Part shown: positions 1 through 64,000 of the stretch, piece by piece
How the letters are laid out: each line of letters begins with the position of its first letter
Numbering within the stretch: position 1 is the first letter of the stretch
Source of the DNA: Actinomycetota bacterium
GTDB taxonomy: Bacteria > Actinomycetota > Acidimicrobiia > Acidimicrobiales > CADCTF01
Direction: 5' to 3'
Assembly (NCBI GenBank): GCA_019348255.1
Contig: JAHWJU010000002.1
Coordinates: 7,132 to 71,131, forward strand
Length of the DNA: 64,000 nucleotides
Made by a program: the position numbers and the translations under genes
Notes under the pieces: generated by a model
Told to the model about the DNA's origin: nothing
Seen by the model: the letters and a program-made list of their open reading frames with translations, nothing else
The model's database searches: none

Positions 1-429
1 GAGCGGGTGCAGGACCTGGTGGTGCGCCTCGGCCTTGCGCCTCAGGTGCGCTTCTTCGCCCCGCAGCCCCACGAGCTTCTCTCCACCTTCTACCGGGCCG
101 CCGACGTGTGCGTCGTACCCAGCCGATCGGAGTCCTTCGGGTTGGTGGCCCTGGAGGCGGCCGCCTGCGGCACGCCGGTGGTCGCCTCGGCTGTAGGCGG
201 CCTCACGAGCCTGGTTAGGAACGGCGAGACCGGCTTGCTGATCGACAGCCGCCGGCCCGGTGACTTCGCGGACGCCATCGCCCAGGTCCTGGCTGACGAT
301 GACCTGGCCTGGAGGCTCGGGCGCCGAGCGGCTGAACACGCCCGGGGCTACACCTGGACGGTGGCCGCGGCTCGGCTCCGGCGTCTCTACGCCAAGCTGA
401 CCGCCCGCCAGCTCGTCGAGTGTTCATAG
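1..429 (+). CDS. Glycosyltransferase family 4 (GT-B), C-terminal fragment; 5' end outside the window (MshA/PimA-like)
   Basis: Frame of ORF 7..429 stays open to position 1. Translation carries the GT4 C-terminal signature VVPSRSESFGLVALEAAACGTPVVAS...GETGLL. Confidence 0.75.
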   Translation, partial: ERVQDLVVRLGLAPQVRFFAPQPHELLSTFYRAADVCVVPSRSESFGLVALEAAACGTPVVASAVGGLTSLVRNGETGLLIDSRRPGDFADAIAQVLADDDLAWRLGRRAAEHARGYTWTVAAARLRRLYAKLTARQLVECS

Positions 430-656
430 ACGCGCCCGCCGCTCTCGAAGGTCACCGTCGTCTTGAACCACTCCGGGGGCGGCGGTACGGTGACTTCCGA
501 CGAGCCCGAGGGGCGGAACGGCGTCATTCGTTCGGGGAAGTGCGAATGGGGCCGGGAGGTTCCTCGGGCTCCGTCGCGCCGCAACGGAGAACGTTGCGCC
601 CGTGTTGTGCCACGAAGTAGCTTGAGCAGCTGAACAGGCTTTGGCGGGCCAAGACC

Positions 657-1802
657 ATGACTCCACCTCGTCGCCTCGCGTCCATCGCCCTCGTGGCCGC
701 CTTGGTGGTGGCGGCGGCTTCCCCCGCGGGCGCGGCCACGTCCACCGCCACGGCCCGCAAGCGTCAGGAACAGGTCCGCAAGGCCAGGGCGGAGAAGGCG
801 AAGCAGCTCAACGGGCTCAAGGCTTCCGACGCCCAGCTCGACCGGGCCGTGAACGCGTTGTCGGTTCAGGTCAAGGCCCAGGGGGCGAAGTTGGCCTCCG
901 CCCGCCAGGCCGTGGGGGCCGCCGAGGCTTCGGTGCGCCAGGCCGAGATCCGCATCGCCGCCACCGAGCGCGACATGACGGCCCTGTCCGGGGCGGTCCT
1001 CAACCGGGCGGTTGCCGCCTACGTACGTCCCCAGCAGTCGACCTTCACCGAGATCGCCGACTCCCGCGACCTGGGTGAAGCGAGCCGGCGGGCCTCGCTG
1101 CTGCGCCAGGTGGCCAACAAAGACCGCGACGTCATCGACCGTCTGCGGGCGGTCAAGGAGGACCTCGGCATCGAGCGGGAGAAGGCGGACGCGGCCCGCC
1201 AGGTTGCGGCCAAGCGCAGGGAGGCGGAGCGAGCGGAGCTCATGACCCTGCAGGAGAACCTGAAGGAAAAGGCGCGGCTGGAGCGGGCGCTGGCGGCTCG
1301 CATCCAAGCTGTGACCGCTGAGGTCGACGCTCTGGCCCGGGAGGACGCGGCGGTCACCGAACTGATCCGCCGCAAGGCTGCCGAACGGGCTTCCCGCGGC
1401 AACCTCGCCCCCGACACCGGAGGGCGCGTCTCCGGCGCCGGCCTGCGCTGGCCTGTCGGCGGACCGGTCACCTCGGAGTTCGGCTCGCGGTGGGGCCGGC
1501 TCCACGCCGGCATCGACATCGGATCCGGGAGCGGCACTCCGATACGCGCGGCCAAGGCCGGCACCGTCATCTTCGCCGGATCCCAAGGCGGGTATGGCAA
1601 CGTCGTCATCATCGACCACGGGGGCGGGCTCACCACCCTCTACGCCCACCAGAGCCGTCTGGGGACCAACGACGGTGCGGAGGTGAGCCAGGGCGAGGTC
1701 GTGGGCTTCGTCGGCTCCACCGGTCACTCGACCGGGCCCCACCTCCACTTCGAGACCCGGGTCGGGGGCTCACCGCAGAACCCGCGGCGTTACCTCCCGT
1801 AG
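657..1802 (+). CDS. Secreted M23 family metallopeptidase with N-terminal coiled-coil region
   Basis: Signal peptide (LASIALVAALVVAAASPAGA), then a long Ala/Arg/Glu-rich coiled-coil-like region. C-terminal M23 motifs: HAGIDIG...GNVVIIDHGGGLTTLYAHQS...GSTGHSTGPHLHFE. Confidence 0.85.
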   Translation: MTPPRRLASIALVAALVVAAASPAGAATSTATARKRQEQVRKARAEKAKQLNGLKASDAQLDRAVNALSVQVKAQGAKLASARQAVGAAEASVRQAEIRIAATERDMTALSGAVLNRAVAAYVRPQQSTFTEIADSRDLGEASRRASLLRQVANKDRDVIDRLRAVKEDLGIEREKADAARQVAAKRREAERAELMTLQENLKEKARLERALAARIQAVTAEVDALAREDAAVTELIRRKAAERASRGNLAPDTGGRVSGAGLRWPVGGPVTSEFGSRWGRLHAGIDIGSGSGTPIRAAKAGTVIFAGSQGGYGNVVIIDHGGGLTTLYAHQSRLGTNDGAEVSQGEVVGFVGSTGHSTGPHLHFETRVGGSPQNPRRYLP

Positions 1803-2599
1803 TGACGAGCCGCCTGTGCCTGGTGGGCGGCGGCCGCATGGGCGAGGCATTGCTGGCCGGGCTGCTGACCGCCCGATGGGCTCCGGTGGAGGATCTGGCC
1901 GTGGCCGAGCCGGTGGCAGAGAGGCGCGAGCAGCTCGCTCGACGGTTCCCCGGGCTCCTGGTCGCCCCCGAACCGGTGCGGGCCGACGGGGCCGTGGTGG
2001 CGGTGAAGCCCGCCGACGTGGAAGCGGCCTGCTCCGCCATCGTCGCCGCCGGCCCGCCGATGCGGGTGCTCTCCATCGCCGCCGGAGTGCCTCTGCGCCG
2101 CCTCGAGCGGGTGCTCGGCCCTGAGGCCAAGGTGGTCAGAGCCATGCCCAACACCCCGGCGCTGGTCGGGGCGGGGGCGGCTGCCATTTCCGCGGGGACG
2201 TCGGCGTCTCCGGAGGACCTCGACTGGGCGGAGGGCCTCCTCAGTGCGGTGGGAACCGTCGTGCGAGTGCCCGAGGTCCTCCTGGACGCGGTCACCGGGC
2301 TCTCGGGCTCCGGGCCGGCGTACGTGTTCTTGGTGGTGGAGGCGTTGGTCGAGGCGGGCGTGCTGGCCGGCCTGCCCCGCGACGTCAGCGCCCGGCTCAC
2401 TACGCAGACCGTGCTGGGCGCGGCCCGCATGTTGGCCGAGACCGGCGAGGCCCCCGAAGCCCTGCGGGCCGCAGTCACCTCACCCGGTGGCACCACCGCC
2501 GCCGGGCTGCGGGCTCTGGAGGCGGCCGGCGTCCGGTCGGCGTTCCTGGAAGCCGTGGCTGCAGCCACCGGCCGCTCCCGGGAGCTGGGCGCCGGCTGA
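1802..2599 (+). CDS. proC: Pyrroline-5-carboxylate reductase
   Basis: Rossmann motif LCLVGGGRMGEAL, then MPNTPALVGAGA and the C-terminal TSPGGTTAAGL motif. GTG at 1802 overlaps the upstream TAG by 1 nt. The part of ORF 1490..2599 upstream of 1802 overlaps the M23 gene in another frame. Confidence 0.85.
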   Translation: MTSRLCLVGGGRMGEALLAGLLTARWAPVEDLAVAEPVAERREQLARRFPGLLVAPEPVRADGAVVAVKPADVEAACSAIVAAGPPMRVLSIAAGVPLRRLERVLGPEAKVVRAMPNTPALVGAGAAAISAGTSASPEDLDWAEGLLSAVGTVVRVPEVLLDAVTGLSGSGPAYVFLVVEALVEAGVLAGLPRDVSARLTTQTVLGAARMLAETGEAPEALRAAVTSPGGTTAAGLRALEAAGVRSAFLEAVAAATGRSRELGAG

Positions 2600-2687
2600 G
2601 CCCAGCCTCATCCGCCACAACAGCCCCTCTTTCCACACCGGCCACCGTGGCGTATCGTCGGCGCTGCGGAGAAGGGGTGATTCCACG

Positions 2688-2882
2688 ATGTCGCAGTCAC
2701 GGCCACGAGCAGCGTTCCTGACGGTCGCGGAGGTCGCGGCCATGTTGCGGGTGTCGAACATGACGGTCTACCGCCTCATCAACGCCGGCGCCCTGCCGGC
2801 GGTGCGGGTCGGCAAGTCCTATCGCCTCACCGAGCAGGACGTGGACAGCTACCTGCAGCGGTCCTACACCGAGACGGCCTGA
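2688..2882 (+). CDS. Small excisionase-family (MerR-like) helix-turn-helix DNA-binding protein
   Basis: 64-aa product: LTVAEVAAMLRVSNMTVYRLINAGALPAVRVGKSYRL. RBS-like GGAGAAGGGG lies upstream of ATG 2688. The position next to proC recalls the Rv0500A-type arrangement (from memory). Confidence 0.7.
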   Translation: MSQSRPRAAFLTVAEVAAMLRVSNMTVYRLINAGALPAVRVGKSYRLTEQDVDSYLQRSYTETA

Positions 2883-2932
2883 GCCGGCGGCCCCGGCCGC
2901 TGCGCTGTCGACGCGGGTAGCGTCGCCGCGAC

Positions 2933-3745
2933 ATGGGCCGCGGCTACGACACGGTGAGCTTCCTGTCCGACTACGGAACCGCCGACGAGTTCGTGGGCGT
3001 GGTCAAGTCGGTCATCCGCACCGTCGCCCCCGCATCACTCGTCATCGACATCACCCACGAGGTGCCACCCCACGACGTGCGGGCCGGAGGCCTGACCCTG
3101 GTCCGCAGCGCCCAGTACCTGGCGCCGGGCGTCATCCTGGCCGTCGTGGACCCCGGGGTGGGGACCGAACGGCGGGCGGTGGCGGTCGAGGTGGCCGGTG
3201 GCGAGGGAGTCTTCGTCGGCCCCGACAACGGCCTACTGGCGCCGGCCGTCGCCATGACCGGTGGCGCGGAGCGGGCGGTGGAGCTGACCAACACGGCCTA
3301 CCACCTGCCCGCCCCCGGGCCCACCTTCGCCGGCCGTGACGTCTTCGCGCCCGTCGCCGCCCACCTCTGCCGGGGGGTCGACCTCTTCGACCTGGGCGAG
3401 CCAGTCGACCCGATCACCCTGCGGCCCGGCATCCTTCCCTTGAGCGACGTGGAGGATGGCGTCGTGAAGGCCGAGGTGCTCTGGGTGGATCGCTTCGGCA
3501 ACGTGCAGCTCAACCTCGGGCCCGACGAGATCTCCGCTCTGGGGGAGCGCATCCGGGTGCGCTTCGGGCAATCGAAGGTGCGCAGCGGCCGTCTGGTCCA
3601 CACCTATGGCCAGCTCCGCCAAGGCGAGCTCGGGATCGTCGTCGACAGCTACGGGTTGGTGTCGCTCGCCTTCGACCGCATGTCGGCCGCCTCGGAGCTG
3701 CGGGTCGGCCCCGGCGACCCCGTCTCCCTGGAAACCAGCTCCTAG
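2933..3745 (+). CDS. SAM hydrolase / SAM-dependent halogenase family protein (DUF62-type)
   Basis: N-terminal FLSDYGTADEFVGVVKSVI...IDITHEVPPHDV...VVDPGVGTERR pattern typical of this family; 270 aa. Confidence 0.7.
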   Translation: MGRGYDTVSFLSDYGTADEFVGVVKSVIRTVAPASLVIDITHEVPPHDVRAGGLTLVRSAQYLAPGVILAVVDPGVGTERRAVAVEVAGGEGVFVGPDNGLLAPAVAMTGGAERAVELTNTAYHLPAPGPTFAGRDVFAPVAAHLCRGVDLFDLGEPVDPITLRPGILPLSDVEDGVVKAEVLWVDRFGNVQLNLGPDEISALGERIRVRFGQSKVRSGRLVHTYGQLRQGELGIVVDSYGLVSLAFDRMSAASELRVGPGDPVSLETSS

Positions 3746-3754
3746 GCTGGGACC

Positions 3755-3844
3755 GTGCGTCCCGGAACCACCATCGTGATCGGCCTGTTGCTCGTGCTGA
3801 TCTTCGGGGCTTCGATGTTGCAGCTCCTGGTGCTCGCCGACTGA
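3755..3844 (+). CDS. Candidate 29-aa single-TM hydrophobic micro-protein (possibly leaderless)
   Basis: GTG at 3755, TGA at 3842-3844; product VRPGTTIVIGLLLVLIFGASMLQLLVLAD. A TAGGCT -10-like hexamer (3743-3748) ends 6 nt before the GTG. No homology evidence is available. Confidence 0.25.
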   Translation: MRPGTTIVIGLLLVLIFGASMLQLLVLAD

Positions 3845-3853
3845 GGCGACCGG

Positions 3854-4270
3854 CTAGCGGCGCAGGCCCTGGGTGAGCCGCCGGATCTCCTGTTCGAGCG
3901 GGCCCAGGCCCTCCACCTTGCCTAGGCACACCGCCACCCCGATCTCGGCGGCCGTGCGCTCGACCTCTTCGTCCACGAACGCCGTGTAGAGGATCACGTG
4001 CTGGTCCGGGCGCCGCTCGCGGATCCGCCGGGCCGTCTCCAGGCCGTTCATGGCCGGCATCTTGTAGTCGATCACCACCACGTCGGGATCGGCCTCGACC
4101 ACCGCCTCGATGGCCGACGGCCCGTCGGAGGCACCACCCACCACCTCGAAGCCGTCGACGCTCAACATGGTGGTGAGCATGCGACGGACGTGATCGGTGT
4201 CGTCCACCACGAGAACACGGATTGCAGGCGGCACAGGAGCGCCAGGGTAGGCCATGTCGTAACGGGTCAT
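3854..4270 (-). CDS. Stand-alone response regulator (receiver domain only)
   Basis: VLVVDDTDHVRRML...DVVVIDYKMPAMNGLE...ILYTAF receiver motifs, 138 aa, no output domain. ATGA overlap with the upstream CAP gene (4267-4270). Confidence 0.85.
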   Translation of the reverse strand: MTRYDMAYPGAPVPPAIRVLVVDDTDHVRRMLTTMLSVDGFEVVGGASDGPSAIEAVVEADPDVVVIDYKMPAMNGLETARRIRERRPDQHVILYTAFVDEEVERTAAEIGVAVCLGKVEGLGPLEQEIRRLTQGLRR

Positions 4271-5061
4271 CGCCCCTGATCCAGCGATCGCAGGCCCTCG
4301 AGCACCTGCAGCAGGCGGTCGGAGGGCACCAGGGGCCGGTGTGCGGCGCCCACCGCCTGCGCCTCGGGGGCCGGCGCCGGAGAGGGCGGAGGGGCCGGCG
4401 CCGGAGAGGGCGGAGTGGCCAGCGCCGGGGTCGCCGTTGGGCGAGGTGCCGGCGGGCGGGAGGCCTGCACCCGCGGGCGGGCCGTGGTGGCGGTGGCCGC
4501 CGGCGCAGGGGCCGTGGGGGCGGGAGCGCTGGGAGCGGGGGTTGCGGTGGTGGGCGGGGCGGACGCGGCGGTCGTCGGCGGCGCGCTACCGCCCCCGCCA
4601 CTGCGCAGCCGCATGAATATCTCGGTGACCCACATGCGCCCCTTGGCATCGGTGACGACCCCGACGCCGGCGAAGGTGAAGGCCGGGTCCAGGATCTTCG
4701 ACCGGTGCGACGAGCTGGCCATGAAGGCGGCGTGGACCTCGTCTACGGACGGCCCCACCCCCACGTTCTCCGCCAGCTTCTCCCAGTCCTGGGTCACCTC
4801 GGACGTGAGGTTGGGGTTGTGGGACAGGCTCTGGGCCTGCGCCATCTTCGCCGACCACCGTCGGGCCACAGCGGTGAGCTCGGCATCGGTGCGGAGCGTG
4901 CCCATACCCTTGTCGGCACGGGCTTCGTTGGCCCGCGCGACGAACGCGGCCTCGGCGCCGGCGTCGGCCGTCGCCGCGCTGGGCAGGAGCGCGCCAACCA
5001 GCCCGGCGCAGACGGCCACGGCCAGCATGACGCCCCGGTGCCGGCGCCGCAGGGGCCTCAT
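4267..5061 (-). CDS. Secreted CAP/SCP (PR-1-like) domain protein with long Pro/Ala/Thr-rich C-terminal tail
   Basis: Signal peptide (MLAVAVCAGLVGALLPSAATA). CAP motifs: LTAVARRWSAKMA...SHNPNL...ENVGVG...HAAFMASSSHRSKILDP...GVGVV. Then a ~100-aa PA-rich tail. Confidence 0.8.
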   Translation of the reverse strand: MRPLRRRHRGVMLAVAVCAGLVGALLPSAATADAGAEAAFVARANEARADKGMGTLRTDAELTAVARRWSAKMAQAQSLSHNPNLTSEVTQDWEKLAENVGVGPSVDEVHAAFMASSSHRSKILDPAFTFAGVGVVTDAKGRMWVTEIFMRLRSGGGGSAPPTTAASAPPTTATPAPSAPAPTAPAPAATATTARPRVQASRPPAPRPTATPALATPPSPAPAPPPSPAPAPEAQAVGAAHRPLVPSDRLLQVLEGLRSLDQGR

Positions 5062-5675
5062 GAGGAGTCCAGCGCGCGCAACAGATGCAGCACGAGGACC
5101 AGCCGGGCGGTTGCCAGGGGGACGGCGGACGGAAGCTCGGGGAAGGGCCGGGTGGCGGCGTCCCCCGTGGCCGAGCTCGACGGCGCCGGCGTAGCCGTGG
5201 CTCGGGATGCCGGCGCTGACGGCCGCAGCTGCATGAACTGGTGGGCGGTGAAGAGGGCGCCGCCCCGCCCCACCACGACGCCTACTCCCACGTGCCGGTA
5301 CCTAGGCTCCACCAGGTTGCGGTAGTGGGTGGGGCTGGCGACGAAAGCGGCATGCAGCTCGCCCACGGTGGTGCCCACCCCGACGTTCTCGCCCAGCTTC
5401 TGCCAGTCGGCCTGCACCACCTTGTCGAGCTTCGGGTTGTGCGAGATGCGATCCACCCTCGCCATCGCCGCCGCCCAGGATCGGGCCACCGCCGTCAGCT
5501 CCGGATGGAGGCCGAGCTGGGGCAGCCCCTTGGCCGCCCGCAGGCCGTTGATCCTGGCCACGAACTCCCGCTCGGCTTCGAGGGGCGAGGGTGGGACCTG
5601 GGCCGCCGCCGGCCCCACCGGCGCGACCAAGGCCCCGAGCACGGTCGCGAGGAGCAGGAAGGCCGAACGGCGCAC
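5058..5675 (-). CDS. Secreted CAP/SCP domain protein (paralogue of 4267..5061)
   Basis: GTG 5675 precedes the signal peptide VRRSAFLLLATVLGALVAPVGPAAA. CAP motifs: LTAVARSWAAAMA...SHNPKL...ENVGVG...HAAFVASPTHYRNLVEP...GVGVV. ATGA overlap with the downstream paralogue. The ORF part upstream of 5675 has no domain support. Confidence 0.75.
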   Translation of the reverse strand: MRRSAFLLLATVLGALVAPVGPAAAQVPPSPLEAEREFVARINGLRAAKGLPQLGLHPELTAVARSWAAAMARVDRISHNPKLDKVVQADWQKLGENVGVGTTVGELHAAFVASPTHYRNLVEPRYRHVGVGVVVGRGGALFTAHQFMQLRPSAPASRATATPAPSSSATGDAATRPFPELPSAVPLATARLVLVLHLLRALDSS

Positions 5676-5892
5676 CTCGGTGGCATCGACCCGACGGGCA
5701 CAACGGTTGAGGCCGTCCCCCCCGACGGCGGCCCAATCCCCCGAAAGGGGGGCAACCGGAAGGCGCCGGCCGCCCGCACCGGGCGGACCAGACGCCCCGC
5801 CGGCTACGACGCGACGCCCACCTCGGTACGGGGCCGAGACGATCCTCGGCCGCAACTTGCGGAACCGGGCCGGGCCAGCGAGCGTACGGGAC

Positions 5893-7389
5893 GTGAACCT
5901 GGCGACGATCATCGAGGGCCATCCGCAAGACGCGGTGGCCTTCGTCAGCCGAGGCGTGCCCACCACCTACGGCGAGCTGCGAGGCCGGGTGGCCGAGCTG
6001 CGCAGCGGGCTGGCGCTCCTCGGGGTGACGCCGGGGGACCGGGTGGCCATCGTCTCGGCCAACAACTGGTTGTTCGTCGTCAGCTACCTGGCGGTGACCG
6101 GCGTCGGCGCGGTGGCCGTGCCCCTCAACCCGACCAGCCCTTCGTCGGAGTTGCAGAGCGAGCTGTCGGCGGTGGGGGCGCGGCTGGCCATAGTCGGCCC
6201 CGGCGCCGCCGGAGCCATGGCCGGACTTGCCCCGGGGGCGACTTCCGTGGAGCGGGTGATCGTGCCCGACGGAGTGGAGCTGCCAGGAGCCACCCCCTTC
6301 GAGCAGCTGCTGGGCGGTGAGCCGGCGCCGGTGGTCGAGCGGGCCGATCACGACCTGGCGGTGCTGATGTTCACCGCCGGCACGAGCGGGGCTCCCCGGG
6401 CGGCCATGCTGAGCCATGGGAACCTGCGGTCCAACCTCGACCAGATGCAGCGCCATCCCGGCAGCGCCCTCAGCGCTGCCGACGTCTGCCTCGGCGTCCT
6501 GCCGATGTTCCACATCTTCGGGTTGAACGTGCTGTTGGGCCTCAGTCTCCACGCCGGCGCCTCGGTGGTGCTGATCGAGAGGTTCGACCCGGTGTCGGCG
6601 CTGGAGTCGATCCGCAACCACGGGATCACCGTGGTCGCCGGCGCCCCGCCGATGTTCCAGGCGTGGGCCGCGCTGGCGGAGCCGGACCCGGCGGCCATGG
6701 CAACGGTTCGCCTCGCCGTCTCGGGAGCGGCCCCCCTTCTCCCGCAGGTTGCTTCGGCTTTCGAGGCTCGTTTCGGGCGTCCCCTGTTCCAGGGCTACGG
6801 CCTCACCGAGGCCTCCCCTACCGTCAGCTCGTCCGTCATCGGCGGCATCCCCAAGCGCGGCTCGATCGGCCTTCCGCTTCCGGGCGTGGAGGTGCGCCTG
6901 GTGGACGAAGAGGGTGAAGACTCGTTGGTCGGCGACGCCGGGGAGATCCGGGTGCGGGGGCCGAACGTCTTCGCCGGCTACTGGGAGGATCCGGCCGCGT
7001 CCTCCGCCGTGCTGGGCGAGGACGGATGGCTGCGCACCGGCGACGTCGCCGTGGCCGATGACGACGGCTACCTCTACATCGTCGACCGGGCCAAGGACCT
7101 CATCCTGGTCTCGGGCTTCAACGTCTACCCGGCCGAGGTCGAAGAGGCGCTCCTCGACCACCCGGGGATCGCCGAGGTGGCGGTGGTGGGCGTGGGCCAC
7201 CCCCAAACCGGGGAGACGGTCAAGGCCTTCGTGGTAGCGGGACCCGGCCACCACCTGGAGGAGGACCAGGTGATCGACTTCTGCGCCTCGCGGTTGGCGC
7301 GCTACAAGTGCCCGACGAAGGTCGTCTTCATCCCCGAGCTGCCGCACGGGCTGGGCGGGAAGCTGTTGCGCCGGGCTCTTCAGAGCTAG
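5893..7389 (+). CDS. AMP-dependent acyl-CoA synthetase (FadD-like fatty-acid--CoA ligase)
   Basis: AMP-binding motifs: MFTAGTSGAPRAAMLSHGN, GYGLTEASP, TGDVAVADDDGYLYIVDRAKDLI, and C-terminal GKLLRR. GTG 5893 gives a 498-aa protein; the ORF upstream of it is Arg/Pro-rich read-through. Confidence 0.85.
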   Translation: MNLATIIEGHPQDAVAFVSRGVPTTYGELRGRVAELRSGLALLGVTPGDRVAIVSANNWLFVVSYLAVTGVGAVAVPLNPTSPSSELQSELSAVGARLAIVGPGAAGAMAGLAPGATSVERVIVPDGVELPGATPFEQLLGGEPAPVVERADHDLAVLMFTAGTSGAPRAAMLSHGNLRSNLDQMQRHPGSALSAADVCLGVLPMFHIFGLNVLLGLSLHAGASVVLIERFDPVSALESIRNHGITVVAGAPPMFQAWAALAEPDPAAMATVRLAVSGAAPLLPQVASAFEARFGRPLFQGYGLTEASPTVSSSVIGGIPKRGSIGLPLPGVEVRLVDEEGEDSLVGDAGEIRVRGPNVFAGYWEDPAASSAVLGEDGWLRTGDVAVADDDGYLYIVDRAKDLILVSGFNVYPAEVEEALLDHPGIAEVAVVGVGHPQTGETVKAFVVAGPGHHLEEDQVIDFCASRLARYKCPTKVVFIPELPHGLGGKLLRRALQS

Positions 7390-8089
7390 CGGCGAGAGCC
7401 CGCGGCGGCCGGGGGCCGCGGGGGCGGGGAGCCGGCGCGCCCCCCGTCGCCAACAGGAAGCCGGCGAACATCACGCTGATCCCGACCACGAGGGTGACAG
7501 CGAAGGCATCCATCTCCCCCAGCACCGAGTTGAGGAGCCCACTGGCGGACAGGACGAGGGTCCCGAGGGCGATGAGGGCGTTGGCTGCAACCAGGCGTCC
7601 CCGACGGTGCCTCCAGGCGCTCCAGGCGGCGCCGGCGAAGATCGTCATCGCCCCGGCCCCCGAGGCCACGGCAGCCAGGATGCGGGGCGCGGGCCCGAAC
7701 ACCTGCGATCCCCGTACAAGTTCGTGGGCCGGGATCGGGCCGGTGAGGGGAGAGAACAGCACCACCCCCGCCGCGAAGGCGCACAGCAGGCTCACCACGA
7801 CTGCCACCTGGTCGCCACGACGCTCGCCGCCGAGGAGGTAGACGGTGCCGAGCGCCAGGAAGGGCACGTTCACGATGGCGCCGAACAGGTAGAAGATCCG
7901 GAACGTCACGGCGTCCCAGCCCATGGAGGCGCCGGCGGCCAGGGCGAAGGCGGCGATGCTGAAGAAGGCCAGCGCCACCGACCAGGCCAGCTCGTGGCGG
8001 CGCCGGCGGCCCAACCACCGCTCGAACGTGCACAGGGCGAAGGCGGCCGACACGAGTGCGGCGGCGACGGCGAGGGCGCTGTGCAGCAT
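7328..8089 (-). CDS. Polytopic membrane protein, unknown function
   Basis: ATG 8089. About 7 hydrophobic segments and a disordered Pro/Arg-rich C-terminus that overlaps the convergent fadD-like 3' end by 62 nt. Confidence 0.5.
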   Translation of the reverse strand: MLHSALAVAAALVSAAFALCTFERWLGRRRRHELAWSVALAFFSIAAFALAAGASMGWDAVTFRIFYLFGAIVNVPFLALGTVYLLGGERRGDQVAVVVSLLCAFAAGVVLFSPLTGPIPAHELVRGSQVFGPAPRILAAVASGAGAMTIFAGAAWSAWRHRRGRLVAANALIALGTLVLSASGLLNSVLGEMDAFAVTLVVGISVMFAGFLLATGGAPAPRPRGPRPPRALAASSEEPGATASRPARAAARG

Positions 8090-8168
8090 CGGGAACCATC
8101 GTGGCGCGCCGGCGCCCCCTAGCCCAACTGGGAGGACGCAGCGCAGTCGTGCGACCGAGGGGGGCTCT

Positions 8169-8186
8169 TTGTGAACGGACGCACGA
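8169..8186. promoter_or_regulatory. Candidate Rex operator upstream of rex (autoregulation)
   Basis: TTGTGAACGGACGCACGA matches the TTGTGAA-N4-TTCACAA Rex consensus at 11 of 14 defined positions. The left half-site is perfect. It lies 5 nt upstream of a TACGAT -10-like hexamer (8192-8197). Confidence 0.4.
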
Positions 8187-8226
8187 GGCCGTACGATCAA
8201 TCACGCGATGCTGACCAGGAGCCGCC

Positions 8227-8892
8227 GTGCGTGACGAGATCCGGCGCCGGATCCCGGAGGCCACGGTCGCGCGCCTGCCGCTGTACCTGCGCAGCCTCAT
8301 CGAGGTGGCAGAGGCCAAGGTGCCGACGATCTCCTCGGAACGCCTGGCCGAACTGGCCGGCGTCAACGCCGCCAAGGTCCGCAAGGATCTCTCCTATCTC
8401 GGGTCCTACGGCACCAGGGGTGTCGGCTACGAGGTGGAGTACCTCCTCTATGAGATAAGCAGGGAGCTCGGCCTCACCCAGGACTGGCCCGTCGTCATCA
8501 TCGGCATCGGCAACCTGGGTCACGCCCTCGCCAACTACCGGGGGTTCACCGCCCGGGGGTTCCGCGTCGCCGCCCTCCTCGACGCCGACCCCTCCAAGGT
8601 CGGCGAGCCGGTGGCAGGTCTCGCCGTGAGGCCCCTGGACGAGCTGCCCGAGGTGGTGGCGGAACACCAGGTGGCCATCGGCATCATCGCCACCCCCGCC
8701 CCCGCCGCCCAGGAAGTGGCCGATCGGCTGGTGGCGGCCGGCGTCAAGTCGATCCTCAACTTCGCGCCTGCGGTGCTGAGCGTTCCCGACGGGGTGTCGC
8801 TCCGCAAGGTCGACCTGTCGATCGAGCTGCAGATCCTCACCTTCTACCAGCAGCGCGGTGACGAAGCTCCCGAGCCGGCGCCAGTGGGCTGA
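8227..8892 (+). CDS. rex: Redox-sensing transcriptional repressor Rex
   Basis: ATVARLPLYLRSL...ISSERLAELAGVNAAKVRKDLSYLGSYGTRGVGY winged-helix region plus the Rossmann motif VVIIGIGNLGHALANY. AGGAG RBS before GTG 8227. Confidence 0.9.
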   Translation: MRDEIRRRIPEATVARLPLYLRSLIEVAEAKVPTISSERLAELAGVNAAKVRKDLSYLGSYGTRGVGYEVEYLLYEISRELGLTQDWPVVIIGIGNLGHALANYRGFTARGFRVAALLDADPSKVGEPVAGLAVRPLDELPEVVAEHQVAIGIIATPAPAAQEVADRLVAAGVKSILNFAPAVLSVPDGVSLRKVDLSIELQILTFYQQRGDEAPEPAPVG

Positions 8893-8893
8893 G

Positions 8894-9526
8894 GTGCCGG
8901 TCGGAGGCCCGCAGTACCCGGTGAACCTGTGCCTGGCCGGGCGGCCGGTGCTGGTGGTGGGGGGCGGGCACATCGCGGTTCGCAAGGTGGAAGGGCTGCG
9001 CCAGGCCGGCGCCCGCGTCCACGTCGTGGGACCCGAGGTGGACGAGGCCATCAAGGCCATGGACGAGGACGTCTCGTGGGAGGAGCGTCCGTACCGCCGC
9101 GGCGAGGCCGGCGGCTTCCGCCTGGTGATCACCGCGACCGGCGACCGCACCGTCGACCAGGAGGTCTACGACGACGCCGAGGCCGCCGGGGTGTGGATCA
9201 ACAGCGCCGACGACCCGGACCGCTGCTCGTTCACCCTGCCGGCGGTGGTACGGCGGGGGCCGCTGACGGTGACCGTCTCCACCGGCGGGCACAGCCCGGC
9301 TCTGGCCTCCTGGCTGCGGGCGCAGTTCGAGCGCGAGCTGGGGCCCGAGTACGAGATCCTGCTGCAGCTGCTGAACGAGGCACGCTCCGCCGTGCAGGCA
9401 GAGGGCCGGTCCACCGAAGGTCTGGCTTGGCAGAGGGCCCTAGATTCGGACATGCTCGCGTTGATTCGGGGAGGCCGCATCCCCGAAGCGAGGGAGCACC
9501 TGTTGGCGTGTCTGTCGTCGTCGTAG
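8894..9526 (+). CDS. Precorrin-2 dehydrogenase / sirohydrochlorin ferrochelatase (siroheme synthase N-terminal-domain type)
   Basis: PVLVVGGGHIAVRKVEGLRQAGARVHVV NAD-binding motif and GPLTVTVSTGGHSPALASWLR. GTG 8894 lies just after the rex stop. The track ORF start at 8858 would overlap rex by 35 nt and remains possible. Confidence 0.8.
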   Translation: MPVGGPQYPVNLCLAGRPVLVVGGGHIAVRKVEGLRQAGARVHVVGPEVDEAIKAMDEDVSWEERPYRRGEAGGFRLVITATGDRTVDQEVYDDAEAAGVWINSADDPDRCSFTLPAVVRRGPLTVTVSTGGHSPALASWLRAQFERELGPEYEILLQLLNEARSAVQAEGRSTEGLAWQRALDSDMLALIRGGRIPEAREHLLACLSSS

Positions 9527-10770
9527 GGCTCAACCACCGCACCGTCCCCCTCGATGTCCTCGAGCGGATGACGGTCGGCTCGGCGCGCCTGCCCAAGGCG
9601 TTGCACGACCTCGGCGGCCGCACCAACCTGGCCGAGGCCGTGGTGCTGTCCACCTGCAACCGCACCGAGATCTACGCGGTGGCCGAGCGCTACCACGGCG
9701 CCATCGCCGACATCCGCGCCTTTCTCTCCGACATCTCCGGCCTCGACCTGGAGCACTTCGTCGACCACGTGTACGACTACCACGACGACCGGGCCGTCGC
9801 CCACCTGTTCAAGGTGGCCTCGGGGCTGGACTCCGCGGTGGTGGGTGAGAGCGAGATCCTGGGGCAGGTACGGACGGCTTGGGAGCGGGCCGAGGCCGAG
9901 GGTGCTGCTGGTCCAGAGCTGGGCCGACTGTTCGTCTGGGCGCTGGGCGTGGGGCGCCGCGTGCGGGTGGAGACGGGCATAGCCCGTGGCACGACCTCGG
10001 TCTCCCAGGCTGCGGTGGCCATGGCGACGAAGCGCCTCGGTTCGCTGGACGCGCGTCGCATCCTCGTCCTGGGTGCCGGCGAGACCGGCGCCGGCATGGC
10101 CGTTGCCCTCGCCGCCACGCCGGGATTGGGCGAGATCCTGGTCGCCAACCGCACCCGGCCTCGTGCCGTCGCTCTCGCCGCCCGAACCGGTGGACGGGTC
10201 GTGGAGTTCGGCGAGCTGGGTGCCGCCCTCGAGACGGTCGACGTAATGCTCACCTCCACCGGTGCCAGCCATGCCGTGATAGACGCCGACGACGTCGAAG
10301 CGGTGATGGCGGAGCGGAGGGGCCGGCCTCTGCTCATCGTCGATGTGGCCGTCCCCCGTGACGTCGACGCCGCAGCAGCCGACGTACCGGGTGTGACGTT
10401 GCTCGACATGGACGACCTGCGGGCCTTCGCCGAGTCCGGCGTGGCCGAGCGCCGGCGGGAGATCGCCCGGGTGCAGGAGATCGTCGAGGACGAGGTACTC
10501 CGCTACTTCGAGGCCGTCTCCGTGCGCGAAGTCGCCCCGTTGGTGGCGTCGTTGCGGGAGCGGGCCGAATCGCTGCGGGAGGCCGAGGTCCAACGCCACG
10601 CGGCCCGCCTCGCCAGTCTCGATCCCCGCGAACGGGCCGCGGTCGAGGCGCTGACGCGAGGGATCGTGAACAAGCTCCTGCACGAGCCGACCGTGCGTCT
10701 CAAGGACGCAGCGGGGTCGCCGCGGGCCGACAGGCTGGCCGACGCGCTGCGGACTCTGTTCGGTCTGTAG
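9508..10770 (+). CDS. hemA: Glutamyl-tRNA reductase
   Basis: VVGLNHRTVPLDVLE...VVLSTCNRTEIY...GESEILGQV...ILVLGAGETG. GTG 9508; the upstream part of ORF 8929..10770 overlaps the previous gene in another frame. Confidence 0.9.
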   Translation: MSVVVVGLNHRTVPLDVLERMTVGSARLPKALHDLGGRTNLAEAVVLSTCNRTEIYAVAERYHGAIADIRAFLSDISGLDLEHFVDHVYDYHDDRAVAHLFKVASGLDSAVVGESEILGQVRTAWERAEAEGAAGPELGRLFVWALGVGRRVRVETGIARGTTSVSQAAVAMATKRLGSLDARRILVLGAGETGAGMAVALAATPGLGEILVANRTRPRAVALAARTGGRVVEFGELGAALETVDVMLTSTGASHAVIDADDVEAVMAERRGRPLLIVDVAVPRDVDAAAADVPGVTLLDMDDLRAFAESGVAERRREIARVQEIVEDEVLRYFEAVSVREVAPLVASLRERAESLREAEVQRHAARLASLDPRERAAVEALTRGIVNKLLHEPTVRLKDAAGSPRADRLADALRTLFGL

Positions 10771-10782
10771 ACGGCCCCCGCT

Positions 10783-11724
10783 GTGCGTCTCCGCGCCGCC
10801 ACCCGCGGCAGCGCCCTGGCCCGTTGGCAGACCGACCACGTGGCCGCGCTCCTCCGCCAGGCGCACGGCCCCGACCTCGACATCGAGGTCGTCGTCGTGC
10901 AGACGGAGGGAGACCGGCGCCACGACGTCCCCATCGAGGCACTGGGGGGTCGGGGGGTCTTCGTCAAGGAGGTGCAGGCGGCGGTGCTCGAAGGCCACGC
11001 CGACATCGCCGTCCACTCCGCCAAGGACCTGCCGGCGGCACCGTCCCTGCAGCCCCCGGGGCTGGTGCTCGCGTGCGTGCCCGAGCGGGGCGACCCCCGG
11101 GACGCGCTGGTCACCGCGGCCGGACCGCCCGCGGCCGCAACCACCTCCGGGCGCAGCATCATCGAATCCCTGCCGGTGGCCGCGCTGGTGGCCACCGGCT
11201 CGGTCCGCCGGCGGGCCCAGCTCGCCAACCTTCGGCCCGACCTGTGCTTCAGCGGCCTCCGGGGCAACATCGAGACCCGCCTCGATCGCGCCCGCGGCTA
11301 CGACGCGGTGGTGATCGCCGCCGCCGCCCTCGACCGGCTGGGCCGGTTCGACGCGCCCGCCACCGTCGTAGACCCCCCGCTGCTGTTGCCCCAGGTCGGC
11401 CAGGGAGCGCTAGCCGTCGAGTGCCGCGCCGACGACGCCTGGGTGCAGGTGGCACTGAGGGCGGTGGAGCACGCCGCCAGTCGAGCGGCGGTCGACGCCG
11501 AGCGGGCCTTCCTCGCCCACCTGGGCGGTGGCTGCGACCTTCCCGTGGGTGCGCTGGCGAGCGTCGACCCCGCCGGCCAGATCCACCTCGAGGGGCTCCT
11601 CGCCAGCTACGACGGCCGCATCGTGCTGCGCCGGTCGCTCGCCGGCCCTGATCCCGCCGCCCTCGGCGCCGAATTGGCCACGGAACTTCTCGACCGGGCC
11701 GGCGGCCGCGCCCTGCTGGCCTGA
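10783..11724 (+). CDS. hemC: Hydroxymethylbilane synthase (porphobilinogen deaminase)
   Basis: RAATRGSALARWQT...GGRGVFVKEVQ...DIAVHSAKDLP...GNIETRL...GGGCDLPVGA motifs. Confidence 0.9.
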   Translation: MRLRAATRGSALARWQTDHVAALLRQAHGPDLDIEVVVVQTEGDRRHDVPIEALGGRGVFVKEVQAAVLEGHADIAVHSAKDLPAAPSLQPPGLVLACVPERGDPRDALVTAAGPPAAATTSGRSIIESLPVAALVATGSVRRRAQLANLRPDLCFSGLRGNIETRLDRARGYDAVVIAAAALDRLGRFDAPATVVDPPLLLPQVGQGALAVECRADDAWVQVALRAVEHAASRAAVDAERAFLAHLGGGCDLPVGALASVDPAGQIHLEGLLASYDGRIVLRRSLAGPDPAALGAELATELLDRAGGRALLA

Positions 11725-11767
11725 CGGAGAGGTTTCGCCGGGCGGACCGGGACGCCAGACTGGGCCG

Positions 11768-13198
11768 GTGACCGTCTACCTCGTCGGCGCCGGCCCCGGC
11801 GACCCGGGACTGTTGACGCTGCGGGGTGCCGAGGTGCTGAGGCGGGCCGAGGTGGTGGTGTACGACCGCCTCTCGGTGGCCGCCCTCGTCGACATGGCGC
11901 CGGCCACCGCGCAGCGCATCAGCGTGGGCAAGACGCCGAGGGGACCGAGCACGCCCCAGGACGAGATCAACGCGCTGCTGGTGGAGCACGGCCGTGCCGG
12001 GCGCGAGGTGGTACGGCTGAAGGGCGGCGATCCCTTCGTCTTCGCCCGGGGCGGAGAGGAGGCGGCGGCGCTGGCCGCCGCCGGCGTCACCCACGAGATC
12101 GTCCCCGGCGTCACCTCGGCCGTGGCCGCGCCGGCCTACGCCGGCGTGCCCCTGACCCACCGCGGCCTCTCCACCTCCTTCACCGTGGTCACTGGTCACG
12201 AGGACCCGTGGGCGGCCACCGAGACCGACTGGGAGGCGGTTGCCCGGGTCGGGGGAACGACGGTGGTTCTCATGGGTGTGGCCACCCGCGCCGACATCGC
12301 CCGCCGCCTGATGCAGGCCGGCCGTCCTGCCGACACTCCCGTGGTGGCGGTGCAGTGGGGGACGACGCCCAGGCAGCGGACGATGCGCACGACGCTGGCC
12401 GGCCTGGGTGCGGCACCTCTCTCGGCCCCGGCCACCATCGTCATCGGTGCCGTGGCCGGCCTGGATCTGGCTTGGTTCGAGCGCCGGCCGCTGTTCGGCC
12501 GCCGCGTGGTGGTGACGCGGGCGCGGGAACAGGCGTCTGAGCTGCGGGCGCGTCTGGAGGAGCTGGGGGCCGAGGTGGTGGAGGTGCCGACCATCGCCAT
12601 CCGTCCCGCAGAGGTCGACCTGGCCGGCTACGTGCAGGGCGCCGACTGGGTGGTGCTGACGTCGGCCAACGCCGTGGCCCAGTTGTGCAGCCAGCTGCGC
12701 GACGCCAGATCGCTGGGCACGGCCAAGGTCGCCGCCGTCGGTCCGGGCACGGCCGAGGCGCTGCGGGTGTTCGGCGTGCGAGCCGACCTGGTGCCGGAGC
12801 GGACGGTGGCCGAGGGGCTGGTCGATGTCTTCCCCCACGGCCCGGGCCGCGTCTTCCTTCCACAGGCCGCCGGCGCCCGCCCGGTTGTGGCTGAGGGGCT
12901 GGCGGCCAAGGGCTGGACCGTCGACGCGGTCACCGCCTATTCCGCGGTAGGCGTAGCCGTGAGCGAAGCGCAGCGGGCTGCGGCCCGGGGAGCGGATGCC
13001 ATCGCGTTCACGGCCTCGTCCACCGTCACCAACTACCTGGGCTCGGCCGACCCTGCCGACGTGCCCGGCGTCGTGGTCTGCATCGGGCCCGTTACCGCCG
13101 AGACTGCCGGCCGCCTCGGGCTCGAGGTCACAGCTGTGGCCGAGCCGCACACCCTCGAAGGTCTGGTCGCCGCGCTGCAGCGGGCCCTCACCCCTTGA
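11768..13198 (+). CDS. Fused uroporphyrinogen-III C-methyltransferase / uroporphyrinogen-III synthase
   Basis: The N-terminal half has SUMT motifs ([36 protein letters not shown]). The C-terminal half ([14 protein letters not shown]...SANAV...) is HemD-like. GTG 11768. Confidence 0.85.
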
Positions 13199-13254
13199 GG
13201 CGGGCGGCGCGGTAAATGCGGGAACCGCCCCCCCGCTGAGACCGTCCAACCGGC

Positions 13255-15318
13255 ATGAACAGCTCGACGAGACGGAGGACGGCGGCGGCGCTGGCGGCGC
13301 TGGCGCTGGCTGGAGGGTGCACCCGGTCCGCCGGGACAGGCGAGAACGGCGGCGGGCCGCCACCGCAGCTGCGGTTGGTGAACGTGCTCACGCCGTTCGC
13401 GGCCTGCGACGAGCTCCAGGACTACCTGCACGAGGAGGGCACGCGCCTGGTCGGCCCTTACGGGTTGGGCGGCTTTCACTACGGCCACGGCGGGCCGGTG
13501 GCCGTGGCCACAGATGCTGCGGCCGAGGCCGGTACGGGCGGGCGGGCGGGGGCCTCGCAAACCGCGGGCAAGACGGCGTCGGCTCCACCACAGGCCGGCA
13601 CCGACTACTCCGGGACCAACGTGCAGGAGGAGGGCGTCGACGAGCCCGACGCGGTCAAGACCGACGGCCGGCGCCTGGTGGCCATGACCCAGGGCAGGCT
13701 GCAGGTGGTCGATCTGAGCGGGGAGGGGCCGCGGCGCACGGCCAGCCTCGACATCGGCGTCGGGTACGTGCCGGGCGACCTGCTCCTCGTCGGTGACCGT
13801 GTTCTCGTCCTGCACACGGCGGACGCCGCGGGCCGGGGGAGACCGCAGCCGGCCACCGGTGGCGGCGATGCCCTCGACAGCCCCGTCGGGCCGGGTGGCT
13901 CCGCAAGGGTGCAGGTCACCGTGGTCGACATCTCCGACCTGACGGCGCCCAAGGTGGTGTCGGAGCTGCAGCTCGACGGCAGCCTGGTCGCGGCGCGAAT
14001 GGTCGACGGGGTGGCCAGGCTGGTGCTGCGCTCCGGCCCACCCCGCATCGACTTCACCTACCCGTCCGGCGATCGCGACAGCGTCAGGAAGGCCCAGGAG
14101 TCCAACCGGAAGCTGGTGGAGGCGAGCACCGTCGACGACTGGCTTCCCACCTACTCCTATTCCGAGCCGGGCCGGCCCGCGGCGTCGGCATCAGGCCGCC
14201 TCGGCGACTGCCGGGAAGTGGTGCGGCCCAGGGACTTCAGCGGGCTCGGCATGGTGTCGGTGGTCACCGTGGACGCCGCCGACCCTCGACCGGGACCGGC
14301 CGCCACCGTGGTGGGGGCTGCAGACCTGGTCTACGCCAGCGCCCGGAACCTCTACGTGACCAGCACCCGTTGGCCCGACGTAGCTTCGTCGGGAGTTCCC
14401 AGGTCTTCGGCCGAGGGGCCCACGGCCGCTCCACCTGCCAGCAGTGAGATCCACAAGTTCGACATCTCCGACAAGGTCCGCACCCGCTACCTGGCTTCCG
14501 GCAGCGTGCCCGGCCAGCTTCTCAACCAGTTCTCGATGTCCGAGCACGACGGTGATCTGCGCGTTGCCACCACCATCGACGGGATCAGCAGGGGCCGGGA
14601 CGAAGAAGGGGCCTCCGAGAGCCAGCTCACGGTCCTGCGACAGAAGGAGTCGGAGCTGGCTCTGGTCGGCAGCGTCGCCGGCCTCGGCAAGGGCGAACGC
14701 ATCTACGCGGTGCGCTTCCTCGGCGATCGGGGCTTCGTCGTGACCTTCCGCCAGACCGACCCGCTCTACGTGATCGACCTGGCCGACCCCGAGCGCCCGG
14801 CCGTGCGGGGCGAGCTCAAGATCCCCGGGTACTCGGCCTATCTCCACCCCGTGGGGGAGCACCGGCTGCTGGGCGTCGGCCAGGAGGCGACGGAACAGGG
14901 GCGGCCGCAGGGGACGCAGCTCTCCTTGTTCGACGTCTCCGACCCGTCCTCCCCCAAGCGTCTTTCCCAGGCGGTGCTGCCCCAGGCCCACTCCGAGGCC
15001 GAGTTCGACCACCACGCATTCCTCTACTGGCCCAGGACGGGGTTGACCTTGCTCCCGATCCAGTCCTACGGCCCTGCCGCCGGCCAGCGCGGGAGCGCGG
15101 GCATCGCAGCGCCGGAGATCCACCGGCAGTTCCTGGGCGCCGTGGGCTTCTCGGTGAGCGACAGGGAAGTCTCCGAGATCGGCCGGGTTCGGCACCGCAA
15201 CGGCATGCCCATCCGCCGGTCGTTGGTCGTGGGCGACCAGGTCCTCACCCTGTCCGACGGCGGCCTCCTGGCCAGCGACCTGCAGTCGCTGGCTGACCGG
15301 GCCTGGCTGTCCTTCTGA
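13255..15318 (+). CDS. Secreted beta-propeller-domain lipoprotein (COG4880 / Beta_propel-type)
   Basis: Signal peptide with lipobox-like LALAGGC. Family-typical blocks seen by eye: NVQEEGVDEPD.VKTDG, LNQFSMSEHDGDLRVATT, YAVRFLGDRGFVVTFRQTDPLYVIDLADPERP.V.GELKIPGYSAYLHP, SLFDVSD. Confidence 0.7.
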   Translation: MNSSTRRRTAAALAALALAGGCTRSAGTGENGGGPPPQLRLVNVLTPFAACDELQDYLHEEGTRLVGPYGLGGFHYGHGGPVAVATDAAAEAGTGGRAGASQTAGKTASAPPQAGTDYSGTNVQEEGVDEPDAVKTDGRRLVAMTQGRLQVVDLSGEGPRRTASLDIGVGYVPGDLLLVGDRVLVLHTADAAGRGRPQPATGGGDALDSPVGPGGSARVQVTVVDISDLTAPKVVSELQLDGSLVAARMVDGVARLVLRSGPPRIDFTYPSGDRDSVRKAQESNRKLVEASTVDDWLPTYSYSEPGRPAASASGRLGDCREVVRPRDFSGLGMVSVVTVDAADPRPGPAATVVGAADLVYASARNLYVTSTRWPDVASSGVPRSSAEGPTAAPPASSEIHKFDISDKVRTRYLASGSVPGQLLNQFSMSEHDGDLRVATTIDGISRGRDEEGASESQLTVLRQKESELALVGSVAGLGKGERIYAVRFLGDRGFVVTFRQTDPLYVIDLADPERPAVRGELKIPGYSAYLHPVGEHRLLGVGQEATEQGRPQGTQLSLFDVSDPSSPKRLSQAVLPQAHSEAEFDHHAFLYWPRTGLTLLPIQSYGPAAGQRGSAGIAAPEIHRQFLGAVGFSVSDREVSEIGRVRHRNGMPIRRSLVVGDQVLTLSDGGLLASDLQSLADRAWLSF

Positions 15319-15323
15319 TCCAG

Positions 15324-15349
15324 CCGCCCCGGTCCCCCTCCCGGGGCGG
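15324..15349 (+). terminator. GC-rich hairpin downstream of the beta-propeller gene (possible terminator/attenuator)
   Basis: CCGCCCCGG (15324-15332) pairs perfectly with CCGGGGCGG (15341-15349) around an 8-nt loop. A second pairing, CGCCCC (15353-15358) with GGGGCG (15376-15381), is followed by TCTTT. There is no long U-tract. Confidence 0.3.
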
Positions 15350-15393
15350 TTGCGCCCCTGTCGAAGGGGGACTTCGGGGCGTCTTTCCCGCCG

Positions 15394-15399
15394 TAGGCT
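15394..15399 (+). promoter_or_regulatory. -10-like hexamer TAGGCT placed for a leaderless hemB transcript
   Basis: TAGGCT fits the actinobacterial TANNNT -10 pattern and ends 6 nt before the hemB GTG (15406). There is no SD between them. Confidence 0.35.
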
Positions 15400-15405
15400 G
15401 CCGGC

Positions 15406-16395
15406 GTGTCCTTCCCCCAGCGCCGGCTCCGACGGCTCCGCCGCACCCCGGCGCTGCGCCGGCTCGTGTCCGAGGCCCGGCTCTCGGTGGACGACCTGGT
15501 GGCGCCGCTGTTCGTGCGCGAAGGCATCGACGAACCCGAGCCCGTTCCCTCGCTGCCGGGAGTGGTGCAGCACACGCGGGAGTCGCTGGTCAAACAAGCC
15601 CGGGTGCTCGCCTATCTGGACGTGCCGGCCATCATCCTGTTCGGCATCCCCGCGAGCAAGGACCGCACCGGAAGCCAAGCCTGGGACCCGGACGGGATCG
15701 TGCAGGTGGCGCTCCGGGATCTCCGGGACGAGCTGGGACACGACCTGGTGGTTATGGCTGACCTGTGCCTCGACGAGTACACCGACCATGGTCACTGCGG
15801 GGTTCTCTCGGCCACCGGCGCCGTCGACAACGACGCCACCCTCGAGTTGTACGGGATGGTGGCCCAGGCCCAGGCCGAGGCGGGCGCCTCCGTCGTGGCC
15901 CCCAGCGGCATGATGGATGGACAGGTGGCGGCGATCCGAGCCGCCCTCGACGACGCCGGCCACTCCTCCACCGCCATCCTCGCCTACGCAGCCAAGTTCG
16001 CGTCGGCCCTCTACGGTCCCTTCCGCCACGCGGTGCAGGTGGAGCTTCCGGTGGGCGACGACCGCAAGGACTACCAGCAGGACCCGGCCAACCGTCGAGA
16101 GGCCATCGCCGAGGTGCGGGCCGACGTCGAGGAGGGCGCCGACATGGTGATGGTGAAGCCCGCGCTCTCCTACCTCGATGTCATCTCCGACGCACGGGCC
16201 GCGGTCGACGTCCCCGTGGCCGCCTACCACGTGAGTGGCGAGTACTCGATGCTCAAGGCGGCGGCGGAGCGTGGTTGGATCGACGGCGAGGCGGTGGCGC
16301 TGGAGCAGATGGTGGCCATCAAGAGGGCGGGAGCCGACTTCATCCTCACCTACCTCGCCCGCGAGATGGCCGAGTCCTTCCACGCCCATGGCTGA
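15406..16395 (+). CDS. hemB: Porphobilinogen synthase (delta-aminolevulinate dehydratase)
   Basis: RRLRRTPALRRLV.E..L...DL..PLFV, VMADLCLDEYTDHGHCG, MMDGQV, ADMVMVKPAL.YLD, VSGEY motifs. Confidence 0.9.
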   Translation: MSFPQRRLRRLRRTPALRRLVSEARLSVDDLVAPLFVREGIDEPEPVPSLPGVVQHTRESLVKQARVLAYLDVPAIILFGIPASKDRTGSQAWDPDGIVQVALRDLRDELGHDLVVMADLCLDEYTDHGHCGVLSATGAVDNDATLELYGMVAQAQAEAGASVVAPSGMMDGQVAAIRAALDDAGHSSTAILAYAAKFASALYGPFRHAVQVELPVGDDRKDYQQDPANRREAIAEVRADVEEGADMVMVKPALSYLDVISDARAAVDVPVAAYHVSGEYSMLKAAAERGWIDGEAVALEQMVAIKRAGADFILTYLAREMAESFHAHG

Positions 16396-17650
16396 CAACA
16401 CCAACAGCGCCCTGTTCAAGCGGGCGCTGGAGGTGGTCCCGGGCGGCGTCAGTTCCCCGGTGCGGGCCTTCAAGTCGGTTGGCGGCACGCCCTATTTCGT
16501 GTCCCGGGCCGACGGGGCCTACGTCTGGGACGTGGAGGACCGCCGGTACCTCGACTACGTCCAGTCCTACGGCGCGTCGATCCTCGGCCACGCCCATCCC
16601 GAGGTGGTGGAGGCCATCAGGCAGGCCGCCGGCGAAGGCACCACGTTCGGCGCCCCCACCGAGCGCGAGGTTCTACTGGCCGAGGCGATCTGCGACCGGG
16701 TGGGCGCCGGGTGCGATCTCGTCCGCTTCGTCTCGAGCGGCACCGAGGCGGCCATGAGCGCGGTGCGGGTGGCCCGGGGGTTCACCGGGCGCAACCGGGT
16801 GGTGATGTTCGAAGGTTGCTACCACGGCCACAGCGACATGCTGCTGGCTGCCGGCGGCAGCGGCATGGCCACGCTCGGGTTGCCCGCTTCGGCGGGGGTG
16901 CCCCCTTCCGCGGTGGCCGAGACGATGGTCGTCCCCTACAACACCGTGCCTGACATCGACGACGACGTGGCCTGCGTCATCGTGGAGCCGATAGCCGCCA
17001 ACATGGGCCTCGTCCCGCCGGCGCCGGGCTTCCTGCAGGGACTGCGGGATGCCTGCGACCGCGCCGGAGCCTTGTTGGTCTTCGACGAGGTGATCACCGG
17101 GTTCCGCCTCGCCCGTGCCGGCGCGTCGGGGTTCACTGGCGTGCGTCCGGACCTGTGGACCTTCGGCAAGGTCATCGGCGGCGGCTTGCCGCTGGCTGCC
17201 TTCGCCGGCCGGCGCGAGGTGATGGAGGCGTTGGCCCCGGTGGGGCCGGTGTACCAGGCGGGCACCCTTTCCGGAAACCCGGTCGCCACCGCAGCCGGCC
17301 TGACGGTGCTGGGCCTCCTCGACGACGCCGCCTACAGCATGCTGGCCGGTCGAGCGGCCGAGCTGGGGGCGATGCTCGCCGGCGTCCTCAACGAGGTCAC
17401 CCCGGCCCAGGTCCCGGTGGTGGGCACCCTGGTGGGCGTGTTCTTCGGGGACGACCTGGTGACCACCTTCGCCGGCTCCCGGGCGTCGGCGACGACGGGA
17501 TGGTACGCCCGGTTCTTCAGGGCCATGCTCGAGCGGGGGGTGGCCCTGGCACCGGGCCCCTACGAGGTGATGTTCCCGAGCCTGGCCCACACCTGGGACG
17601 ACATCGAGCGGACGGTCGACCTCGCCCGCGCCGCCATCGCCGTCGCCTGA
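16388..17650 (+). CDS. hemL: Glutamate-1-semialdehyde 2,1-aminomutase
   Basis: LFKRALEVVPGGVSSPVRAF, SGTEAAMSAVRVARG, LVFDEVITGFR and GKVIGGGLP (PLP lysine) motifs. ATG 16388 overlaps the hemB end by 8 nt. Confidence 0.9.
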   Translation: MADNTNSALFKRALEVVPGGVSSPVRAFKSVGGTPYFVSRADGAYVWDVEDRRYLDYVQSYGASILGHAHPEVVEAIRQAAGEGTTFGAPTEREVLLAEAICDRVGAGCDLVRFVSSGTEAAMSAVRVARGFTGRNRVVMFEGCYHGHSDMLLAAGGSGMATLGLPASAGVPPSAVAETMVVPYNTVPDIDDDVACVIVEPIAANMGLVPPAPGFLQGLRDACDRAGALLVFDEVITGFRLARAGASGFTGVRPDLWTFGKVIGGGLPLAAFAGRREVMEALAPVGPVYQAGTLSGNPVATAAGLTVLGLLDDAAYSMLAGRAAELGAMLAGVLNEVTPAQVPVVGTLVGVFFGDDLVTTFAGSRASATTGWYARFFRAMLERGVALAPGPYEVMFPSLAHTWDDIERTVDLARAAIAVA

Positions 17651-17654
17651 GCGA

Positions 17655-18905
17655 TCAGCGTTCCGGCGTCACCCGGGCGATGGCGGCTACGGCCTTGTAG
17701 GCCGCCTCGGCCGGGCCCAACTCATTGGGCCGCAACAGGTTGGCCATGATCCGCAGCACCCACTCCATCAGCGTGCGCGAGTGCATCCCGGTGGACACGA
17801 GCAGCCGCATCAGCTCCGGCCGCCCGATGATCTTCACGAAGGCGCGGGCCACCTTGTAGTAGAGCCCGTAGGCCGCCTGCAGCTGGCTGTCGTAGGTCTG
17901 CAGCAACAAGTCGTTGCCGGTGACGAGGGCGCGGTCGAGCACGGAGGCAGCCAGGCGGCCGGTCTCGTAGGCATAGGCGATGCCTTCGCCGTTGAACGGG
18001 TTGATGGCGCCGCCGGCGTCGCCGGTGACCAGGTAGGTCTGGCCGGCGTGGGGTCCCACCGACAGCGCCATCGGCAGACGCCCGCCGGTGGGCGGGCCGC
18101 ACGACGTTTCCGGTGAGAGGCCCCAGGAGGCAGGGGCGTAGTCGACGAAGGACTCCATCAGGTGGGAGGTGTTGACGGACTTCCACTGGTTGAACGTCGA
18201 GAGAAGCCCGATGCCCACGTTCACCCGCCCGTCGCCGACGGGGAATATCCACCCGTATCCCGGCAGGACGTTGCCGGCCTTGTCCCGGATGTCGAGGTGG
18301 CTCTCGATCCACGGCTCGTCGTGGCGGGGCGAGCTGTAGTAGCCGCGGATGGCCATGCCGAGTGGGTACTGCCGGTTGCGGGAGGTCCCCAGCGCCCTTC
18401 CGAACCGGGAGTTGGCACCGTCGGCCACCACCACGTAGCGAGCCCGGACATCCTCGACGCGACCGCCTTCGGCCTTCCGCTTCACCGAGGCACCCTGCAC
18501 GACCCCGCCCTCGATCAGCGGCGCCAGCGCCTCCGACTCCTGCCAGAGGGTGGCACCGGCCTTGACCGCCCGCTCCGCCACCAACTCGTCGAGGTCATGG
18601 CGGGTGATCACGTAGCCGTAGCTGGGGAAGTCGGGGTGCTCGGGCCACCGCAGCTCGAGGGTGCGCCCGAACGCGATCGAGCGCAGGCCGTCGAAGCGGT
18701 GGTGCCCCGCCAGCGTCTCGCCCAGACCCATGTCCTCGAGCTGGCGCACCGCCCGGGGCGTGAGCCCGTCGCCGCAGGTCTTTTCCCGCGGGTAGCGCTT
18801 CTTCTCCACGACCAGGACGTCGTGGCCGTGCTCGGCCAGCCAGTAGGCGCAACTGGCTCCGGAAGGCCCTCCGCCCACCACCAGGACGTCCGGGTGGGCA
18901 GTCAT
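17655..18905 (-). CDS. Geranylgeranyl reductase family FAD-dependent oxidoreductase (menaquinone-reductase-like)
   Basis: ATG 18905. DVLVVGGGPSGASCAYWLAEHGHDVLVVEKK...KTCGDGLTP FAD motifs and the later GDAGGAINPFNGEGI. The ORF part upstream of 18905 overlaps the cytochrome c gene. Confidence 0.8.
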   Translation of the reverse strand: MTAHPDVLVVGGGPSGASCAYWLAEHGHDVLVVEKKRYPREKTCGDGLTPRAVRQLEDMGLGETLAGHHRFDGLRSIAFGRTLELRWPEHPDFPSYGYVITRHDLDELVAERAVKAGATLWQESEALAPLIEGGVVQGASVKRKAEGGRVEDVRARYVVVADGANSRFGRALGTSRNRQYPLGMAIRGYYSSPRHDEPWIESHLDIRDKAGNVLPGYGWIFPVGDGRVNVGIGLLSTFNQWKSVNTSHLMESFVDYAPASWGLSPETSCGPPTGGRLPMALSVGPHAGQTYLVTGDAGGAINPFNGEGIAYAYETGRLAASVLDRALVTGNDLLLQTYDSQLQAAYGLYYKVARAFVKIIGRPELMRLLVSTGMHSRTLMEWVLRIMANLLRPNELGPAEAAYKAVAAIARVTPER

Positions 18906-18910
18906 GACGA

Positions 18911-19603
18911 CTACTCGCCCGGGGCCGACGCCTCGGCGGCCTCGGCGTCGGGACTGGCGGCCGAGCACTCCGGAGGAGGCTTCTCCTTGCCGAACGTGAC
19001 CCGCTCGTAGCACACGACAGCGACGATCTCGTCCTTGCTCAAGCTGTCGGAGAAGCCGGGCATACCACCGGTGGCGACCTTGCCGGTCGCCCCGTAGGGC
19101 TGACCCTGCACCGGCTTGGAGCCGGCCTCGATCCACGCGACATGGTCGGCGAAGACAGGGAAGGTCTTGACGGTGTCGGCCATGGCCGGGCCCACTCCGC
19201 CGCCGCCCGATGGCCCATGGCAGCCCGAGCAGCCCGACGAGCGGTAGATGCCGGCGCCGATCGACACCGGATCCGAGGCCTTCTCGTCGGACCTTTCGCC
19301 GAAGGCGCCGCCGTAGAGGATGGCCCACAGCGGCAGGGCGGCTAGCACCGGCATGGCCCACACCGGCACCCGCTCCTTGCGGGGCGGGGGCGGGGGTGGG
19401 CCGATGTAGGCCGGTGCGGCCGGCGCCTTGGCGGGCGCGGGCGCAGATGTCGCCGGCTTGTCGGCCGCGCCCGAGGGGGCGGGGCTGGCGGCAGCGGCCG
19501 GCTCGACGGCCGAGGAACTCGCCCCCCCGCCCTCGCCTCCGCCTCCCATGGCGGCCCGCCGTTCCTTCGAGCGGCGAAGAAGGTGTTCGGGAACCTCGGT
19601 CAC
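18911..19603 (-). CDS. Membrane-anchored monohaem class I cytochrome c
   Basis: One CSGCH haem-binding motif with a downstream GGMPGF (Met ligand region). One TM segment (VWAMPVLAALPLWAILYGGAF) follows a Gly/Ala/Pro-rich linker. GTG start; N-terminus is MTEVPEHLLRRSKERR. Confidence 0.8.
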   Translation of the reverse strand: MTEVPEHLLRRSKERRAAMGGGGEGGGASSSAVEPAAAASPAPSGAADKPATSAPAPAKAPAAPAYIGPPPPPPRKERVPVWAMPVLAALPLWAILYGGAFGERSDEKASDPVSIGAGIYRSSGCSGCHGPSGGGGVGPAMADTVKTFPVFADHVAWIEAGSKPVQGQPYGATGKVATGGMPGFSDSLSKDEIVAVVCYERVTFGKEKPPPECSAASPDAEAAEASAPGE

Positions 19604-19792
19604 ATCGTGCTCCCTGTCACGCCTCGCACTGTAGGCGAGGCCTTCGGTCGCTTACCAAGCGGCACTCCCCGGCAGAGGGCGTGGCCGTCCGGTCTCGTGG
19701 GCGGCCCCGAGTGGGGGTTGCGCGGGCGACCGTGCTAGAACGACCGGGTCATAGGGCGCAGGCTGACCGGCAGCACGGGGATGCCTCTCGGG

Positions 19793-19814
19793 TAGAATGT
19801 GATTCGATTCACGA
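19793..19814 (+). promoter_or_regulatory. -10-like TAGAAT overlapped by a candidate Rex operator, upstream of the Rieske/b6-nuo block
   Basis: TAGAAT at 19793-19798. ATGTGATTCGATTCACGA (19797-19814) matches TTGTGAA-N4-TTCACAA at 11 of 14 defined positions (core TGTGA-N6-TCAC). It lies in the 242-nt divergent intergenic region. Confidence 0.45.
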
Positions 19815-19845
19815 AGGGCCAGGAAGGGCGAAGGGCGAACCGACT

Positions 19846-20322
19846 TTGGTTGCGTTTTTTTTCTCGCTGATTCTCGCGTTGGCGATGACGGGCCTGATCG
19901 TGCGCATGGCGTCCAAGCGCCCTGCCGGCAGCCCCCTCACCTGGGGTGAGGCGTTCCTGGCCGCCCTGTTCGTCTTCACGCTTTTGTTCCTGCTCTACGG
20001 GGTCATCCCCCACCAGTGGCTGGCCTGGGCTGACAACGAGCTCGAGTGGCGTTCCGACAAAGTGGGTATACCCATGGGTCCCATCAAGAGTGGCCCCGCC
20101 ATCCGCGACAACCTGCTCTTCCCCGACGGGATCCCGATGCCCAACGGCCGGTTCATCGTCACCGCCGAGGTCCTGCGCGACGTCATCGCCGCCGGCCTCT
20201 ACATCGTGTTCCTGGTGGCCCAGATCAAGGCGTGGCTGTGGTGGCAGAAGCGGGGTCAGCGACCGGCCGAGACGCCGGAGCTCACCTCCGCATACGGCCG
20301 TCCCCTGGTGAGAAAGGCCTGA
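19846..20322 (+). CDS. Small 3-TM membrane protein, unknown function, first gene of the Rieske/b6 cluster
   Basis: TTG 19846 is preceded by the purine-rich AGGAAGGGCGAAGGGCGAA; ATG 19885 is an alternative start. Three hydrophobic segments with a conserved-looking loop (GVIPHQWLAWADNELEWRSD). 6-nt gap to the ferredoxin gene. Confidence 0.55.
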   Translation: MVAFFFSLILALAMTGLIVRMASKRPAGSPLTWGEAFLAALFVFTLLFLLYGVIPHQWLAWADNELEWRSDKVGIPMGPIKSGPAIRDNLLFPDGIPMPNGRFIVTAEVLRDVIAAGLYIVFLVAQIKAWLWWQKRGQRPAETPELTSAYGRPLVRKA

Positions 20323-20328
20323 TCCGAC

Positions 20329-20742
20329 ATGGCAAGGACCGACGCCAACCCCCCGCTCCCGAGCTTCCCGGGCGACTACGTCCTCGAGGAGATCCCTCAC
20401 GAGGACCTGAGCAAGTCCGTCAAGCCGAAGCAGTTCCTCCACATCGACCAGGCCGAGTGCATCCTGTGCGAAGGCTGCGTGGACATCTGCCCCTGGAAGT
20501 GCATCCACATGCTCGATGCCGAAACCGTGGCGGAGGCGACCAACACCGAACAGCCGGGCATCGACCCCGACGACCACGTCATCTTCGTGGTCGACGAGGA
20601 CGTCTGTACGCGCTGCGGTCTCTGCGTCGACCGCTGTCCCACCGGCGTCATCATCATGGGTAAGGCCGGCGTGGCCTCCCGTGACGGCGACGAGCACCAG
20701 CGCGACAACAAGCACGGCTACGCCTACGGCATGAGATTCTAG
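20329..20742 (+). CDS. Soluble 2[4Fe-4S] (dicluster) ferredoxin-type protein
   Basis: Two CxxCxxCxxxCP motifs (CILCEGCVDICP and CTRCGLCVDRCP). No signal peptide or TM segment. Confidence 0.85.
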   Translation: MARTDANPPLPSFPGDYVLEEIPHEDLSKSVKPKQFLHIDQAECILCEGCVDICPWKCIHMLDAETVAEATNTEQPGIDPDDHVIFVVDEDVCTRCGLCVDRCPTGVIIMGKAGVASRDGDEHQRDNKHGYAYGMRF

Positions 20743-20752
20743 GAGAGGGTCA

Positions 20753-21538
20753 GTGGCCAAGCGCATGAGCCTCCGGGAGCGGATCCCGAAGCCGCCCAAG
20801 CCGGCGGACATGCTCAACTCCATCCAGGGGAGCCAGTTCTGGTCGTCGGTCTTCCGGCCCGGATCGATCTTCCGCAAGGGCTACACCGACAGCCCCCGGA
20901 ACCGCTCGTACGTGGTCATGAACTCGGTGCTGTACCACCTGCACCCGGTCAAGGTGAAGCGCCACGCAGTCAAGGTGAGCTACACGCTCTGTTTGGGCGG
21001 ATTGAGCTTCTTCTTGTTCATCCACCTGACGGTGACCGGCATCTTCCTGATGTTCTTCTACCGGCCGACCGCAGCGCAGGCGTGGAACGACATCAAGACG
21101 CTGCAGACCTCGGTGACCTTCGGGCTCCTCGTGCGCAACATGCACCGGTGGGGCGCCCACCTCATGGTCATCTCGGTGTTCCTGCACATGGCCCGCGTCT
21201 TCTACCACGGCGCCTACAAGCCGCCGCGGGAGTTCAACTGGGTGATCGGGGTCATCTTGTTGACCTTGACCCTGTTGCTCTCCTTCACCGGGTACCTGCT
21301 GCCGTGGGACCAACTGGCTCTGTGGGCCGTCACCGTGGGCACCAACATGATGGGCTACACCCCCGTCTTCGGGCGCCAGGTGCGGTTCGTCCTCCTGGGA
21401 GGGGTGGAGATCGGCACCGACACCGTTCTGCGGTGGTACGTCCTCCACGTCCTCATGTTCCCGTTCGTTATCGTCATCTTCATGGCCATCCACTTCTGGA
21501 GAGTCCGCAAGGATGGCGGCATCTCCGGGCCGCTGTGA
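20753..21538 (+). CDS. Cytochrome b6-type subunit (N-terminal cytochrome b domain only; split cytochrome b)
   Basis: Four TM helices carrying the bis-haem histidines (NMHRWGAHLMV..FLHM..FYHG; RWYVLHVL....MAIHFW). The protein ends after helix D, as in b6/QcrB-type proteins. Confidence 0.85.
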   Translation: MAKRMSLRERIPKPPKPADMLNSIQGSQFWSSVFRPGSIFRKGYTDSPRNRSYVVMNSVLYHLHPVKVKRHAVKVSYTLCLGGLSFFLFIHLTVTGIFLMFFYRPTAAQAWNDIKTLQTSVTFGLLVRNMHRWGAHLMVISVFLHMARVFYHGAYKPPREFNWVIGVILLTLTLLLSFTGYLLPWDQLALWAVTVGTNMMGYTPVFGRQVRFVLLGGVEIGTDTVLRWYVLHVLMFPFVIVIFMAIHFWRVRKDGGISGPL

Positions 21539-21554
21539 TGCGAAAGGTCTCACG

Positions 21555-22298
21555 ATGACCGAGATCCCCGAGCACCTCCTCAAGAGATCGAAGGCTCGCC
21601 GCGAGCAAGCTGGCGCCGGCAAGGGCGACGCCGGGAACGGCGGCGGCGGTGGCGGCGAGAGCGCCGACGACGGCGAGAAGATCCCCGCTCGGCTGCTGCA
21701 GGGCGAGGGCGGCTCGTCGGGTGGCGCGGCCACCGCCACCGTGGCCCGACCGGCGGCAGGTGCGCCGGCCCAGAGCCCCGGCGCCGTGGGCCCGGCCGGC
21801 CACACCCAGAGGCTCCTCACGGTCGTCAAGGCGGGGTCCATCCAGGACGTCAAGTCGGTCCCCACCGACAAGGTTCACACGTGGCCCCACCTGCTGGTGG
21901 GAGAGTTCGTCGCCGCCCTGGCCATGACCGCCTTCCTCTTCGTCTTCGCCATCTTCGTCAACGCCCCGCTCCTGGGCATGGCCAACTTCAACCTCACCCC
22001 CAACCCGTCCAAGGCGCCCTGGTACTTCCTCGGGCTGCAGGAGCTGCTCACGATGTTCCACCCCATGGTCGCCGGCGTCACCATCCCGGGCATGGGGCTC
22101 ATCGTCATGGGCGCTGCCGGTTACATCGACAAGAACCCCTCGAACAAGCCCGAGGACCGCAAGTTCGCCATCGCCCTCATGACGTTCTTCCTCATGTTCT
22201 GGGCGGTCCTCGTCATCATCGGGTCGTTCTTCCGGGGTGAAGGCTTCAACTTCATCTATCCCTGGGACCAGGGCGTGCACGAGATCTTCGACCTGTGA
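21555..22298 (+). CDS. Subunit-IV-type protein (C-terminal cytochrome b domain) with ~100-aa N-terminal extension
   Basis: PNPSKAPWYFLGLQELL (PEWY-equivalent Qo motif) plus three TM segments. ATG 21555; the N-terminus MTEIPEHLLKRSKARR is followed by a Gly-rich linker. Confidence 0.75.
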   Translation: MTEIPEHLLKRSKARREQAGAGKGDAGNGGGGGGESADDGEKIPARLLQGEGGSSGGAATATVARPAAGAPAQSPGAVGPAGHTQRLLTVVKAGSIQDVKSVPTDKVHTWPHLLVGEFVAALAMTAFLFVFAIFVNAPLLGMANFNLTPNPSKAPWYFLGLQELLTMFHPMVAGVTIPGMGLIVMGAAGYIDKNPSNKPEDRKFAIALMTFFLMFWAVLVIIGSFFRGEGFNFIYPWDQGVHEIFDL

Positions 22299-23143
22299 CC
22301 ACCACCACCATTCTCATGCTGGCCGCCCTCGTGCTGTTGGTGTTCGGAGCCGTCTTCGTCTTCGCCACCACCCGCAGCCGCGACCGGGCCGCCGCGGTGG
22401 GCGCGCTGTCGCGGGAGACGCGCAAGTCGGACCGCAGCGAAGCCGCACTCGTGGAGGAAGGGGCCAAGACCACCACAGGCAGGGCCGTGGAACGGGCGGC
22501 TGCGCTCGAGCGACGGGGCGGTGCCCTGGTGGAGGCGCGGCCGGCGCCACCGGCGGTACGGGCTCCACTGGAGCCCGACGCCTACGGCGTCACCCGGCGG
22601 CAGTTCTTCAACCGGGGCATCACGGCGCTGTTCGCACTTGGCCTGGCCGGCTTCAGCACCCAGACGATCGCCTTCCTGTGGCCGTCCCTGTCCGGGGGTT
22701 TCGGCTCCAAGATCAGAGCGGGCAAGCTCGACGAGATCCTCCGGGAGGTGGCCGACAAGAAGGAGCCGTTCTACGTTCCCGAGGGTCGCTTCTACGTGAA
22801 CCCGTATCCCTCCGACGACCTCTCCAAGGCCGCCAACCACTACACCGGCGAAGTGCTGTCGGGCATGGAGCAGGGAGTGGTGGCGCTCTACCAGAAGTGC
22901 GTCCACCTCGGCTGCCGCGTGCCGTGGTGCAAGACCTCGCAGTGGTTCGAGTGCCCCTGCCATGGGTCGCAGTACAACCGGGTGGGCGAGCACAAGGCCG
23001 GCCCTGCTCCCCGGGGCCTCGATCGCTTCGGCGTCTCCGTTTCTGGCGGCATGGTCGTGGTCGACACCAAAGAGATCATCCAGGGCCCGCCCATCGGCAC
23101 AAACACCACCGGCCAGGAGGCCGAGGGTCCCCACTGCGCATGA
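22295..23143 (+). CDS. Rieske [2Fe-2S] iron-sulfur subunit (QcrA-like)
   Basis: CVHLGC and CPCHGS cluster-binding boxes. There is an N-terminal TM segment and an internal TRRQFFNRG Tat-like segment before a further TM. 4-nt overlap with the upstream gene. Confidence 0.85.
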   Translation: MTTTTILMLAALVLLVFGAVFVFATTRSRDRAAAVGALSRETRKSDRSEAALVEEGAKTTTGRAVERAAALERRGGALVEARPAPPAVRAPLEPDAYGVTRRQFFNRGITALFALGLAGFSTQTIAFLWPSLSGGFGSKIRAGKLDEILREVADKKEPFYVPEGRFYVNPYPSDDLSKAANHYTGEVLSGMEQGVVALYQKCVHLGCRVPWCKTSQWFECPCHGSQYNRVGEHKAGPAPRGLDRFGVSVSGGMVVVDTKEIIQGPPIGTNTTGQEAEGPHCA

Positions 23144-24192
23144 CCGCCGCAAACCTGCTCGCCGCCACCGCCCCCGAGCGCATCGGGTTCTTCGTCGCTG
23201 TGGCCATGGTCGTCGCGTGGGCCGTCTACGTCTTCGTCACCAGCCGCAACTCCGACCCCGACCAGAAGCCAGGTTCGGAGATCGAGCTTGCGCCCAACCG
23301 CAAGCCCTACTTCAACGACGAGATCCTGGAGGGGCCGCGCCTCGAGCGGGCGCTCGGTTGGGGCCTTCTCCTCCTCGTCGTCACGGCCATCGGTCCCCTC
23401 CTGTACTGGCTCAACGAGCCAGGCCGCCAGGCCGGCGCGGTGGACGAGTTCGACCGAAAGGCCGTGGAACGCGGTCGACAACTGTTCCTCCCCACCGACT
23501 CCCCGGAGCATGGCGCCCACTTCGGTTGCGCCACCTGTCACGGCTCCAAGGGCCAAGGCGGCGTGGCGCCCTACTCCCTGACGGACTACCTGGGCGCGAC
23601 CCGCAAGGTCGAGTGGGAGGCACCACCGCTCGACACGGCCCTGCTCAAGTTCGACAAGAAGGAGCTTCGTGCGATCCTCGTCTACGGCCGGGCCAACACC
23701 CCGATGCCGGCGTGGGGGATCGAGGGCGGCGGCCCCATGAACGACCAGCAGATCGACGATCTGGTCGCATACATCGACAGCCTCCAGATATCGCCCCAGA
23801 AGGCCCGGCAACGATCGTTCCAAGAGGCGCTCACGCAGGCGACGATCGACGGGAAGGTCACCGACCCCCTGAACCCGGCGCTGGCCATAGACGGCGAAAC
23901 CCTGTTCAAGACCAACTGCGCCCGCTGCCACACCAAGGGTTGGGCCTACGGCGAACCTGACGTGCAGGGGGGCGGGGCGTTCGGCCCCAACCTCACGAAC
24001 GGCCTTACCCTGCGCCAGTTCCCGGACCTCGACGCCATGATCGAGTTCGTCACCGAGGGCTCCGAGTACGGCGAAGCCTACGGCGAGCGTGGCCAGGGCG
24101 GCGACGAGGGTGGCGGGATGCCGGGCTTCGGCCAGGTGCTGACCGCCGCCCAGATCCGGGCCATCGTGGAGTACGAGAGAGGCTTGTTGTGA
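23140..24192 (+). CDS. Membrane-anchored dihaem cytochrome c (QcrC-like)
   Basis: Two CxxCH motifs (CATCH, CARCH), two N-terminal TM segments, and an ATGA overlap with the Rieske gene. Confidence 0.85.
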   Translation: MTAANLLAATAPERIGFFVAVAMVVAWAVYVFVTSRNSDPDQKPGSEIELAPNRKPYFNDEILEGPRLERALGWGLLLLVVTAIGPLLYWLNEPGRQAGAVDEFDRKAVERGRQLFLPTDSPEHGAHFGCATCHGSKGQGGVAPYSLTDYLGATRKVEWEAPPLDTALLKFDKKELRAILVYGRANTPMPAWGIEGGGPMNDQQIDDLVAYIDSLQISPQKARQRSFQEALTQATIDGKVTDPLNPALAIDGETLFKTNCARCHTKGWAYGEPDVQGGGAFGPNLTNGLTLRQFPDLDAMIEFVTEGSEYGEAYGERGQGGDEGGGMPGFGQVLTAAQIRAIVEYERGLL

Positions 24193-25028
24193 GTGGGTCG
24201 TTGCTGGCGGCGTTGGCGTGGGACCCACAGATCCGTGGTGCCCTGATCGTCCTCACCTCTTTCGTCATCCTCCCCGGCAGCGTCTTCATGCTGTTGTCCA
24301 CCAACACCGGGGCCAGGCTCGGGTTCTTGCTCGCCGCCGCCGGCCTCACGGGCTGGATGGCGGTGATGGGTTGGATCTGGGTCGCCTACGGCATCGGCAT
24401 CAAGGGCGACCCGCCCACCTGGAAGGTGCACGACGTCGTCACCGGGTCGGTCAGCGCACAGTCGACCTACGAACCGGCGGAGACGTTCCCGCGCGGCTGG
24501 AAGAAGTTGAAGCCCGGGGACCCGGTTCTGGCTGACGCCACTGCCGCTGCCGGCAAGGTTCTGGCGCCGGCGGAGGAGGGGGGCGAAGAGGGCGGTGGTC
24601 ACGGCGGCGAGGAGGCCGAGGTCAAGACCGAGCGAACCTTCGAACCCGCCTTCGACAGCCCCGAGGACTACGCCGTCATCGGCGGGTTCCGCAAGGGAGG
24701 CGAGAGCTACTTCCTGCCCGGGGGCCTCATCGAGGTCAACGACGGCCCCTTCAAGGGTTGGTTGCACAAGCCGCACTACGTCGTGCTGCAGGCCCGACCG
24801 GTCATCAAAGAGCCGTCCCTGACCGGGGCGCCGGTCAAGCCGGCACCTGACCCCACCATGCCGCCGACGAGCGTGATCATGGTGCGCGACCTCGGACGCC
24901 TGCGCTTCCCCTCGACGATGGTGGCCTTGTCGATGACGATCGTCTTCATGATCGTCTGCAACGCCCTGCACCGACGGGACAAGCAGGTCATGGCGGCAAG
25001 GGCGGCACTGGAACCCGCGACGGGCTAG
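24189..25028 (+). CDS. Membrane protein, unknown function, last gene of the Rieske/b6 cluster
   Basis: GTGA overlap with the cytochrome c gene. Two N-terminal TM segments, a ~170-aa extracytoplasmic region containing an acidic/Gly patch, and one C-terminal TM segment. 9 nt upstream of nuoA. Confidence 0.5.
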
Positions 25029-25037
25029 AAAGAAGGC

Positions 25038-25487
25038 GTGGAACAGTACCTGCCGATCCTGACGATGCTGGTGCTGGCCATCCTCTTCTCCGGCCTGTCG
25101 TTCTTCGCCTCCGGCCTGCTCGCTCCCCGCAAGCCGTCGATGGCCAAGGAGGCTCCCTACGAGTGCGGCATCGTGCCGACGAACGAACCGGCGGAGCGGT
25201 TCCCGGTGCGCTTCTACGTCGTGGCGATGCTCTTCATCATCTTCGACATCGAGATCATCTTTCTCTATCCCTGGGCCGTGAGCTTCGGCGCCCTCGGCAC
25301 GTACGGCCTCGTCGCCATGGTCGTGTTCGCAGCCATCGTGTTCATCTCGCTGCTCTACGAGATCGCCATGGGCGGCCTGGAATGGGGCCCCGTACGCCGC
25401 GCCCGCCCGGCTGCTCAGGCCGGCCGTACGACGTCGTCCACCATCCGTCGCGTCCCCCGCAGCTCCACCCGGCAGGAGGCGGCTTAG
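25038..25487 (+). CDS. nuoA: NADH-quinone oxidoreductase subunit A
   Basis: APYECGI...[15 protein letters not shown] signature, 3 TM segments, and a basic ~30-aa C-terminal tail. Confidence 0.85.
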
Positions 25488-25489
25488 CC

Positions 25490-26065
25490 ATGGCCGGCCT
25501 CGGTGACCTCCGCCACAACTTCCTCACCGGCACCGTCGAGGAGCTGGTCAAGTGGGCCCGGAAGAACAGCGTGTGGCCCAACACCTTCGGTCTCGCGTGC
25601 TGCGCCATCGAGATGATGGCGACGGGGGCTGCCAACTACGACATCAGCCGCTTCGGCATGGAGGTGTTCCGGGCCTCCCCCCGCCAGGCCGATCTCATGA
25701 TCGTCGCCGGCCGTGTGTCCCAGAAGATGGCGCCGGTGCTGCGTCAGGTCTACGACCAGATGATGGAACCCAAGTGGGTCATCTCCATGGGCGTCTGCGC
25801 CTCCTCCGGCGGGATGTTCAACAACTACGCCATCGTCCAGGGCGTCGACCAGATCGTCCCCGTCGACGTGTACGCACCAGGATGCCCGCCGAACCCCGAG
25901 ACCCTCCTGCATTCCATCCTCACCCTCCACGCGAAGATCCAGTCAGGCGAGATCACGCGTCGGCGCGAGGCGACCGGACGAGGTGCCGGCATCGAGGTGG
26001 CGGAGGTGCTGCCGACGGGCGGGGACGCCAGGGAAGCCCCCGTTCCCGTCGGCACCCCCTCCTGA
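25490..26065 (+). CDS. nuoB: NADH-quinone oxidoreductase subunit B
   Basis: [21 protein letters not shown] and PGCPPNPE (N2 cluster cysteines); ATG 25490. Confidence 0.9.
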
Positions 26066-26080
26066 CGTGAGGGGGCGCAC

Positions 26081-26632
26081 GTGAGCGACGAAGCCGAGAC
26101 GCCGACCGAGGCCACCGCGGCGCCCGAACCCGAGACCCTTCACGGCTGCCCCGTGACCTGGTCGGCCGGCCAGCAGGTTCTCCACGTGCCCCGGGAGCGC
26201 TACAGCGAGGTGATGCTGGCGCTGGCCGGAGAAGGCTTCGATCTCTGCTCCGACCTGTGCGCCGTCGACTACGCCGGGTCGTCCAGCCGGTCGCTCCCCG
26301 ACGGCATCTCCGCCGAGCGCTTCGAGGTGGTGGTGAACCTCACCTCCATGCGCCACCGCCGGCGGGTGCGGGTACGGGTGCAGGTGCCGGATGCAGATCC
26401 GGTCGTTCCCTCGCTGTTTGCGGTGTGGCCCGGCACCGAGGCGATGGAGCGCGAGGCCTGGGACATGCTCGGCGTGGCCTTCGATGGCCATCCCGACCTC
26501 ACCCGGATCCTGATGCCCGACGACTGGGAGGGCCACCCGCTCCGAAAGGACTACCCGGTGGGGCGGGTGCCGGTGCAGTTCAAGGCGACGGCTCGAGCCG
26601 CCGCCGACAGGTCCGGGACCAAGGGAGCATGA
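26081..26632 (+). CDS. nuoC: NADH-quinone oxidoreductase subunit C
   Basis: EREAWDMLGVAFDGHPDLTRILMPDDWEGHPLRKDYP signature. Confidence 0.9.
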   Translation: MSDEAETPTEATAAPEPETLHGCPVTWSAGQQVLHVPRERYSEVMLALAGEGFDLCSDLCAVDYAGSSSRSLPDGISAERFEVVVNLTSMRHRRRVRVRVQVPDADPVVPSLFAVWPGTEAMEREAWDMLGVAFDGHPDLTRILMPDDWEGHPLRKDYPVGRVPVQFKATARAAADRSGTKGA

Positions 26633-27960
26633 GGAGCCGGACGGCTTCAGCCGAGACGTCCGAGGGCCGCCAGGAGATGGCGCCGCGGGGGGCGACCGAG
26701 CGGGCCGAGTTGCTGCGCGAGGAGGGTGCGGTCCTCCGCCTTCCCGAGGGCCCGACGTTGTCGCCACAGGACGTGGCCATCGAAGTGGCCGGCGAGGGCG
26801 AGACCATGATCATCAACATGGGCCCGCAGCACCCGAGCACCCATGGCGTCTTGCGCGTGATGATGGAGCTCGACGGGGAGACGGTCGTCCGCTCCAAGCC
26901 GGTGATCGGCTACCTCCACACGGGCATGGAGAAGACGGCGGAGGACCTCATGTACATCCAGGGGTCCACCAACGTGACCCGGATGGACTACCTCGCCAAC
27001 TTCTTCAACGAGAACGTCTACTCGATGGCGGTGGAGCAACTGCTCGGCATCGAGGTGCCGCCCCGGGCGACGTGGATCCGGATGCTGCTCTGCGAGCTCA
27101 ACCGCATGTCCTCGCACCTGTTGTTCATGGCCACCAACGGCATGGACGTCGGGGCCCTCTCGATGATGATCTACGGCTGGCGGGAGCGCGAGCTCGTGCT
27201 GGCATTCTTCGAGAAGGTGACGGGGTTGCGGATGAACCACAACTTCATCCGTCCCGGTGGGGTGGCGGCCGACCTGCCGGCAGGTTGGCGGGACGACGTC
27301 AAGCAGATCTGCAACCTCATCGAGCCGAGGCTCGACGAGTACGACGAGCTGCTGACCGGCCAGCCGATCTTCCAGGAGCGGACCCAGGGGGTCGGGGTGC
27401 TGACTCCGGAACAGGCCGTGGCGCTGTCGGCCACGGGGCCCATCCTGCGCTCGACCGGGGTCGAGTGGGACCTGCGGCGGGACATGCCTTACCAGTACTA
27501 CGACCAGCTCGAATTCGACGTGATCGTGGGTCAGTACGGCGACGCCTTCGATCGCTACGCCATCCGCCTCAACGAGATCCGCGAGTCGATCAAGCTCGTC
27601 CGCCAGATCATCGAGCTCGTGCCCGGCGGTGACTACCGGACGCAGGACAAGAAGGTGACGCCGCCGCCCAGGGCCCGCATCGACGAGTCGATGGAAGCAT
27701 TGATCCACCACTTCAAGCTCTTCACGGAGGGGTTCCGGGTGCCCGCGGGAGAGGTGTACGTGCCCATCGAGTCCCCCCGCGGGGAGCTGGGCTGCTACCT
27801 GGTCTCGGACGGTTCGGCCAAGCCCTTCCGCCTCCACATCCGGGCACCGTCCTTCGCCAACCTCCAGACGCTGCCCGTTATGTTGCGCGGCGGCCTCATC
27901 GCCGACGCAGTCGCCATCATCTCCTCCATCGACCCCGTCATGGGAGACGTCGACCGATGA
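26629..27960 (+). CDS. nuoD: NADH-quinone oxidoreductase subunit D
   Basis: NMGPQHPSTHGVLR, IGYLHTGMEK and C-terminal DPVMGDVDR; ATGA overlap with nuoC. Confidence 0.9.
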   Translation: MRSRTASAETSEGRQEMAPRGATERAELLREEGAVLRLPEGPTLSPQDVAIEVAGEGETMIINMGPQHPSTHGVLRVMMELDGETVVRSKPVIGYLHTGMEKTAEDLMYIQGSTNVTRMDYLANFFNENVYSMAVEQLLGIEVPPRATWIRMLLCELNRMSSHLLFMATNGMDVGALSMMIYGWRERELVLAFFEKVTGLRMNHNFIRPGGVAADLPAGWRDDVKQICNLIEPRLDEYDELLTGQPIFQERTQGVGVLTPEQAVALSATGPILRSTGVEWDLRRDMPYQYYDQLEFDVIVGQYGDAFDRYAIRLNEIRESIKLVRQIIELVPGGDYRTQDKKVTPPPRARIDESMEALIHHFKLFTEGFRVPAGEVYVPIESPRGELGCYLVSDGSAKPFRLHIRAPSFANLQTLPVMLRGGLIADAVAIISSIDPVMGDVDR

Positions 27961-28078
27961 GGCCTTCGTCCTCACTCGCTTCGCTCCGTTCGGACGAGTT
28001 CGGTCGTGCCGGCCTTCGGCCGGCGCTGTCTTTCGCTCCGTCGACCGGCGGAGCCGGATCGACGGAGGGGGGCTGCTG
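27961..28078 (+). repeat. Structured intercistronic repeat, copy A (nuoD-nuoE junction)
   Basis: Shares a ~75-nt core with 48259-48382 and 56050-56197. Hairpins at 28008-28024 and 28036-28067. Bridged by a 40-codon ORF (27957-28079) docked ATGA/TGATG to nuoD and nuoE. Confidence 0.75.
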
Positions 28079-28822
28079 ATGGCGGGGCTGAGCAAGGAGA
28101 ACCTGGAGCGCGCTCGCCAGACGATCGCGCTGTATCCGCAGGCCCGCTCCGCGATGTTGCCGCTGTTGCACATCGTGCAGGAGCAGGAGGGCTACCTGAC
28201 GGAGGAGGGGATGGCGCAGGTGGCCGACTTGCTCGACCTGAGCCCGGCTGAGGTCTATGGGACGGCCACCTTCTACGACATGCTCTTCACCCACCCGGTG
28301 GGGACGTACCTGCTCTCCGTCTGCACCAACATCGCCTGCCTTCTGAACGGCGGCTACGAGCTGCTCGAGCACGCCGAGAAGCGCCTGGGGGTGAAGGCCG
28401 GCGGCACCACCGCCGATGGCCGCTTCACCCTGGAGGAGGTGGAGTGCATCGGCCTGTGCGGCAACGCCCCCTGCCTCACCGCCAACTGGCGGTTCTTCGG
28501 TGACCTTACCGCCGACAGCTTCGACACCCTCGTGGACGACCTCGGCGCCGGCCGCCTGAGCGAGACGGTGCCACGCCACGGCACTCTCTGCCGCGTTCGC
28601 CGCTCCGTGGGCCTGACGGCCGCCGGCCCCAAGGGTGAGCAGGCGAAGCCCCCGCCGGAAGAGGCGGCCGCTCCCGCCTCCGAGGCACCCCAGTCCGTCG
28701 CGCCCGGCACCCACGACCAGCCGCCGAGCCGCGAGGGCGCGGAGAAGGCCGCCAAGCAGGCCTCGGAGGTTCCGAAGACGGGCGACACCGCGTCCGACCA
28801 GGGGAGCGGGAGGCGAAAGTAG
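28079..28822 (+). CDS. nuoE: NADH-quinone oxidoreductase subunit E
   Basis: SAMLPLLHIVQEQEGY, GTATFYDMLF, VCTNIAC and ECIGLCGNAPC ([2Fe-2S] ligands); Pro/Ala/Glu-rich C-terminal tail. Confidence 0.9.
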   Translation: MAGLSKENLERARQTIALYPQARSAMLPLLHIVQEQEGYLTEEGMAQVADLLDLSPAEVYGTATFYDMLFTHPVGTYLLSVCTNIACLLNGGYELLEHAEKRLGVKAGGTTADGRFTLEEVECIGLCGNAPCLTANWRFFGDLTADSFDTLVDDLGAGRLSETVPRHGTLCRVRRSVGLTAAGPKGEQAKPPPEEAAAPASEAPQSVAPGTHDQPPSREGAEKAAKQASEVPKTGDTASDQGSGRRK

Positions 28823-30138
28823 TGGCCACCAGCGTCGACCCCATCGTCACCCGCAACATCGGAAACCCCGAATCGTGGACGTTGCGCAGCTACCTCGACC
28901 ACGGGGGCTACGAAGGCCTCCGCCGGGCACTGAAGATGAGCCCCGAGGAGGTTCAGTCCGAGGTCGACAAGGCCAACCTGCTCGGCCGGGGCGGCGCCGG
29001 CTTCCCCGCCGGGCGGAAGTGGTCGATGCTGCGCAAGGCGTCACCGTCCTATCTGGTCGTGAACGGCGACGAGAGCGAACCGGCCACCTTCAAAGACCAC
29101 ATGCTCATGGAGGAGGACCCGCACCAGATCATCGAAGGCACGCTCATCACCGCCTATGCCATCGGGGCGGCGCAGGCCTTCATCTACGTGCGGGGGGAGT
29201 TCGCCCTGGGCATCGAGCGGATGACGTCAGCTTTGAACGAGGCGTATGCCCACGGCGCCGTCGGTCACCGCATCTTCGATTCGGACTTCTCCATCGACGT
29301 CGTGATCCATCCCGGCGCCGGGGCCTACATCTGCGGTGACGAGACCGCGCTGCTCGAGAGCCTGGAGGGCAAGCGGGGCTTCCCCCGCATCAAGCCGCCC
29401 TACTTCCCGGCCGTGATGGGGCTGTACGGCGCCCCCACGATCGTCAACAACGTCGAGACCATGTCCAACGTCCCCTGGATCATCCTCAACGGCGGGGAGG
29501 CGTTTGCGGCCATGGGCGAGGCCCAAGCCACCGGCACCCGGCTCTTCGCCGTCTCGGGCCATGTCGTGAAGCCCGGCAACTACGAGGTGGAACTGGCGAA
29601 GAACACCTTCCGCGACCTCATCTACGACCCCCGGTACGGCGCCGGGATCCGGGGCGGCAACCAGCTCAAGGCGTTCATCCCCGGAGGCGCCTCGTCGTTC
29701 TGGTTCGGCCCCGAACGCCTCGACATGCCGCTCGACGAGACCAAGGTCAAGGGCGAGGGTGGCTCCATGATGGGTTCGGGTTCCGTCATCGCCATGGACG
29801 AGAACATGTGCATGGTGCGGGCCTCCTGGCGTCTCGTGCGCTTCTTCCAGCGGGAGTCGTGCGGGCAGTGCACACCGTGTCGCGAGGGGAGCAGCTGGCT
29901 GGAGAAGATCATGCGCCGGATCGAGAACGGGGCGGGGCGCACCGACGACCTCGACCTCCTGCTCGACGTGTGCGACAACATCTCGCCCGGCGTCCAGTGG
30001 CCGTCGAAGTGGCCGCCGAACATGACGACCATCTGTCCACTCGGCCCATCCATCCCGCCGCCTATCGTCTCGGCCATCGGCATGTTCCGCGACGAGTTCC
30101 TGGTCCACATCAAGGAGGGCGCCTGCCCGTATGGCTGA
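28822..30138 (+). CDS. nuoF: NADH-quinone oxidoreductase subunit F
   Basis: GRGGAGFPAGRKW (FMN/NADH site) and ESCGQCTPCREG (N3 cluster). Confidence 0.9.
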   Translation: MATSVDPIVTRNIGNPESWTLRSYLDHGGYEGLRRALKMSPEEVQSEVDKANLLGRGGAGFPAGRKWSMLRKASPSYLVVNGDESEPATFKDHMLMEEDPHQIIEGTLITAYAIGAAQAFIYVRGEFALGIERMTSALNEAYAHGAVGHRIFDSDFSIDVVIHPGAGAYICGDETALLESLEGKRGFPRIKPPYFPAVMGLYGAPTIVNNVETMSNVPWIILNGGEAFAAMGEAQATGTRLFAVSGHVVKPGNYEVELAKNTFRDLIYDPRYGAGIRGGNQLKAFIPGGASSFWFGPERLDMPLDETKVKGEGGSMMGSGSVIAMDENMCMVRASWRLVRFFQRESCGQCTPCREGSSWLEKIMRRIENGAGRTDDLDLLLDVCDNISPGVQWPSKWPPNMTTICPLGPSIPPPIVSAIGMFRDEFLVHIKEGACPYG

Positions 30139-32788
30139 CGCTGCCAGCGGTGAGAAGACGTCTGTCACCATCACCGTCGACGGGCGCGAGATCGAGGCGA
30201 AGCCCGGCGAGATGATCATCGCCGCGGCCGAGCGCCACGGCGTCTACATCCCCCGCTTCTGCTACCACCCGCGGATGCGGCCCGTCGGCATGTGCCGCAT
30301 GTGCCTGGTGGAGGTGGTCGGGCCCAGGGGGCCGATGCTGTCACCGGCGTGCTTCGTGCCGGTGGCCGATGGTCAGGTCGTGAACACCGAGACGCCGGGG
30401 GTGAAGAAGGCCCAGGACGGGGTGCTCGAGTTCCTTCTCGCCAATCACCCCCTCGACTGTCCGGTGTGCGACAAGGGCGGCGAGTGCCCTCTACAGGATC
30501 AGACCTTCGCCTTCGGTCCCGGCGAGACCAGGTTCGTCGAGGAGAAGCGGCACTGGGAGAAGCCCATATCGCTGTCGGCGCTGGTGCAGCTCGACCGGGA
30601 GCGCTGCATCCAGTGCGATCGCTGCACCCGCTTTGCCGACGAGGTGGCCGGGGACGCGCTCATCGAGTTCGTGGGCCGGGGTGCCGAGATCGAGATCAAC
30701 ACCTTCCCCGATGAGCCCTTCTCCTCGTACTTCAGCGGCAACACGGTTCAGATCTGCCCTGTGGGTGCGCTGCTGGCGGCTCCCTACCGCTTCCGGGCCC
30801 GCCCCTGGGACCTCGAGCAGGTGGAGAGCACCTGCCAGGCCTGCGCGTTCGGCTGCCGCATCGCCGTGCAGTCCTCGAACGACAAGCTCACCCGCTATCT
30901 CGGCCTCGACAGCGACCCCGTCAACCACGGCTGGCTGTGCGACAAGGGCCGGTTCTCCTACGAGGCGGTCAACAGCGCGCTGCGGCTGGGCCACCCTCTC
31001 GTGCGCAGCGGCAGCTCGCTGGCCGCAGCCTCGTGGTCGGAGGCCCTCGATGCTGCCGCCCAGGGCCTGTCCGACGCCCGAACGACCTTCGGTGCGGAGT
31101 CGGTCGCCGTCATCGGGGGCGCCCGGCTCGCCAACGAGGATGCCTACGCCTGGGCCAAGCTGGCCAAGGGGGTTCTGGGCACCGACTCCGTCGACTGCCA
31201 GTTGGGTGACGGCCTGCCCCCCGAGGTCGTGGTGGGTCTTCCCCGGGCCACCATCGACGAGGCCTGCTCGGCCTCCTCTGTCGTGCTTTTGGCGCCCGAC
31301 ATCAAAGAGGCACTCCCTGTCCTCTACCTCCGGTTGCGGGCCGCGGCTGTGGACGGCAAGACCAAGATCATCGAGCTGTCCCCCTGCAGCACCGGTCTCA
31401 CCCGCTATGCGGCTGCCGTCGTCGGCTACGCCCCGGGCGAGGCTGCCGCCGCGGCCCGTGCGCTGGCCGGCGCCGAGCCCGCCGGTGGCAACGATGCCGT
31501 GGAGGCGGCCAGGGCGATGCTGGGCGACCGGCCGGTGGTGGTGCTGGGGCGGCCTTCGGTGGCCGAGTCGGCCCAGTCGATCGTCGAGGCCGCTGGCGTG
31601 CTCGCCCAGCTGCCGGGCGTCCGTTTCCTCTCCGCGTTGCGGCGCGGCAACGTCCACGGCGCCATCGACGCCGGCCTGGCCCCGGGGCTGCTACCGGGAC
31701 GGGTCTCACTGAACAGCGCCGGCGACTGGTTCTCCAGGCACTGGGGCAGCGTCCCGGCAACCGCTGGGCTCGACACGGCGGGGATCCTGGCCGCGGCGGC
31801 CGCCGGGAACGTCCACGGGCTGGTGCTGCTGGGGGCCGACCCCCTGTCGGACTTCCCCGACCAGCAGCTCGCTCGGCGGGCCCTGGAGCGGGCTTCCTTC
31901 GTCGTGGCCGTCGACACCTTCCTCAACGACTCCGTGCAGCACGCCGACGTGGTGCTGCCCGCGGCCACCTTCGCCGAACGACCCGGCACCACCACCAACA
32001 TCGAGGGCCGGATCACGCGGCTCGGCCAGAAGATCACTGCTCCCGAGGTTGCCTGGCCCGACTGGATGATCGCCGTGGAGCTGGCCGCCCGCCTCGAGGC
32101 CGATCTCGGGTTCTTCTCGATGGAGGAGATCTCCGAGGAGATGGAGCGTCTCGCGCCGGCGTTCGCCGGCGTCACCTCCGAGCTCCTGGCCAGCCGCCCC
32201 TACCGCGACGGAGTGGTGATCCCTCTCCGGGAGTTCCCGTCGCCGACCCGGCCGACGACGGTCGACTCGACCGCGGATCCGATGTCGACCCCCGGCGTCC
32301 TCCATGCCGACGACCAGGGTCCCACCGAGCCGGTCCCCGCGGCCGACGACGAGGGTGACGAGGTCGAGGTGTCACCGTCAGAGGTCCCGGGATCCGATGG
32401 CGGAGCCAACCGGCCCCCGTTGCTGGAGTGGGACGGACGGGTGGAGCCGGTCACGCTGCCCAAGCCCGACGCCTATGCCCTGCGCCTGGTGGTCGGGCGC
32501 AAGCTCTACGACCGCGGCGTGCTCGTGCAGATGTCGCCGGCGCTGGCCCCTCTGGCCGCGCCGCCGGTGCTTCGGGCCCATCCCTCCGACCTCGACCGAC
32601 TGGGTGTCAAGAGCGGCGGCCAGGTCCGCCTGCGCTCCGCCCGGCTCAGTGCCACGATCGAGGTGCAAGCCGACCCCCATCAGCGGCGGGGCACGGCCAG
32701 CGTTCCCTACAACGTGCCCGGCCTCGACACCGGCGCCCTTCTGCGGGCGGACGAGCCGGTCACCGAGATCGCCATCGAGACGCTGTGA
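30131..32788 (+). CDS. nuoG: NADH-quinone oxidoreductase subunit G
   Basis: N-terminal FeS motifs (CYHPRMRPVGMCRMCLVEV; HPLDCPVCDKGGECPLQD; RCIQCDRCTRF) and a molybdopterin-oxidoreductase-like C-terminal part with an acidic insert. Confidence 0.9.
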   Translation: MADAASGEKTSVTITVDGREIEAKPGEMIIAAAERHGVYIPRFCYHPRMRPVGMCRMCLVEVVGPRGPMLSPACFVPVADGQVVNTETPGVKKAQDGVLEFLLANHPLDCPVCDKGGECPLQDQTFAFGPGETRFVEEKRHWEKPISLSALVQLDRERCIQCDRCTRFADEVAGDALIEFVGRGAEIEINTFPDEPFSSYFSGNTVQICPVGALLAAPYRFRARPWDLEQVESTCQACAFGCRIAVQSSNDKLTRYLGLDSDPVNHGWLCDKGRFSYEAVNSALRLGHPLVRSGSSLAAASWSEALDAAAQGLSDARTTFGAESVAVIGGARLANEDAYAWAKLAKGVLGTDSVDCQLGDGLPPEVVVGLPRATIDEACSASSVVLLAPDIKEALPVLYLRLRAAAVDGKTKIIELSPCSTGLTRYAAAVVGYAPGEAAAAARALAGAEPAGGNDAVEAARAMLGDRPVVVLGRPSVAESAQSIVEAAGVLAQLPGVRFLSALRRGNVHGAIDAGLAPGLLPGRVSLNSAGDWFSRHWGSVPATAGLDTAGILAAAAAGNVHGLVLLGADPLSDFPDQQLARRALERASFVVAVDTFLNDSVQHADVVLPAATFAERPGTTTNIEGRITRLGQKITAPEVAWPDWMIAVELAARLEADLGFFSMEEISEEMERLAPAFAGVTSELLASRPYRDGVVIPLREFPSPTRPTTVDSTADPMSTPGVLHADDQGPTEPVPAADDEGDEVEVSPSEVPGSDGGANRPPLLEWDGRVEPVTLPKPDAYALRLVVGRKLYDRGVLVQMSPALAPLAAPPVLRAHPSDLDRLGVKSGGQVRLRSARLSATIEVQADPHQRRGTASVPYNVPGLDTGALLRADEPVTEIAIETL

Positions 32789-33966
32789 CCATCGCTCCTG
32801 TGCTTGCCGGCGGTGACCCGCTGCTCACCGGGAAGATCGACTTCGCCGTCGTTCTCATCGTGCTGTTGAAGACCTTCGTCACCTTCGCCGTGCTGATGGT
32901 GGCGGTGCTGTTCATGGTGTGGTTCGAGCGCAAGGTCATCTCCGACATGCAGAACCGCATCGGCCCGAACCGGGCCGGGCCCTGGGGCATCCTGCAGTCG
33001 CTGGCCGACGGCATCAAGCTGTTCTTCAAGGAGGACCTGCTCCCCGAGAAGGCTGATCGCCGCGTCTTCCGCCTCGCGCCCTACCTGTCCGCGGTCCCGG
33101 CCTTCTTGTCGTTCGCCATCGTCCCGATCGGCGGGGTGGTGAGCATCTTCGGGCGCGAGACCCGCCTGCAGCTGGCCGACCCACCGGTGGGAATCCTGTT
33201 CCTGCTGGCGATGTCCTCCGTCGCCGTCTATGGCGTGATGCTGGCCGGGTGGGCCTCCGGTTCGAAGTACCCACTGTTGGGATCCGTGCGGGCTTCGGCA
33301 CAGATGGTCTCCTATGAAGCCGCTCTGGGCATCACCGTGGCCACCGTCGTGTTGCTCACCGGGTCGCTCTACACGAGCGACATCGTCGCCTCGCAGACAG
33401 GCAGCATCTTCAACTGGAACATCGTGAGGCTGGGAGGACTGCCCTTCCTCCTGTTCGTGGTGGCGGCCACGGCCGAGCTCAACCGTCCGCCTTTCGACCT
33501 GGTGGAGGCCGAACAGGAGTTGGTCGGCGGTTTCCACACCGAGTACTCCTCGATCCGCTTCGCACTGTTCTTCCTGGCCGAGTTCATGAACACGGTGACG
33601 ATGTCGGCCATCATCGTGGCGCTCTTCCTGGGTGGCTCCGACGGCCCCACGTTCGGGGTGGGCGGCGTCGTCGGCACATGGCTGCTGCCGTTGTTCTGGT
33701 TCGTGGCCAAGCTGTTCATCTTCCTGTTCACCTACGTGTGGTTCCGGGCGACGTTGCCGCGTCTGCGCTACGACCAGCTGATGGACCTCGGATGGAAGGT
33801 GCTCATCCCGGTGTCGCTGGCATGGCTGCTCGTCATCGCCGCCATCACCCTGGAGCGGCGCTACCTGGTGGCGGCCTTCCCGGCCATGCTGGTCGGCGCC
33901 GCCATGCTCTACCGCTCCCTGGCCCTCGGCAAGGATGCAGTCCGCCACGAGGACCTCCACGCGTGA
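32785..33966 (+). CDS. nuoH: NADH-quinone oxidoreductase subunit H
   Basis: WFERKVISDMQNRIGPNRAGPWGILQSLADGIKL and ELNRPPFDLVEAEQELVGGFHTEYS; GTGA overlap with nuoG. Confidence 0.9.
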   Translation: MTIAPVLAGGDPLLTGKIDFAVVLIVLLKTFVTFAVLMVAVLFMVWFERKVISDMQNRIGPNRAGPWGILQSLADGIKLFFKEDLLPEKADRRVFRLAPYLSAVPAFLSFAIVPIGGVVSIFGRETRLQLADPPVGILFLLAMSSVAVYGVMLAGWASGSKYPLLGSVRASAQMVSYEAALGITVATVVLLTGSLYTSDIVASQTGSIFNWNIVRLGGLPFLLFVVAATAELNRPPFDLVEAEQELVGGFHTEYSSIRFALFFLAEFMNTVTMSAIIVALFLGGSDGPTFGVGGVVGTWLLPLFWFVAKLFIFLFTYVWFRATLPRLRYDQLMDLGWKVLIPVSLAWLLVIAAITLERRYLVAAFPAMLVGAAMLYRSLALGKDAVRHEDLHA

Positions 33967-33976
33967 AAGGTCGCTG

Positions 33977-34621
33977 ATGGGATCACTCGACGGTTTCAAG
34001 GTCACGTTCCGCCAGATGTTCCTGCCCCGGGTCACGTCGTCGTACCCGGACGAGAAGCGACCGAAGCCGGAGCGTCACCACGGGCGACACGTCCTCAACC
34101 GTTACGAGGACGGCATGGAGAAATGCATCGGCTGCGAGCTCTGCGCCGGCGTGTGCCCGGCGAGGTGCATCTACGTCCGCGGCGCTGACAACCCTGTCGA
34201 TGCGCCCGTTTCCCCGGGCGAACGGTACGGGTTCGTCTACGAGATCAACTACCTGCGCTGCATCCACTGCGACCTCTGCGTCGAGGCATGCCCCACCGAG
34301 GCGATCACGGAGTCGAAGCTGTTCGAGTACTCCTTCACCAACCGCTCCGACGCCATCTACACCAAGGAAGAGCTGGTGGTGGGCGACGACGGCAATCCCC
34401 GCCATCTGCCCTGGGAGGACTGGCGGGAGGGCGACGACGAAGACGTCTCCGCCTGGGTGCGGGCGACGTCCTCCTCTGGCAGCGCCGAGTTCGTGGGCCG
34501 GGTGCAGTGGTCCGGCGACCTCGGCCGGGGCGTGCAGGAGCCCGAGCCGCCGCAGCGGGAGGCCGACGAGGAGACGGGCGAGCCCTGGTGGGTGCTGTCG
34601 GAGAACCGGGGCGGTAAGTGA
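33977..34621 (+). CDS. nuoI: NADH-quinone oxidoreductase subunit I
   Basis: CIGCELCAGVCP and CIHCDLCVEACP motifs; acidic C-terminal extension. Confidence 0.9.
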   Translation: MGSLDGFKVTFRQMFLPRVTSSYPDEKRPKPERHHGRHVLNRYEDGMEKCIGCELCAGVCPARCIYVRGADNPVDAPVSPGERYGFVYEINYLRCIHCDLCVEACPTEAITESKLFEYSFTNRSDAIYTKEELVVGDDGNPRHLPWEDWREGDDEDVSAWVRATSSSGSAEFVGRVQWSGDLGRGVQEPEPPQREADEETGEPWWVLSENRGGK

Positions 34622-35241
34622 TCGCAGTGCTCGCCGCGGCCACCAAGGTCGACCTGGCCGTGTTCGCGGTCAGCGCGGTGATCGTGATGGCCGGCGCCTT
34701 CGGGGTGGTCTTCTCCCGCAACCCGGTGCACTCCGCCCTCATGCTGGTCATGACCCTGTTCGGAGTGGCGGTGTTGTTCGTGGCCCAGGAGGCGCACTTC
34801 CTGGCGGTGGTCCAGGTGATCGTCTACGCCGGGGCCATCGTCGTGCTCTTCCTGTTCGTCATCATGCTGCTCGGCGTGGACCAGGAGGAGAACGTGGCAG
34901 CTGAGCGTCTCCGGGGGCAGCGGCCGGCGGCCATGGCGCTGGGTGGCCTCATGTTCTTCCTCGTGCTGTTGCTGGCCCAGGCCACCAACTGGGCCACCGG
35001 CACCCCCTCGGCCCGGGGCGCGGCCTCGGGTCCCGGCGAGAACGTCGAGAAGCTGGGGCGGTCGATCTTCACCACCTTCCTGCTGCCCTTCGAGGTCACC
35101 GCGGTCCTTCTCGTGATCGCCGTGGTGGGAGCTGTGGTGCTGGTGCGGCGATCGCCGAGCCTGCCCGAGGAGGGGGACGCCGAGGACGAGGCCGCTCCCG
35201 AACCCCGTGGGCAACGCCGGGACGAAGAGGTGCCGGCGTGA
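34618..35241 (+). CDS. nuoJ: NADH-quinone oxidoreductase subunit J
   Basis: ND6-like hydrophobic protein ([10 protein letters not shown]...[20 protein letters not shown]) in the canonical position; GTGA overlap with nuoI. Confidence 0.85.
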
Positions 35242-35543
35242 CCGTGGACGGCAGCTGGTACCTGATCCTGGCTGCGCTGCTGTTCACGGTAGGGGCCATA
35301 GGGCTGTTGATCCGGCGCAACGTGCTCGTGATGTTCATGTGCGTGGAGTTGATGCTCAACGCGGTGAACCTCACTCTCGTCACCTTCGCCCGCATGCTCG
35401 ACGACATCGGGGGCCAGGTGGCGGTGTTCTTCGTCCTCGTCGTCGCCGCCGCCGAGGTCGTGGTGGGGCTGGGCATCATCGTCTCGATCTTCCGGCGGCG
35501 AGTGGGCGCCACCGCCGACGACCTCCACATCCTCAAGGGCTAG
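35238..35543 (+). CDS. nuoK: NADH-quinone oxidoreductase subunit K
   Basis: 101-aa, 3-TM ND4L-like protein ([12 protein letters not shown]...[11 protein letters not shown]). Confidence 0.9.
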
Positions 35544-35553
35544 GGCGGCCTCG

Positions 35554-37530
35554 GTGGAAGTCCTCGACGCCGCCTGGCTCATCCCGGCGCTGCCACTGGC
35601 TGGCTTCTTCACGCTGCTCGTGGCCGGCCGGCGGCTGGGCGACCCGCTGGCCGGATGGGTCGGAACCTCGGCCATGGCCGGCGCCTTCCTCGCCGCGCTG
35701 GTGATGTTCGGGCGCCTCCTCTCCCTGCCCGGAGAGGAGCGCCGTCACGTGGCCAGGCTGTTCGCCTGGGTACCGGTGGGGGGCTTGCAGGTGGACGTGG
35801 CCTTCCTGGTCGACCCCCTGTCGATCACGATGGCCCTGTTCGTCACTGGGATCGGCATGCTCATCCACCTGTACTCCGTGGGCTACATGCACGGTGACGA
35901 GCGCTTCCCCACCTTCTTCGTCTACCTGAACCTCTTCGCCTTCTCGATGCTGGTGCTGGTGCTGGCCGACAACCTCCTTCTCACTTTCCTGGGTTGGGAG
36001 GGAGTGGGAGCCTGCTCGTACTTCCTCATCTCCTTCTGGTTCACCCGGGAATCCGCGGCGGTGGCGGGCAAGAAGGCATTCGTCACCAACCGCATCGGCG
36101 ACTTCGGCTTCATGATCGCCATGTTCCTGCTCTTCGCCAGCATCGGGTCGCTCGACTACTACGGCAGCGCCGGCGTCCTCACCAACGCCGAGCGGCTCTC
36201 CACCTACACGGCCTCGGCCGTCGCCCTGCTGCTCTTCCTCGGGGCCGTCGGCAAGTCTGCCCAGCTACCGCTGTTCGTCTGGCTCCCCGACGCCATGGAG
36301 GGCCCCACTCCCGTCTCTGCGCTCATCCATGCCGCGACCATGGTGACGGCCGGCGTCTACCTGCTGTGCCGGGCGGCTCCCATCCTGGTCGAGGCCGACC
36401 CCGCGGTGACCATGCTCATCGCCGTGGTGGGGGCGGCGACGGCGCTGTTCGCGGCCACCGTGGCCTGTGCGCAGGACGACATCAAGAAGGTCCTCGCCTA
36501 CTCGACCGTGAGCCAGCTCGGGTACATGGTGCTGGCGGTGGGTTCGGGCGCCTACGTGGCCGCCATCTTCCACATGGTCACCCACGCGTTCTTCAAGGCA
36601 CTTCTCTTCCTCGGCGCCGGTTCGGTCATCCACGGGCTGCACGACGAACAGGACATGAAGCGGATGGGCTCGCTGCGCAAGTGGATGCCGGTGACGTGGG
36701 CCACGTTCATGGTCGGGTGGCTGGCCATCTCCGGATTTCCGGGGCTGTCCGGGTTCTGGTCCAAGGACGAGGTCCTGGCCGGGGCCTGGGGGAGGAGCCC
36801 GCTTCTGTGGCTGGCCGGCGTGGTGACCGCCCTGCTCACCGCCTACTACATGAGCCGCCAGGTCTTCCTCGTGTTCTACGGCGAGGAGCGTTGGCGGAGC
36901 GAGCCCGCGTCCGACAAGTCCGAGCTGACCGAGCCTGAACCCGAGGTGGGCGCGCCGGCCGGCGGTCACGGCGGCGGCGCCGCCGAGCCCCACGAGTCGC
37001 CGTGGGTGATGACCCTGCCCCTGGTCGTGCTCGCTGGCCTGGCCGCGGTGGGAGGGCTGTTGAACCTGCCGCTCTTCTCCAAGACGCTTTTCCTGGAGCA
37101 CTGGCTCGAGCCTTCCTTCGGTCACGCCGCCGAGCACCACGTGCTGGCGACCGGCACGAAGATCCTCCTCGGCGCCGCGGCCGGAGCGGCGGCGCTGGCC
37201 GGCATCGGGATCGCCTACGTCCGCTGGTACGGCCGGCGTCCGGAGGAGAACCAGGCACTGGAGCCGGCCCTGCTCAAGCGGGCGTGGGGCCTCGACGCCG
37301 CGTACGCCTCGGTGGTCGGTGGCCCCGGCCGTCTGGCCGCCAGCTGGGCTGCCTACACCTTCGACAAGCGCATAGTGGATGGGGCGGTGAACGGTGTGGC
37401 CACCCTGGTGCGGGAGGGTGGAGGGCGCCTCCGGAGGGTGCAGACCGGCTTCGTGCGCAACTACGCGCTGGGCATAGCCGGCGGGGTCGTGCTGCTCCTG
37501 GCCTGGACGCTGGCCCGGGTGGGGCTGTGA
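35554..37530 (+). CDS. nuoL: NADH-quinone oxidoreductase subunit L
   Basis: ND5 family: FLGWEGVGACSYFLISFW, KSAQLPLFVWLPDAMEGPTPVSALIHAATMV, and the C-terminal lateral-helix region. Confidence 0.9.
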   Translation: MEVLDAAWLIPALPLAGFFTLLVAGRRLGDPLAGWVGTSAMAGAFLAALVMFGRLLSLPGEERRHVARLFAWVPVGGLQVDVAFLVDPLSITMALFVTGIGMLIHLYSVGYMHGDERFPTFFVYLNLFAFSMLVLVLADNLLLTFLGWEGVGACSYFLISFWFTRESAAVAGKKAFVTNRIGDFGFMIAMFLLFASIGSLDYYGSAGVLTNAERLSTYTASAVALLLFLGAVGKSAQLPLFVWLPDAMEGPTPVSALIHAATMVTAGVYLLCRAAPILVEADPAVTMLIAVVGAATALFAATVACAQDDIKKVLAYSTVSQLGYMVLAVGSGAYVAAIFHMVTHAFFKALLFLGAGSVIHGLHDEQDMKRMGSLRKWMPVTWATFMVGWLAISGFPGLSGFWSKDEVLAGAWGRSPLLWLAGVVTALLTAYYMSRQVFLVFYGEERWRSEPASDKSELTEPEPEVGAPAGGHGGGAAEPHESPWVMTLPLVVLAGLAAVGGLLNLPLFSKTLFLEHWLEPSFGHAAEHHVLATGTKILLGAAAGAAALAGIGIAYVRWYGRRPEENQALEPALLKRAWGLDAAYASVVGGPGRLAASWAAYTFDKRIVDGAVNGVATLVREGGGRLRRVQTGFVRNYALGIAGGVVLLLAWTLARVGL

Positions 37531-37538
37531 GCGGCCCG

Positions 37539-39140
37539 ATGATGGCCATCGCCGAGTCGGGCTCGGGGCCCGCCTTCCCGCTGCTGAGCGCGCTGGTGGT
37601 GGTTCCCGCAGCAGGGGCCCTGGTGGTGGCCCTCTTGCCGCGGTACCAAGAAGGGGTCATCCGCGTCGTGGGCCTGGTGACGACGGTGGCGGCGGCCGTG
37701 CTCGCCACCTTCATGGCCATCAACTTCAAGGCGGGCGCCGACGGGTTCCAGTTCCTCACCCGCCAGCAGTGGATCCCAGAGTTCGGGATCTCCTGGAAGC
37801 TCGGGGTGGACGGCATCTCGCTCTGGCTGGTCGTCCTCACCGCCCTGCTGTTCCCCATCGCCCTGGCGGGACCGATCGTCAAGAAAGACGTCAAGAACTA
37901 CACGGCGTGGATGCTCGTTCTAGAAGCCGGTTGCCTCGGCGTGTTCCTCGCCCTCGACCTCCTGGTCTTCTTCTTCTTCTTCGAGATCGTGCTCGTGCCC
38001 ATGTACTTCCTGATCGCGGGCTGGGGCTACGAGAACCGGGTGTATGCCAGCCTCAAGTTCTTCCTCTACACCCTGTTCGGCTCGGCCTTTTTGTTGGTGG
38101 GGATGCTGAGCCTCGTGTTCCTGCACCAGCGGGCCACGGGTGAGTTGACCTTCGACCTGGTCCGACTGGCCGAGAGCCAGTCGCTGGCCGAGTCCACTGC
38201 GCGGTGGCTGTTCCTGGCCTTCGCCGTCGCGTTCGCCGTGAAGGTCCCGCTGTTCCCCGTCCACACCTGGCTTCCCGACGCCCACACCGAGGCGCCGACG
38301 GCGGGCTCGGTGATCCTGGCCGGAGTCCTGTTGAAGCTGGGCACCTACGGGATCCTCCGCTTCGGGCTGTACCTGTTCCCCGCCGCCGCCGTCGACCTTG
38401 CGCCGGTGCTGCTCACCATGGCCACGATCGGCATCGTCTACGGCGCCCTCGTGGCGGCCATGCAGAAGGACCTGAAGCGCCTGGTGGCGTACTCGTCGGT
38501 GGCCCACCTCGGCTTCATCATCCTGGGCACCTTCGCGTTCACCCGCCAGGGCCTCTCCGGCGGCGTGCTCCAGATGGTCAACCACGGCATCTCGACCGGG
38601 GCGCTGTTCCTCCTCGTCGGCATGATCTACGAGCGCCGGCACACCCGCCAGATCGCCGAGTTGAACGGGTTGCAGAAGCCGGCGCCGGTGCTGGCCGCCG
38701 TGTTCATGGTCGTGATGCTCTCCTCGGTGGGCCTGCCGGTGCTCAACGGCTTCGTCGGCGAGTTCCTGATCCTGCTAGGAACCTTCGCCACCCACCGCTG
38801 GTACGCAGTCGTGGGCACCGCCGGCGTCGTCCTGGCCGCGGTGTATCTCCTGTGGGCCTACCAGCGGGTGTTCCACGGCGAGCCGCAGGGTGACAACCGG
38901 ACCATCCCCGACATGACCTGGCGGGAGCGGGGCGTCATGGTGCCCCTGCTGGTCGCCATCGTCGCACTGGGGGTCTACCCGAAGCCGGTGCTCGACCGGA
39001 TCGAGCCTTCGGTGGCCAGCCTGGTGGCCCACATCGAACAGCACAGCGACTTCCGGGAGCCGGGAGTGGCCAAGGGTAGGGGTGCCGGCGCCGACAAGGC
39101 GCCAGAGGAGCCACACGCGGCTGACGGGGGCCACCCATGA
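37539..39140 (+). CDS. nuoM: NADH-quinone oxidoreductase subunit M
   Basis: ND4 family: FFFEIVLVPMYFLI and VKVPLFPVHTWLPDAHTEAPTAGSVILAGVLLKLG; ATG 37539. Confidence 0.9.
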   Translation: MMAIAESGSGPAFPLLSALVVVPAAGALVVALLPRYQEGVIRVVGLVTTVAAAVLATFMAINFKAGADGFQFLTRQQWIPEFGISWKLGVDGISLWLVVLTALLFPIALAGPIVKKDVKNYTAWMLVLEAGCLGVFLALDLLVFFFFFEIVLVPMYFLIAGWGYENRVYASLKFFLYTLFGSAFLLVGMLSLVFLHQRATGELTFDLVRLAESQSLAESTARWLFLAFAVAFAVKVPLFPVHTWLPDAHTEAPTAGSVILAGVLLKLGTYGILRFGLYLFPAAAVDLAPVLLTMATIGIVYGALVAAMQKDLKRLVAYSSVAHLGFIILGTFAFTRQGLSGGVLQMVNHGISTGALFLLVGMIYERRHTRQIAELNGLQKPAPVLAAVFMVVMLSSVGLPVLNGFVGEFLILLGTFATHRWYAVVGTAGVVLAAVYLLWAYQRVFHGEPQGDNRTIPDMTWRERGVMVPLLVAIVALGVYPKPVLDRIEPSVASLVAHIEQHSDFREPGVAKGRGAGADKAPEEPHAADGGHP

Positions 39141-40648
39141 GCCTGCTCGCCCAGGCCGGCGAACAACTGGGCCCGGTGGCTCTCCCGCCGCTGGCCTACT
39201 CCGACATCGGGCCCATCCTCGTTCTCACCACCGCAGCGTTGGTGCTCCTGACCATCGCTTCGCTGGTGAAGGGCAGGCCGCCGGCCGGGTTCTATGCCCT
39301 CTTCACCCTCTGCAGCGCCGGCGTCGGCCTCCTCTCGTCGGCATGGCTGTGGCTCACGCTGGACGAGCAGGGGCCCCGCTTCGCCTTCGCCAACATGATC
39401 GCCGTCGACGGCTTCGCCATCTTCTTCTTCGTGGTCGTGTGCATCTCGATCGCATTGGCCGCCTTGGTGGCCGACAGCTACCTCCGCAGAGAAGGCCTCG
39501 ACGGGCCGGAGTTCTACGTGCTCGCCCTGCTGTCGGGAGCCGGCGGCATGCTGATGGCTGCCGCCAACGACCTGATCGTTATCTTCCTCGGCCTCGAGAC
39601 CCTGTCGATCGCCCTTTTCGTGCTGGCCGGCTTCCACCGCCGGCGCAGCGAGTCGAGCGAGGCCGCCATCAAGTACTTCGTCCTATCGGCGTTCTCGTCG
39701 GCGTTCCTGCTCTACGGGATAGCGCTCACCTACGGCGCAACCGGCACCACCAACCTGGCCGGGATAGCGCAATGGCTGGCCGCCAACATCGCCGTCAGCA
39801 ACGGGGTGTTGCTGGCCGGCACCGCGCTGCTGCTCGTGGGCTTCGGCTTCAAGGTGGCGGCCGTGCCCTTCCACACCTGGACACCCGACGTCTACCAGGG
39901 CTCGCCCACGCCCGTCACGGCGTTCATGGCCGGCGCTTCGAAGGCGGCCGGGTTCGCGGCGTTGCTCCGGGTGTTCTTCTCCACCTTCGGGGTGCTCAGC
40001 CTCGACTGGAAGCCGATCGTGTGGGCCTTGGCTGTTGCCAGCCTGGTTGTGGGTTCGGTCCTGGCCGTGGTGCAGAACGACATCAAGCGGATGCTGGCCT
40101 ACTCCTCCATCAGCCACGCCGGATACGTCCTCGTGGGCTTGCAGGCCGCCAGCGACCGGGGGATCGCGGGCGCTCTCTTCTATCTACTCGCCTACACCTT
40201 CATGGTCATGGGGTCCTTCGGCATCGCAACCCTCGTCGGCCGGCGGGGTGACGCCGAGCACCAGTTGGAGGCCTACCGCGGGCTTTCCACCCGGCGACCG
40301 GCCCTCGCCCTCGGCTTCGCCGTGCTTCTCATGGCCCAGGCCGGCGTCCCCTTCACCTCGGGCTTCCTGGCCAAGTTCTACGTGATCTCGGCTGCGGCCG
40401 ACAGCGGGTCCTACGCGTTGGCCCTGGTGGCAATGCTGGCGGCCGTGGTGGCGGCGTTCTTCTACCTGCGGGTGATCCTGGTGATGTTCTCGCCGGTGGA
40501 GGAGGGTGGCGACAGCTCCCGGGTGCCGGTGCCGTTCTCGGCCGCCCTGGGTCTCATCTCGGCGGTCGCCTTCACCCTCGTCGCCGGCTTCCCCATCACC
40601 TCCGGCGCGTTCTTCGAGTTCGCCCGGCGGGCCACCCTGTTGTTCTGA
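39137..40648 (+). CDS. nuoN: NADH-quinone oxidoreductase subunit N
   Basis: ND2 family: FLGLETLSIALFVL and FKVAAVPFHTWTPDVYQGSPTPVTAFMA; ATGA overlap with nuoM. Confidence 0.9.
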   Translation: MSLLAQAGEQLGPVALPPLAYSDIGPILVLTTAALVLLTIASLVKGRPPAGFYALFTLCSAGVGLLSSAWLWLTLDEQGPRFAFANMIAVDGFAIFFFVVVCISIALAALVADSYLRREGLDGPEFYVLALLSGAGGMLMAAANDLIVIFLGLETLSIALFVLAGFHRRRSESSEAAIKYFVLSAFSSAFLLYGIALTYGATGTTNLAGIAQWLAANIAVSNGVLLAGTALLLVGFGFKVAAVPFHTWTPDVYQGSPTPVTAFMAGASKAAGFAALLRVFFSTFGVLSLDWKPIVWALAVASLVVGSVLAVVQNDIKRMLAYSSISHAGYVLVGLQAASDRGIAGALFYLLAYTFMVMGSFGIATLVGRRGDAEHQLEAYRGLSTRRPALALGFAVLLMAQAGVPFTSGFLAKFYVISAAADSGSYALALVAMLAAVVAAFFYLRVILVMFSPVEEGGDSSRVPVPFSAALGLISAVAFTLVAGFPITSGAFFEFARRATLLF

Positions 40649-40682
40649 GCCGGCTTCCCGTCCTCGGGCCCGCGCACCTGTG

Positions 40683-41672
40683 TCAGCCGGCGCCGCTCTT
40701 CAGGGCCCATCCCTCGAGGGTGCGCTTGACCCGGCCCAGGAAGGCCGGCGCCAGTATCACCTCCAGGGCCTCGAGCAGTGCCGGCAGCGGTGGGTAGTTG
40801 GCGAGGACCCAACGGGCGAACATCCCGTCGTCCATCCACGCCGCCAGCTCGGGGGCCACCAGCGTCGTCTCCGACTGACGCACCACGCTGGTGCGCAGTG
40901 TCCGCCAGTCCAGGGTGTCGGCAAGGGCGCGGCCGGCGGTGGTGAGGTCGTCGACGCCGGGCCGCCGGCCCAACGACCGCAGCCACGCAGACGCGGGGTG
41001 CCCCTGGGCTGCCTCCGCCCAAGAGATCCCCCTCGGCGCAGACAACAGCCGCTGCAGCCACATGACGGCGAACAGCTCCGCCGTGGTCGTGGGAGGAGGA
41101 GGCGTGGGTACCCCGAGGCACCTACGGAGCGCGTCGACGACCGCTCCCTGCGGCGGCTCGTCGGTGACCGTGCCGTCGTCCAGCGCGGCGGTGGCGCAGG
41201 CGTTGCCCGTGCGGTCGACCAACGTCACCACCCGCACCCGGCGACGCTCGGGGTGCGCGGAGGGGCATTCGCTGGTGGTGCCGTGACGGACGTCGGCGGT
41301 GGTCGACGGGGCGGCCCATCCGAAGCACACGGCCCCGAGCGCCAACCACTGGTCGGGCGCTCGGAAGCCCAGGAGGTGGTCGAGGGGGTGGACGCCCTCC
41401 GGAAGAGCTCGCTGTCCCAGGAGCACGACCGAGGGGTCGGACCTGTCGGTTTCGACCATCACGAGCCGGTGGGGCTGGAACCACCCCTCGCCGGTGGATG
41501 CAGCATCGACCAGGGTGACCAGTCGGTCGAGGAGGTCGACCTCGGCCAAGCGGGGTGCGGGGGCGGGGATCACGGGCGGCACCTCTCGTTCGTCGAAAAA
41601 CGAAGGAGCCGGCGGAGGGTGAGCGCCCTTGTCGCAACGCGGGGCTCCGATCCACCGCGCCCGATCAGCCAA
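40683..41672 (-). CDS. Hypothetical protein (329 aa), no recognised domain
   Basis: Long ORF with non-repetitive composition, last gene of a 4-gene minus-strand cluster. I do not recognise any motif. Confidence 0.45.
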   Translation of the reverse strand: MADRARWIGAPRCDKGAHPPPAPSFFDEREVPPVIPAPAPRLAEVDLLDRLVTLVDAASTGEGWFQPHRLVMVETDRSDPSVVLLGQRALPEGVHPLDHLLGFRAPDQWLALGAVCFGWAAPSTTADVRHGTTSECPSAHPERRRVRVVTLVDRTGNACATAALDDGTVTDEPPQGAVVDALRRCLGVPTPPPPTTTAELFAVMWLQRLLSAPRGISWAEAAQGHPASAWLRSLGRRPGVDDLTTAGRALADTLDWRTLRTSVVRQSETTLVAPELAAWMDDGMFARWVLANYPPLPALLEALEVILAPAFLGRVKRTLEGWALKSGAG

Positions 41673-41713
41673 CCATCATCGGGGCGCAGCAGGCAAGGAC
41701 TGCCGCGTGATTT

Positions 41714-42685
41714 TCAACGAGCCCGGTCGAGCCGGATCTGCACCGCCGATCCACTGCCGGCGGTGTCGGCGAACGCCACAGTCGCACCCATCGCCTCGAC
41801 CAGCCGGGTGACGATCGAGAGGCCGAGCCCGATGCCGGGGCCGTCGCTGGGCCGGTCGAGGCGACCGAACGGCTCGAACACGGTTGACCGCTCGGCGGCC
41901 GGCACACCGGGTCCGCCGTCGGACACGGTCAACACGACGTGGCGGTCTCCGTCGGCTTCGAAGATCAACCGAACCGGTGGTCGGCCGTGGAGGTGGGCGT
42001 TGTCGATCAGTTCCTTGACCGCCCGGCGCAGCGTCTGCGTCCGCCCCACCACCAGCAGCGACCTCGGGCCCCGCAGGTCGGTCGGGCGGCCGATCCTTTC
42101 TGCCTCGCCGACCAGGTCGCGGCCCACAGCAGCAGCGTCAACTCGCTCGTCGACGGCGGGCTCGACGAAGTTGACCGAGGCGGCCGACCTCATGTGCTTG
42201 AGCATCACGGCAAGGTGGTGTGCGGCATCCGGTGCGCCCTCCCGCCGCTGTTTTTCGTACAGTCGGGCCTCGGCCAGGGCGTTGGCGGCGATGCCGGCGA
42301 ACACGCCGGCGGCGACGAGGTCGTGGTTGGCGTAGTGACGCCCGGCCACGGCGGACAGGTTGAGGATGCCGAACAGGCGGCCTTGTTGGACGAAGGGCAC
42401 GCACATCGCGCTGTCGACGGAGCGCCGGAGCTTTCCGGTCCGGCCCGAGACCAAGATCGCCTTCTGGGTCGCCGCCACCTTGCCGGCGATGCCCTGACCG
42501 AAGGGGACACGTGCGCCCAGCGCCGCGGGATTGTCCGGCGCTGCCACGACCTCGAGCTCGCCGGCGCCGGCAACGAGCATGATCGAGCCCTCTGCCTCGA
42601 AGAGCCGGGCCGCGCTCGTCAGGATGACATCGAGGACCGCATCCACCTGTAGCGGCGCCGACTCCCCGTTGCCTCCCCCAGCCAC
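41714..42685 (-). CDS. GAF-domain protein with histidine-kinase-type ATPase (HATPase_c) domain
   Basis: N-terminal GAF-like region (LFEAEGSIMLV...GQGIAGKVAATQKAILV...CVPFVQQGRLFGILNL). C-terminal N/G1/G2 boxes (ELIDNAHLHG, SDGGPGV, GIGLGLSIV). No canonical H-box is visible. Confidence 0.7.
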   Translation of the reverse strand: MAGGGNGESAPLQVDAVLDVILTSAARLFEAEGSIMLVAGAGELEVVAAPDNPAALGARVPFGQGIAGKVAATQKAILVSGRTGKLRRSVDSAMCVPFVQQGRLFGILNLSAVAGRHYANHDLVAAGVFAGIAANALAEARLYEKQRREGAPDAAHHLAVMLKHMRSAASVNFVEPAVDERVDAAAVGRDLVGEAERIGRPTDLRGPRSLLVVGRTQTLRRAVKELIDNAHLHGRPPVRLIFEADGDRHVVLTVSDGGPGVPAAERSTVFEPFGRLDRPSDGPGIGLGLSIVTRLVEAMGATVAFADTAGSGSAVQIRLDRAR

Positions 42686-42731
42686 GCCGTCGATGGTGGC
42701 AGAAACCGGGGGCGGGAAGGCAACGCGCTCT

Positions 42732-44450
42732 TCAGCGGGCGCTGAAGGCGCGGGCGGCCTCCAGCGCCGGGGTGGGGTCGCGCTCGGTGAACGCTCCTTC
42801 CACCTTCATGCAGTCCCCCTCTGTGAGGCCCCACAGCCCGGGCTCGCCGGCATCGGCAGCAGCGAAGATGCGCAGGACCGAGCCGTCGGGACCGAACACC
42901 GTGCCGGTGAGGAGGGTGCCCTCCGCCAGGGGCTCGAACTGCAGGTCCACCGCCACCTCCTCCCCCGCCGGCGCAACGTCTGCGCCGGGCCGGACACCGA
43001 CCGTTCCGGCGAGCTCCTCGCCCACCGCAACGGTGACGGGGCCGCCGGTATGGTGCAGCTTCGCCACCGTCAACAGCCGCGACTCGGGGCGGATGCTTAT
43101 GAGGAGTCCGGCGCTCGCCCAACCGCGCCTCGAACGGTCGACCACAACCGGTCTGGGCGGCAGGTGGTAGAGCCAGCATCCACCGCCGCAGGCGTCCGCC
43201 TGCCAGCCCGGCACCGGATGCTCCACGGTCACCACCCGCGTCCCGGACGGCAACTGCGCAAGGCGGGGTGCCAGCCGCTGCAAGGTGGCGGTGCTCAGGT
43301 AGGCGAACACGACATCGGCATCGAGCGGCGCCTGCGTGAAATCGGCTTCCGTGACGAGCCCGTCGACCCCGTGGTCCCGAAGGAGCTCCCGGGCTCTCGC
43401 CGCCAGCTCGGGATCGACCTCGATGCCCCGGACCGACGCACTTCGAAGGACGGCTGCTCGCAGCAGCACCCGGCCGTCGCCACACCCAACGTCGAGCAGC
43501 CGGTCTCCGGGGCCGAGGCCGGCGAGGTCGAATGCGAGGTCGACGCGCTCGTCACTGGTAGCCGACCAGGAAGGCCAGCGAGGCGTGGGAGACGGCCGGA
43601 GCTGCCGGGCGGCCGCCAGCACCGGCTCCATCCGGTCCTCGCCGGCCGCGGCAGCCACGTCTTGGCACCCTGGCTCGTTCAGCCCCCACACCCCGGGTTG
43701 GCCCGGATCCACGACCGCGAACACCCTCAAGCTCGCGCCGGCGGCGCCAGTGCCCAGATCCACGGCACCGCCGACAAAGGTTCCCTCCGGGAGGGGATCG
43801 AAGCGCAGGTCGACCACCACTTCGGCGCCGGCCTCGGCCTCGTCGGCTCCGGCCCTGACCGCGGCGACGTCCGCCAAGGCGCCGGTGACCTTGATGTCGA
43901 CGCGCCCGCCGGGGTGGTGCAGCTTCGTGGCCACCAGGGTGGAGTGATCGGGGCGCAGGCTGATGAGCAGGCCCGCCGTCGGCCACCCCCGGTGGTCCCG
44001 TTCGACCTCCTGCATCGCCACGGGGAGCCGGTAGAGGTAGCAGCCGTCGGCGGTTGCCGTCGCCACCCAGCCCGGTACGGCGTAACCGGTGGTGATCACC
44101 CGCGTCCCGGCGGCGAGGCCGTGGAGTCGGGGGGAGAGCCGTTGCAACGTGGCCGGGCTGAGGTAGGCGAACACCACGTCGGCGTCGAGAGGCGCTTCGG
44201 CGAAGTCCGCTTCGACGACGGTGCCGTCGATGCCGTTCTCCTCGAGCAGGGCGCGGGCTGTGGCCGCAAGGTCGGCGTCGAGCTCGACCCCCGTGACCGT
44301 GGCCTGGCGCTGTTGCGCGGCCCTCAGCAAGACCCGCCCGTCGCCACACCCCAAGTCGATGAAGTGCTCGCCGGCGGTCAGGTCGGCTAGCTCGAGCGCC
44401 CGGTCGATTCGGTCCTCAGTCGTCGCAGCCCAGAACGGCCACCCCGGCAC
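42732..44450 (-). CDS. Internally duplicated protein: two tandem modules, each a small class I SAM-methyltransferase domain plus a ~150-aa unknown domain
   Basis: Module 1 is at nt 43584-44450 and module 2 at nt 42735-43583. Both carry (I/L)D(L/V)GCGDGRVLLRAA (SAM motif I) and PLDADVVFAYLS..TLQRL.PRL. About half of aligned residues are identical by eye. Confidence 0.7.
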   Translation of the reverse strand: MPGWPFWAATTEDRIDRALELADLTAGEHFIDLGCGDGRVLLRAAQQRQATVTGVELDADLAATARALLEENGIDGTVVEADFAEAPLDADVVFAYLSPATLQRLSPRLHGLAAGTRVITTGYAVPGWVATATADGCYLYRLPVAMQEVERDHRGWPTAGLLISLRPDHSTLVATKLHHPGGRVDIKVTGALADVAAVRAGADEAEAGAEVVVDLRFDPLPEGTFVGGAVDLGTGAAGASLRVFAVVDPGQPGVWGLNEPGCQDVAAAAGEDRMEPVLAAARQLRPSPTPRWPSWSATSDERVDLAFDLAGLGPGDRLLDVGCGDGRVLLRAAVLRSASVRGIEVDPELAARARELLRDHGVDGLVTEADFTQAPLDADVVFAYLSTATLQRLAPRLAQLPSGTRVVTVEHPVPGWQADACGGGCWLYHLPPRPVVVDRSRRGWASAGLLISIRPESRLLTVAKLHHTGGPVTVAVGEELAGTVGVRPGADVAPAGEEVAVDLQFEPLAEGTLLTGTVFGPDGSVLRIFAAADAGEPGLWGLTEGDCMKVEGAFTERDPTPALEAARAFSAR

Positions 44451-44460
44451 GCCAGGGGTT

Positions 44461-45096
44461 CTACCAGACCGCTACCAGGCTCCGGCCATAGGCCTCTGGG
44501 GAATCGGCCGCCGGCGCCGCGCTGGCGGCGCCACGGGCCTCCCGCAACTCCGCGACCGCCGAACGAACCGCTTCCAGCGTCGTCTCCGTGAGCAGGTGGC
44601 GCCGGCCCAGCTCCGCCATCCAGCGGCCACTCTGGTCGCCGAAGAGAATGGCGACCGAGTCCACGACCTTCACCCCCGCCGGCTCCTCCGTGAGTCCCGG
44701 GCCGAACGCGAGCACAGCCGGCACGACCTCGACCCGCACCTCTTTCGCAGCCAGCGTGCGGCGCAGCCGTTCCGCGGCGACCCGAGCCCGGATGGAGGGC
44801 TTTCCCCTCGGATCGGGCCGGTTTGTCCACATGACCTGCACCGCCAGGACGCCGGCAGGACCAATGGCGACATGGTCGATGTCGATGCCGTCGATGGAGA
44901 TGTCGTCGGCGACGTACCAGCCCGCGTCCCGCAGGGCGTGGAGCACCCTGCGCTCGTCGCCTTCAAAGGGGCCCAGGGCCGCGGTTGGGAGCGGCCCTGC
45001 CAGCATCCGCAGGACTCGCCGCAGGACGGATGATCCGCGCCGTGGGCCCCTGCCCACGGGAGGAGCGGATGCCTCAGAGGCGATGCTTTGCGTCAT
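44461..45096 (-). CDS. NERD (nuclease-related domain)-like protein
   Basis: GDERRVLHALRDAGWYVADDISIDGIDIDHVAIGPAGVLAVQ resembles the NERD core (GE..V...L....W.V.HD....IDH..IGP.GV). ATG 45096 chosen; the upstream ORF part has no support. Confidence 0.55.
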   Translation of the reverse strand: MTQSIASEASAPPVGRGPRRGSSVLRRVLRMLAGPLPTAALGPFEGDERRVLHALRDAGWYVADDISIDGIDIDHVAIGPAGVLAVQVMWTNRPDPRGKPSIRARVAAERLRRTLAAKEVRVEVVPAVLAFGPGLTEEPAGVKVVDSVAILFGDQSGRWMAELGRRHLLTETTLEAVRSAVAELREARGAASAAPAADSPEAYGRSLVAVW

Positions 45097-45288
45097 TGTG
45101 GGGTTGTCGGCAGGGGAGGTGAACACCTGTAGACACCGGCCCGGTCGTCGAAGCGGGAACCGCATGCCGCTGAGTTCCCGTCAAAGTTCGACCGCCCGCG
45201 GGCGTCAGCGCCCGGGGAGCCCGAGGCCCCCCGGAGCGGGCAGATGAGAGGCCGGCGACAGGCGGCGCAGCAGGCTCGGATGGGCCTT

Positions 45289-45318
45289 TTGGCTAACCGC
45301 GAACCCCCTCACTAGGCT
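45289..45318 (+). promoter_or_regulatory. Candidate promoter of the second nuo operon (TTGGCT-18 nt-TAGGCT)
   Basis: -35-like TTGGCT (45289-45294) and -10-like TAGGCT (45313-45318). The -10 ends 9 nt before the nuoA2 ATG, implying a very short or absent leader. Confidence 0.35.
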
Positions 45319-45327
45319 CCCGCCCCG

Positions 45328-45693
45328 ATGTCGGACTTCCTTCGGAGCTACCTCACGGTGGCGATCCTCGGAGGGGCCGCTTTCCTGCTCGTAGGGGGCT
45401 TGCTCGGCCTCGGCAGGTTGATCAGGCCCCGCCGACCACAACCCCAGAAATACATCCCTTACGAAAGCGGCGTGGATCCTGTGGGCACCGGGTGGTCCCA
45501 GAGCCAGATCCGCTATTACGTCTTCGCTCTCCTGTTCGTCTTGTTCGACGTGGAAGCGGTCTTCATCTTTCCGTGGGCGGTCCGTCTCGAGGAGCTGGCC
45601 CTCTTCGGGCTCGTCGAGATGATCGTGTTCATCGTCATCCTCGCCCTCGGCCTCGTCTACGCATGGCGCAAAGGGGTGCTCCGGTGGGTCTAG
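45328..45693 (+). CDS. nuoA2: NADH-quinone oxidoreductase subunit A, second copy
   Basis: IPYESGV...[16 protein letters not shown] signature; 3 TM segments; 121 aa. Confidence 0.85.
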
Positions 45694-46199
45694 TGGAGTC
45701 GGGGAAGGTGCCCAAGCCGCTGTCGTGGTTGCTCAACTACAGCCGCAAGTACTCGCTGTGGGTCTACCAGTGGGGCCTCGCGTGTTGTGCCATCGAGATG
45801 GGCGCGGCCTTCGGTTCACCCCGCTACGACGTGATGCGTCTGGGCGTCATCCCCCTGCCCGCCTCCGCCCGCCAGGCTGACCTGGTGGTCGTCTCGGGCA
45901 CTGTGACCGACAAGATGGCCCCTCCCATCCGCAGGCTCTGGGAGCAGATGCCGGACCCGAAGTACGTGATCTCGATGGGGAGCTGCGCGAACTGCGGCGG
46001 CCCCTATTGGGACAGCTACTCGGTCACCAAGGGCATCGACCAGATCATCCCCGTCGACGTCTACGTCCCAGGATGCCCACCCCGGCCCGAGGCTCTGCTC
46101 GAGGGCATCGTCTTGCTCCAGCAGCGCATCCAGCACGAGGACATGGCCGACCGGTGGCGGGGAGAGCCGCTGGTGGTCGGAGGCGGCCCCATCTCATGA
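45693..46199 (+). CDS. nuoB2: NADH-quinone oxidoreductase subunit B, second copy
   Basis: [23 protein letters not shown] and PGCPPRPE; GTG 45693 overlaps the nuoA2 TAG by 1 nt. Confidence 0.85.
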
Positions 46200-47089
46200 G
46201 CGAGACTGGGCCCGAGCGGCCCTCCCAGCCGGGTGACGGCCCGCCCGAACGGATGGACCTCCACGAAACCTCGACCCCGGAGGGTCAGCGGCCAGCCGAA
46301 GAGTCCGGTTCCCCGCAGAGCGTGGGCGGAGAGCCGGCCCCGGAGGCGTCCCCGGCCCAACCGCCCGCCGACGCCACCGCCACTCCGTCTCCGGCAGTGA
46401 CCGCCTCTGGCGACCAGTCCCAGCCCGAGCCCGACCCCCCGCCCGCCCCGGAACCGGACCCAATCCGCGACCAGCTCGTGGAGCGTCTGCGGGCGGTCCT
46501 GGGGGAGGCGGTCGTGGACTCCGTGGTGCAGAAGGGCGACTTGTGGGTGCGGGTGCACCGGGACGCCTGGCGCCGGACGGCGCAACTCCTGAAAGACAGC
46601 GGTTTCACGTACTTCTGCTTCTTGTCGGGCATCGACTGGCTCCCTAATCCGGAGCTGTCGAACCGCTACGAGCAGGTCTTCACCGCGGAAGGGGACGGGG
46701 CCGACCCTGAGGAGACCACGCCCTCCACCATCGAGACGGGGCTGGCGGGAGGCGAAACCCGGTTCCAGGTCTTTGCCCGCCTCTACGACGTGCAGCGAAA
46801 GTTCGGCGTCACCATCAAGGCGGACCTCGACGACGAGGCTCCGAGCGTGGAGAGCATCTCGTCCGTCTACCGGGGCGCCGATTGGCACGAGCGGGAGACA
46901 TGGGAGATGTTCGGGTTCGACTTCGTCGGTCACCCGGGGCTGCGTCACCTCTACCTGCCCACCGGCTTCGAGGGGTTCCCTCTGCGCAAGGACTTCCCAC
47001 TGCTTGCACGGGTGGTGAAGCCGTGGCCGGGCCTGGTGGACAAGGAGCCCGTGCCGGGCGAAGACGAAGAGGAGGTGCCTGCCACGTGA
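46196..47089 (+). CDS. nuoC2: NADH-quinone oxidoreductase subunit C, second copy, with ~95-aa Pro/Glu/Ala-rich N-terminal extension
   Basis: C-terminal [37 protein letters not shown] signature; ATGA overlap with nuoB2. Confidence 0.85.
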
Positions 47090-48258
47090 CCATCACCCAG
47101 CATCAACAGCAGGCCTACATCGCCGGCCAGGCCGCCGAGGCCCGCCTCCGCTTCGAGCTCGAGACAGAGGGAATGACCCTCAACATCGGGCCTCAGCATC
47201 CCGCCACGCACGGGACGCTCCGCATCGTGGTCCGCCTCGACGGCGAGCAGGTCGTGTGGGCCGATCCCGTCTGCGGCTACATGCACCGCGGCTACGAGAA
47301 GCTGTGCGAGGTCCGCAAGTACCAGCAGGTGACCACCCTCATCAACCGGATCGACTGGTTGGGGCACTTCGCCAACGAGGTGCCCTTCATCCTGGCCGTC
47401 GAACAGCTGTACGACGTGGAGGCGCCTCCTCGGGCGCAGTGGATCCGCACGATCTTCTTCGAGATGGCCCGTATGGCCAACCTCGGCTTGTTCCTGGGGG
47501 ACATGGGAGTTCAGCTGGGGGCCATCACTCCGGTGTTCTTCGCCTTCCGCGACCGCGAGCACGTGCTCAACCTCATGGAGGCTGCCACCGGGGGCCGCTT
47601 CCATCCCAACTACGACCGGGTCGGGGGTCTCAAGGAGGATCTGCCCAAGGGTTGGGTGGACGAGTGCAAAGAGGTGATGAAGCGCCAGCGGGAGTTCTGC
47701 GACGAGATGGAGGAGCTCCTGGTCGGAAACGAGATCTTCCAGACCCGCACCCGCGGCATCGGGGTGATCCCCCAACAGATAGGTCTCGACTACGGATTGT
47801 CAGGCGCCAACATCCGCGCCAGCGGCGTCGACTGGGACCTCCGGCGGGACCGGCCCACGCCCTTGGCCTGGAAAGAGGCCGACTGGAAGGTGTGGACCCA
47901 CCCCGACGGCGACTCCTTCGCCCGCTACTGGGTGCGGCTGCAGGAAGTTCGGGAGTCGACCAAGATCGTCGACCAGCTGCTGGAAGGCCTCCCGTCTGGG
48001 CCGGTGATGGCCAAGATGCCGGCCCGCCTCCGGGTGCCCAAGGGAGAGGCCTGGGTCAACACCGAGAACCCGTTGGGGGAGATGGGCTACTACGTCGTCA
48101 GCGACGGTGGCCCCAGCGGGCCCTTCCGCTGCAAGATCCGCTCCGCCAGCTTCAACAACATCTCCATCGTGCCGTGGCTGCTCCGCGGCGTCTACGTTCC
48201 CGACGTCATCACCATTCTCGCCAGCCTCTACTTCATCCTCGGCGACATCGATAGATGA
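47086..48258 (+). CDS. nuoD2: NADH-quinone oxidoreductase subunit D, second copy
   Basis: NIGPQHPATHGTLR, CGYMHRGYEK and C-terminal YFILGDIDR; GTGA overlap with nuoC2. Confidence 0.9.
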   Translation: MTITQHQQQAYIAGQAAEARLRFELETEGMTLNIGPQHPATHGTLRIVVRLDGEQVVWADPVCGYMHRGYEKLCEVRKYQQVTTLINRIDWLGHFANEVPFILAVEQLYDVEAPPRAQWIRTIFFEMARMANLGLFLGDMGVQLGAITPVFFAFRDREHVLNLMEAATGGRFHPNYDRVGGLKEDLPKGWVDECKEVMKRQREFCDEMEELLVGNEIFQTRTRGIGVIPQQIGLDYGLSGANIRASGVDWDLRRDRPTPLAWKEADWKVWTHPDGDSFARYWVRLQEVRESTKIVDQLLEGLPSGPVMAKMPARLRVPKGEAWVNTENPLGEMGYYVVSDGGPSGPFRCKIRSASFNNISIVPWLLRGVYVPDVITILASLYFILGDIDR

Positions 48259-48382
48259 GTTCGCCGTCACTCGCTCGCTGCGCTCGCTCCGTTCCGGCGA
48301 GTTCGTTGTGCCGCCCTTCGGGCGGCGCTGTCTCTGGCTCGATCGACCGGCAGAGCCGGATCGATCGAGGGGAGGGGGGTTG
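48259..48382 (+). repeat. Structured intercistronic repeat, copy B (nuoD2-nuoH2 junction)
   Basis: Same core as 27961-28078. Hairpins at 48310-48326 and 48338-48369. Bridged by a 42-codon ORF (48255-48383) docked ATGA/TGATG. Confidence 0.75.
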
Positions 48383-49402
48383 ATGCTGGCGCTTTCTTAT
48401 CCGGTGGAGACGGCCATCAAGATGGGGGCGGTGCTGGCCGTCATCCCGGTGGGGGCACTGATCCTCGTCTACGTCTTCCTGTTCAAGATGATGAGCCACA
48501 TGCAGAGCCGGCTGGGTCCGATGGAGGCGGGCTTCCACGGGACGCTGCAGCCGGTGGTGGAGGGTGTGAAGTTCCTCCAGAAGGAGGACCTCATCCCGAA
48601 CGGAGCGGACCGGCGGATCTTCGCACTGGCCCCGCTCGTGGTCATCATCGCCACGTTCCTCATCTACGCGGTGATCCCGGCCGGGCCCGACCTCGTCATC
48701 TCCAACCTCGACGTGGGCGTCTTCTATGCCCTGGCCGTTGGCTCGCTGTCCGTACTCGGCGTCCTCATGGCCGGTTGGGCGTCGGCCAACAAGTACTCGC
48801 TGCTCGGCTCGCTACGGGCTGCGGGGCAGCTGATCGCCTACGAGCTCCCGCTGGTGCTGGCCGTCGTGGGGGTTGTGATCCAGGCCGGGACGATGAGCCT
48901 GTCCGGCATCGTCGAGGCCCAGGCCGAAGGAGAGATCTTCGGCTTCGGCGGCATCGGCAACCCTTACATCCTCACTCAGTTCATCGGCTTCGCGCTGTTC
49001 GTGGTCTCCTCGCAGGCCGAGCTGACCCAGGCGCCCTTCGACATGCCGATCGCCGAGTCCGAGCTCGTCGCCGGCTACATGACCGAGTACAGCGGGTTCC
49101 GGTTCCTGTTCTTCTTCATCGGTGAGTTCGCCACTGCCTTCGCCCTTTCGGCCATCGCGGCCACCCTCTTCCTCGGCGGCTGGTACTTCCCCGGCCTCGG
49201 GACCGACGGCGCCCTCGCCAACCTGGCGGGACCCATCGTGCTCATGGGCAAGATCATGCTGATGGCCTTTTTCATCTTCTGGATGCGCTTCACCTACCCG
49301 CGGCTGCGGGAGGACCAGTTGCAGACCTTCGCCTGGAAGTGGCTGATCCCCATCTCGCTGGTCAACATCGCCGTCACGGGCGTGCTGAAGGTGGCCTTCT
49401 GA
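48383..49402 (+). CDS. nuoH2: NADH-quinone oxidoreductase subunit H, second copy
   Basis: [26 protein letters not shown] and [29 protein letters not shown] 48383 (TTG 48380 is also possible). Confidence 0.85.
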
Positions 49403-49917
49403 TGCCGGAGATCCCCGGGCAGGGCCTGGTCAAGGGTCTGGGTGTGACGCTGCGGACCATGATGCGCCCTGCCGTCACCGTGCAGTACCCCCACGACAAG
49501 GAGGCTCCGCCCACCCGAGCCCGGGGCGTGATCGCACTGCTCGAGGAGAACTGCACCGTCTGCATGCTGTGTGCCCGCGAATGCCCGGACTGGTGCATCT
49601 ACATCGAGGGCCACAACGACAAAGCTCCCCCCCGCCGCGAAGGCGGCAAGCCCCGCACCATCAACATCCTCGACCGCTTCGACATCGACTACGGCCTTTG
49701 CATGTACTGCGGCATCTGCGTCGACGTCTGCCCCTTCGACGCGCTCTTCTGGTCGCCGGAATACGAGTACTCCGAGATCAACATCGCCGACCTGTTGCAC
49801 GACAAGCGCCGGCTGGGCGAGTGGATGGACACCGTGCCCGAACCACCGCCGCTCGAGGCGGGGGCACAGGGCAAGCTCAGGAAGGGCCCCGCCGAGGCGC
49901 GGGCCAAGAGCCGGTAG
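49402..49917 (+). CDS. nuoI2: NADH-quinone oxidoreductase subunit I, second copy
   Basis: [12 protein letters not shown] and [12 protein letters not shown] motifs; TGATG overlap with nuoH2. Confidence 0.9.
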
Positions 49918-49923
49918 CGGCCG

Positions 49924-50415
49924 GTGAGCGGAGCGAACGTCGCCTTCGGGGTTCTTGCCGCGGTCATGGCGGTCTCTGCCATCCGGGTGGTGACGACCAA
50001 GAACGTCGTCCACGCCGCGCTGTACCTCGTCCTGGTGCTCGCCGGAGTGGCCGGGATCTTCATCCTCCTGGCCGCAGAGTTCCTCGCCATCGTGCAGATC
50101 CTCGTCTACATCGGCGCCATCGTCGTGTTGTTCCTCTTCGGCATCATGCTCACCCGGGCGCCGATCGGACGAGCCCCCGATCTCGACAACGACCAGCGTG
50201 CCATCGGGGCCGTCGTGGCCATGTTCCTTTTCGGGGTGCTGGGCTGGATCCTCTATGACGGCTTCGGCGACACCCAGCTGCAGTTGCGCGACGTGGGCCG
50301 AAGCGGAGATGTCGGCGCGTCCATCTTCTCCACCTTCGTCGTCCCCTTCGAGGTCATCTCCGTCCTGCTTCTCGCTGCCCTGGTGGGCGCGGTAGTGATC
50401 GCCAGGAGGGACTGA
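49924..50415 (+). CDS. nuoJ2: NADH-quinone oxidoreductase subunit J, second copy
   Basis: ND6-like (NVVHAALYLV...[20 protein letters not shown]), in the canonical position. Confidence 0.85.
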   Translation: MSGANVAFGVLAAVMAVSAIRVVTTKNVVHAALYLVLVLAGVAGIFILLAAEFLAIVQILVYIGAIVVLFLFGIMLTRAPIGRAPDLDNDQRAIGAVVAMFLFGVLGWILYDGFGDTQLQLRDVGRSGDVGASIFSTFVVPFEVISVLLLAALVGAVVIARRD

Positions 50416-50723
50416 TGTACCTGATGCAGTTCCTGGTTCTGGCCGCCTTCCTGTTCTGCGTCGGCGTCTACGGCGTCCTCGTCCGGAAGAACGCGGTGCT
50501 GGTTCTGATGTCGATCGAGTTGATCCTCAACTCGGTCAACATCAACTTGGTCGCTCTGGGCGTGTACCGGGGCTACGACCAGGCCATCGTCGGCCAGGTC
50601 TTCTCCCTCTTCGTCATCGCTGTTGCCGCCGCCGAGGTGGGCATCGGACTGGCCATCGTGCTGCTCATCTACCGCAACCGCGCCTCCATCGACCTCTCAG
50701 AGGTCGACCTCATGAAGGGTTAG
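50415..50723 (+). CDS. nuoK2: NADH-quinone oxidoreductase subunit K, second copy
   Basis: 102-aa, 3-TM ND4L-like protein (MSIELILNSVNI...AAAEVGIGLAI). Confidence 0.9.
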   Translation: MYLMQFLVLAAFLFCVGVYGVLVRKNAVLVLMSIELILNSVNINLVALGVYRGYDQAIVGQVFSLFVIAVAAAEVGIGLAIVLLIYRNRASIDLSEVDLMKG

Positions 50724-50733
50724 CCGGCGCCGC

Positions 50734-52977
50734 ATGGTGCTTCAGAACATCTGGGTCATCCCGGCCATCACGGCCTCTTCGTTCGTCCTCATCCTGTTGT
50801 TCGGTCGCCGCCTACCCAACAAGGGGGCGGAGTTCGGGCTGATGGCCCTGACCATGACGTTCGCGCTGGCCAGCATCGGTGCGGCGCAGTGGGTGGGTCG
50901 ACCCGCCGACCTGGAGGTCGAGCCTGCGTCGACCATCAAGTCGGCCGAGGCCCACGACGAGGAGGGCGGGGACGAGGACCACGGCAACAAGTCGGACAAG
51001 GGACACGCCGGCGAAGGAGCCAAGGAGCACGCCGGCGAAGGAGCCAAGGAGCACGCGGAGGAGCAAGACGAGGGTGGTCACGGCGCCGAGGGCACCGTGG
51101 CCGAAGCGGGGGAGGGTGACGAGGACCACGGCGGCGGCCACGAGGCCGAGCCGATCCGCCGTCCTGTCGACCGCCGGTGGGCCTGGTTCCAGACCGGCGA
51201 CGTGAAGGTGCAGGCAGGCACCCATGCCGACGGGTTGGCCATGGCCATGCTGTTCGTGGTCAGCCTGATCTCGTTGCTCGTGCACGTCTTTTCGTTCAGC
51301 TACATGCACGGCGACGAGCGGTTCACGCACTACTACGCCGCGCTGTCGCTGTTCACCACCGGGATGTTCGTCCTCGTCACCGCCAGCAACACCTTGCAGG
51401 CCCTGTTCGGCTGGGAGCTCATGGGCCTGTGCTCGTTCATGCTCATCGGCCACTGGTGGGACCGCGACGGCAACAAGAACTCCAGCGCCGCCCTCAAGGC
51501 GTTCTTCACGACCCGCACCGGAGACGTGGGCCTGCTCGTCGGCATCTCCATCCTGTTCTTCGCCGCCGGCCAGACCTTCGACATAGAGACCACCAATCGG
51601 GCCGCGCTGACCGGCCAGATCGGTTCTGGTGTGTTGCTGGCCGCGGCCGCCGCCCTTCTGGTGGCCGTCATCGGTAAGAGCGCGCAGTTCCCCCTGCACA
51701 CGTGGCTGCCCGATGCGATGGCGGGCCCGACCCCGGTGTCCGCCCTCATCCACGCCGCGACCATGGTGGTCGCCGGCGTCTACCTGGTGGCTCGCCTCTA
51801 CGGCGTGTTCTGGGTCGCCTTCGACATCGGCGGCGGCGGCATCAACCCGGTGGCCGTCGTGGGGGCCGTCACCATCCTCATCGCCGCAGCCCTGGCCTTC
51901 GTCCAGGCCGACATCAAGAAGGTGCTCGCCTACTCCACCGTCAGCCAGTTGGGCTTCATGATCATGGCGTTGGGGGTCGGGGCGTGGACGGCCGGCATCT
52001 TCCACCTCTTCACCCACGCCTTCTTCAAGGCCTGCTTGTTCCTCGGCGCCGGCTCGATCAGCCACTCCGGGTCGCACCACTCCTTCGACATGGTCAAGGA
52101 CATGGGGGGCCTCAAGGACAAGATGCCCTGGACCTTCCGCACCTTCTTGGTGGCTACGGCCGCGCTCGCCGGCGTTCCGCCTCTGGCCGGGTTCTGGTCG
52201 AAGGACGAGATCCTCCTGGGCGCCGGGAAGAACGGGTACGGGCTGTTCATGGTGGTGGGTCTGATCGGCGCCTTCATGACGGCGGCCTACATGACCCGAT
52301 GCGTCTATCTCACCTTCTTCGGGGAGCCACGGGGAGCAGCGGCCCACCACCACCCCCACGAATCGCCACCGCTCATCGTCGTTCCCCTGCAGGTCCTGGC
52401 TGTGCTCTCCGTCTTCGCCGGCTTGCTCAACGCCCCGTTCTTCGGCGAGTTGTTCGGGAAGTGGACCTCCAACAGCACCGTGCTCGGCGCCGGCATCGCC
52501 CACCACGAGTTCTCCCTGGTGGCGGCCGCGCTGTCCATCGCCGTCGCCTTCGGCGGCATCGCCACCGGCTACGCCTACTACTGGAAGGGCTTCCGCGTCG
52601 GCAGCCTGCGCCACGACCGGGGGCCCACGGGAATGTTGTACCGGCTCCTCGTGCGCAAGTACTACCTGGACGACCTCTACGAAGGCTTCATCGTCCGCGG
52701 CATCCGGGAACCGGTCGCCCGGGCCGCCTACTGGACGAACCAGAAGGTCATCGACGCCGTGGTGAACGGCGCAGGCATCGCGGCCCGGGGCATCGCCCGG
52801 TTCGTCTACGAGATCATCGACCAGCGTGGAATCGACGCCGCCGTGAACGGAGCGGGCATCGCCTCCTCCGAGACCGGCGGGCTGCTCCGCTACATCCAGA
52901 CTGGCCGCGTCCAGCAGTACGCGGCCCTCATGCTCGGTGCCGCCGGCGTCTTCGCGCTGGCGCTGGCGCTGCTGTAA
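50734..52977 (+). CDS. nuoL2: NADH-quinone oxidoreductase subunit L, second copy, with ~95-aa His/Glu/Gly-rich insertion after TM2
   Basis: ND5 motifs: FGWELMGLCSFMLIGHWW and KSAQFPLHTWLPDAMAGPTPVSALIHAATMV. The insertion at roughly nt 50900-51185 is absent from nuoL. Confidence 0.9.
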   Translation: MVLQNIWVIPAITASSFVLILLFGRRLPNKGAEFGLMALTMTFALASIGAAQWVGRPADLEVEPASTIKSAEAHDEEGGDEDHGNKSDKGHAGEGAKEHAGEGAKEHAEEQDEGGHGAEGTVAEAGEGDEDHGGGHEAEPIRRPVDRRWAWFQTGDVKVQAGTHADGLAMAMLFVVSLISLLVHVFSFSYMHGDERFTHYYAALSLFTTGMFVLVTASNTLQALFGWELMGLCSFMLIGHWWDRDGNKNSSAALKAFFTTRTGDVGLLVGISILFFAAGQTFDIETTNRAALTGQIGSGVLLAAAAALLVAVIGKSAQFPLHTWLPDAMAGPTPVSALIHAATMVVAGVYLVARLYGVFWVAFDIGGGGINPVAVVGAVTILIAAALAFVQADIKKVLAYSTVSQLGFMIMALGVGAWTAGIFHLFTHAFFKACLFLGAGSISHSGSHHSFDMVKDMGGLKDKMPWTFRTFLVATAALAGVPPLAGFWSKDEILLGAGKNGYGLFMVVGLIGAFMTAAYMTRCVYLTFFGEPRGAAAHHHPHESPPLIVVPLQVLAVLSVFAGLLNAPFFGELFGKWTSNSTVLGAGIAHHEFSLVAAALSIAVAFGGIATGYAYYWKGFRVGSLRHDRGPTGMLYRLLVRKYYLDDLYEGFIVRGIREPVARAAYWTNQKVIDAVVNGAGIAARGIARFVYEIIDQRGIDAAVNGAGIASSETGGLLRYIQTGRVQQYAALMLGAAGVFALALALL
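51004..51051 (+). repeat. Perfect 24-bp tandem duplication inside nuoL2
   Basis: CACGCCGGCGAAGGAGCCAAGGAG occurs twice back to back (51004-51027 and 51028-51051), encoding HAGEGAKE x2. A partial third unit (CACGCGGAG) follows. Confidence 0.95.
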
Positions 52978-52985
52978 GGAGATTG

Positions 52986-54527
52986 ATGAACTGGTTCGAC
53001 GACTGGGCCCTGACGCTCGCGGTGTTCCTGCCGATGGTGGGCGTGGCCGTATTGGCGCTGATCCCCCGGGCCAACGAGGACCTCCACAAGCTGGTGGCCC
53101 TCGTCACCAGCGGCGCCACCTTGGCTGTCGGCGTCGGCATCCTCACCCGCTTCGACTACAGCCGCAGTCGCATGCCGCAGTTCGAGGTGGACCGCGGCTG
53201 GATCGATGTGATCAACAGCCGGTACCACGTGTTCGTCGACGGGATCTCACTCCCGCTCCTCGCCCTGTCCATGCTCATCACGGTCCTCTGCGTGATCTAT
53301 TCGTGGAACCACTTCCCCGAGCCCCACAACCCGAAGGCGTTCCTCATCCTCATGCTCGTGCTCGAGACCGGGATGAACGGCACCTTCGTGGCTGAAGACC
53401 TGATCCTGTTCTTCGTGTTCTTCGAGCTCGTCCTGCTGCCGATGTACTTCATGATCGGCGTGTGGGGCGGCGAGAACCGCCAGTACGCCTCGATCAAGTT
53501 CTTCCTCTACACGCTGTTCGGCTCGGCGCTGATGATCCTGAGCTTCCTGGCCCTGTTCTTCCTCGCCCCCAACACTGCCGGCCAGAACACCTTCGACATC
53601 CCCGAGTTGGTCGCGGCCGGCGCCAGCATCCCCCGCAGCACCCAGATCCTCATCTTCGCCGGCCTGTTCATGGGCTTCGCCATCAAGGTCCCCATGTTCC
53701 CGTTCCACACCTGGCTTCCGGATGCCCACACCGAGGCGCCCACCGTCGGGTCGGTGATCCTGGCCGCCGTGCTCCTCAAACTCGGCACCTACGGGTTCAT
53801 CCGCATCGCCCTGCCCATCCTGCCCGAGGCGGCCGAGGCGTGGGCGCCGTGGATCGGGGGACTGGCCGTGATCGGCATCATCTACGGCGCGCTCGGGTGC
53901 CTGGCCCAGCGGGACATGAAACGGCTGATCGCCTTCTCGTCGGTGGCCCACATGGGCTACGTGATGCTGGGCATCTCCACCCTCACCGACTACGGAGTCA
54001 ACGCCGCGGTGTTCGGCATGGTCGCCCACGGACTCATCACCGGGATGCTGTTCTTCTTGGCTGGGTCCATCCACGAGCGGTATCACACCCGTGAGCTGGC
54101 CCGTCTCGGTGGCATCCTCAAACAGGCCCCGCACCTGGGCTGGATCCTGGGCTTCTGCGCCTTTGCATCGCTGGGCCTGCCCGGGCTGGCCGGCTTCTGG
54201 GGCGAGTTCCCGGCGATACTGTCGGCCTACAGTCCGGCGGAAGCCCTCGACGAGGGCCTGTTCCGGATCTACATGGTCGTCGCCGCCATCGGCACGGTCC
54301 TCGCTGCCGGCTACCTGCTCTGGATGTTCCAGCGGACCGCCTTCGGCCTGCCGAAGGAGGAGTTCTCCGACGCCCACATCCATGACGTGCACGGCCCGGA
54401 GTGGATCGCCTGGACCCCGTTGCTCGTGCTCATCGTCGTTCTCGGGATCTTTCCAAACCTGCTGTTCGGCATCACCGACGACGCGGTGGGGGTCGTGACC
54501 CAGGCCTTCGCCAGAGTCGGCGGCTGA
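52986..54527 (+). CDS. nuoM2: NADH-quinone oxidoreductase subunit M, second copy
   Basis: FFELVLLPMYFMI and IKVPMFPFHTWLPDAHTEAPTVGSVILAAVLLKLG; ATG 52986. Confidence 0.9.
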   Translation: MNWFDDWALTLAVFLPMVGVAVLALIPRANEDLHKLVALVTSGATLAVGVGILTRFDYSRSRMPQFEVDRGWIDVINSRYHVFVDGISLPLLALSMLITVLCVIYSWNHFPEPHNPKAFLILMLVLETGMNGTFVAEDLILFFVFFELVLLPMYFMIGVWGGENRQYASIKFFLYTLFGSALMILSFLALFFLAPNTAGQNTFDIPELVAAGASIPRSTQILIFAGLFMGFAIKVPMFPFHTWLPDAHTEAPTVGSVILAAVLLKLGTYGFIRIALPILPEAAEAWAPWIGGLAVIGIIYGALGCLAQRDMKRLIAFSSVAHMGYVMLGISTLTDYGVNAAVFGMVAHGLITGMLFFLAGSIHERYHTRELARLGGILKQAPHLGWILGFCAFASLGLPGLAGFWGEFPAILSAYSPAEALDEGLFRIYMVVAAIGTVLAAGYLLWMFQRTAFGLPKEEFSDAHIHDVHGPEWIAWTPLLVLIVVLGIFPNLLFGITDDAVGVVTQAFARVGG

Positions 54528-54528
54528 C

Positions 54529-56049
54529 GTGTACGGAGCGATGCTCGCTGCGGCGCAGGCCGCGACGGATTTCGTGACGCCGAAGCTCGACTACGCCGCC
54601 CTGGCCCCCGAGATGATCCTCACCGGTGTCATCGTCGTCGTCCTGCTGCTCGACCTGTTCCTGGACGAGACGCAGAAGTACGTCATCCCGAGCATTGCCG
54701 GCTTCGGGATCCTGACAGCCGCGTTCCCACTCGTGTTCCTGGCCGTGCAGGGCGACGACGTGCGTTCCATGGTGGGCGGCGCCTACGTCTCCGACGACTT
54801 CGCCCTGGTGTTCAAGGCCCTCTTCCTCGGGACCGGCTACGTCGTGCTCCTCATGTCGAACCGGTACATCGACGAGGGTGACTATTACAAGGGCGAGTAC
54901 TACGTGATGCTGCTGTCGTCGCTGCTCGGGATGGTGGTCATGTCCTCCTCGCGCGACCTCATCTCGATCTTCGTGGCACTGGAGCTGCTGTCGATCCCGG
55001 CCTACCTGCTGGCCGGCTGGCGCAAGCGTGACCTCAAGAGCAACGAGGCCTCGCTCAAGTACTACCTGCTCGGCGTGCTGTCCAGCGGGGTGATGCTCTA
55101 CGGCATGTCGCTGATCTTCGGTGCCGCCGGTACCACCGTGCTGGAGGACATCAGCGCCCAGCTCGTATCGGTGCCCCAGCTCGACAAGGTGATTGCGATC
55201 GGCATCTTCTTCGTGGTCGTCGGCTTCGCCTTCAAGGTCTCCGCTGTTCCCTTCCACTTCTGGGCTCCCGACACCTACGAGGGGGCCCCCACCCCGGTGA
55301 CCGCCTTCCTGTCGGTGGCCTCCAAGGCCGCCGGCTTCGTCGCACTGCTGCAGTTGGTGTTCATCGCCTTCCTCTCCCAGGGCGACACGTGGGCACCGCT
55401 TTTCTGGGTGCTGGCCGCGCTCACGATGACCGTGGGAAACCTCGTCGCACTGCGCCAGACCAACATCGTGCGGATGCTCGCCTACTCGTCGGTCGCGCAG
55501 GCTGGCTACATCCTCGTGCCGTTCGCGGTGGCGGGTGACGAGCTGCGAGCGGTGCAGTCGGCCCAGACTGCGGCGATCGTCTATCTGCTCATCTACTCGG
55601 CCATGAACCTGGGGGCCTTCGCGATCGTCCTGGCCGTCGCCCGCAAGACCCGCTCCGGGGAGATATCGAGCTTCGGCGGGCTCTTCCAGTACGCGCCAGG
55701 CCTGACGGTGGTCATGACCGTCTTCCTGGCATCCCTGGCCGGGGTGCCGCCCGCCGGAGGATGGTTCGCCAAGTTCGCCGTCTTCCGCTCCGTACTCGAT
55801 GCCGGCACCGGCTGGGCCGTCGCCCTGGGCGTCATCGCCGCCGTCAACTCCGTGGTGGCCGCCTTCTACTACTTCAACGTGGCCCGCGAGATGTGGATCA
55901 ACCCCGTCCCCGACGAGGACCGCACCCCCATCCGGGTGCCGGCCGCGCTGACCACCGCCCTCGGCCTCACCGTCGCCGTCGTACTGGTGATCGGAGTCTT
56001 CCCGGGCCTCTTCGCCGACCTGGGCAACGCGGCATCGCTTGGGCGATGA
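54529..56049 (+). CDS. nuoN2: NADH-quinone oxidoreductase subunit N, second copy
   Basis: FVALELLSIPAYLL and FKVSAVPFHFWAPDTYEGAPTPVTAFLS. Confidence 0.9.
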   Translation: MYGAMLAAAQAATDFVTPKLDYAALAPEMILTGVIVVVLLLDLFLDETQKYVIPSIAGFGILTAAFPLVFLAVQGDDVRSMVGGAYVSDDFALVFKALFLGTGYVVLLMSNRYIDEGDYYKGEYYVMLLSSLLGMVVMSSSRDLISIFVALELLSIPAYLLAGWRKRDLKSNEASLKYYLLGVLSSGVMLYGMSLIFGAAGTTVLEDISAQLVSVPQLDKVIAIGIFFVVVGFAFKVSAVPFHFWAPDTYEGAPTPVTAFLSVASKAAGFVALLQLVFIAFLSQGDTWAPLFWVLAALTMTVGNLVALRQTNIVRMLAYSSVAQAGYILVPFAVAGDELRAVQSAQTAAIVYLLIYSAMNLGAFAIVLAVARKTRSGEISSFGGLFQYAPGLTVVMTVFLASLAGVPPAGGWFAKFAVFRSVLDAGTGWAVALGVIAAVNSVVAAFYYFNVAREMWINPVPDEDRTPIRVPAALTTALGLTVAVVLVIGVFPGLFADLGNAASLGR

Positions 56050-56197
56050 TCGCCTTCGCAACCGTAGGTTGCTCGGCGAGCTCGTTGTGCCGGCCTTCGG
56101 CCGGCGCTGTCTCTGGCTCAGCCGACCGGCGGAGCCGGATCGGCTGAGGAGCCTGGCGGACGGAGGGGCCGGATCGGCTGAGGGGTAAAGCATCGCC
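56050..56197 (+). repeat. Structured intercistronic repeat, copy C (nuoN2-midA junction) with duplicated 3' arm
   Basis: Core hairpins at 56089-56105 and 56117-56148. The 3'-arm sequence CCGGATCGGCTGAGG recurs at 56135-56149 and 56169-56183. A 33-codon ORF (56046-56147) starts with an ATGA overlap on the nuoN2 stop. Confidence 0.75.
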
Positions 56198-57349
56198 GTG
56201 GGGGCTATGGGTGCCATGGGGGTGGTGCAGGGGCGGGTTCGGCGGTTGGGGCCGATCTCATTCGAGGACTACCTCGACATCGCCCTCTACGAGCCCGAAG
56301 CAGGCTTCTACAGCACGGGCGGCGGCGCCGGCCGCCACGGCGATTTCCTGACCAGCCCAGAGCTGGGGCCGCTTTTCGGGGCGGTGATCGGTCGGGCGCT
56401 CGATGCCTGGTGGTCGGAGCTCGGAGAGCCCGATCCGTTCGTCGTCGTGGAGGCGGCCGCCGGCGAGGGCAGTCTCGCCGCAGCCGTGCTGGCCGCCGCG
56501 CCTCGCTGCGCCCCGGCTCTGCGCTACCTGCTCGTGGAGCGCTCGGAACGCATGCGCCAGCGCCAACCGGCCCGGGTTGCGCTCGAGCCCAGCTCGGTGG
56601 TGCTGGGCCCGCGGGGGGACGAGGGCGAGGACGACGAGGACTCCTCGACAGCGGCCGGCGACGGACCACGGCTGGCCTCGCTGGACGATCTGCCTGCCGC
56701 TCCCTTCAGCGGCGTCGTGCTGGCCAACGAGTTGCTCGACAACCTTCCCTTCACCCTGCTCGAGCGCAGCACCGGCGGCTGGGACGAGGTGCGGGTCGGG
56801 GAATCGACCGGAAGCGGAGGCCTCGTCGAGTTCCTGGCGCCGGCGCCTACGACGCTGGCTTCTCTGGCGGCAGAACTGGCCCCCGACGCCGATCCCGGCG
56901 TCCGCATCCCCGTGCAGCGACGGGCGGCGGAGTGGCTGCGGAAGGTACTGAGGCTGCTTCGGGGGGGCCGGGTGGTGGTCGTCGACTACGTCGCCACCAC
57001 GGCCGAGCTCGCCAGCCGACCGCAGGGGGAGTGGCTTAGGACGTACCGCAGCGGCGGACCCGGGGGGCATCCCCTGGACACCCCTGGGGCCCAGGACATC
57101 ACCTGCGAGGTCTGTGTCGACCAACTGTCGCGGGTGCGGGTGCCGACCTCCAACCGGCCGCAGGCGGAGTTCCTAGTGGCGCATGGGCTGGCGCAGTTGG
57201 TCGACGAGGCGAAGGATGCGTGGCTGCGGGGGGCTGCTGGCGGCGGGCTCGAGGCGCTGCGGGCCAGGAGCCGGATCGACGAAGCCGCCGCCCTCACCGA
57301 TCCCTCCGGGCTCGGTGCCTTCCGGGTGCTGGAGTGGGTGACCGGCTGA
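56198..57349 (+). CDS. MidA/NDUFAF7-family class I SAM-dependent methyltransferase (DUF185 type)
   Basis: ISFEDYLDIALYEPEAGFYS...GRHGDFLTSPELGPLFGAVIG closely parallels the family N-terminal block (GDF.TSPE....FGE..G). It is followed by VVEAAAGEGSLA (SAM motif I) and VLANELLDNLPF. The start could also be ATG 56207 or 56216. Confidence 0.8.
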   Translation: MGAMGAMGVVQGRVRRLGPISFEDYLDIALYEPEAGFYSTGGGAGRHGDFLTSPELGPLFGAVIGRALDAWWSELGEPDPFVVVEAAAGEGSLAAAVLAAAPRCAPALRYLLVERSERMRQRQPARVALEPSSVVLGPRGDEGEDDEDSSTAAGDGPRLASLDDLPAAPFSGVVLANELLDNLPFTLLERSTGGWDEVRVGESTGSGGLVEFLAPAPTTLASLAAELAPDADPGVRIPVQRRAAEWLRKVLRLLRGGRVVVVDYVATTAELASRPQGEWLRTYRSGGPGGHPLDTPGAQDITCEVCVDQLSRVRVPTSNRPQAEFLVAHGLAQLVDEAKDAWLRGAAGGGLEALRARSRIDEAAALTDPSGLGAFRVLEWVTG

Positions 57350-57376
57350 GCTCGGTCGAGCCGCTACCCTGCCCGC

Positions 57377-58816
57377 GTGCGTCGACGCCTCCCCCTGCTG
57401 CTGGCCCTCGTATTGACGCTGCCTTCGGCGCTCATTGCCACCGTCGCCACCCCCGCGGGCGCGGCCGGCGACGAAACCGTCATGGCCTTCGGTGACGCCG
57501 CATTTGCCGGCTCCACCACCGGTCTGGCGCTTTCCTCGCCGCTGGTGGCGATGGCCGCCAAGCCCACCGGCACCGGGTACTGGCTGGTGGGGCGCGACGG
57601 GGGCATCTTCGCCTTCGGCGACGCCCCCTATGTCGGCTCCACCGGGGACATCCGTCTCAACCAGCCGATCGTGGGCATGACGGCAACCCGTTCCGGCAAC
57701 GGTTACTGGATGGCCGCCGCCGACGGCGGCATCTTCGCCTTCGGCGACGCCCGCTTCCTCGGCAGCATGGGCGGTGTCCGCCTCGCTCGGCCGGTCGTGG
57801 CGATGGCGGCCACCGCCTCCGGCAACGGTTACTGGATGGTGGCCGCCGACGGCGGCATGTTCGCCTTCGGCGACGCCGGGTTCCACGGGTCTGCCGCCGG
57901 TCAGCGTCTGGGCAAGCCCGTCGTGGCCATGGCGTCGACTCCCGACGGTGGCGGGTACTGGCTGGTGGGCGGCGACGGCGCCGTCTACTCGTTCGGCAAC
58001 GCACCCCACCTCGGCAACGCACCCGGCAACGTCGAGGTCGCCGGCATCGCCGCATCCCCATCGGGCAACGGCTACTGGCTGCTAGACCGCGCCGGCGGTG
58101 TCTTCACCTTCGGTGACGCCGTCTTCGCCGGTTCCGGCTCAGGAGCGGTCGCACCCGGCAAGGTCGCCCTCGCCCTGGTGCCGTCGCGCTCGGGCAACGG
58201 GTACTGGATCACGACCGGTGAGATCCCCTTGGTGGCGGGGGCCACCGGCTCGGCGGTGACCCGCCTGCAGAGCCGGCTCCACGAGCTCGGCTACTGGGTG
58301 CCGGTCGACGGCCGGTTCACGGCCACCACCACCCAGGCCCTCTATGCCCTCCAGAAGGCGGCCGGCATCTCCCGCACCGGCCAGTTCGACGCCGCCACGG
58401 CGCGAGCCCTGGACGAGCGGGTGCTGCCCACACCCCGCACCACCAGCGGCTACGTGGCCGAGATCGACAAGAGCCGCCAGCTGCTGATGCTCGTGAGCAA
58501 CGGACGCATCGTCCGCGTCTTCAACACCTCCACCGGCAACGGCGCCCGCTACCGCTCAGGCTCCGGAACCGCCATCGCCTACACCCCTGAGGGATCGTTC
58601 TCGGTGGTGCGCCAGATCAACGGGCTACGGATCTCGGAGCTGGGGCAGCTCTTCCGGCCCAAGTACTTCACCGGCGGCTACGCCATCCACGGCTCACCCA
58701 GCATCCCGCCCTATCCGGCCTCCCACGGCTGTGTTCGCGTCTCGAACTCCGCCATCAACTTCCTCTGGGACAGCGGCGAGCTGCCCATCGGGACGCCGGT
58801 GCTCGTCTACTCCTGA
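57377..58816 (+). CDS. Secreted L,D-transpeptidase (YkuD) with PG-binding domain and N-terminal six-repeat propeller-like domain
   Basis: Signal peptide; six ~40-aa repeats; PG_binding_1-like GSAVTRLQSRLHELGYWVPVDGRFTATTTQALYALQKAAGISRTGQ; YkuD catalytic motif YAIHGSPSIPPYPASHGCVRV. Confidence 0.85.
   Translation: MRRRLPLLLALVLTLPSALIATVATPAGAAGDETVMAFGDAAFAGSTTGLALSSPLVAMAAKPTGTGYWLVGRDGGIFAFGDAPYVGSTGDIRLNQPIVGMTATRSGNGYWMAAADGGIFAFGDARFLGSMGGVRLARPVVAMAATASGNGYWMVAADGGMFAFGDAGFHGSAAGQRLGKPVVAMASTPDGGGYWLVGGDGAVYSFGNAPHLGNAPGNVEVAGIAASPSGNGYWLLDRAGGVFTFGDAVFAGSGSGAVAPGKVALALVPSRSGNGYWITTGEIPLVAGATGSAVTRLQSRLHELGYWVPVDGRFTATTTQALYALQKAAGISRTGQFDAATARALDERVLPTPRTTSGYVAEIDKSRQLLMLVSNGRIVRVFNTSTGNGARYRSGSGTAIAYTPEGSFSVVRQINGLRISELGQLFRPKYFTGGYAIHGSPSIPPYPASHGCVRVSNSAINFLWDSGELPIGTPVLVYS
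57479..58216 (+). repeat. Six tandem ~40-42-aa coding repeats (consensus ..F.FGDA.F.GS.....L..P.V.MA.T.SGNGYW.V..DGG)
   Basis: Visible in the translation. Repeats 2 and 3 also share near-identical DNA strings 126 bp apart (GGCATCTTCGCCTTCGGCGACGCCC at about 57602 and 57728; TCCGGCAACGGTTACTGGATGG at about 57693 and 57819). Confidence 0.8.
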
Positions 58817-58867
58817 CGCCCAGGAGCCGTCGCTAGGCTCGCTGCCGTACCGACCGGAGGGGGACCG

Positions 58868-60820
<1,953 letters not shown>

Positions 60821-60870
60821 TCGGCGCCGGCGGGGCGGGCCCCCCCAACTGGTGGTGGCACGTCCGGCCG

Positions 60871-61326
60871 GTGGAGCCGGGAGCCGCTGTCGTCTTCGAC
60901 ATCGACGGGGTGCTGTCGGACGCGGCGGGCCGGCAGCACTTCCTCGAAGGAGGCGGCGGAAAGAAGGACTGGGACCGGTTCTTCGAAGCCTGCGGCGACG
61001 ACCCTCTCATCGAGGAGGTGGGACGGCTCCTCAGCCTGCTCGACCCGAGGCTTCATGTGCTCCTCCTCACCGGCCGGCCTTTGCGGGTCCAGCCTCAGAC
61101 GCTGGCGTGGCTCGAGCGCTACCGGCTGCGCTGGGACCTGTTGGTGATGCGCGACTTCGGCGACTACTCCGCCGCGACGGAGTTCAAGCGGGGGACGGTC
61201 GAGGACTTGCGCAAGCTCGGCTTCGAGTTGGAACTGGCCTTCGAGGACGACCCCCGCAACCTGCAGATGTTCCGGGCAGAGGGCATCCCTTGCGTCTACA
61301 TCCACTCTGGTTACTTCGACGGTTGA
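60871..61326 (+). CDS. HAD-superfamily phosphatase-like protein
   Basis: VVFDIDGVLSD (HAD motif I), LLLTGRP (motif II region) and FEDDPRN (motif IV-like); 151 aa; GTG start. Confidence 0.6.
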   Translation: MEPGAAVVFDIDGVLSDAAGRQHFLEGGGGKKDWDRFFEACGDDPLIEEVGRLLSLLDPRLHVLLLTGRPLRVQPQTLAWLERYRLRWDLLVMRDFGDYSAATEFKRGTVEDLRKLGFELELAFEDDPRNLQMFRAEGIPCVYIHSGYFDG

Positions 61327-61386
61327 GACGTCGTACACTCTGAGGAGTTGCGGGATCAGTTGCACGTGCAAGGCGGAGGCGGCGGA

Positions 61387-62616
61387 ATGCGGAGATGGTC
61401 GACGGTACTCGCGGTGGTGGCACTGCTCGGCTCCGCCTGCGGGGGAGGAGGTTCCGGCGCCGGTGACAGTGGCGAGACCCGCAAGGTCCTCGTCGACTAC
61501 AAGCACGACGAGTTCTCGGCGTCGTTCCTGGCCTACTTCCCCAGCGACGTGAAGGTGCACCCGGGCGACACGGTCGAGTTCAAGCAGTTCTGGACCGGCG
61601 AGCCCCACACCGTGACCATGGGGACGATGGTCGACGGGATCCTGGGCGAGCGGATATGGGGCCTGATAGACGACCTGCGTACGGGAAAGCTCAAGGAGAT
61701 CCCCGACGAGGAGCCGCCGGAGTTCGAGCAGTTCTTGGAGAAGCTCCCCTTCATGGCCGAGGAGGAGACGCTGAAGCCGATCCAGGCCGCGGCCCAGCCC
61801 TGCTACCTAGACACCGGCGAGCCCGACTTCTCCGATCCCGACAAGCCGTGCCCGAAGCGGGAGCAGCCCGCCTTCAACGGACGCCAGAGCTACTACAACA
61901 GTGGCTTCATTCCCTACGAGGGCGAGCGGGGCAACACGTTCAAGCTCCCGATAGCCAAGGACGCCACGCCCGGGACCTATCACTACTACTGCAACTGGCA
62001 CTTCATCGCCATGAGCGGCAGCGTCACCATCGTCCCCGAAACCGAACCGATCCCCTCGCAGAGCGAGGTGGCGAAGCAGGGCCTGCAGGAAGCGCGTCGG
62101 TACACCGGCACCATGGCCAAGGCCCTCTCTGCCGTCCGCGCCGGGAAGAAGGTACCGCTGCCCGCGGCCGGCGCCGGCCTACCTGAAGACGACAAGGAGG
62201 CACCGTTGATCGAGGCCTCCATCAACGAGTTCGTCCCGTCGACCATCAACGCCGAGGTGGGCGAGAAGGTGACCTGGACCTTCGACGGAGGCCACAGCGT
62301 CGCCTTCAACGTCCCCAAGTACTTCCCGGTGTTCGACGTGAAGGATGACGGCACGGTCACGTTGGACAAACGCGGTTTCGAAGCGGTGAGGTTCCCGGCG
62401 CCCCCAGAAGACAAAGGGGGAGAGGGCGACGACGGGCCGCCGACGCCGGTTGAAGTCGACGGCGGCAAGTTCGACGGCTCCCGCCGGGGGCTGCACTCCT
62501 CGGGCATGGATTTCAACGACGGGGACAAGTTCTCCCTTGCCTTCACCAAGCCCGGCACCTACCCGTTCGCCTGCCTCATCCATCCCGCCATGGTCGGCAA
62601 GGTGGTCGTGAAATAG
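61387..62616 (+). CDS. Secreted (lipobox-like GSAC) protein with two cupredoxin-type blue-copper domains
   Basis: Two type-1 copper ligand sets: EPHTV...YYCNWHFIAMSG and GGHSV...FACLIHPAMVG (H...C-x2-H-x2/3-M). ATG 61387 precedes the signal peptide MRRWSTVLAVVALLGSAC. Confidence 0.75.
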   Translation: MRRWSTVLAVVALLGSACGGGGSGAGDSGETRKVLVDYKHDEFSASFLAYFPSDVKVHPGDTVEFKQFWTGEPHTVTMGTMVDGILGERIWGLIDDLRTGKLKEIPDEEPPEFEQFLEKLPFMAEEETLKPIQAAAQPCYLDTGEPDFSDPDKPCPKREQPAFNGRQSYYNSGFIPYEGERGNTFKLPIAKDATPGTYHYYCNWHFIAMSGSVTIVPETEPIPSQSEVAKQGLQEARRYTGTMAKALSAVRAGKKVPLPAAGAGLPEDDKEAPLIEASINEFVPSTINAEVGEKVTWTFDGGHSVAFNVPKYFPVFDVKDDGTVTLDKRGFEAVRFPAPPEDKGGEGDDGPPTPVEVDGGKFDGSRRGLHSSGMDFNDGDKFSLAFTKPGTYPFACLIHPAMVGKVVVK

Positions 62617-62705
62617 CCGGCACCACGATCCCGCGTCCGCCGGCCACTTCCGAGCGGCACCTCGAAGACGGTTCGGGGACATCCGGGACCACCGATCAGG
62701 GCGCC

Positions 62706-64000
62706 GTGGCGCCCGCCCGGCACGCCTCACGCCGGCTGGGGAACCTCGCCTTCCTGACGTTCTTCGCCGGTTACTCCGCATTCGCCCTGGGAGTGCTGGC
62801 TCTGGGTGCCGCCGCTGTGGTCGCGGCTCGTTTTCCCGAATTCGACGACCAGTTGGAGGACTGGGCGCTCCAAGAGTCGCTGTGGGGCCGGCTGGCCGGG
62901 AGGGTGGCTGACACGGCGCCGCGCCACGTGGAGCCAGTGGGGGACCTGGTCATCGATTACGGCTTCGGGCTGTTCAACCTCAGCCTCGCCTTCTTCCTCG
63001 TTTTCCTGCGGCGCCACGAGCGCACCGCCCGCCTGCTGGCCGTGGCCATGGTGGGGACGGCGGGCGTCTTCAACCTTCAGGCCCACGCCGTCTATGAGAT
63101 CGTGTCAGCCGACGCGCTCGAGGCCTTCACCCACGACGCGTTCCACGTCGTCGCCGCGGTTGCATACCTGCTGGCCCTGCTCCTGTTCCCGGATGGTCGA
63201 CCGGTGCCCCGGTGGCGGCCGGTGCAGCTCACCTTGCTGTACGTGGCAGCCGTAGCCGCGGTGACGCCGCTCGCCTTCCTGGTGGGTGACGGCAGCCGGA
63301 CGGTCGGTCTCATCGTCGTGTTCGGGGTGTTGACCCCGCTGGTGGGGGTAGCCGGACAGGCTTACCGGTACCGCCGGTCGCCCACCCCGATCGAGCGTCA
63401 GCAGGCCCGTCTGCTGTTCTGGGCGCTGTCGCCGGCGCTCCTCGTCGGCGTCTTCGCTCTCCTCGTCGCGGCGGCCAACTCCGGAGCGCCGGTGTTCGAG
63501 GGTCGCAACGTCGACCCGCTCCCCAGGCCGATCTTCCGGTTGTTCCAGCCGGTGTTCAGCATCATTCCCATCGCGTTGTTCATCGGGATCCTGCGCTACC
63601 GGCTGTGGGACATCGACAAGGTCATAAGCCGGACCGTGGTCTACTCCGTGCTGGCCGGCTTCGTCTCTGCCGTCTACGTGGGCGTCGTCGTGGGCATCGG
63701 GTCGCTGTTCGGGCAAGCCCAGACGGGGAACCTGGCGCTCTCGATCGTGGCCACCGGCATCGTCGCGGTCGCCTTCCAGCCGGTCAAGGAGCGGGTGCAG
63801 CGCTTCGCCAACCGCCTCGTCTACGGCCAACGGGCCACGCCCTATGAGGTCTTGTCGGAGTTCTCCGAGCGTGTGGCGGAGACGCCGGCCACGGACGAGC
63901 TCGTGGCCCGCATGGCCCGCATACTCGCCGAGGGTACGGGCGCGCAGCGGGCCGATGTCTGGCTCAGGGTGGGGAGCGAACTACGGCCGGCGGCGTGCTG
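62706..64000 (+). CDS. Polytopic membrane protein, probable N-terminal part of a sensor histidine kinase; 3' end outside the window
   Basis: The frame stays open from GTG 62706 to the window end, which is probably why it is not in the ORF track. It has about 7-8 TM segments. The sequence RYRLWDIDKVISRTVVYS...FQPVKERVQRFANRLVYGQRATPYEVLSEFSERV is typical of the linker in actinobacterial sensor kinases. The kinase domain itself is not visible. Confidence 0.5.
   Translation, partial: MAPARHASRRLGNLAFLTFFAGYSAFALGVLALGAAAVVAARFPEFDDQLEDWALQESLWGRLAGRVADTAPRHVEPVGDLVIDYGFGLFNLSLAFFLVFLRRHERTARLLAVAMVGTAGVFNLQAHAVYEIVSADALEAFTHDAFHVVAAVAYLLALLLFPDGRPVPRWRPVQLTLLYVAAVAAVTPLAFLVGDGSRTVGLIVVFGVLTPLVGVAGQAYRYRRSPTPIERQQARLLFWALSPALLVGVFALLVAAANSGAPVFEGRNVDPLPRPIFRLFQPVFSIIPIALFIGILRYRLWDIDKVISRTVVYSVLAGFVSAVYVGVVVGIGSLFGQAQTGNLALSIVATGIVAVAFQPVKERVQRFANRLVYGQRATPYEVLSEFSERVAETPATDELVARMARILAEGTGAQRADVWLRVGSELRPAAC

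What the first reader, a model, noticed from the sequence alone, without database searches (positions are those of the whole stretch)
27961..28078. Three-copy structured intercistronic element confined to the nuo operons, with compensatory base-pair changes between copies
Almost every junction in the two nuo operons is an overlap or under 15 nt. The exceptions are three 118-148 nt gaps (27961-28078, 48259-48382, 56050-56197), and these share one core sequence: CGAG(T/C)TCG..TGTGCCG(G/C)CCTTCGG(C/G)CGGCGCTGTCT....GCTC-NNN-CGACCGGC(G/A)GAGCCGGATCG-NNN-GAGG. Hairpin 1 is a 7-bp stem: copy A 28008-28024 GCCGGCC/GGCCGGC, copy B 48310-48326 GCCGCCC/GGGCGGC (a G-C pair flipped to C-G), copy C 56089-56105 as in A. 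Hairpin 2 is a 9-bp outer stem plus a CCGG/CCGG inner stem, a 5-nt loop and one bulged A. Its outer stems are A 28036-28067 CTCCGTCGA/TCGACGGAG, B 48338-48369 CTCGATCGA/TCGATCGAG and C 56117-56148 CTCAGCCGA/TCGGCTGAG. Stem positions 4-6 read CGT, GAT and AGC in A, B and C, so no two copies match, and the partner strand compensates perfectly each time. That pattern argues for selection on a folded RNA (or cruciform) rather than on primary sequence. I know of no described element with this sequence, and it is not a classical terminator because there is no U-tract. Possible roles are a processing or stability determinant setting module stoichiometry, a translational-coupling device, or a binding site for a regulator.
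Basis: seen in the sequence. Interest (0 to 1): 0.85.

Follow-up and report, generated by a model that had tools for sequence, protein, structure and literature searches.

The report
Hairpin repeat inserted in nuo operons
The three structured spacers in the two complex I operons are real, but they are copies of an apparently undescribed hairpin-rich repeat family that sits just after the stop codons of many unrelated genes in Acidimicrobiia, so they are not a control element specific to nuo.

Summary
Three same-strand copies lie at 27961-28078, 48259-48382 and 56050-56197. They share two hairpins, and the outer stem of hairpin 2 differs between copies at three base pairs that are fully compensated. 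The host is an uncultured Acidimicrobiales bacterium. The copies are versions of a modular repeat family of about 145 nt with four hairpins, and they lack the family's fourth hairpin and C-rich tail. I found about 38 further copies in about 35 other Acidimicrobiia genomes and metagenome contigs, following unrelated genes such as ribosomal protein L6, FtsH, QcrA and acyl-CoA dehydrogenases. Family copies start 0-8 nt after the stop codon of a co-oriented gene and never lie antisense between tandem genes. Their stems covary strongly: 93% of cells are paired against 73% in shuffles. G·U outnumbers A·C in three of the four helices. The nuo copies are lineage-specific insertions. The same junctions abut or overlap in relatives with 74-83% protein identity, and one relative carries a different repeat at other nuo2 junctions. 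There is no Rfam match and no literature match. The most likely reading is a REP/BIME-like mosaic repeat co-transcribed with the operon, whose hairpins have only side effects in cis. Its function and its means of spread remain unknown.

The parts
27961..28078 (+). Copy A: the whole spacer between nuoD (stop TGA at 27958-27960) and nuoE (ATG at 28079).
   Evidence: Covariance model R1 hit at 27959-28104, 78 bits.
27965..27998 (+). Copy A 5' module (variant 'type II'). The outer stem TTCGTCC/GGACGAG encloses CACTCGCTTCGCTCCGTT instead of the usual CAACC-AGA-GGTTG apex. The stem foot begins 5 nt after the nuoD stop codon.
   Evidence: The orthologous copies L002 and L136 have the canonical apex.
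28008..28024 (+). Copy A hairpin 1: GCCGGCC-TTC-GGCCGGC.
   Evidence: This is the only one of the three copies whose tail (TGTCTTTC) passes a loose terminator scan.
28036..28067 (+). Copy A hairpin 2: outer stem CTCCGTCGA/TCGACGGAG, inner stem CCGGC/GCCGG, bulged A. The invariant core lies at 28042-28061.
28064..28072 (+). GGAGGGGGG run, the likely Shine-Dalgarno sequence of nuoE. Its first 4 nt lie inside the 3' arm of hairpin 2.
   Evidence: Read. Its function as a ribosome-binding site is inferred.
48259..48382 (+). Copy B: the whole spacer between nuoD2 (stop at 48256-48258) and nuoH2 (ATG at 48383).
   Evidence: R1 hit at 48265-48405, 86.8 bits.
48260..48301 (+). Copy B 5' module (type II): TTCGCCG...CACTCGCTCGCTGCGCTCGCTCCGTTC...CGGCGAG. 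It begins 1 nt after the stop codon.
   Evidence: The same module occurs alone at this junction in relative L141. Orthologue L132 has the canonical apex.
48310..48326 (+). Copy B hairpin 1: GCCGCCC-TTC-GGGCGGC, with the fifth pair flipped relative to copies A and C.
48338..48369 (+). Copy B hairpin 2: outer stem CTCGATCGA/TCGATCGAG around the invariant core at 48344-48363.
48368..48379 (+). AGGGGAGGGGGG run, the likely Shine-Dalgarno sequence of nuoH2.
   Evidence: Read. Inferred.
56050..56197 (+). Copy C: the whole spacer between nuoN2 (stop at 56047-56049) and a PF02636 (NDUFAF7/MidA-like) methyltransferase gene (GTG at 56198).
   Evidence: R1 hit at 56044-56181, 97 bits.
56050..56079 (+). 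Copy C canonical hairpin 0: TCGCC..GCAACC-GTA-GGTTGC..GGCGA. It starts directly after the stop codon.
56089..56105 (+). Copy C hairpin 1: GCCGGCC-TTC-GGCCGGC.
56117..56148 (+). Copy C hairpin 2: outer stem CTCAGCCGA/TCGGCTGAG around the invariant core at 56123-56142.
56168..56183 (+). Second copy of the hairpin-2 3' arm, GCCGGATCGGCTGAGG, which also occurs at 56134-56149. It is a local duplication that could pair alternatively with the 5' arm. It is followed by the purine run GGGG before the GTG start.
   Evidence: Read. Not analysed further.

Best explanation
Each of the three long nuo spacers holds one copy of a modular, hairpin-rich interspersed repeat family found in Acidimicrobiia.

Family architecture. 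The full element is about 145 nt and reads, 5' to 3':
- Hairpin 0.
- The linker CGAGCTCG.
- Hairpin 1.
- A second linker.
- Hairpin 2, which has a hypervariable outer stem and an invariant core with a bulged A.
- Hairpin 3, a G-run/C-run stem, followed by a C-rich tail.
The window copies keep hairpins 0, 1 and 2 and lack hairpin 3 and the tail.

Shown:
- The family is dispersed among many genomes and follows many unrelated genes.
- Copies lie in the sense orientation and begin 0-8 nt after the stop codon of the upstream gene.
- Stems covary while loops and linkers drift.
- The nuo copies are lineage-specific insertions at junctions that abut or overlap in related genomes.

Inferred:
- The copies are transcribed as part of the nuo mRNAs and fold into consecutive stable RNA hairpins.
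- These hairpins replace the ancestral stop/start coupling (nuoD to nuoE, nuoD2 to nuoH2, nuoN2 to the methyltransferase gene) with independent initiation at a G-rich Shine-Dalgarno sequence directly after hairpin 2.
- They place a stem within the footprint of the terminating ribosome.
- They can act as barriers to 3' exonucleases, as shown for REP elements in E. coli.
- The invariant bulged-A hairpin is probably the recognition site of a protein that spreads or uses the element.

Nothing indicates a role specific to complex I.
For: Host and family:
- NuoE hits identify the host as an Acidimicrobiales MAG lineage.
- A genome-collection scan with the hairpin-2 core returned many Acidimicrobiia contigs sharing the same four-hairpin architecture.
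- Model R1 finds about 38 full copies in about 35 other genomes or contigs. It finds only three in the window.
- Full-length copies fold into four consecutive hairpins with z-scores of -5.5 to -7.2.

Structure under selection:
- 93.4% of stem cells pair against 73.0% in shuffles and at most 47% with slid partners. 31 of 38 pairs show double changes.
- G·U versus A·C counts are 15:1, 7:1 and 11:1 in hairpins 0, 1 and 3.

Context:
- A co-oriented upstream ORF stops within -36 to +6 nt of the element start in 23 of 27 non-window copies.
- 18 of 19 such ORFs are genuine, unrelated genes.
- The downstream neighbour is a convergent gene (about 13 cases) or a co-directional gene (about 12). No copy lies antisense between tandem genes.

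Insertion history:
- At nuoD|nuoE the element is present at 99, 87 and 85% NuoE identity. It is absent at 77 and 74%.
- At nuoD2|nuoH2 it is present in L132. Only the 5' module is present in L141. It is absent in L142 and L143.
- Contigs L136 and L137 begin inside the element, and several other copies sit at contig ends. This is expected for a multi-copy repeat in short-read assemblies.
- Orthologous copies differ only in unpaired positions: A against L002 shows 4 changes in 17 unpaired nt and 0 in 46 paired nt.
Against: - The rest of the host genome could not be read. Dispersal within this particular genome is therefore inferred from relatives and from assembly breaks.
- Outside the anchoring hits, only 2 extra copies turned up in about 300 kb of flanking DNA. 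Copy numbers may be tens per genome, not hundreds, and three copies in 64 kb, all within nuo, is more than that density predicts.
- Two of the three copies follow the two nuoD paralogues, which is unlikely by chance alone.
- No transposase, terminal inverted repeats or clear target duplication were found, so the mobility mechanism is unknown.
- In hairpin 2 the G·U:A·C ratio is 4:9, which does not favour the sense strand.
- The alignment behind the covariation counts was fitted to the model.
Confidence: 0.6

Rival explanations
1. The element is a nuo-dedicated RNA. It would be a processing, stability or translational-coupling determinant placed at module boundaries to set the stoichiometry of complex I modules, or a binding site for a regulator of respiration.
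For: - Two copies follow the two nuoD paralogues, at the boundary between the NuoA-D block and the rest of each operon. The third precedes a complex I-related methyltransferase gene.
- The copies are retained with intact stems in relatives at 85% identity or more.
- There are three copies in 64 kb and none outside nuo.
Against: - The same element follows ribosomal protein L6, FtsH, QcrA, acyl-CoA dehydrogenase, Fpg and other genes in other genomes.
- Relatives with the same two operons and the same methyltransferase synteny have abutting or overlapping junctions.
- L142 carries a different repeat at nuoH2|nuoI2 and nuoJ2|nuoK2.
- The 5' module has been swapped within the window lineage.
- Complex I subunits are present in equal numbers, so no differential expression is needed (established knowledge).
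Confidence: 0.1
2. The structure matters at the DNA level. The hairpins, above all the invariant bulged-A hairpin 2, would be single-stranded-DNA recognition sites for a transposase or recombinase of the HUH/Y1 (RAYT, IS200/IS605-like) kind or another kind. Stem conservation would then reflect mobility or template-switch repair of palindromes, and RNA folding would be incidental.
For: - The family is mosaic and modular. Some copies have only hairpins 0+2 or 0+1, and the 5' modules are interchangeable.
- The nuo copies are lineage-specific insertions.
- Assemblies break at the element.
- The same 20-nt hairpin-2 core sits in differently built repeats of Burkholderiales and Anaeromyxobacter, which suggests a transferable recognition system.
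- A conserved extrahelical base is typical of hairpins bound by Y1 transposases (my own knowledge, not tested here).
Against: - Copies are strictly in the sense orientation between tandem genes and abut the stop codon.
- G·U exceeds A·C in three helices.
- There is no GTAG or CGTC tag and there are no terminal inverted repeats.
- No transposase gene was seen, although ORFs in the loci were not screened systematically.
- A template-switch process would tend to erase the bulge, yet the bulge is present in every copy.
Confidence: 0.2
3. The element is a partial intrinsic terminator or attenuator inside the operons. Hairpin 1 followed by UGUCUUUC would stop a fraction of transcripts after nuoD.
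For: Hairpin 1 of copy A passes a loose terminator scan, with a 9-bp stem and 5 T in the next 8 nt.
Against: - Copies B and C fail the scan.
- The number of terminator-like sites equals that in shuffles (6 against 5.1).
- Most family members have no T-rich tail after hairpin 1.
- All essential downstream subunits lie beyond the site.
Confidence: 0.05

Closest known systems
REP / BIME elements of Escherichia coli and other proteobacteria
   Same: - Both are GC-rich imperfect palindromes dispersed in intergenic and intercistronic positions and co-transcribed with operons.
- Many REPs lie within 15 nt of the upstream stop codon, where they stall terminating ribosomes, and they stabilise upstream mRNA segments (as summarised in PMC12306157).
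- Both combine with other motifs into mosaics.
   Different: - There is no GTAG or CGTC tag (the tag is defined in PMC3733652).
- The unit is four different hairpins in a fixed order, about 145 nt, not a single palindrome of 20-40 nt.
- Copies lie in the sense orientation only, not in alternating arrays.
- Copy number appears lower.
- No RAYT gene was identified.
BOX elements of Streptococcus pneumoniae and RIME elements of rhizobia (modular or mosaic intergenic repeats)
   Same: Both are built from a few modules that occur in different combinations, fold into stable structures when transcribed, and sit between genes (PMC3049150; PMC3184786).
   Different: There is no sequence similarity. The host phylum differs. 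The strict abutment to stop codons and the cross-phylum invariant bulged hairpin are not described for these families, as far as I know.
MIRU (mycobacterial interspersed repetitive units)
   Same: Both are actinobacterial, lie in intercistronic gaps of operons, are transcribed within polycistronic mRNA, and show filled and empty sites between relatives (PMC3184786).
   Different: MIRUs are units of 40-100 bp, often in tandem, with short ORFs that overlap the flanking genes. The element here is not tandem and has no conserved ORF. Its conserved features are RNA-type stems.
MITEs such as Correia, ERIC and RUP
   Same: They are similar in size (100-200 nt), non-coding, intergenic, fold stably, and are present or absent between relatives.
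   Different: There are no terminal inverted repeats above the shuffled control and no clear target-site duplication. The element folds into four separate hairpins, not one long one.

Membership tests
Acidimicrobiia four-hairpin repeat family (defined here) | Hairpin 1 (GCCGNCC-NNN-GGNCGGC) followed after about 12-20 nt by hairpin 2, which has the core CGACCGGC-NNA-GCCGG-A-TCG. Scored with covariance model R1. | tested here: met
   Window copies score 78, 86.8 and 97 bits. The copies from other genomes treated as family members score 33.6-134 bits, and background in the window is at most 15 bits. The window copies were part of the seed, but they also match the non-window consensus by eye.
Acidimicrobiia four-hairpin repeat family (defined here) | Sense orientation, starting within a few nucleotides of the stop codon of the upstream gene. 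| tested here: met
   The stem foot starts 5, 1 and 0 nt after the stop codons of nuoD, nuoD2 and nuoN2. 23 of 27 other copies behave the same way.
Acidimicrobiia four-hairpin repeat family (defined here) | Hairpin 3 (GGGGGC...GCCCCC) and a C-rich tail. | tested here: not met
   The 27-nt hairpin-3 consensus has no match in the window with up to 3 mismatches. The window copies and their orthologues L002 and L132 are versions without the 3' module.
REP / BIME | A GTAG or CGTC tetranucleotide tag at one end of the palindrome (PMC3733652). | tested here: not met
   GTAG occurs in 5 of 40 copies at scattered positions. CGTC has no fixed alignment position.
REP / BIME | High copy number, more than 100 per genome (PMC2817692). 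| not testable with these tools
   No complete genome of the host or of a close relative could be read. The indirect evidence is assembly breaks at the element and only 2 extra copies in about 300 kb of flanks.
REP / BIME | Clusters of copies in alternating orientation. | tested here: not met
   Only two face-to-face pairs were found (L112 and L057). All other loci hold a single copy.
REP / BIME | Association with a RAYT (Y1 transposase) gene. | not tested
   ORFs of the fetched loci were not screened for PF01797.
MITE | Terminal inverted repeats (PMC3184786). | tested here: not met
   The longest match between the 5' end and the reverse complement of the 3' end is 3-7 nt in 25 full-length copies. 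The shuffled control gives 4-8 nt.
MITE | Target-site duplication flanking the insertion. | tested here: inconclusive
   L002 has CCGATGA on both sides. The window and L136 share only GATG, and that sequence is also the stop/start context. The empty sites read TAG-ATG or TAATG.
MIRU | Units of 40-100 bp, often tandem, with short ORFs overlapping the flanking genes. | tested here: not met
   Each site holds a single unit, the family varies by insertions and deletions, and no frame is conserved.
Intrinsic (Rho-independent) terminator | A GC-rich hairpin directly followed by a U-tract. | tested here: not met
   Only hairpin 1 of copy A passes a loose scan, and site counts equal those in shuffles. 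Hairpin 2 is followed by a G-run.
Any Rfam 15 family | Covariance-model score at or above the gathering threshold. | tested here: not met
   No hits in the window or in 18 related loci. E-value searches of copy A and of a full-length copy gave only chance microRNA-type matches far below threshold.

The most novel reading that the evidence does not exclude
The invariant bulged-A hairpin (CGACCGGC-NNA-GCCGG-A-TCG) is the docking site of a conserved protein. It appears in several differently built repeats of Acidimicrobiia, and also in repeats of Burkholderiales and Anaeromyxobacter. In those repeats the copies I inspected by eye likewise begin right after stop codons. Together, these elements would form a previously unrecognised class of sense-oriented modules that abut stop codons in 3' UTRs or intercistronic spacers. 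They would be either a post-transcriptional regulon acting on mRNA ends and translation termination, or a mobile element that targets the ends of genes in a strand-specific way.
Probability: 0.2. Interest if true: 0.75.

Novelty: new variant of a known kind. Interest (0 to 1): 0.5.

Why it matters
For the nuo operons the result is sobering. The spacers are most likely colonisation by a repeat, not a designed control point, so they should not be annotated as complex I regulators.

For the repeat family the result opens something. Acidimicrobiia are abundant in soil and water and are mostly uncultured, and I found no description of their interspersed repeats. This family has four features that make it a tractable case for asking how such repeats spread and what they do to mRNA:
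- Its stems are kept by selection.
- It obeys a strict positional rule: sense strand, directly after a stop codon.
- Its modules are interchangeable.
- It has a 20-nt hairpin shared across phyla.

It also explains contig breaks in metagenome assemblies of this group.

Tried and rejected
- Rfam. Gathering-threshold searches of the window and of 18 loci, and E-value searches of two copies, gave nothing meaningful.
- Literature. Full-text searches for the core sequence strings and for repeat-element terms combined with Acidimicrobiia found no description.
- Guide or target idea. I tested whether the hypervariable hairpin-2 arms match the end of the upstream gene. Copy A shares a 9-mer with the nuoD end, but across 34 copies the similarity is no greater than in permutations (p about 0.15). 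Rejected.
- Target motif. The 12 nt upstream of the copies share nothing but the stop codon.
- Terminal inverted repeats and GTAG/CGTC tags. Absent.
- Target-site duplication. Inconclusive.
- Integron attC analogy (directly after the ORF, same orientation, extrahelical bases). Considered and rejected. The flanking genes are core housekeeping genes, the element ends carry no RYYYAAC/GTTRRRY sites, and the element forms four hairpins, not one.
- SECIS-like readthrough signal after UGA. Rejected. TAG and TAA stop codons also precede copies, and the proteins end at their normal C-termini.
- Small coding ORF in the spacer. No conserved frame.
- Further copies or lone modules in the window. None were found: hairpin 0, hairpin 3 and the type II module.
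- Plasmid collection BLAST. No match.
- Viral-contig scan with the hairpin-2 core. Only 5 hits, not followed up.
- Look-up of the window's own NuoE in the assembly index. Not on record, so the host genome itself could not be explored.

Full report
**Observation**

- Hairpin 1 is a 7-bp stem with a TTC loop. Copy B carries a G-C to C-G flip in it.
- Hairpin 2 has a 9-bp outer stem, a 5-bp inner stem, one bulged A and a small loop.
- Positions 4-6 of the outer stem read CGT, GAT and AGC in copies A, B and C, and the partner arm compensates perfectly each time.
- The hairpin-1 pattern and the 20-nt hairpin-2 core each occur exactly three times in the window, all on the + strand, where shuffles expect essentially none.
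- Pfam confirms the flanking genes as nuoD|nuoE, nuoD2|nuoH2 and nuoN2|a PF02636 (NDUFAF7/MidA-like) methyltransferase.
- Judged from ORF ends and from gene calls in a 99% relative, the other nuo junctions are overlaps or about ten nucleotides or less.

**What the element belongs to**

NuoE homologues place the window in an uncultured Acidimicrobiales lineage. I scanned one genome per species with the hairpin-2 core.

Some hits are chance matches inside genes of Streptomyces and other organisms. About 35 hits come from different Acidimicrobiia MAGs and show one common architecture around the core:
- A 12-bp hairpin 0 with apex CAACC-AGA-GGTTG.
- The linker CGAGCTCG.
- Hairpin 1.
- A linker of about 15 nt.
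- Hairpin 2 with a hypervariable outer stem.
- Hairpin 3, a G-run/C-run stem.
- A C-rich tail.

A metagenome scan with the hairpin-1 pattern added two things. One is an orthologue of copy B. The other is a subfamily in which the inner stem of hairpin 2 has changed from CCGG/CCGG to CCGA/TCGG.

Full-length copies fold into four consecutive hairpins, with z-scores of -5.5 to -7.2. The window copies, judged against their GC-rich background, reach only -1.6 to -2.7.

I built a covariance model (R1) from 13 copies with a hand-checked structure.
- With filters off, it finds only the three known copies in the window.
- It finds about 38 full copies in the fetched loci.
- The window copies and their orthologues lack hairpin 3 and the tail.
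- Copies A and B carry a variant 5' module in place of the hairpin-0 apex. The orthologous copies in relatives have the canonical apex.
- One relative has only that variant module at the nuoD2|nuoH2 junction.
- Other family members consist of hairpins 0+2 only or hairpins 0+1 only.
The family is therefore modular and mosaic.

**Structure and strand**

I counted pairs on the model-based alignment of 41 copies.
- 93.4% of stem cells form standard pairs, against 73.0% in column shuffles and at most 47% when partners are slid.
- 31 of 38 pairs show changes on both sides.
The alignment was fitted to the model, so these numbers lean towards the structure. The MAFFT-only alignments show the same compensations.

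G·U pairs outnumber A·C mismatches 15:1, 7:1 and 11:1 in hairpins 0, 1 and 3, but not in hairpin 2, where the count is 4:9. This favours folding of the sense strand, with that one caveat.

Between orthologous copies the substitutions avoid the stems.
- Copy A against L002 differs at 4 of 17 unpaired positions and 0 of 46 paired positions in the hairpin 1 to hairpin 2 stretch.
- Copy B against L132 differs only at two loop positions.
These counts are read.

**Context**

- In 23 of 27 non-window copies, a long co-oriented ORF ends within -36 to +6 nt of the element start. The foot of hairpin 0 usually begins 0-8 nt after the stop codon.
- Pfam shows 18 of 19 of these ORFs to be genuine, unrelated genes: acyl-CoA dehydrogenases, LigT, two Rieske/QcrA proteins, aldehyde dehydrogenase, two FlK-type thioesterases, AdoHcy hydrolase, PAPS reductase, a VWA protein, FtsH, phosphoglucomutase, a transglutaminase, a binding protein, signal peptidase, ribosomal protein L6 and Fpg.
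- Downstream lies either the end of a convergent gene, 8-58 nt beyond the element (about 13 cases), or the start of a co-directional gene (about 12 cases).
- I found no copy lying antisense between tandem genes. A cruder tally over all core hits points the same way.
- The two loci with a second copy (L112 and L057) hold face-to-face pairs between convergent genes.
- No sequence motif other than the stop codon precedes the copies.

**History of the nuo copies**

- At nuoD|nuoE the element is present in relatives whose NuoE is 99, 87 and 85% identical. It is absent where identity is 77 and 74%, and there the genes abut, overlap or are separated by an unrelated 49-nt spacer.
- At nuoD2|nuoH2 it is present in the window and in L132. 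It is reduced to the variant 5' module in L141. It is absent in L142 and L143, although both keep the whole nuo2-methyltransferase-transpeptidase synteny.
- L142 carries two copies of a different repeat at nuoH2|nuoI2 and nuoJ2|nuoK2.
- Two contigs of the 85% relative begin inside the element, and several other copies lie at contig ends. Short-read assemblers do this at multi-copy repeats.

**Interpretation**

The simplest account is that the three spacers are lineage-specific insertions of a dispersed mosaic repeat into permissive intercistronic sites. This is the behaviour known from REP/BIME, BOX, RIME and MIRU elements (PMC3184786, PMC3049150).

Because the copies lie inside operons in the sense orientation, they must be transcribed, and their hairpins are very stable. 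By analogy with E. coli REPs, three effects are expected:
- A stem that starts fewer than 16 nt after the stop codon can stall the terminating ribosome.
- A stable 3' structure can protect the upstream mRNA segment (as summarised in PMC12306157).
- Translation of the downstream gene must now start on its own at the G-rich run directly after hairpin 2, which in copy A overlaps the stem by four nucleotides.
These effects are inferred and were not shown here.

**Points that remain open**

- Two of the three copies follow the two nuoD paralogues, and all three are in nuo. This is more than the low background density predicts (2 extra copies in about 300 kb of flanks). I could not read the rest of this genome to test it.
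- The strict sense orientation and the abutment to stop codons are not explained by neutrality alone.
- The means of spread is unknown. I found no terminal inverted repeats, no GTAG or CGTC tag, no clear target duplication, and no match between the variable arms and the flank.
- The hairpin-2 core recurs in other Acidimicrobiia repeats, and in Burkholderiales and Anaeromyxobacter repeats that by eye also begin right after stop codons. This hints at a shared protein partner.

**Comparison with known families**

The element matches no Rfam family, and neither the sequence strings nor the topic were found in the paper library.
- It fails the defining tag of REPs.
- It fails the terminal repeats of MITEs.
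- It fails the tandem ORF-bearing units of MIRUs.
- It fails the U-tract of intrinsic terminators.
It resembles mosaic intergenic repeats in how it behaves, but it is not a member of any named family. I therefore file it as a new variant of a known kind.

**Verdict**

Interest is moderate: low for nuo biology, and higher for the repeat family and its cross-phylum hairpin.

Noticed in passing
window 56198-57349; also L142 18025-18996 and L143 11469-12626: A PF02636 (NDUFAF7/MidA-type) methyltransferase gene directly follows nuoN2. It is followed in turn by a YkuD/PG_binding transpeptidase gene. This synteny is conserved in two relatives, which also carry an alcohol dehydrogenase gene next. In mitochondria NDUFAF7 methylates the NuoD homologue, so a bacterial homologue tied to the 11-subunit nuo2 operon may be a complex I maturation factor.
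   Followed up: partly
L009, L010, L019, L026, L033, L036, L040, L041, L068, L082, L084, L096, L108, L118, L120 (Burkholderiales); L030, L086, L102 (Anaeromyxobacter and others): The same 20-nt bulged-A hairpin core sits in a differently built repeat: C-run, hairpin, C-run/G-run, then the core with a variable outer stem. By eye these repeats also start right after stop codons. Two of these loci were scanned against Rfam with no hit.
   Followed up: partly
L142 11033-11133 and 12151-12263: A relative with no element at nuoD2|nuoH2 has two copies of another intercistronic repeat, sharing CTGCTCGCTGGCGCTCCCGACGC, at nuoH2|nuoI2 and nuoJ2|nuoK2.
   Followed up: no
L141 2503-2578; window 27965-27998 and 48260-48301; L022, L057, L083, L106, L122: The CGCT-rich 'type II' module (CACTCGYTCGCTSCGCTCGC...CCGTTCGG) replaces the apex of hairpin 0 in some copies. 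In one relative it occurs alone at the nuoD2|nuoH2 junction, so it behaves as an independent module.
   Followed up: partly
L048, L053, L087, L090 (Microthrixaceae); L008, L060, L103; L063, L064, L094: Further Acidimicrobiia repeat types share only the hairpin-2 core and have other 5' modules. They too lie directly after stop codons. L094 and L064 show tandem or closely repeated copies.
   Followed up: no
window 57461-58003: Four tandem copies of a 126-nt unit (68-71% identity) lie inside the gene for the PG_binding/YkuD L,D-transpeptidase. This points to a repeated protein segment of 42 residues.
   Followed up: no
L002 3931-4102: In the 87% relative the nuoD|nuoE element is followed by about 170 extra nucleotides rich in GGGGCCCC-type palindromes (for example GGGAGGGGCCCCCGAAGGGGGAGGGGCCC). 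This may be yet another inserted repeat.
   Followed up: no
L136 1-94 and L137 1-20: Two short-read contigs carrying the same NuoE begin inside the element, and several other copies lie within about 160 nt of contig ends. The repeat appears to fragment metagenome assemblies of this group.
   Followed up: partly
window 11330-11351: An isolated hairpin that resembles the hairpin-2 core (CGACCGGCTGGGCCGGTTCG, 3 mismatches, 14.9 bits with R1). It has none of the other modules and is probably a chance match.
   Followed up: no

What the first reader, a model, noticed from the sequence alone, without database searches (positions are those of the whole stretch)
48255..48385. The element occupies the same junction (immediately after nuoD) in two deeply diverged nuo operons
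Operon 1 has the order nuoD-[element]-nuoE and operon 2 has nuoD2-[element]-nuoH2. The two operons are old paralogues: subunit sizes and sequences differ markedly, and operon 2 lacks nuoEFG. The shared position at the end of the A-B-C-D segment is therefore unlikely to be inherited from a recent duplication. Independent acquisition or retention at the boundary between the quinone-module genes and the rest suggests a function tied to that boundary. Examples would be differential mRNA decay, or a translational pause for assembly of the NuoBCD module.
Basis: inference. Interest (0 to 1): 0.65.

Follow-up and report, generated by a model that had tools for sequence, protein, structure and literature searches.

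The report
Dispersed structured repeat in nuo operons
The sequence after nuoD in both complex I operons is one copy of a small, hairpin-rich repeat that recently landed at several gene junctions in one Acidimicrobiales lineage, so its shared position is better explained by a shared landing site than by a role specific to nuoD.

Summary
A ~115-125 nt element lies between nuoD and nuoE (27961-28075) and between nuoD2 and nuoH2 (48259-48379). The two NuoD proteins are only 41% identical, and operon 2 lacks nuoEFG.

A covariance model finds exactly three copies in the window.

The element is a chain of hairpins with strong compensatory variation: 96.6% of cells paired, and 10 of 23 pairs changed on both sides. 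It matches no Rfam family.

It is a lineage-restricted dispersed repeat:
- Relatives with 83-90% identical NuoD or NuoD2 have empty junctions with a plain stop/start overlap (cgATGA, agATGA or TGATG).
- Relatives at 93-97% are filled, but with different or duplicated modules.
- In other Acidimicrobiales contigs the element follows unrelated genes: a sigma factor, MBOAT, an acyltransferase and a yraN-like gene. It always starts 1-5 nt after a co-oriented stop codon.

In the window, only three gene ends read GATGA, and all three carry the element. Both NuoD paralogues end in ...D-R-stop overlapping the next ATG, so they offer the same site.

The two intra-operon copies carry a read-through mini-ORF (ATGA ... 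TGATG) and a G-rich ribosome-binding site. This resembles mycobacterial MIRUs. A function tied to the nuoD boundary is not supported.

The parts
27961..28075 (+). Copy W1, between the nuoD stop (27958-27960) and the nuoE ATG (28079). H1 is 27965-27998, H2 28006-28026, linker TGTCT 28027-28035, H3 28036-28067, and the G-run/SD GGAGGGGGG 28064-28072.
   Evidence: (96.9 bits)
27957..28079 (+). Bridging mini-ORF of W1, 41 codons including the stop. Its ATG overlaps the nuoD stop (cgATGA) and its TGA overlaps the nuoE ATG (cTGATGg).
   Evidence: shuffle probability of such bridging is 0.06
48259..48379 (+). Copy W2 (the finding), between the nuoD2 stop (48256-48258) and the nuoH2 ATG (48383). H1 is 48260-48301, H2 48308-48328 (G/C swap kept paired), linker 48329-48337, H3 48338-48369, and the G-run/SD 48369-48379.
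   Evidence: (92.4 bits)
48255..48383 (+). Bridging mini-ORF of W2, 43 codons including the stop. It runs from agATGA to tTGATGc. Relative to the conserved core it uses a different frame from W1, so the peptide is not conserved.
56050..56148 (+). Copy W3, after the nuoN2 stop (56047-56049). H1 (AACC-GTA-GGTT apex type) is 56050-56080, H2 56087-56107, linker 56108-56116, H3 56117-56148. It is followed by a partial repeat of the H3 3' arm (56135-56149 repeated at 56169-56183). The Methyltransf_28 gene starts at about 56198.
   Evidence: (90.9 bits)
56046..56147 (+). Mini-ORF of W3, 34 codons. Its ATG overlaps the nuoN2 stop (cgATGA). It ends inside the H3 3' arm, 51 nt before the next gene, so it does not bridge.
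27956..27960 (+). GATGA stop/start-overlap motif at the nuoD end. The same motif is at 48254-48258 (nuoD2) and 56045-56049 (nuoN2). These are the only gene ends in the window with this context.
   Evidence: empty orthologous sites read cgATGA or agATGA

Best explanation
The element belongs to a previously uncatalogued family of small structured repeats, about 115-150 nt long. The family has spread, by a mechanism that is not known, through one lineage of Acidimicrobiales.

Shown:
- A copy is a chain of GC-rich hairpins. H1 has a variable body. H2 is GUGCCGSCC-UUC-GGSCGGCGC. A GCUGUCU linker follows. H3 has a variable outer stem and a constant apex, CGACCGGC-GGA-GCCGG-A-UCG.
- Full-length relatives add a G6/C6 hairpin (H4) and a C-run.
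- Every copy starts 1-5 nt after the stop codon of a co-oriented gene.
- In this genome it entered three junctions where the upstream stop overlaps an ATG in the context GATGA.
- Both NuoD paralogues end in the conserved ...Asp-Arg-stop overlapping the next start. They therefore present the same site, and that is why both nuoD junctions are occupied.

Inferred:
- The element is co-transcribed with the operon.
- The two intra-operon copies are tolerated because they keep translation flowing. A mini-ORF starts at the old overlapping ATG, reads through the hairpins and stops at a TGA overlapping the downstream ATG, with the element's G-run acting as a ribosome-binding site.
- This is the logic proposed for mycobacterial MIRUs.
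- Any effect on transcript stability would be a by-product common to all copies, not a nuoD-specific function.
For: Copy number and specificity: there are three copies and no more in 64 kb, at over 90 bits each, with the next hit at 18.6 bits. Motif counts far exceed shuffles.

Structure: on a 13-sequence model alignment, 96.6% of cells are paired, 10 of 23 pairs changed on both sides, and 0 of 500 shuffles reach this. Slid controls reach at most 51% paired. Four hairpins are recovered in full-length relatives.

Dispersal: the family sits after a sigma factor (L011), a small membrane protein (L014), an AT3-SGNH acyltransferase before ftsY (L015a), a yraN-like gene (L015b) and an MBOAT gene (L006). 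All nine independent sites are co-oriented with the upstream gene.

Recency: orthologous junctions are empty in 83-90% relatives. They are filled in 93-97% relatives, but with other or duplicated modules: two tandem copies in L016, a duplicated H1 in L017, and a different H1 type in L019. No copy occurs in 103 kb of the more distant relatives.

Target: only 3 of about 50 gene ends read GATGA and all 3 are filled, while the CATGA overlaps at nuoC/D, nuoM/N and nuoB2/C2 are empty.

Bridging ORFs: W1, W2 and L014 have them, and so does the unrelated insert in L021.

MIRU precedent: PMC12548453 and PMC3184786.

Contigs of close relatives end in or just after the element, as expected for a multi-copy repeat.
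Against: - Genome-wide copy number is unknown. Only 64 kb of the source genome and scattered contigs could be read.
- Exact-pattern scans of public genomes and metagenomes returned only five true relatives, so the family is rare or diverges quickly.
- No transposase or other mobility gene is present in the window. No terminal inverted repeats were seen.
- Flanking duplications are ambiguous. GATG flanks W1 and W2 but also contains the start codon. L014 has a 22-nt repeat.
- All three window copies lie in nuo operons. By my rough count of about 25 nuo junctions among about 55 in the window, this would happen by chance about 9% of the time.
- Outside this genome the left flank is simply TGA or TAG, not GATGA.
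- H2 and H3 stems show no change between the window and the 93% relative, although third codon positions are only 75% identical. This fits constraint or copy homogenisation, so some function is not excluded.
Confidence: 0.75

Rival explanations
1. One reading: the element is a cis-acting RNA selected at the nuoD boundary. It would set different mRNA decay or a translational pause between the NuoA-D genes and the rest of complex I.
For: The element sits after nuoD in both paralogous operons. It is strongly structured with covariation. The stems are unchanged against a 93% relative. All three window copies are in nuo operons.
Against: The third copy follows nuoN2. The same family follows unrelated genes elsewhere. 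Both nuoD junctions are empty in 83-90% relatives whose operons are intact. Module content varies between close relatives. A near-identical strain (L026, 99.76%) carries 2 of its 23 differences in the 118-nt element, both in the conserved linker.
Confidence: 0.1
2. The family is a general host-useful intercistronic module of the REP/BIME kind. It would act wherever it lands, as a barrier to 3'-5' exonucleases or as an RNase processing site, and would be kept for that reason.
For: It is a run of stable GC-rich hairpins with no U-tract, and the terminator scan found none. It is always on the sense strand just after a stop codon. Hairpins are maintained by compensatory changes. REP/BIME elements can affect mRNA stability (PMC3184786).
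Against: There is no expression data. The element is absent from close relatives with no visible compensation. The bridging mini-ORF means ribosomes should melt the hairpins in the intra-operon copies, which works against a stable barrier there.
Confidence: 0.2
3. The element is a non-autonomous single-strand DNA transposon of the IS200/IS605 kind (a palindrome-associated element). The hairpins would be recognised as DNA, and it would insert 3' of a short target such as GATGA or TGA.
For: It has no terminal inverted repeats. Its hairpins have constant apices. Orientation is strictly single. The left end abuts a fixed short sequence in this genome. No pair changed on one side only, that is no G-U intermediates, which suits Watson-Crick DNA pairing.
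Against: No TnpA or TnpB-like gene is in the window or the loci examined. The scan of viral contigs gave only chance matches. The left flank differs in other genomes (TAG, TGA). A U.G (T.G) pair is conserved on the sense strand in H2, in 11 of 13 copies. A test for similarity between flank and internal sequence was not significant (p=0.13).
Confidence: 0.15
4. The mini-ORFs encode functional small proteins.
For: Open frames of 41 and 43 codons have start and stop codons coupled to the flanking genes.
Against: W1 and W2 use different frames relative to the conserved core, so the peptides are unrelated. W3 stops early. A search with translations of all three frames found no protein at E<=1 among 5.8 billion. 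Open frames are common at this G+C content: 54-62% of shuffles stay open.
Confidence: 0.02

Closest known systems
Mycobacterial interspersed repetitive units (MIRUs; Supply et al. 1997, as summarised in PMC3184786 and PMC12548453)
   Same: Both are short dispersed repeats in Actinomycetota that sit inside operons. Comparisons of filled and empty sites indicate insertion. An ORF runs through the repeat, and its start and stop overlap the flanking genes' stop and start codons, so translational coupling survives. Tetranucleotide direct repeats flank MIRUs, and GATG flanks W1 and W2. MIRUs vary by tandem duplication, as seen here in L016 and L017. Both have GC-rich internal inverted repeats.
   Different: The host class differs: Acidimicrobiia, not Mycobacterium. 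This element is longer (115-150 nt against 40-100 bp). It has a defined three- or four-hairpin architecture with constant apices and covarying stems. Many copies sit after terminal genes rather than between cistrons. Sequence relatedness to MIRUs could not be tested with the tools available.
REP/BIME and REPIN elements of proteobacteria
   Same: Both are extragenic, co-transcribed, GC-rich hairpin repeats. In REPINs, stems are likewise kept by compensatory change. These elements can affect mRNA stability.
   Different: This element has no GTAG-type 5' tetranucleotide and no inverted doublet arrangement. All copies have one orientation. It has several different hairpins with conserved single-stranded linkers. 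No RAYT gene was seen.
Bacterial MITEs (for example Correia, ERIC, RUP)
   Same: Both are small non-coding repeats found in intergenic regions and co-transcribed with neighbouring genes. Some MITEs contribute open frames or regulatory signals.
   Different: No terminal inverted repeats were found, no clear fixed-length target duplication, and no parent insertion sequence was identified.

Membership tests
MIRU-like intercistronic repeats (functional kind) | Dispersed short repeat located between co-transcribed genes | tested here: met
   There are three copies in the window, two of them inside operons. L014 and L015a lie between co-oriented genes.
MIRU-like intercistronic repeats (functional kind) | ORF through the repeat whose start and stop overlap the flanking stop and start codons | tested here: met
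   W1 is 27957-28079 and W2 is 48255-48383, both running from ATGA to TGATG. L014 has a 69-codon ORF ending at TGATG. W3 does not bridge.
MIRU-like intercistronic repeats (functional kind) | Filled versus empty orthologous sites, with short direct repeats at filled sites | tested here: inconclusive
   Filled and empty sites are clear. The GATG repeat at W1 and W2 includes the start codon, so selection could also explain it. L014 has a 22-nt repeat.
MIRU-like intercistronic repeats (functional kind) | Tandem copy-number variation between strains | tested here: met
   L016 has two tandem copies and L017 has a duplicated H1 module, against a single copy in the window and L026.
MIRU sequence family of Mycobacterium | Sequence similarity to the MIRU consensus | not testable with these tools
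   No MIRU sequence or mycobacterial genome was available.
REP / REPIN | Single 20-40 nt imperfect palindrome with a conserved 5' tetranucleotide, often in inverted pairs | tested here: not met
   The element has three to four different hairpins over 115-150 nt. All copies are in one orientation and there are no inverted doublets.
REP / REPIN | Cognate RAYT (Y1 transposase) gene in the genome | not testable with these tools
   None is in the 64-kb window. The rest of the genome was not available.
MITE | Terminal inverted repeats and a fixed-length target-site duplication | tested here: not met
   The 5' end (TTCG...) and the 3' end (G-run or C-run) are not inverted repeats. Duplications are inconsistent: 4 nt in W1 and W2, 22 nt in L014.
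Any Rfam family (riboswitch, leader, sRNA, nuo-associated motifs) | Match to a curated covariance model | tested here: not met
   No hit at gathering scores in the window. Nothing relevant appeared at E<=10 around W2, or at E<=0.1 in L011, L014, L016, L017 and L019.
Intrinsic terminator | GC-rich hairpin followed by a U-tract | tested here: not met
   The scan found 0 terminator-like sites in 47500-49000. The hairpins are followed by a G-run and a start codon.
IS200/IS605-derived palindrome-associated elements | Insertion 3' of a fixed tetra- or pentanucleotide, single orientation, subterminal hairpins, no inverted repeats, no duplication | tested here: inconclusive
   GATGA precedes all three window copies, but TAG or TGA with other contexts precede copies elsewhere. 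No partner transposase was seen. The flank-to-internal similarity test gave p=0.13.

The most novel reading that the evidence does not exclude
The family may be a new kind of self-contained translation-coupling cassette. On this reading it is a mobile, four-hairpin element that recognises stop codons, and in this genome recognises GATGA stop/start overlaps. It would bring its own read-through frame and ribosome-binding site. In this lineage it would have been co-opted to set expression between blocks of complex I genes: after nuoD in both operons and at the end of operon 2.
Probability: 0.12. Interest if true: 0.6.

Novelty: new member of a known kind. Interest (0 to 1): 0.33.

Why it matters
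The finding removes a tempting but unsupported inference, that a shared position in two old paralogous operons implies a function at that boundary. It replaces it with a testable one: a shared target sequence created by a conserved protein C-terminus.

It also documents a MIRU-like repeat family in Acidimicrobiia, a poorly studied and mostly uncultured class. The family has a well-defined hairpin architecture and read-through frames that preserve translational coupling.

Such elements matter in three practical ways:
- They break metagenome assemblies. Three contigs from close relatives end at the element.
- They can serve as strain markers.
- They are natural experiments on how much structured insert an operon junction tolerates.

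Tried and rejected
- Rfam. A search at gathering scores on the whole window, and permissive searches around W2 and on five related loci, gave nothing relevant.
- tRNA/tmRNA scan. None found.
- Promoter and terminator scan around W2. None found.
- Exact-pattern scans. The genome collection gave 10 hits, 1 real. Metagenomes gave 5 hits, 4 real. Viral contigs gave 5 hits, all chance matches to the 19-mer apex. The patterns were too strict to find diverged copies such as L015b, which only the covariance model found.
- BLAST of a full-length copy against plasmids. No match.
- Census by protein search with all three reading frames of W1 and W3. No hit at E<=1.
- Idea that the variable H3 stem copies or guides to the flanking target. 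W1 shares CGTCGACCG with the nuoD end, but across eight copies self-matches were not better than cross-matches (permutation p=0.13). Rejected as unsupported.
- Weak model hit at 5172-5244 (18.6 bits). It has none of the conserved motifs on reading and falls far below the three copies. Not a copy.
- Literature search for a published Acidimicrobiia repeat or for a MIRU consensus sequence. Only general reviews were found.
Full report
**1. What is at the coordinates**

The stretch 48255-48385 runs from an ATG that overlaps the stop codon of a Complex1_49kDa gene (nuoD2, stop 48256-48258) to the ATG of an NADHdh gene (nuoH2, 48383). A similar stretch separates the other Complex1_49kDa gene (nuoD, stop 27958-27960) from the 2Fe-2S thioredoxin-like gene (nuoE, ATG 28079).

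The two NuoD proteins are 41% identical. Operon 2 has no E, F or G genes. The factual part of the finding is correct.

It is also not a chance resemblance. A 26-nt motif and a 20-nt motif from the element each occur three times in the window, against 0.00 and 0.21 expected from shuffles.

**2. A third copy was missed**

The repeat search and the motif searches show a third copy directly after the stop of nuoN2 (stop 56047-56049; element 56050-56148). It lies upstream of a Methyltransf_28 gene.

I built a covariance model from nine copies and ran it with all filters off. It scores the three copies at 96.9, 92.4 and 90.9 bits. The next hit scores 18.6 bits and, read directly, has none of the conserved motifs. 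The window therefore holds exactly three copies, all on the + strand and all in nuo operons.

**3. Anatomy**

Each window copy has the following parts (coordinates):
- H1, a hairpin with a variable body, closed by UUCG...CGAG.
- A GAGUU-like spacer.
- H2, GUGCCGSCC-UUC-GGSCGGCGC.
- A GCUGUCU linker.
- H3, with a variable outer stem, a constant inner stem-loop CGACCGGC-RGA-GCCGG and a bulged A.
- A G-run.

The differences between copies are concentrated in paired positions and are compensated. On the first alignment, 93% of cells pair and 7 of 23 pairs changed on both sides. On the 13-sequence model alignment, 96.6% pair and 10 of 23 pairs changed on both sides. None of 500 shuffles reaches this, and slid controls stay at or below 51% paired.

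A U.G pair at the second position of H2 is kept in 11 of 13 copies on the sense strand. No pair changed on one side only. The data therefore do not decide between RNA and single-stranded DNA as the folded molecule.

Full-length relatives add a fourth hairpin made of a G6 run and a C6 run, followed by a second C-run. In W1 and W2 the element ends in the G-run, which lies 3-7 nt before the downstream start codon and looks like its ribosome-binding site.

No Rfam family matches. There is no tRNA-like gene and no terminator-like or promoter-like site.

**4. The family elsewhere**

All NuoD and NuoD2 relatives are from Acidimicrobiales or unclassified Actinomycetota MAGs.

Exact-pattern scans found one true relative in the genome collection (L006, an Acidimicrobiales MAG) and four in metagenomes (L011, L013, L014, L015). 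The model then found a diverged second copy in L015, which the patterns had missed.

These copies follow:
- a sigma-70 family gene (L011);
- a small membrane protein (L014);
- an AT3-SGNH acyltransferase upstream of ftsY (L015a);
- a yraN-like gene (L015b);
- an MBOAT gene upstream of a DUF459 gene (L006).

In all nine independent sites the element has the orientation of the upstream gene. Where H1 begins with the UUCG motif, that motif starts 1-5 nt after the stop codon. L006 has a different H1. The family is therefore dispersed and not specific to nuoD.

**5. Filled and empty sites**

For nuoD-nuoE:
- A strain 99.76% identical to the window has the element (L026, GCA_019348055.1).
- Two 93% relatives have it in altered form. 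L016 has two tandem copies with two different H1 types. L017 has a duplicated H1. Both contigs end in or shortly after it.
- Relatives at 85%, 84% and 83% have no element. The genes overlap as cgATGA, lie 2 nt apart, or share a single base (gene calls place the stop end and the start at the same position) (L018, L036, L037-39).

For nuoD2-nuoH2:
- A 97% relative has the element but with the other H1 type, and its contig ends inside it (L019).
- Relatives at 90%, 88% and 89% are empty, reading cgATGA, agATGA and TGATG (L020, L027, L028-30).
- Another 89% relative carries a quite different 97-nt insert at the same ATGA (L021-25).

The nuoN2-methyltransferase junction is empty in L021 and in L028/29.

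The model finds no copy in 103 kb of these more distant relatives. The insertions are therefore recent, independent and restricted to a narrow lineage. The ancestral state at both nuoD junctions was a stop/start overlap.

**6. Why both nuoD junctions**

I listed the stop-codon contexts of about 50 likely genes in the window, chosen by codon-position G+C. Only three read GATGA, and those are exactly the three occupied sites. The overlaps that read CATGA (nuoC/D, nuoM/N, nuoB2/C2) are empty.

Empty orthologous sites already read cgATGA or agATGA. The element therefore did not bring the motif.

Both NuoD paralogues end in G-D-(V/I)-D-R, followed by a stop that overlaps the next ATG. The same short sequence is thus offered at both junctions. 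This explains the coincidence by target or permissiveness.

The rule is not universal. In other genomes the left flank is TGA or TAG in other contexts. The number of sites is also small.

**7. Read-through frames**

In W1 an ORF starts at the ATG overlapping the nuoD stop (27957). It runs 40 sense codons and ends at a TGA whose last base is the A of the nuoE ATG (28079). W2 does the same (48255-48383, 42 sense codons).

The two use different frames relative to the conserved core, so no peptide is conserved.

In shuffles of the insert that keep its length, such bridging occurs in about 6% of cases for each copy.

L014 also bridges. Its ORF runs through the whole element and ends in a 22-nt duplicate of the upstream gene's end, at a TGATG that starts the next gene. 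The unrelated insert in L021 bridges too, from ATGA to GTGA. W3 does not bridge.

This is the arrangement described for mycobacterial MIRUs. They are short mobile repeats inside operons whose ORFs overlap the neighbouring stop and start codons. They have flanking tetranucleotide repeats and are thought to insert with minimal effect on expression (PMC3184786, PMC12548453). That ribosomes actually relay through the element here is inference.

**8. Constraint**

Between the window and L016, nuoD is 87.9% identical in DNA and 75% identical at third codon positions. The element as a whole is 80-83% identical. The 46 paired bases of H2 and H3 in W1 and L016b do not differ at all (alignment).

This could reflect selection on the hairpins or homogenisation among copies.

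Conversely, the 99.76% strain L026 has 2 of its 23 differences in the 118-nt element, both in the conserved linker. I read this as moderate structural constraint typical of repeat families. It is not evidence for a nuoD-specific role.

**9. Verdict**

The idea of independent acquisition is right. The proposed function tied to the boundary between the quinone module and the rest is not supported.

The element is best described as a new, lineage-restricted member of the known kind of small structured intercistronic repeats, working like a MIRU. Membership in the MIRU sequence family could not be tested. The defining features of REP/REPIN and MITE families were tested and not met.

How the element moves, how many copies the genome holds, and whether it affects transcripts all remain open. 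The decisive tests are listed under next steps.

Noticed in passing
L021 11177-11273 (same in L022-L025): A different 97-nt insert sits at the same nuoD2-nuoH2 ATGA junction in an 89% relative. It has a hairpin (TTCTCGAGGAAATAGCTGCCGGATTCCGACAGGTATCTCCTCGAGAA) followed by (AGGCGCAGA)x3. It also carries a read-through ORF, from ATGA to GTGA. This junction seems to accept inserts repeatedly.
   Followed up: partly
window 56198-57349; L021 18971-19924; L023 9583-10536: A Methyltransf_28 gene directly follows nuoN2 of the 11-gene operon, here and in relatives. From my own knowledge, this is the family of MidA/NDUFAF7, the eukaryotic complex I assembly factor that methylates the NuoD homologue. The conserved linkage may merit its own look.
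   Followed up: partly
L014 (WUUC01006001.1), oriented coordinates about 893-915 and 1099-1121: A 22-nt direct repeat, TCTGGAAGCCCGGCCTTTGATG, flanks the element. It comprises the last codons, the stop of the upstream gene and the overlapping ATG. It looks like a long target duplication. Nothing comparable is seen at the window copies.
   Followed up: partly
L016 8547-8780 and 8781-8954; L017 5432-5540; L019 3225-3293: Contigs of the three closest relatives end inside or shortly after the element, as expected for a multi-copy repeat that breaks assemblies. In L016 the two tandem copies are followed by about 170 nt of unrelated sequence with no nuoE before the contig end. What that sequence is remains unknown.
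   Followed up: no
window 56135-56149 and 56169-56183: The H3 3' arm of copy W3 (CCGGATCGGCTGAGG) is repeated 34 nt downstream. This suggests a partial internal duplication or a remnant of a second copy.
   Followed up: partly
L026 3700-3818 compared with window 27961-28078: A strain 99.76% identical over 9.4 kb has TGTCT changed to TGATT in the element's conserved linker. That is 2 of the 23 differences within 118 nt.
   Followed up: yes
window 57461-58003: Four tandem units of 126 nt, 68-71% identical, lie inside the ORF 57377-58816, which has PG_binding_1 and YkuD L,D-transpeptidase domains. This probably encodes a repeated protein segment.
   Followed up: no
window 27949-27960 compared with 28040-28052: The nuoD end (cGTCGACCGatga) shares CGTCGACCG with the H3 5' arm of its own element. 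The ancestral nuoD2 end (ATCGACCGatga in L020) likewise resembles the H3 arm of W2. A permutation test over eight copies was not significant (p=0.13). However, CGACCG near the stop codon recurs in several flanks, so microhomology-guided insertion is not excluded.
   Followed up: yes

What the first reader, a model, noticed from the sequence alone, without database searches (positions are those of the whole stretch)
56198..57349. MidA/NDUFAF7-family methyltransferase encoded directly behind the EFG-less nuo operon
The product has the characteristic N-terminal block of the MidA/NDUFAF7 family (..YEPEAGFYS...GDFLTSPELGPLFGAVIG..) and a class I SAM fold. In mitochondria NDUFAF7 is a complex I assembly factor that dimethylates an arginine of NDUFS2, the NuoD homologue. 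As I recall, the target lies in the conserved HGVLR segment. Both NuoD paralogues here keep that arginine (NuoD: THGVLR; NuoD2: THGTLR). Physical linkage of the bacterial homologue to a nuo operon, separated only by the structured repeat (copy C), suggests that methylation-dependent maturation of NuoD predates mitochondria and may be specific to one of the two complexes.
Basis: partly seen in the sequence, partly recalled or inferred. Interest (0 to 1): 0.6.

Follow-up and report, generated by a model that had tools for sequence, protein, structure and literature searches.

The report
NuoD arginine methylase behind second nuo operon
An uncultured Acidimicrobiales bacterium encodes a relative of the mitochondrial complex I assembly methyltransferase NDUFAF7/MidA as the last gene of its second, NADH-module-less complex I operon, and only that operon's NuoD has the arginine this enzyme family methylates; the methylation itself is untested.

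Summary
The ORF at 56198-57349 is a genuine MidA/NDUFAF7-family methyltransferase. It scores 130.6 bits on PF02636. The AlphaFold model has pLDDT 89.6, and its six best PDB matches are all MidA-family structures. It lies 148 nt behind nuoN of an 11-gene nuo operon that lacks nuoE, F and G.

The linkage is not chance. In all 106 Acidimicrobiales loci where both genes are visible, nuoN sits directly upstream on the same strand, with a median gap of about 18 nt. The four relatives without midA also lack the whole second operon.

NDUFAF7 methylates the Arg of HRGxE (KCDPHIGLLHRGTEK), not the one in HGVLR. At that site NuoD2 has Arg (GYMHRGYEK) and NuoD1 has Thr (GYLHTGMEK). NuoB shows the reverse pattern, Arg in NuoB1 and Thr in NuoB2. 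All relatives examined show the same.

Elsewhere in Actinomycetota midA lies next to a stand-alone nuoD2.

It is not new that NuoD methylation predates mitochondria: Paracoccus Nqo4 is dimethylated. The operon linkage was noted in passing for Ca. Actinomarina in 2021. Methylation here is inferred, not shown.

The parts
56198..57349 (+). midA: MidA/NDUFAF7-family (PF02636, COG1565) SAM-dependent methyltransferase, 383 aa. The start is uncertain by up to about 24 nt: GTG 56198, ATG 56207, ATG 56216 or GTG 56222.
   Evidence: Pfam at 130.6 bits. A profile of 18 orthologues hits PDB 4f3n at 1.5e-41, 1zkd at 1.4e-36 and Dictyostelium MidA 5ztz at 3.6e-31. AlphaFold pLDDT 89.6, with the top six Foldseek hits all MidA-family. 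Single-copy in the genome.
56441..56476 (+). Methyltransferase motif I region of MidA, VVVEAAAGEGSL. The first Gly of the usual G-x-G-x-G is Ala in this genome and its close relatives.
   Evidence: Alignment A1. It aligns with vmEfGAGtGkL of 4f3n and liEiGpGrGtm of 1zkd. Coordinates.
56720..56752 (+). MidA family signature LANELLDNLPF. A176, N177, E178, L179, D181, N182 and L183 are invariant among the 18 orthologues.
   Evidence: aligned with vvgNEvLDamPv of 4f3n and ilANEyFDvLPi of 1zkd; coordinates.
56050..56197 (+). nuoN2-midA spacer holding one copy of a dispersed hairpin-rich repeat. This explains why the gap here is 148 nt, against a median of about 18 nt in relatives.
   Evidence: Direct repeat D9, 56074-56149 versus 48295-48370, 87% identical. 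Gap statistics. No intrinsic terminator or sigma-70 promoter match.
45328..56049 (+). nuo2 operon: nuoA2, B2, C2, D2, H2, I2, J2, K2, L2, M2, N2, with no E, F or G.
   Evidence: Pfam assignments.
47086..48258 (+). nuoD2 (likely start GTG 47086), the inferred substrate of MidA.
   Evidence: PF00346. The N-terminal part aligns without gaps to mammalian NDUFS2.
47287..47289 (+). Codon CGC for the Arg of GYMH-R-GYEK in NuoD2 (residue 68 counted from GTG 47086). It aligns with NDUFS2 Arg85, the NDUFAF7 target.
   Evidence: The target site is taken from PMC3750175.
26920..26922 (+). Codon ACG for Thr at the same position of NuoD1 (GYLH-T-GMEK), in the 14-subunit operon. No methylatable Arg here.
   Evidence: The same holds in all NuoD1 orthologues examined: Thr, and Ser in one.
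45900..45902 (+). Codon for Thr in NuoB2 ([13 protein letters not shown]), the position of T. thermophilus Nqo6 Arg83.
25712..25714 (+). Codon for Arg in NuoB1 ([13 protein letters not shown]). It aligns with T. thermophilus Nqo6 Arg83, which fills the space of the NuoD arginine next to cluster N2.
   Evidence: alignment to 2fug chain 6 and M. smegmatis 8e9g chain B; PMC8042128.
25163..40648 (+). nuo1 operon from nuoB1 to nuoN1, including nuoE, F and G (the 14-subunit type). Context only; it is not followed by a methyltransferase of this family.
   Evidence: Pfam assignments.

Best explanation
The gene encodes the bacterial counterpart of NDUFAF7/MidA, dedicated to the second, 11-subunit (NuoEFG-less) complex I-like enzyme.

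Shown:
- The gene is a true family member.
- It is the conserved last gene of the nuo2 operon throughout Acidimicrobiales.
- Only NuoD2 carries the Arg homologous to NDUFS2 Arg85.
- In the co-resident 14-subunit complex that Arg is replaced by Thr, and an Arg is supplied from NuoB instead, as in Thermus.

Inferred:
- MidA is co-transcribed, and often translationally coupled, with nuoN2.
- MidA binds newly made NuoD2 and uses SAM to methylate the guanidino group of the Arg in GYMH-R-GYEK. By analogy the product is symmetric dimethyl-Arg.
- NuoD1 is not a substrate at this site, because it has no Arg there.
For: Family membership:
- PF02636 at 130.6 bits.
- Profile hits to all three solved MidA-family proteins.
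- A confident model whose six best structural matches are MidA-family. The seventh-ranked match has E 2.8e-06, against 2.5e-22 for the sixth.
- Family motifs are invariant among orthologues.

Linkage within the order:
- All 30 loci from 29 families of the order show nuoN then midA on the same strand.
- So do all 76 of 80 further species loci that have upstream sequence, each with the full nuoB..N array.
- The median stop-to-start gap is about 18 nt, and 20 loci overlap or abut.

Co-absence:
- The four genomes of the order without midA, from four different families, also lack NuoD2 and NuoB2.

Target site:
- The NDUFAF7 target is the Arg in KCDPHIGLLHRGTEK, and NuoD2 aligns there without gaps.
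- Every NuoD2 examined has Arg and every NuoD1 has Thr or Ser. NuoB2 has Thr and NuoB1 has Arg.

Independent linkage outside Acidimicrobiia:
- In a sample of Actinomycetota, 21 midA-positive genomes from at least 8 families have midA within about 3.3 kb of a stand-alone nuoD2-like gene that keeps the Arg.
- Streptomyces nuoD2 is known to be separate from the nuo2 cluster.
- All seven further midA-positive genomes tested have an Arg-bearing NuoD.

Precedent:
- Paracoccus Nqo4 carries the dimethyl-Arg. E. coli, in which the same search found no PF02636 match, does not.
Against: - No biochemical or proteomic evidence exists for this organism or any actinobacterium. The function of prokaryotic MidA is so far inferred in silico only.
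- About 38 of the sampled Actinomycetota genomes have a NuoD2-like protein with the Arg but no midA. Methylation is therefore not obligatory for this type of subunit.
- In several families (f31, f35, f44) midA and nuoD2 are unlinked.
- In this genome a 148-nt structured repeat separates nuoN2 from midA.
- Motif I has Ala in place of the first Gly.
Confidence: 0.7

Rival explanations
1. MidA serves the nuo2 complex but not through methylation of the HRGxE arginine. It would act as a binding or assembly chaperone for NuoD2, or methylate another residue or another nuo2 subunit.
For: The gene-order evidence ties midA to nuo2 and NuoD2 but says nothing about the chemistry. Motif I deviates: Ala replaces the first Gly. 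Many NuoD2-bearing genomes manage without midA.
Against: SAM-fold motifs and the family signature NELLDNLP are invariant across orthologues, which argues for retained catalysis. The one residue known to be modified by this family is conserved in every linked NuoD examined.
Confidence: 0.14
2. MidA has a substrate unrelated to complex I, such as another protein or a nucleic acid, as has been proposed for Wolbachia MidA. On this view it merely rides at the end of the nuo2 transcript.
For: A 2025 paper proposes a role for Wolbachia MidA in shaping gene expression and suggests bacterial DNA methylation, and it notes that prokaryotic function is unproven. midA is unlinked to nuo genes in several actinobacterial families.
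Against: Linkage has been kept across at least 29 families of the order. midA and nuo2 are co-lost in four families. Linkage to a relocated stand-alone nuoD2 recurs in at least 8 other families. This is hard to explain without a functional tie to NuoD2.
Confidence: 0.08
3. MidA matures both complexes, NuoD1 as well as NuoD2.
For: Both NuoD paralogues keep the Arg of the HG(V/T)LR segment, and both operons lie within 20 kb of each other.
Against: The HGVLR arginine is not the known target. At the known target NuoD1 has Thr, or Ser in one relative. Relatives that have only nuo1 have no midA.
Confidence: 0.03

Closest known systems
NDUFAF7 (human) / MidA (Dictyostelium discoideum; PDB 5ztz, 5zu0), the mitochondrial complex I assembly factor that symmetrically dimethylates NDUFS2 Arg85
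   Same: Same Pfam family and fold. The inferred substrate is the NDUFS2 homologue with the same HRGxE arginine, aligned without gaps.
   Different: About 20% sequence identity. No mitochondrial targeting. Encoded inside the operon of its presumed substrate complex. That complex lacks the NADH-oxidising module NuoEFG. Activity is untested.
Proteobacterial MidA homologues (R. palustris DUF185, PDB 1zkd; Burkholderia thailandensis COG1565, PDB 4f3n) together with the dimethyl-Arg65 of Paracoccus denitrificans Nqo4
   Same: These are bacterial members of the family, 24-26% identical and the best structural matches. Paracoccus shows that the modification exists in bacteria.
   Different: They serve a canonical 14-subunit complex I, and no operon linkage was found in the papers I could read. 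Here the organism is an actinobacterium with two complexes, of which only the 11-subunit one can be a substrate.
The 11-subunit nuo operon followed by NDUFAF7 in Ca. Actinomarina (Acidimicrobiia), listed by Bulzu et al. 2021 (bioRxiv 10.1101/2021.02.01.429150)
   Same: Same gene order, nuoABCDHIJKLMN then NDUFAF7 (K18164/PF02636), with a 14-subunit operon nearby. The authors already called NDUFAF7 an accessory assembly component.
   Different: In the passages I read it is mentioned only as heliorhodopsin gene context. There is no analysis of the target arginine, of the NuoD/NuoB Arg swap, or of the distribution across Actinomycetota. The downstream genes differ: htpX and pspE there, ldt and acs here.
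T. thermophilus complex I (Nqo4 Thr / Nqo6 Arg83) and M. smegmatis complex I (PDB 8e9g)
   Same: The window's 14-subunit complex has the same arrangement, with Thr in NuoD and Arg in NuoB at the N2 site.
   Different: This applies to the complex that is not linked to midA. It serves as the internal contrast.

Membership tests
MidA/NDUFAF7 family (Pfam PF02636 Methyltransf_28; COG1565) | Scores above the curated Pfam gathering threshold over most of the model | tested here: met
   130.6 bits against a cut-off of 23.3. Residues 63-313 match model positions 1-236 of 249. NCBIfam has no model that matches.
MidA/NDUFAF7 family (Pfam PF02636 Methyltransf_28; COG1565) | Sequence blocks shared with solved members: GDF-x-T-S/A-PE, motif I E-x-G-x-G-x-G, NE-x-x-D-x-x-P, DYG, D-I/L-T-x-x-V | tested here: met
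   All blocks are present and aligned to 4f3n and 1zkd. There are two deviations: the first Gly of motif I is Ala (EAAAGEG), and the residue after D263-Y264 is Val in the window's protein, where 4f3n and 1zkd have Gly. The block list is read from those alignments, not from a curated definition.
MidA/NDUFAF7 family (Pfam PF02636 Methyltransf_28; COG1565) | Class I (seven-beta-strand) methyltransferase fold with the MidA-specific additional domain | tested here: met
   Model pLDDT 89.6 and pTM 0.89. Foldseek ranks 1-6 are 4f3n, 4g67, 5ztz, 5zu0 and two chains of 1zkd, with TM 0.72-0.78 and E 1e-27 to 2.5e-22. The next hit has E 2.8e-06.
MidA/NDUFAF7 family (Pfam PF02636 Methyltransf_28; COG1565) | Binds S-adenosylmethionine | not testable with these tools
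   Inferred only from conserved motifs and fold.
NDUFAF7-type NuoD/NDUFS2 arginine methyltransferase (functional class) | A NuoD/NDUFS2 homologue with Arg at the HRGxE position is present in the same organism | tested here: met
   NuoD2 has GYMHRGYEK, aligned without gaps to NDUFS2 IGLLHRGTEK. NuoD1 has Thr there.
NDUFAF7-type NuoD/NDUFS2 arginine methyltransferase (functional class) | Functional association with complex I, taken here as conserved gene neighbourhood and co-occurrence | tested here: met
   106 of 106 loci show nuoN2 then midA. midA and nuo2 are co-absent in 4 genomes. midA lies next to a stand-alone nuoD2 in at least 8 other families.
NDUFAF7-type NuoD/NDUFS2 arginine methyltransferase (functional class) | Catalyses symmetric dimethylation of that arginine | not testable with these tools
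   Needs mass spectrometry or an in vitro assay. There are no data for any actinobacterium in the papers searched.
11-subunit (NuoEFG-less) complex I-like operon | nuoA, B, C, D, H, I, J, K, L, M and N are present and contiguous; nuoE, F and G are absent | tested here: met
   Pfam assignments for 45328-56049. E, F and G are found only in the other operon.

The most novel reading that the evidence does not exclude
MidA-dependent arginine methylation is not a proteobacterial or mitochondrial invention. It is an old trait of those complex I-like enzymes that place the N2-site arginine on NuoD rather than on NuoB, including NADH-module-less 11-subunit enzymes of Actinomycetota. Where two complexes share a cell, MidA discriminates between them simply because only one offers the arginine. 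The reciprocal NuoD-Arg/NuoB-Thr versus NuoD-Thr/NuoB-Arg swap would then mark methylation-dependent and methylation-independent N2 sites across bacteria.
Probability: 0.35. Interest if true: 0.65.

Novelty: new member of a known kind. Interest (0 to 1): 0.45.

Why it matters
What the dimethyl-arginine next to cluster N2 does in complex I is still unresolved. In mitochondria it cannot be separated easily from assembly defects. For bacteria the role of MidA is only inferred.

Acidimicrobiales offer a natural contrast within one cell. One complex has the methylatable Arg and the methyltransferase in its own operon. A second complex solves the same structural problem with an Arg from NuoB and needs no methyltransferase.

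The gene-order evidence assembled here covers more than 100 species, plus independent nuoD2-midA pairs in other actinobacterial families. This is strong genomic support that bacterial MidA works on NuoD.

It also extends the family's association to NADH-module-less enzymes outside Proteobacteria. And it points to tractable test organisms, namely Streptomyces, where nuoD2 lies apart from the nuo2 cluster and beside a PF02636 gene.

Tried and rejected
- NCBIfam gave no match for the protein, so naming rests on Pfam, PDB profiles and the fold.
- The promoter and terminator scan of 55800-57600 found nothing. It is of little value in a 70% G+C actinobacterium, so it neither supports nor excludes read-through from nuoN2.
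- The RNA fold of the spacer is not significantly more stable than shuffles (z = -1.72). I did not pursue the riboswitch-like alternative pairing idea, because the element is a dispersed repeat already followed up elsewhere.
- Two papers are not held, so their statements about bacterial homologues come second-hand. These are the Cell Reports 2018 MidA structure paper and Elurbe & Huynen 2016.
- I considered that the nuoN upstream of midA might belong to the 14-subunit operon. This was rejected: it is 48-85% identical to NuoN2, and the full nuoB2..N2 array precedes it. There is one exception, G035, where midA sits between nuoN1 and nuoA2 and so is still adjacent to nuo2.
- I considered a strict midA/NuoD2 co-occurrence rule across the phylum. 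This was rejected, because about 38 sampled genomes have NuoD2-like proteins without midA.
- I did not survey phyla other than Actinomycetota. The one genome-contig scan returned only Acidimicrobiia-type loci, and the genome search cannot be centred outside the phylum.

Full report
**What is at the coordinates**

It matches Pfam PF02636 (Methyltransf_28, the MidA/NDUFAF7 family) at E 9e-38 and 130.6 bits, against a cut-off of 23.3. NCBIfam has no matching model. The gene is single-copy in the 2.99-Mb assembly.

A profile of 18 orthologues hits all three solved members of the family:
- Burkholderia COG1565, 4f3n, 1.5e-41
- R. palustris DUF185, 1zkd, 1.4e-36
- Dictyostelium MidA, 5ztz, 3.6e-31

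An AlphaFold model built on that alignment is confident (pLDDT 89.6, pTM 0.89). Its six best PDB matches are exactly these MidA-family structures, with TM 0.72-0.78 and E 1e-27 to 2.5e-22. The next match is at E 2.8e-06.

The family blocks are present and invariant among orthologues: GDFLTSPE, motif I, LANELLDNLP, DY, QDIT..V. One deviation is that the first Gly of motif I is Ala in this genome and its close relatives.

**Surroundings**

- 45328-56049 encodes nuoA, B, C, D, H, I, J, K, L, M and N with no E, F or G.
- A complete 14-subunit-type operon, including E, F and G, lies at about 25.2-40.6 kb.
- Downstream of midA come an L,D-transpeptidase, acetyl-CoA synthetase and a cupredoxin protein.
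- The 148-nt spacer between nuoN2 and midA holds a copy of a dispersed hairpin repeat that also occurs behind nuoD2. Another agent has already treated that element.
- No terminator or sigma-70 promoter pattern is found.

**Is the linkage more than chance?**

The organism is an Acidimicrobiales MAG, judged from the record titles of the nearest loci.

PF02636 is present in 37 of 41 genomes of the order. In all 30 fetched loci, from 29 families, a nuoN lies immediately upstream on the same strand. Eighty further species loci were fetched with 10-kb flanks, and 76 of them have upstream sequence. All 76 show nuoB-C-D-H-I-J-K-L-M-N followed by midA.

Over the 106 loci where both genes are visible:
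- The median distance from the nuoN stop to the likely midA start is about 18 nt.
- Twenty loci overlap or abut.
- Only six carry inserts above 500 nt.

The four genomes of the order without midA come from four different families. They have neither NuoD2 nor NuoB2. So midA behaves as the terminal gene of the nuo2 operon, and it is lost together with that operon.

**The target residue**

Carroll et al. 2013 mapped the symmetric dimethyl-Arg to Arg85 in the tryptic peptide KCDPHIGLLHRGTEK, which is the HRGxE motif. They found the same modification in human, Pichia and the bacterium Paracoccus denitrificans (Nqo4 Arg65), but not in E. coli. Hameedi et al. 2021 add that T. thermophilus has Thr at this position and that Arg83 of Nqo6 fills the same space next to cluster N2.

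In the window:
- NuoD2 reads GYMH-R-GYEK (codon 47287-47289). It aligns without gaps to mammalian IGLLH-R-GTEK.
- NuoD1 reads GYLH-T-GMEK.
- NuoB1 has Arg in MIVAG-R, aligned with Nqo6 Arg83 and with M. smegmatis NuoB.
- NuoB2 has Thr at that position, as in E. coli and mitochondria.

Across the order this pattern has no exception. Every NuoD1 examined has Thr (Ser in one) with NuoB1 Arg. Every NuoD2 has Arg with NuoB2 Thr.

The methyltransferase therefore sits behind the only operon whose NuoD can be a substrate at the known site.

**Beyond the order**

In an even sample of 201 Actinomycetota genomes, 69 have PF02636.

Outside Acidimicrobiia the gene is not behind nuoN. However, in 21 genomes from at least eight families it lies within about 3.3 kb of a nuoD2-like gene, mostly convergent and often less than 500 bp away. 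In the seven such loci fetched with 9-kb flanks, no other nuo gene lies nearby. All the fetched copies keep the Arg, as GYMHRG(Y/A)EK or GYMHRAAEK. Published Streptomyces work confirms that nuoD2 lies apart from the nuoA2B2H2-N2 cluster.

Seven more midA-positive genomes with a single or divergent NuoD all have Arg at the site.

The converse does not hold. About 38 sampled genomes have a NuoD2-like protein but no midA, much as E. coli has the Arg unmethylated. In some families midA and nuoD2 are unlinked.

**Most likely mechanism**

MidA is made with the nuo2 subunits. It binds NuoD2 and transfers methyl groups from SAM to the HRGYEK arginine, before or while NuoD2 joins NuoB2 at the N2 site.

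The family, the linkage, the co-loss and the substrate residue are shown. The chemistry, its timing and co-transcription in this genome are inferred. I put this explanation at 0.7.

Rivals:
- A non-catalytic or different-site role within nuo2 (0.14).
- An unrelated substrate (0.08). Bacterial DNA methylation has been proposed in connection with Wolbachia MidA.
- Action on both complexes (0.03). This is contradicted by the Thr in NuoD1 and by the absence of midA where only nuo1 exists.

**Novelty**

It is not new that NuoD methylation predates mitochondria. Paracoccus showed this in 2013, and a 2018 paper argued a proteobacterial origin (cited).

The gene order of an 11-subunit nuo operon followed by NDUFAF7 was listed in passing for Ca. 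Actinomarina. There it appeared as heliorhodopsin gene context, and NDUFAF7 was called an accessory assembly component.

I found no paper in the held library that treats any of the following:
- the target-arginine contrast between the two NuoD paralogues
- the reciprocal NuoB swap in this setting
- the nuoD2-midA pairs of other Actinomycetota

Earlier notes of this scan on other genomes reach the same reading. They are AI notes, not independent evidence, but I reproduced their main claims here from the sequences. The finding is a well-supported new member of a known kind and gives a useful bacterial test system. Interest 0.45.

**Limits**

- No survey outside Actinomycetota was possible.
- The midA start codon is uncertain by up to about 24 nt.

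Noticed in passing
window 47356-47358 (NuoD2), compared with 26989-26991 (NuoD1): The residue aligned with the quinone-headgroup Tyr of complex I (bovine 49-kDa Tyr108, motif RLDY) is Trp in NuoD2 (NRIDW). 85 of 85 NuoD2-type sequences in Acidimicrobiales and in the stand-alone nuoD2 genes of other Actinomycetota have Trp. 38 of 39 complete NuoD1-type sequences have Tyr. The His of the beta1-beta2 loop is kept in both. This suggests an altered acceptor site in the nuo2 enzyme.
   Followed up: partly
L221-L224 and L235-L240 (other Actinomycetota); for example L223 8217-10395 and L236 9248-11414: These loci carry stand-alone nuoD2-like genes, 44-52% identical to NuoD2, that keep the Arg. In the seven loci with 9-kb flanks no other nuo gene lies nearby. 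They sit 0.05-3 kb from a PF02636 gene, mostly in convergent orientation, in at least 8 families including genomes I take to be Streptomyces-like from their size.
   Followed up: partly
L026 and L093 (genome G035, contig C1, about 33.5-51 kb): This is the one deviant arrangement in the order. midA lies between nuoN of the 14-subunit operon and nuoA2 of the 11-subunit operon, so it is upstream rather than downstream of nuo2.
   Followed up: no
window 56600-56680 (MidA residues about 135-160): MidA has an acidic, low-complexity insert (GDEGEDDEDSSTAAGDG) with pLDDT below 50. Its length varies widely among orthologues, and it is absent in some.
   Followed up: no
window 58868-60820 and loci L111-L190: Acetyl-CoA synthetase follows midA on the same strand, within about 0.03-5 kb, in most Acidimicrobiales loci. 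In this genome's family an L,D-transpeptidase gene is inserted between them.
   Followed up: no
L095 (G030:C17) and L096 (G026:C16): The two midA-less, nuo2-less relatives carry a very distant NuoD homologue (24-27% identity, with HRGLE or HRGIE) beside a NuoB-like small subunit. This is probably a group 4 hydrogenase-like module rather than complex I.
   Followed up: no
window 42732-44450 (-): A 572-aa protein with two methyltransferase domains (PF13649 matched twice) lies in the minus-strand gene group between the two nuo operons. It is not related to PF02636.
   Followed up: no
L137, L143, L148, L169, L181, L189: Six Acidimicrobiales species have 0.8-3.6 kb inserted between nuoN2 and midA. 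The content was not examined.
   Followed up: no
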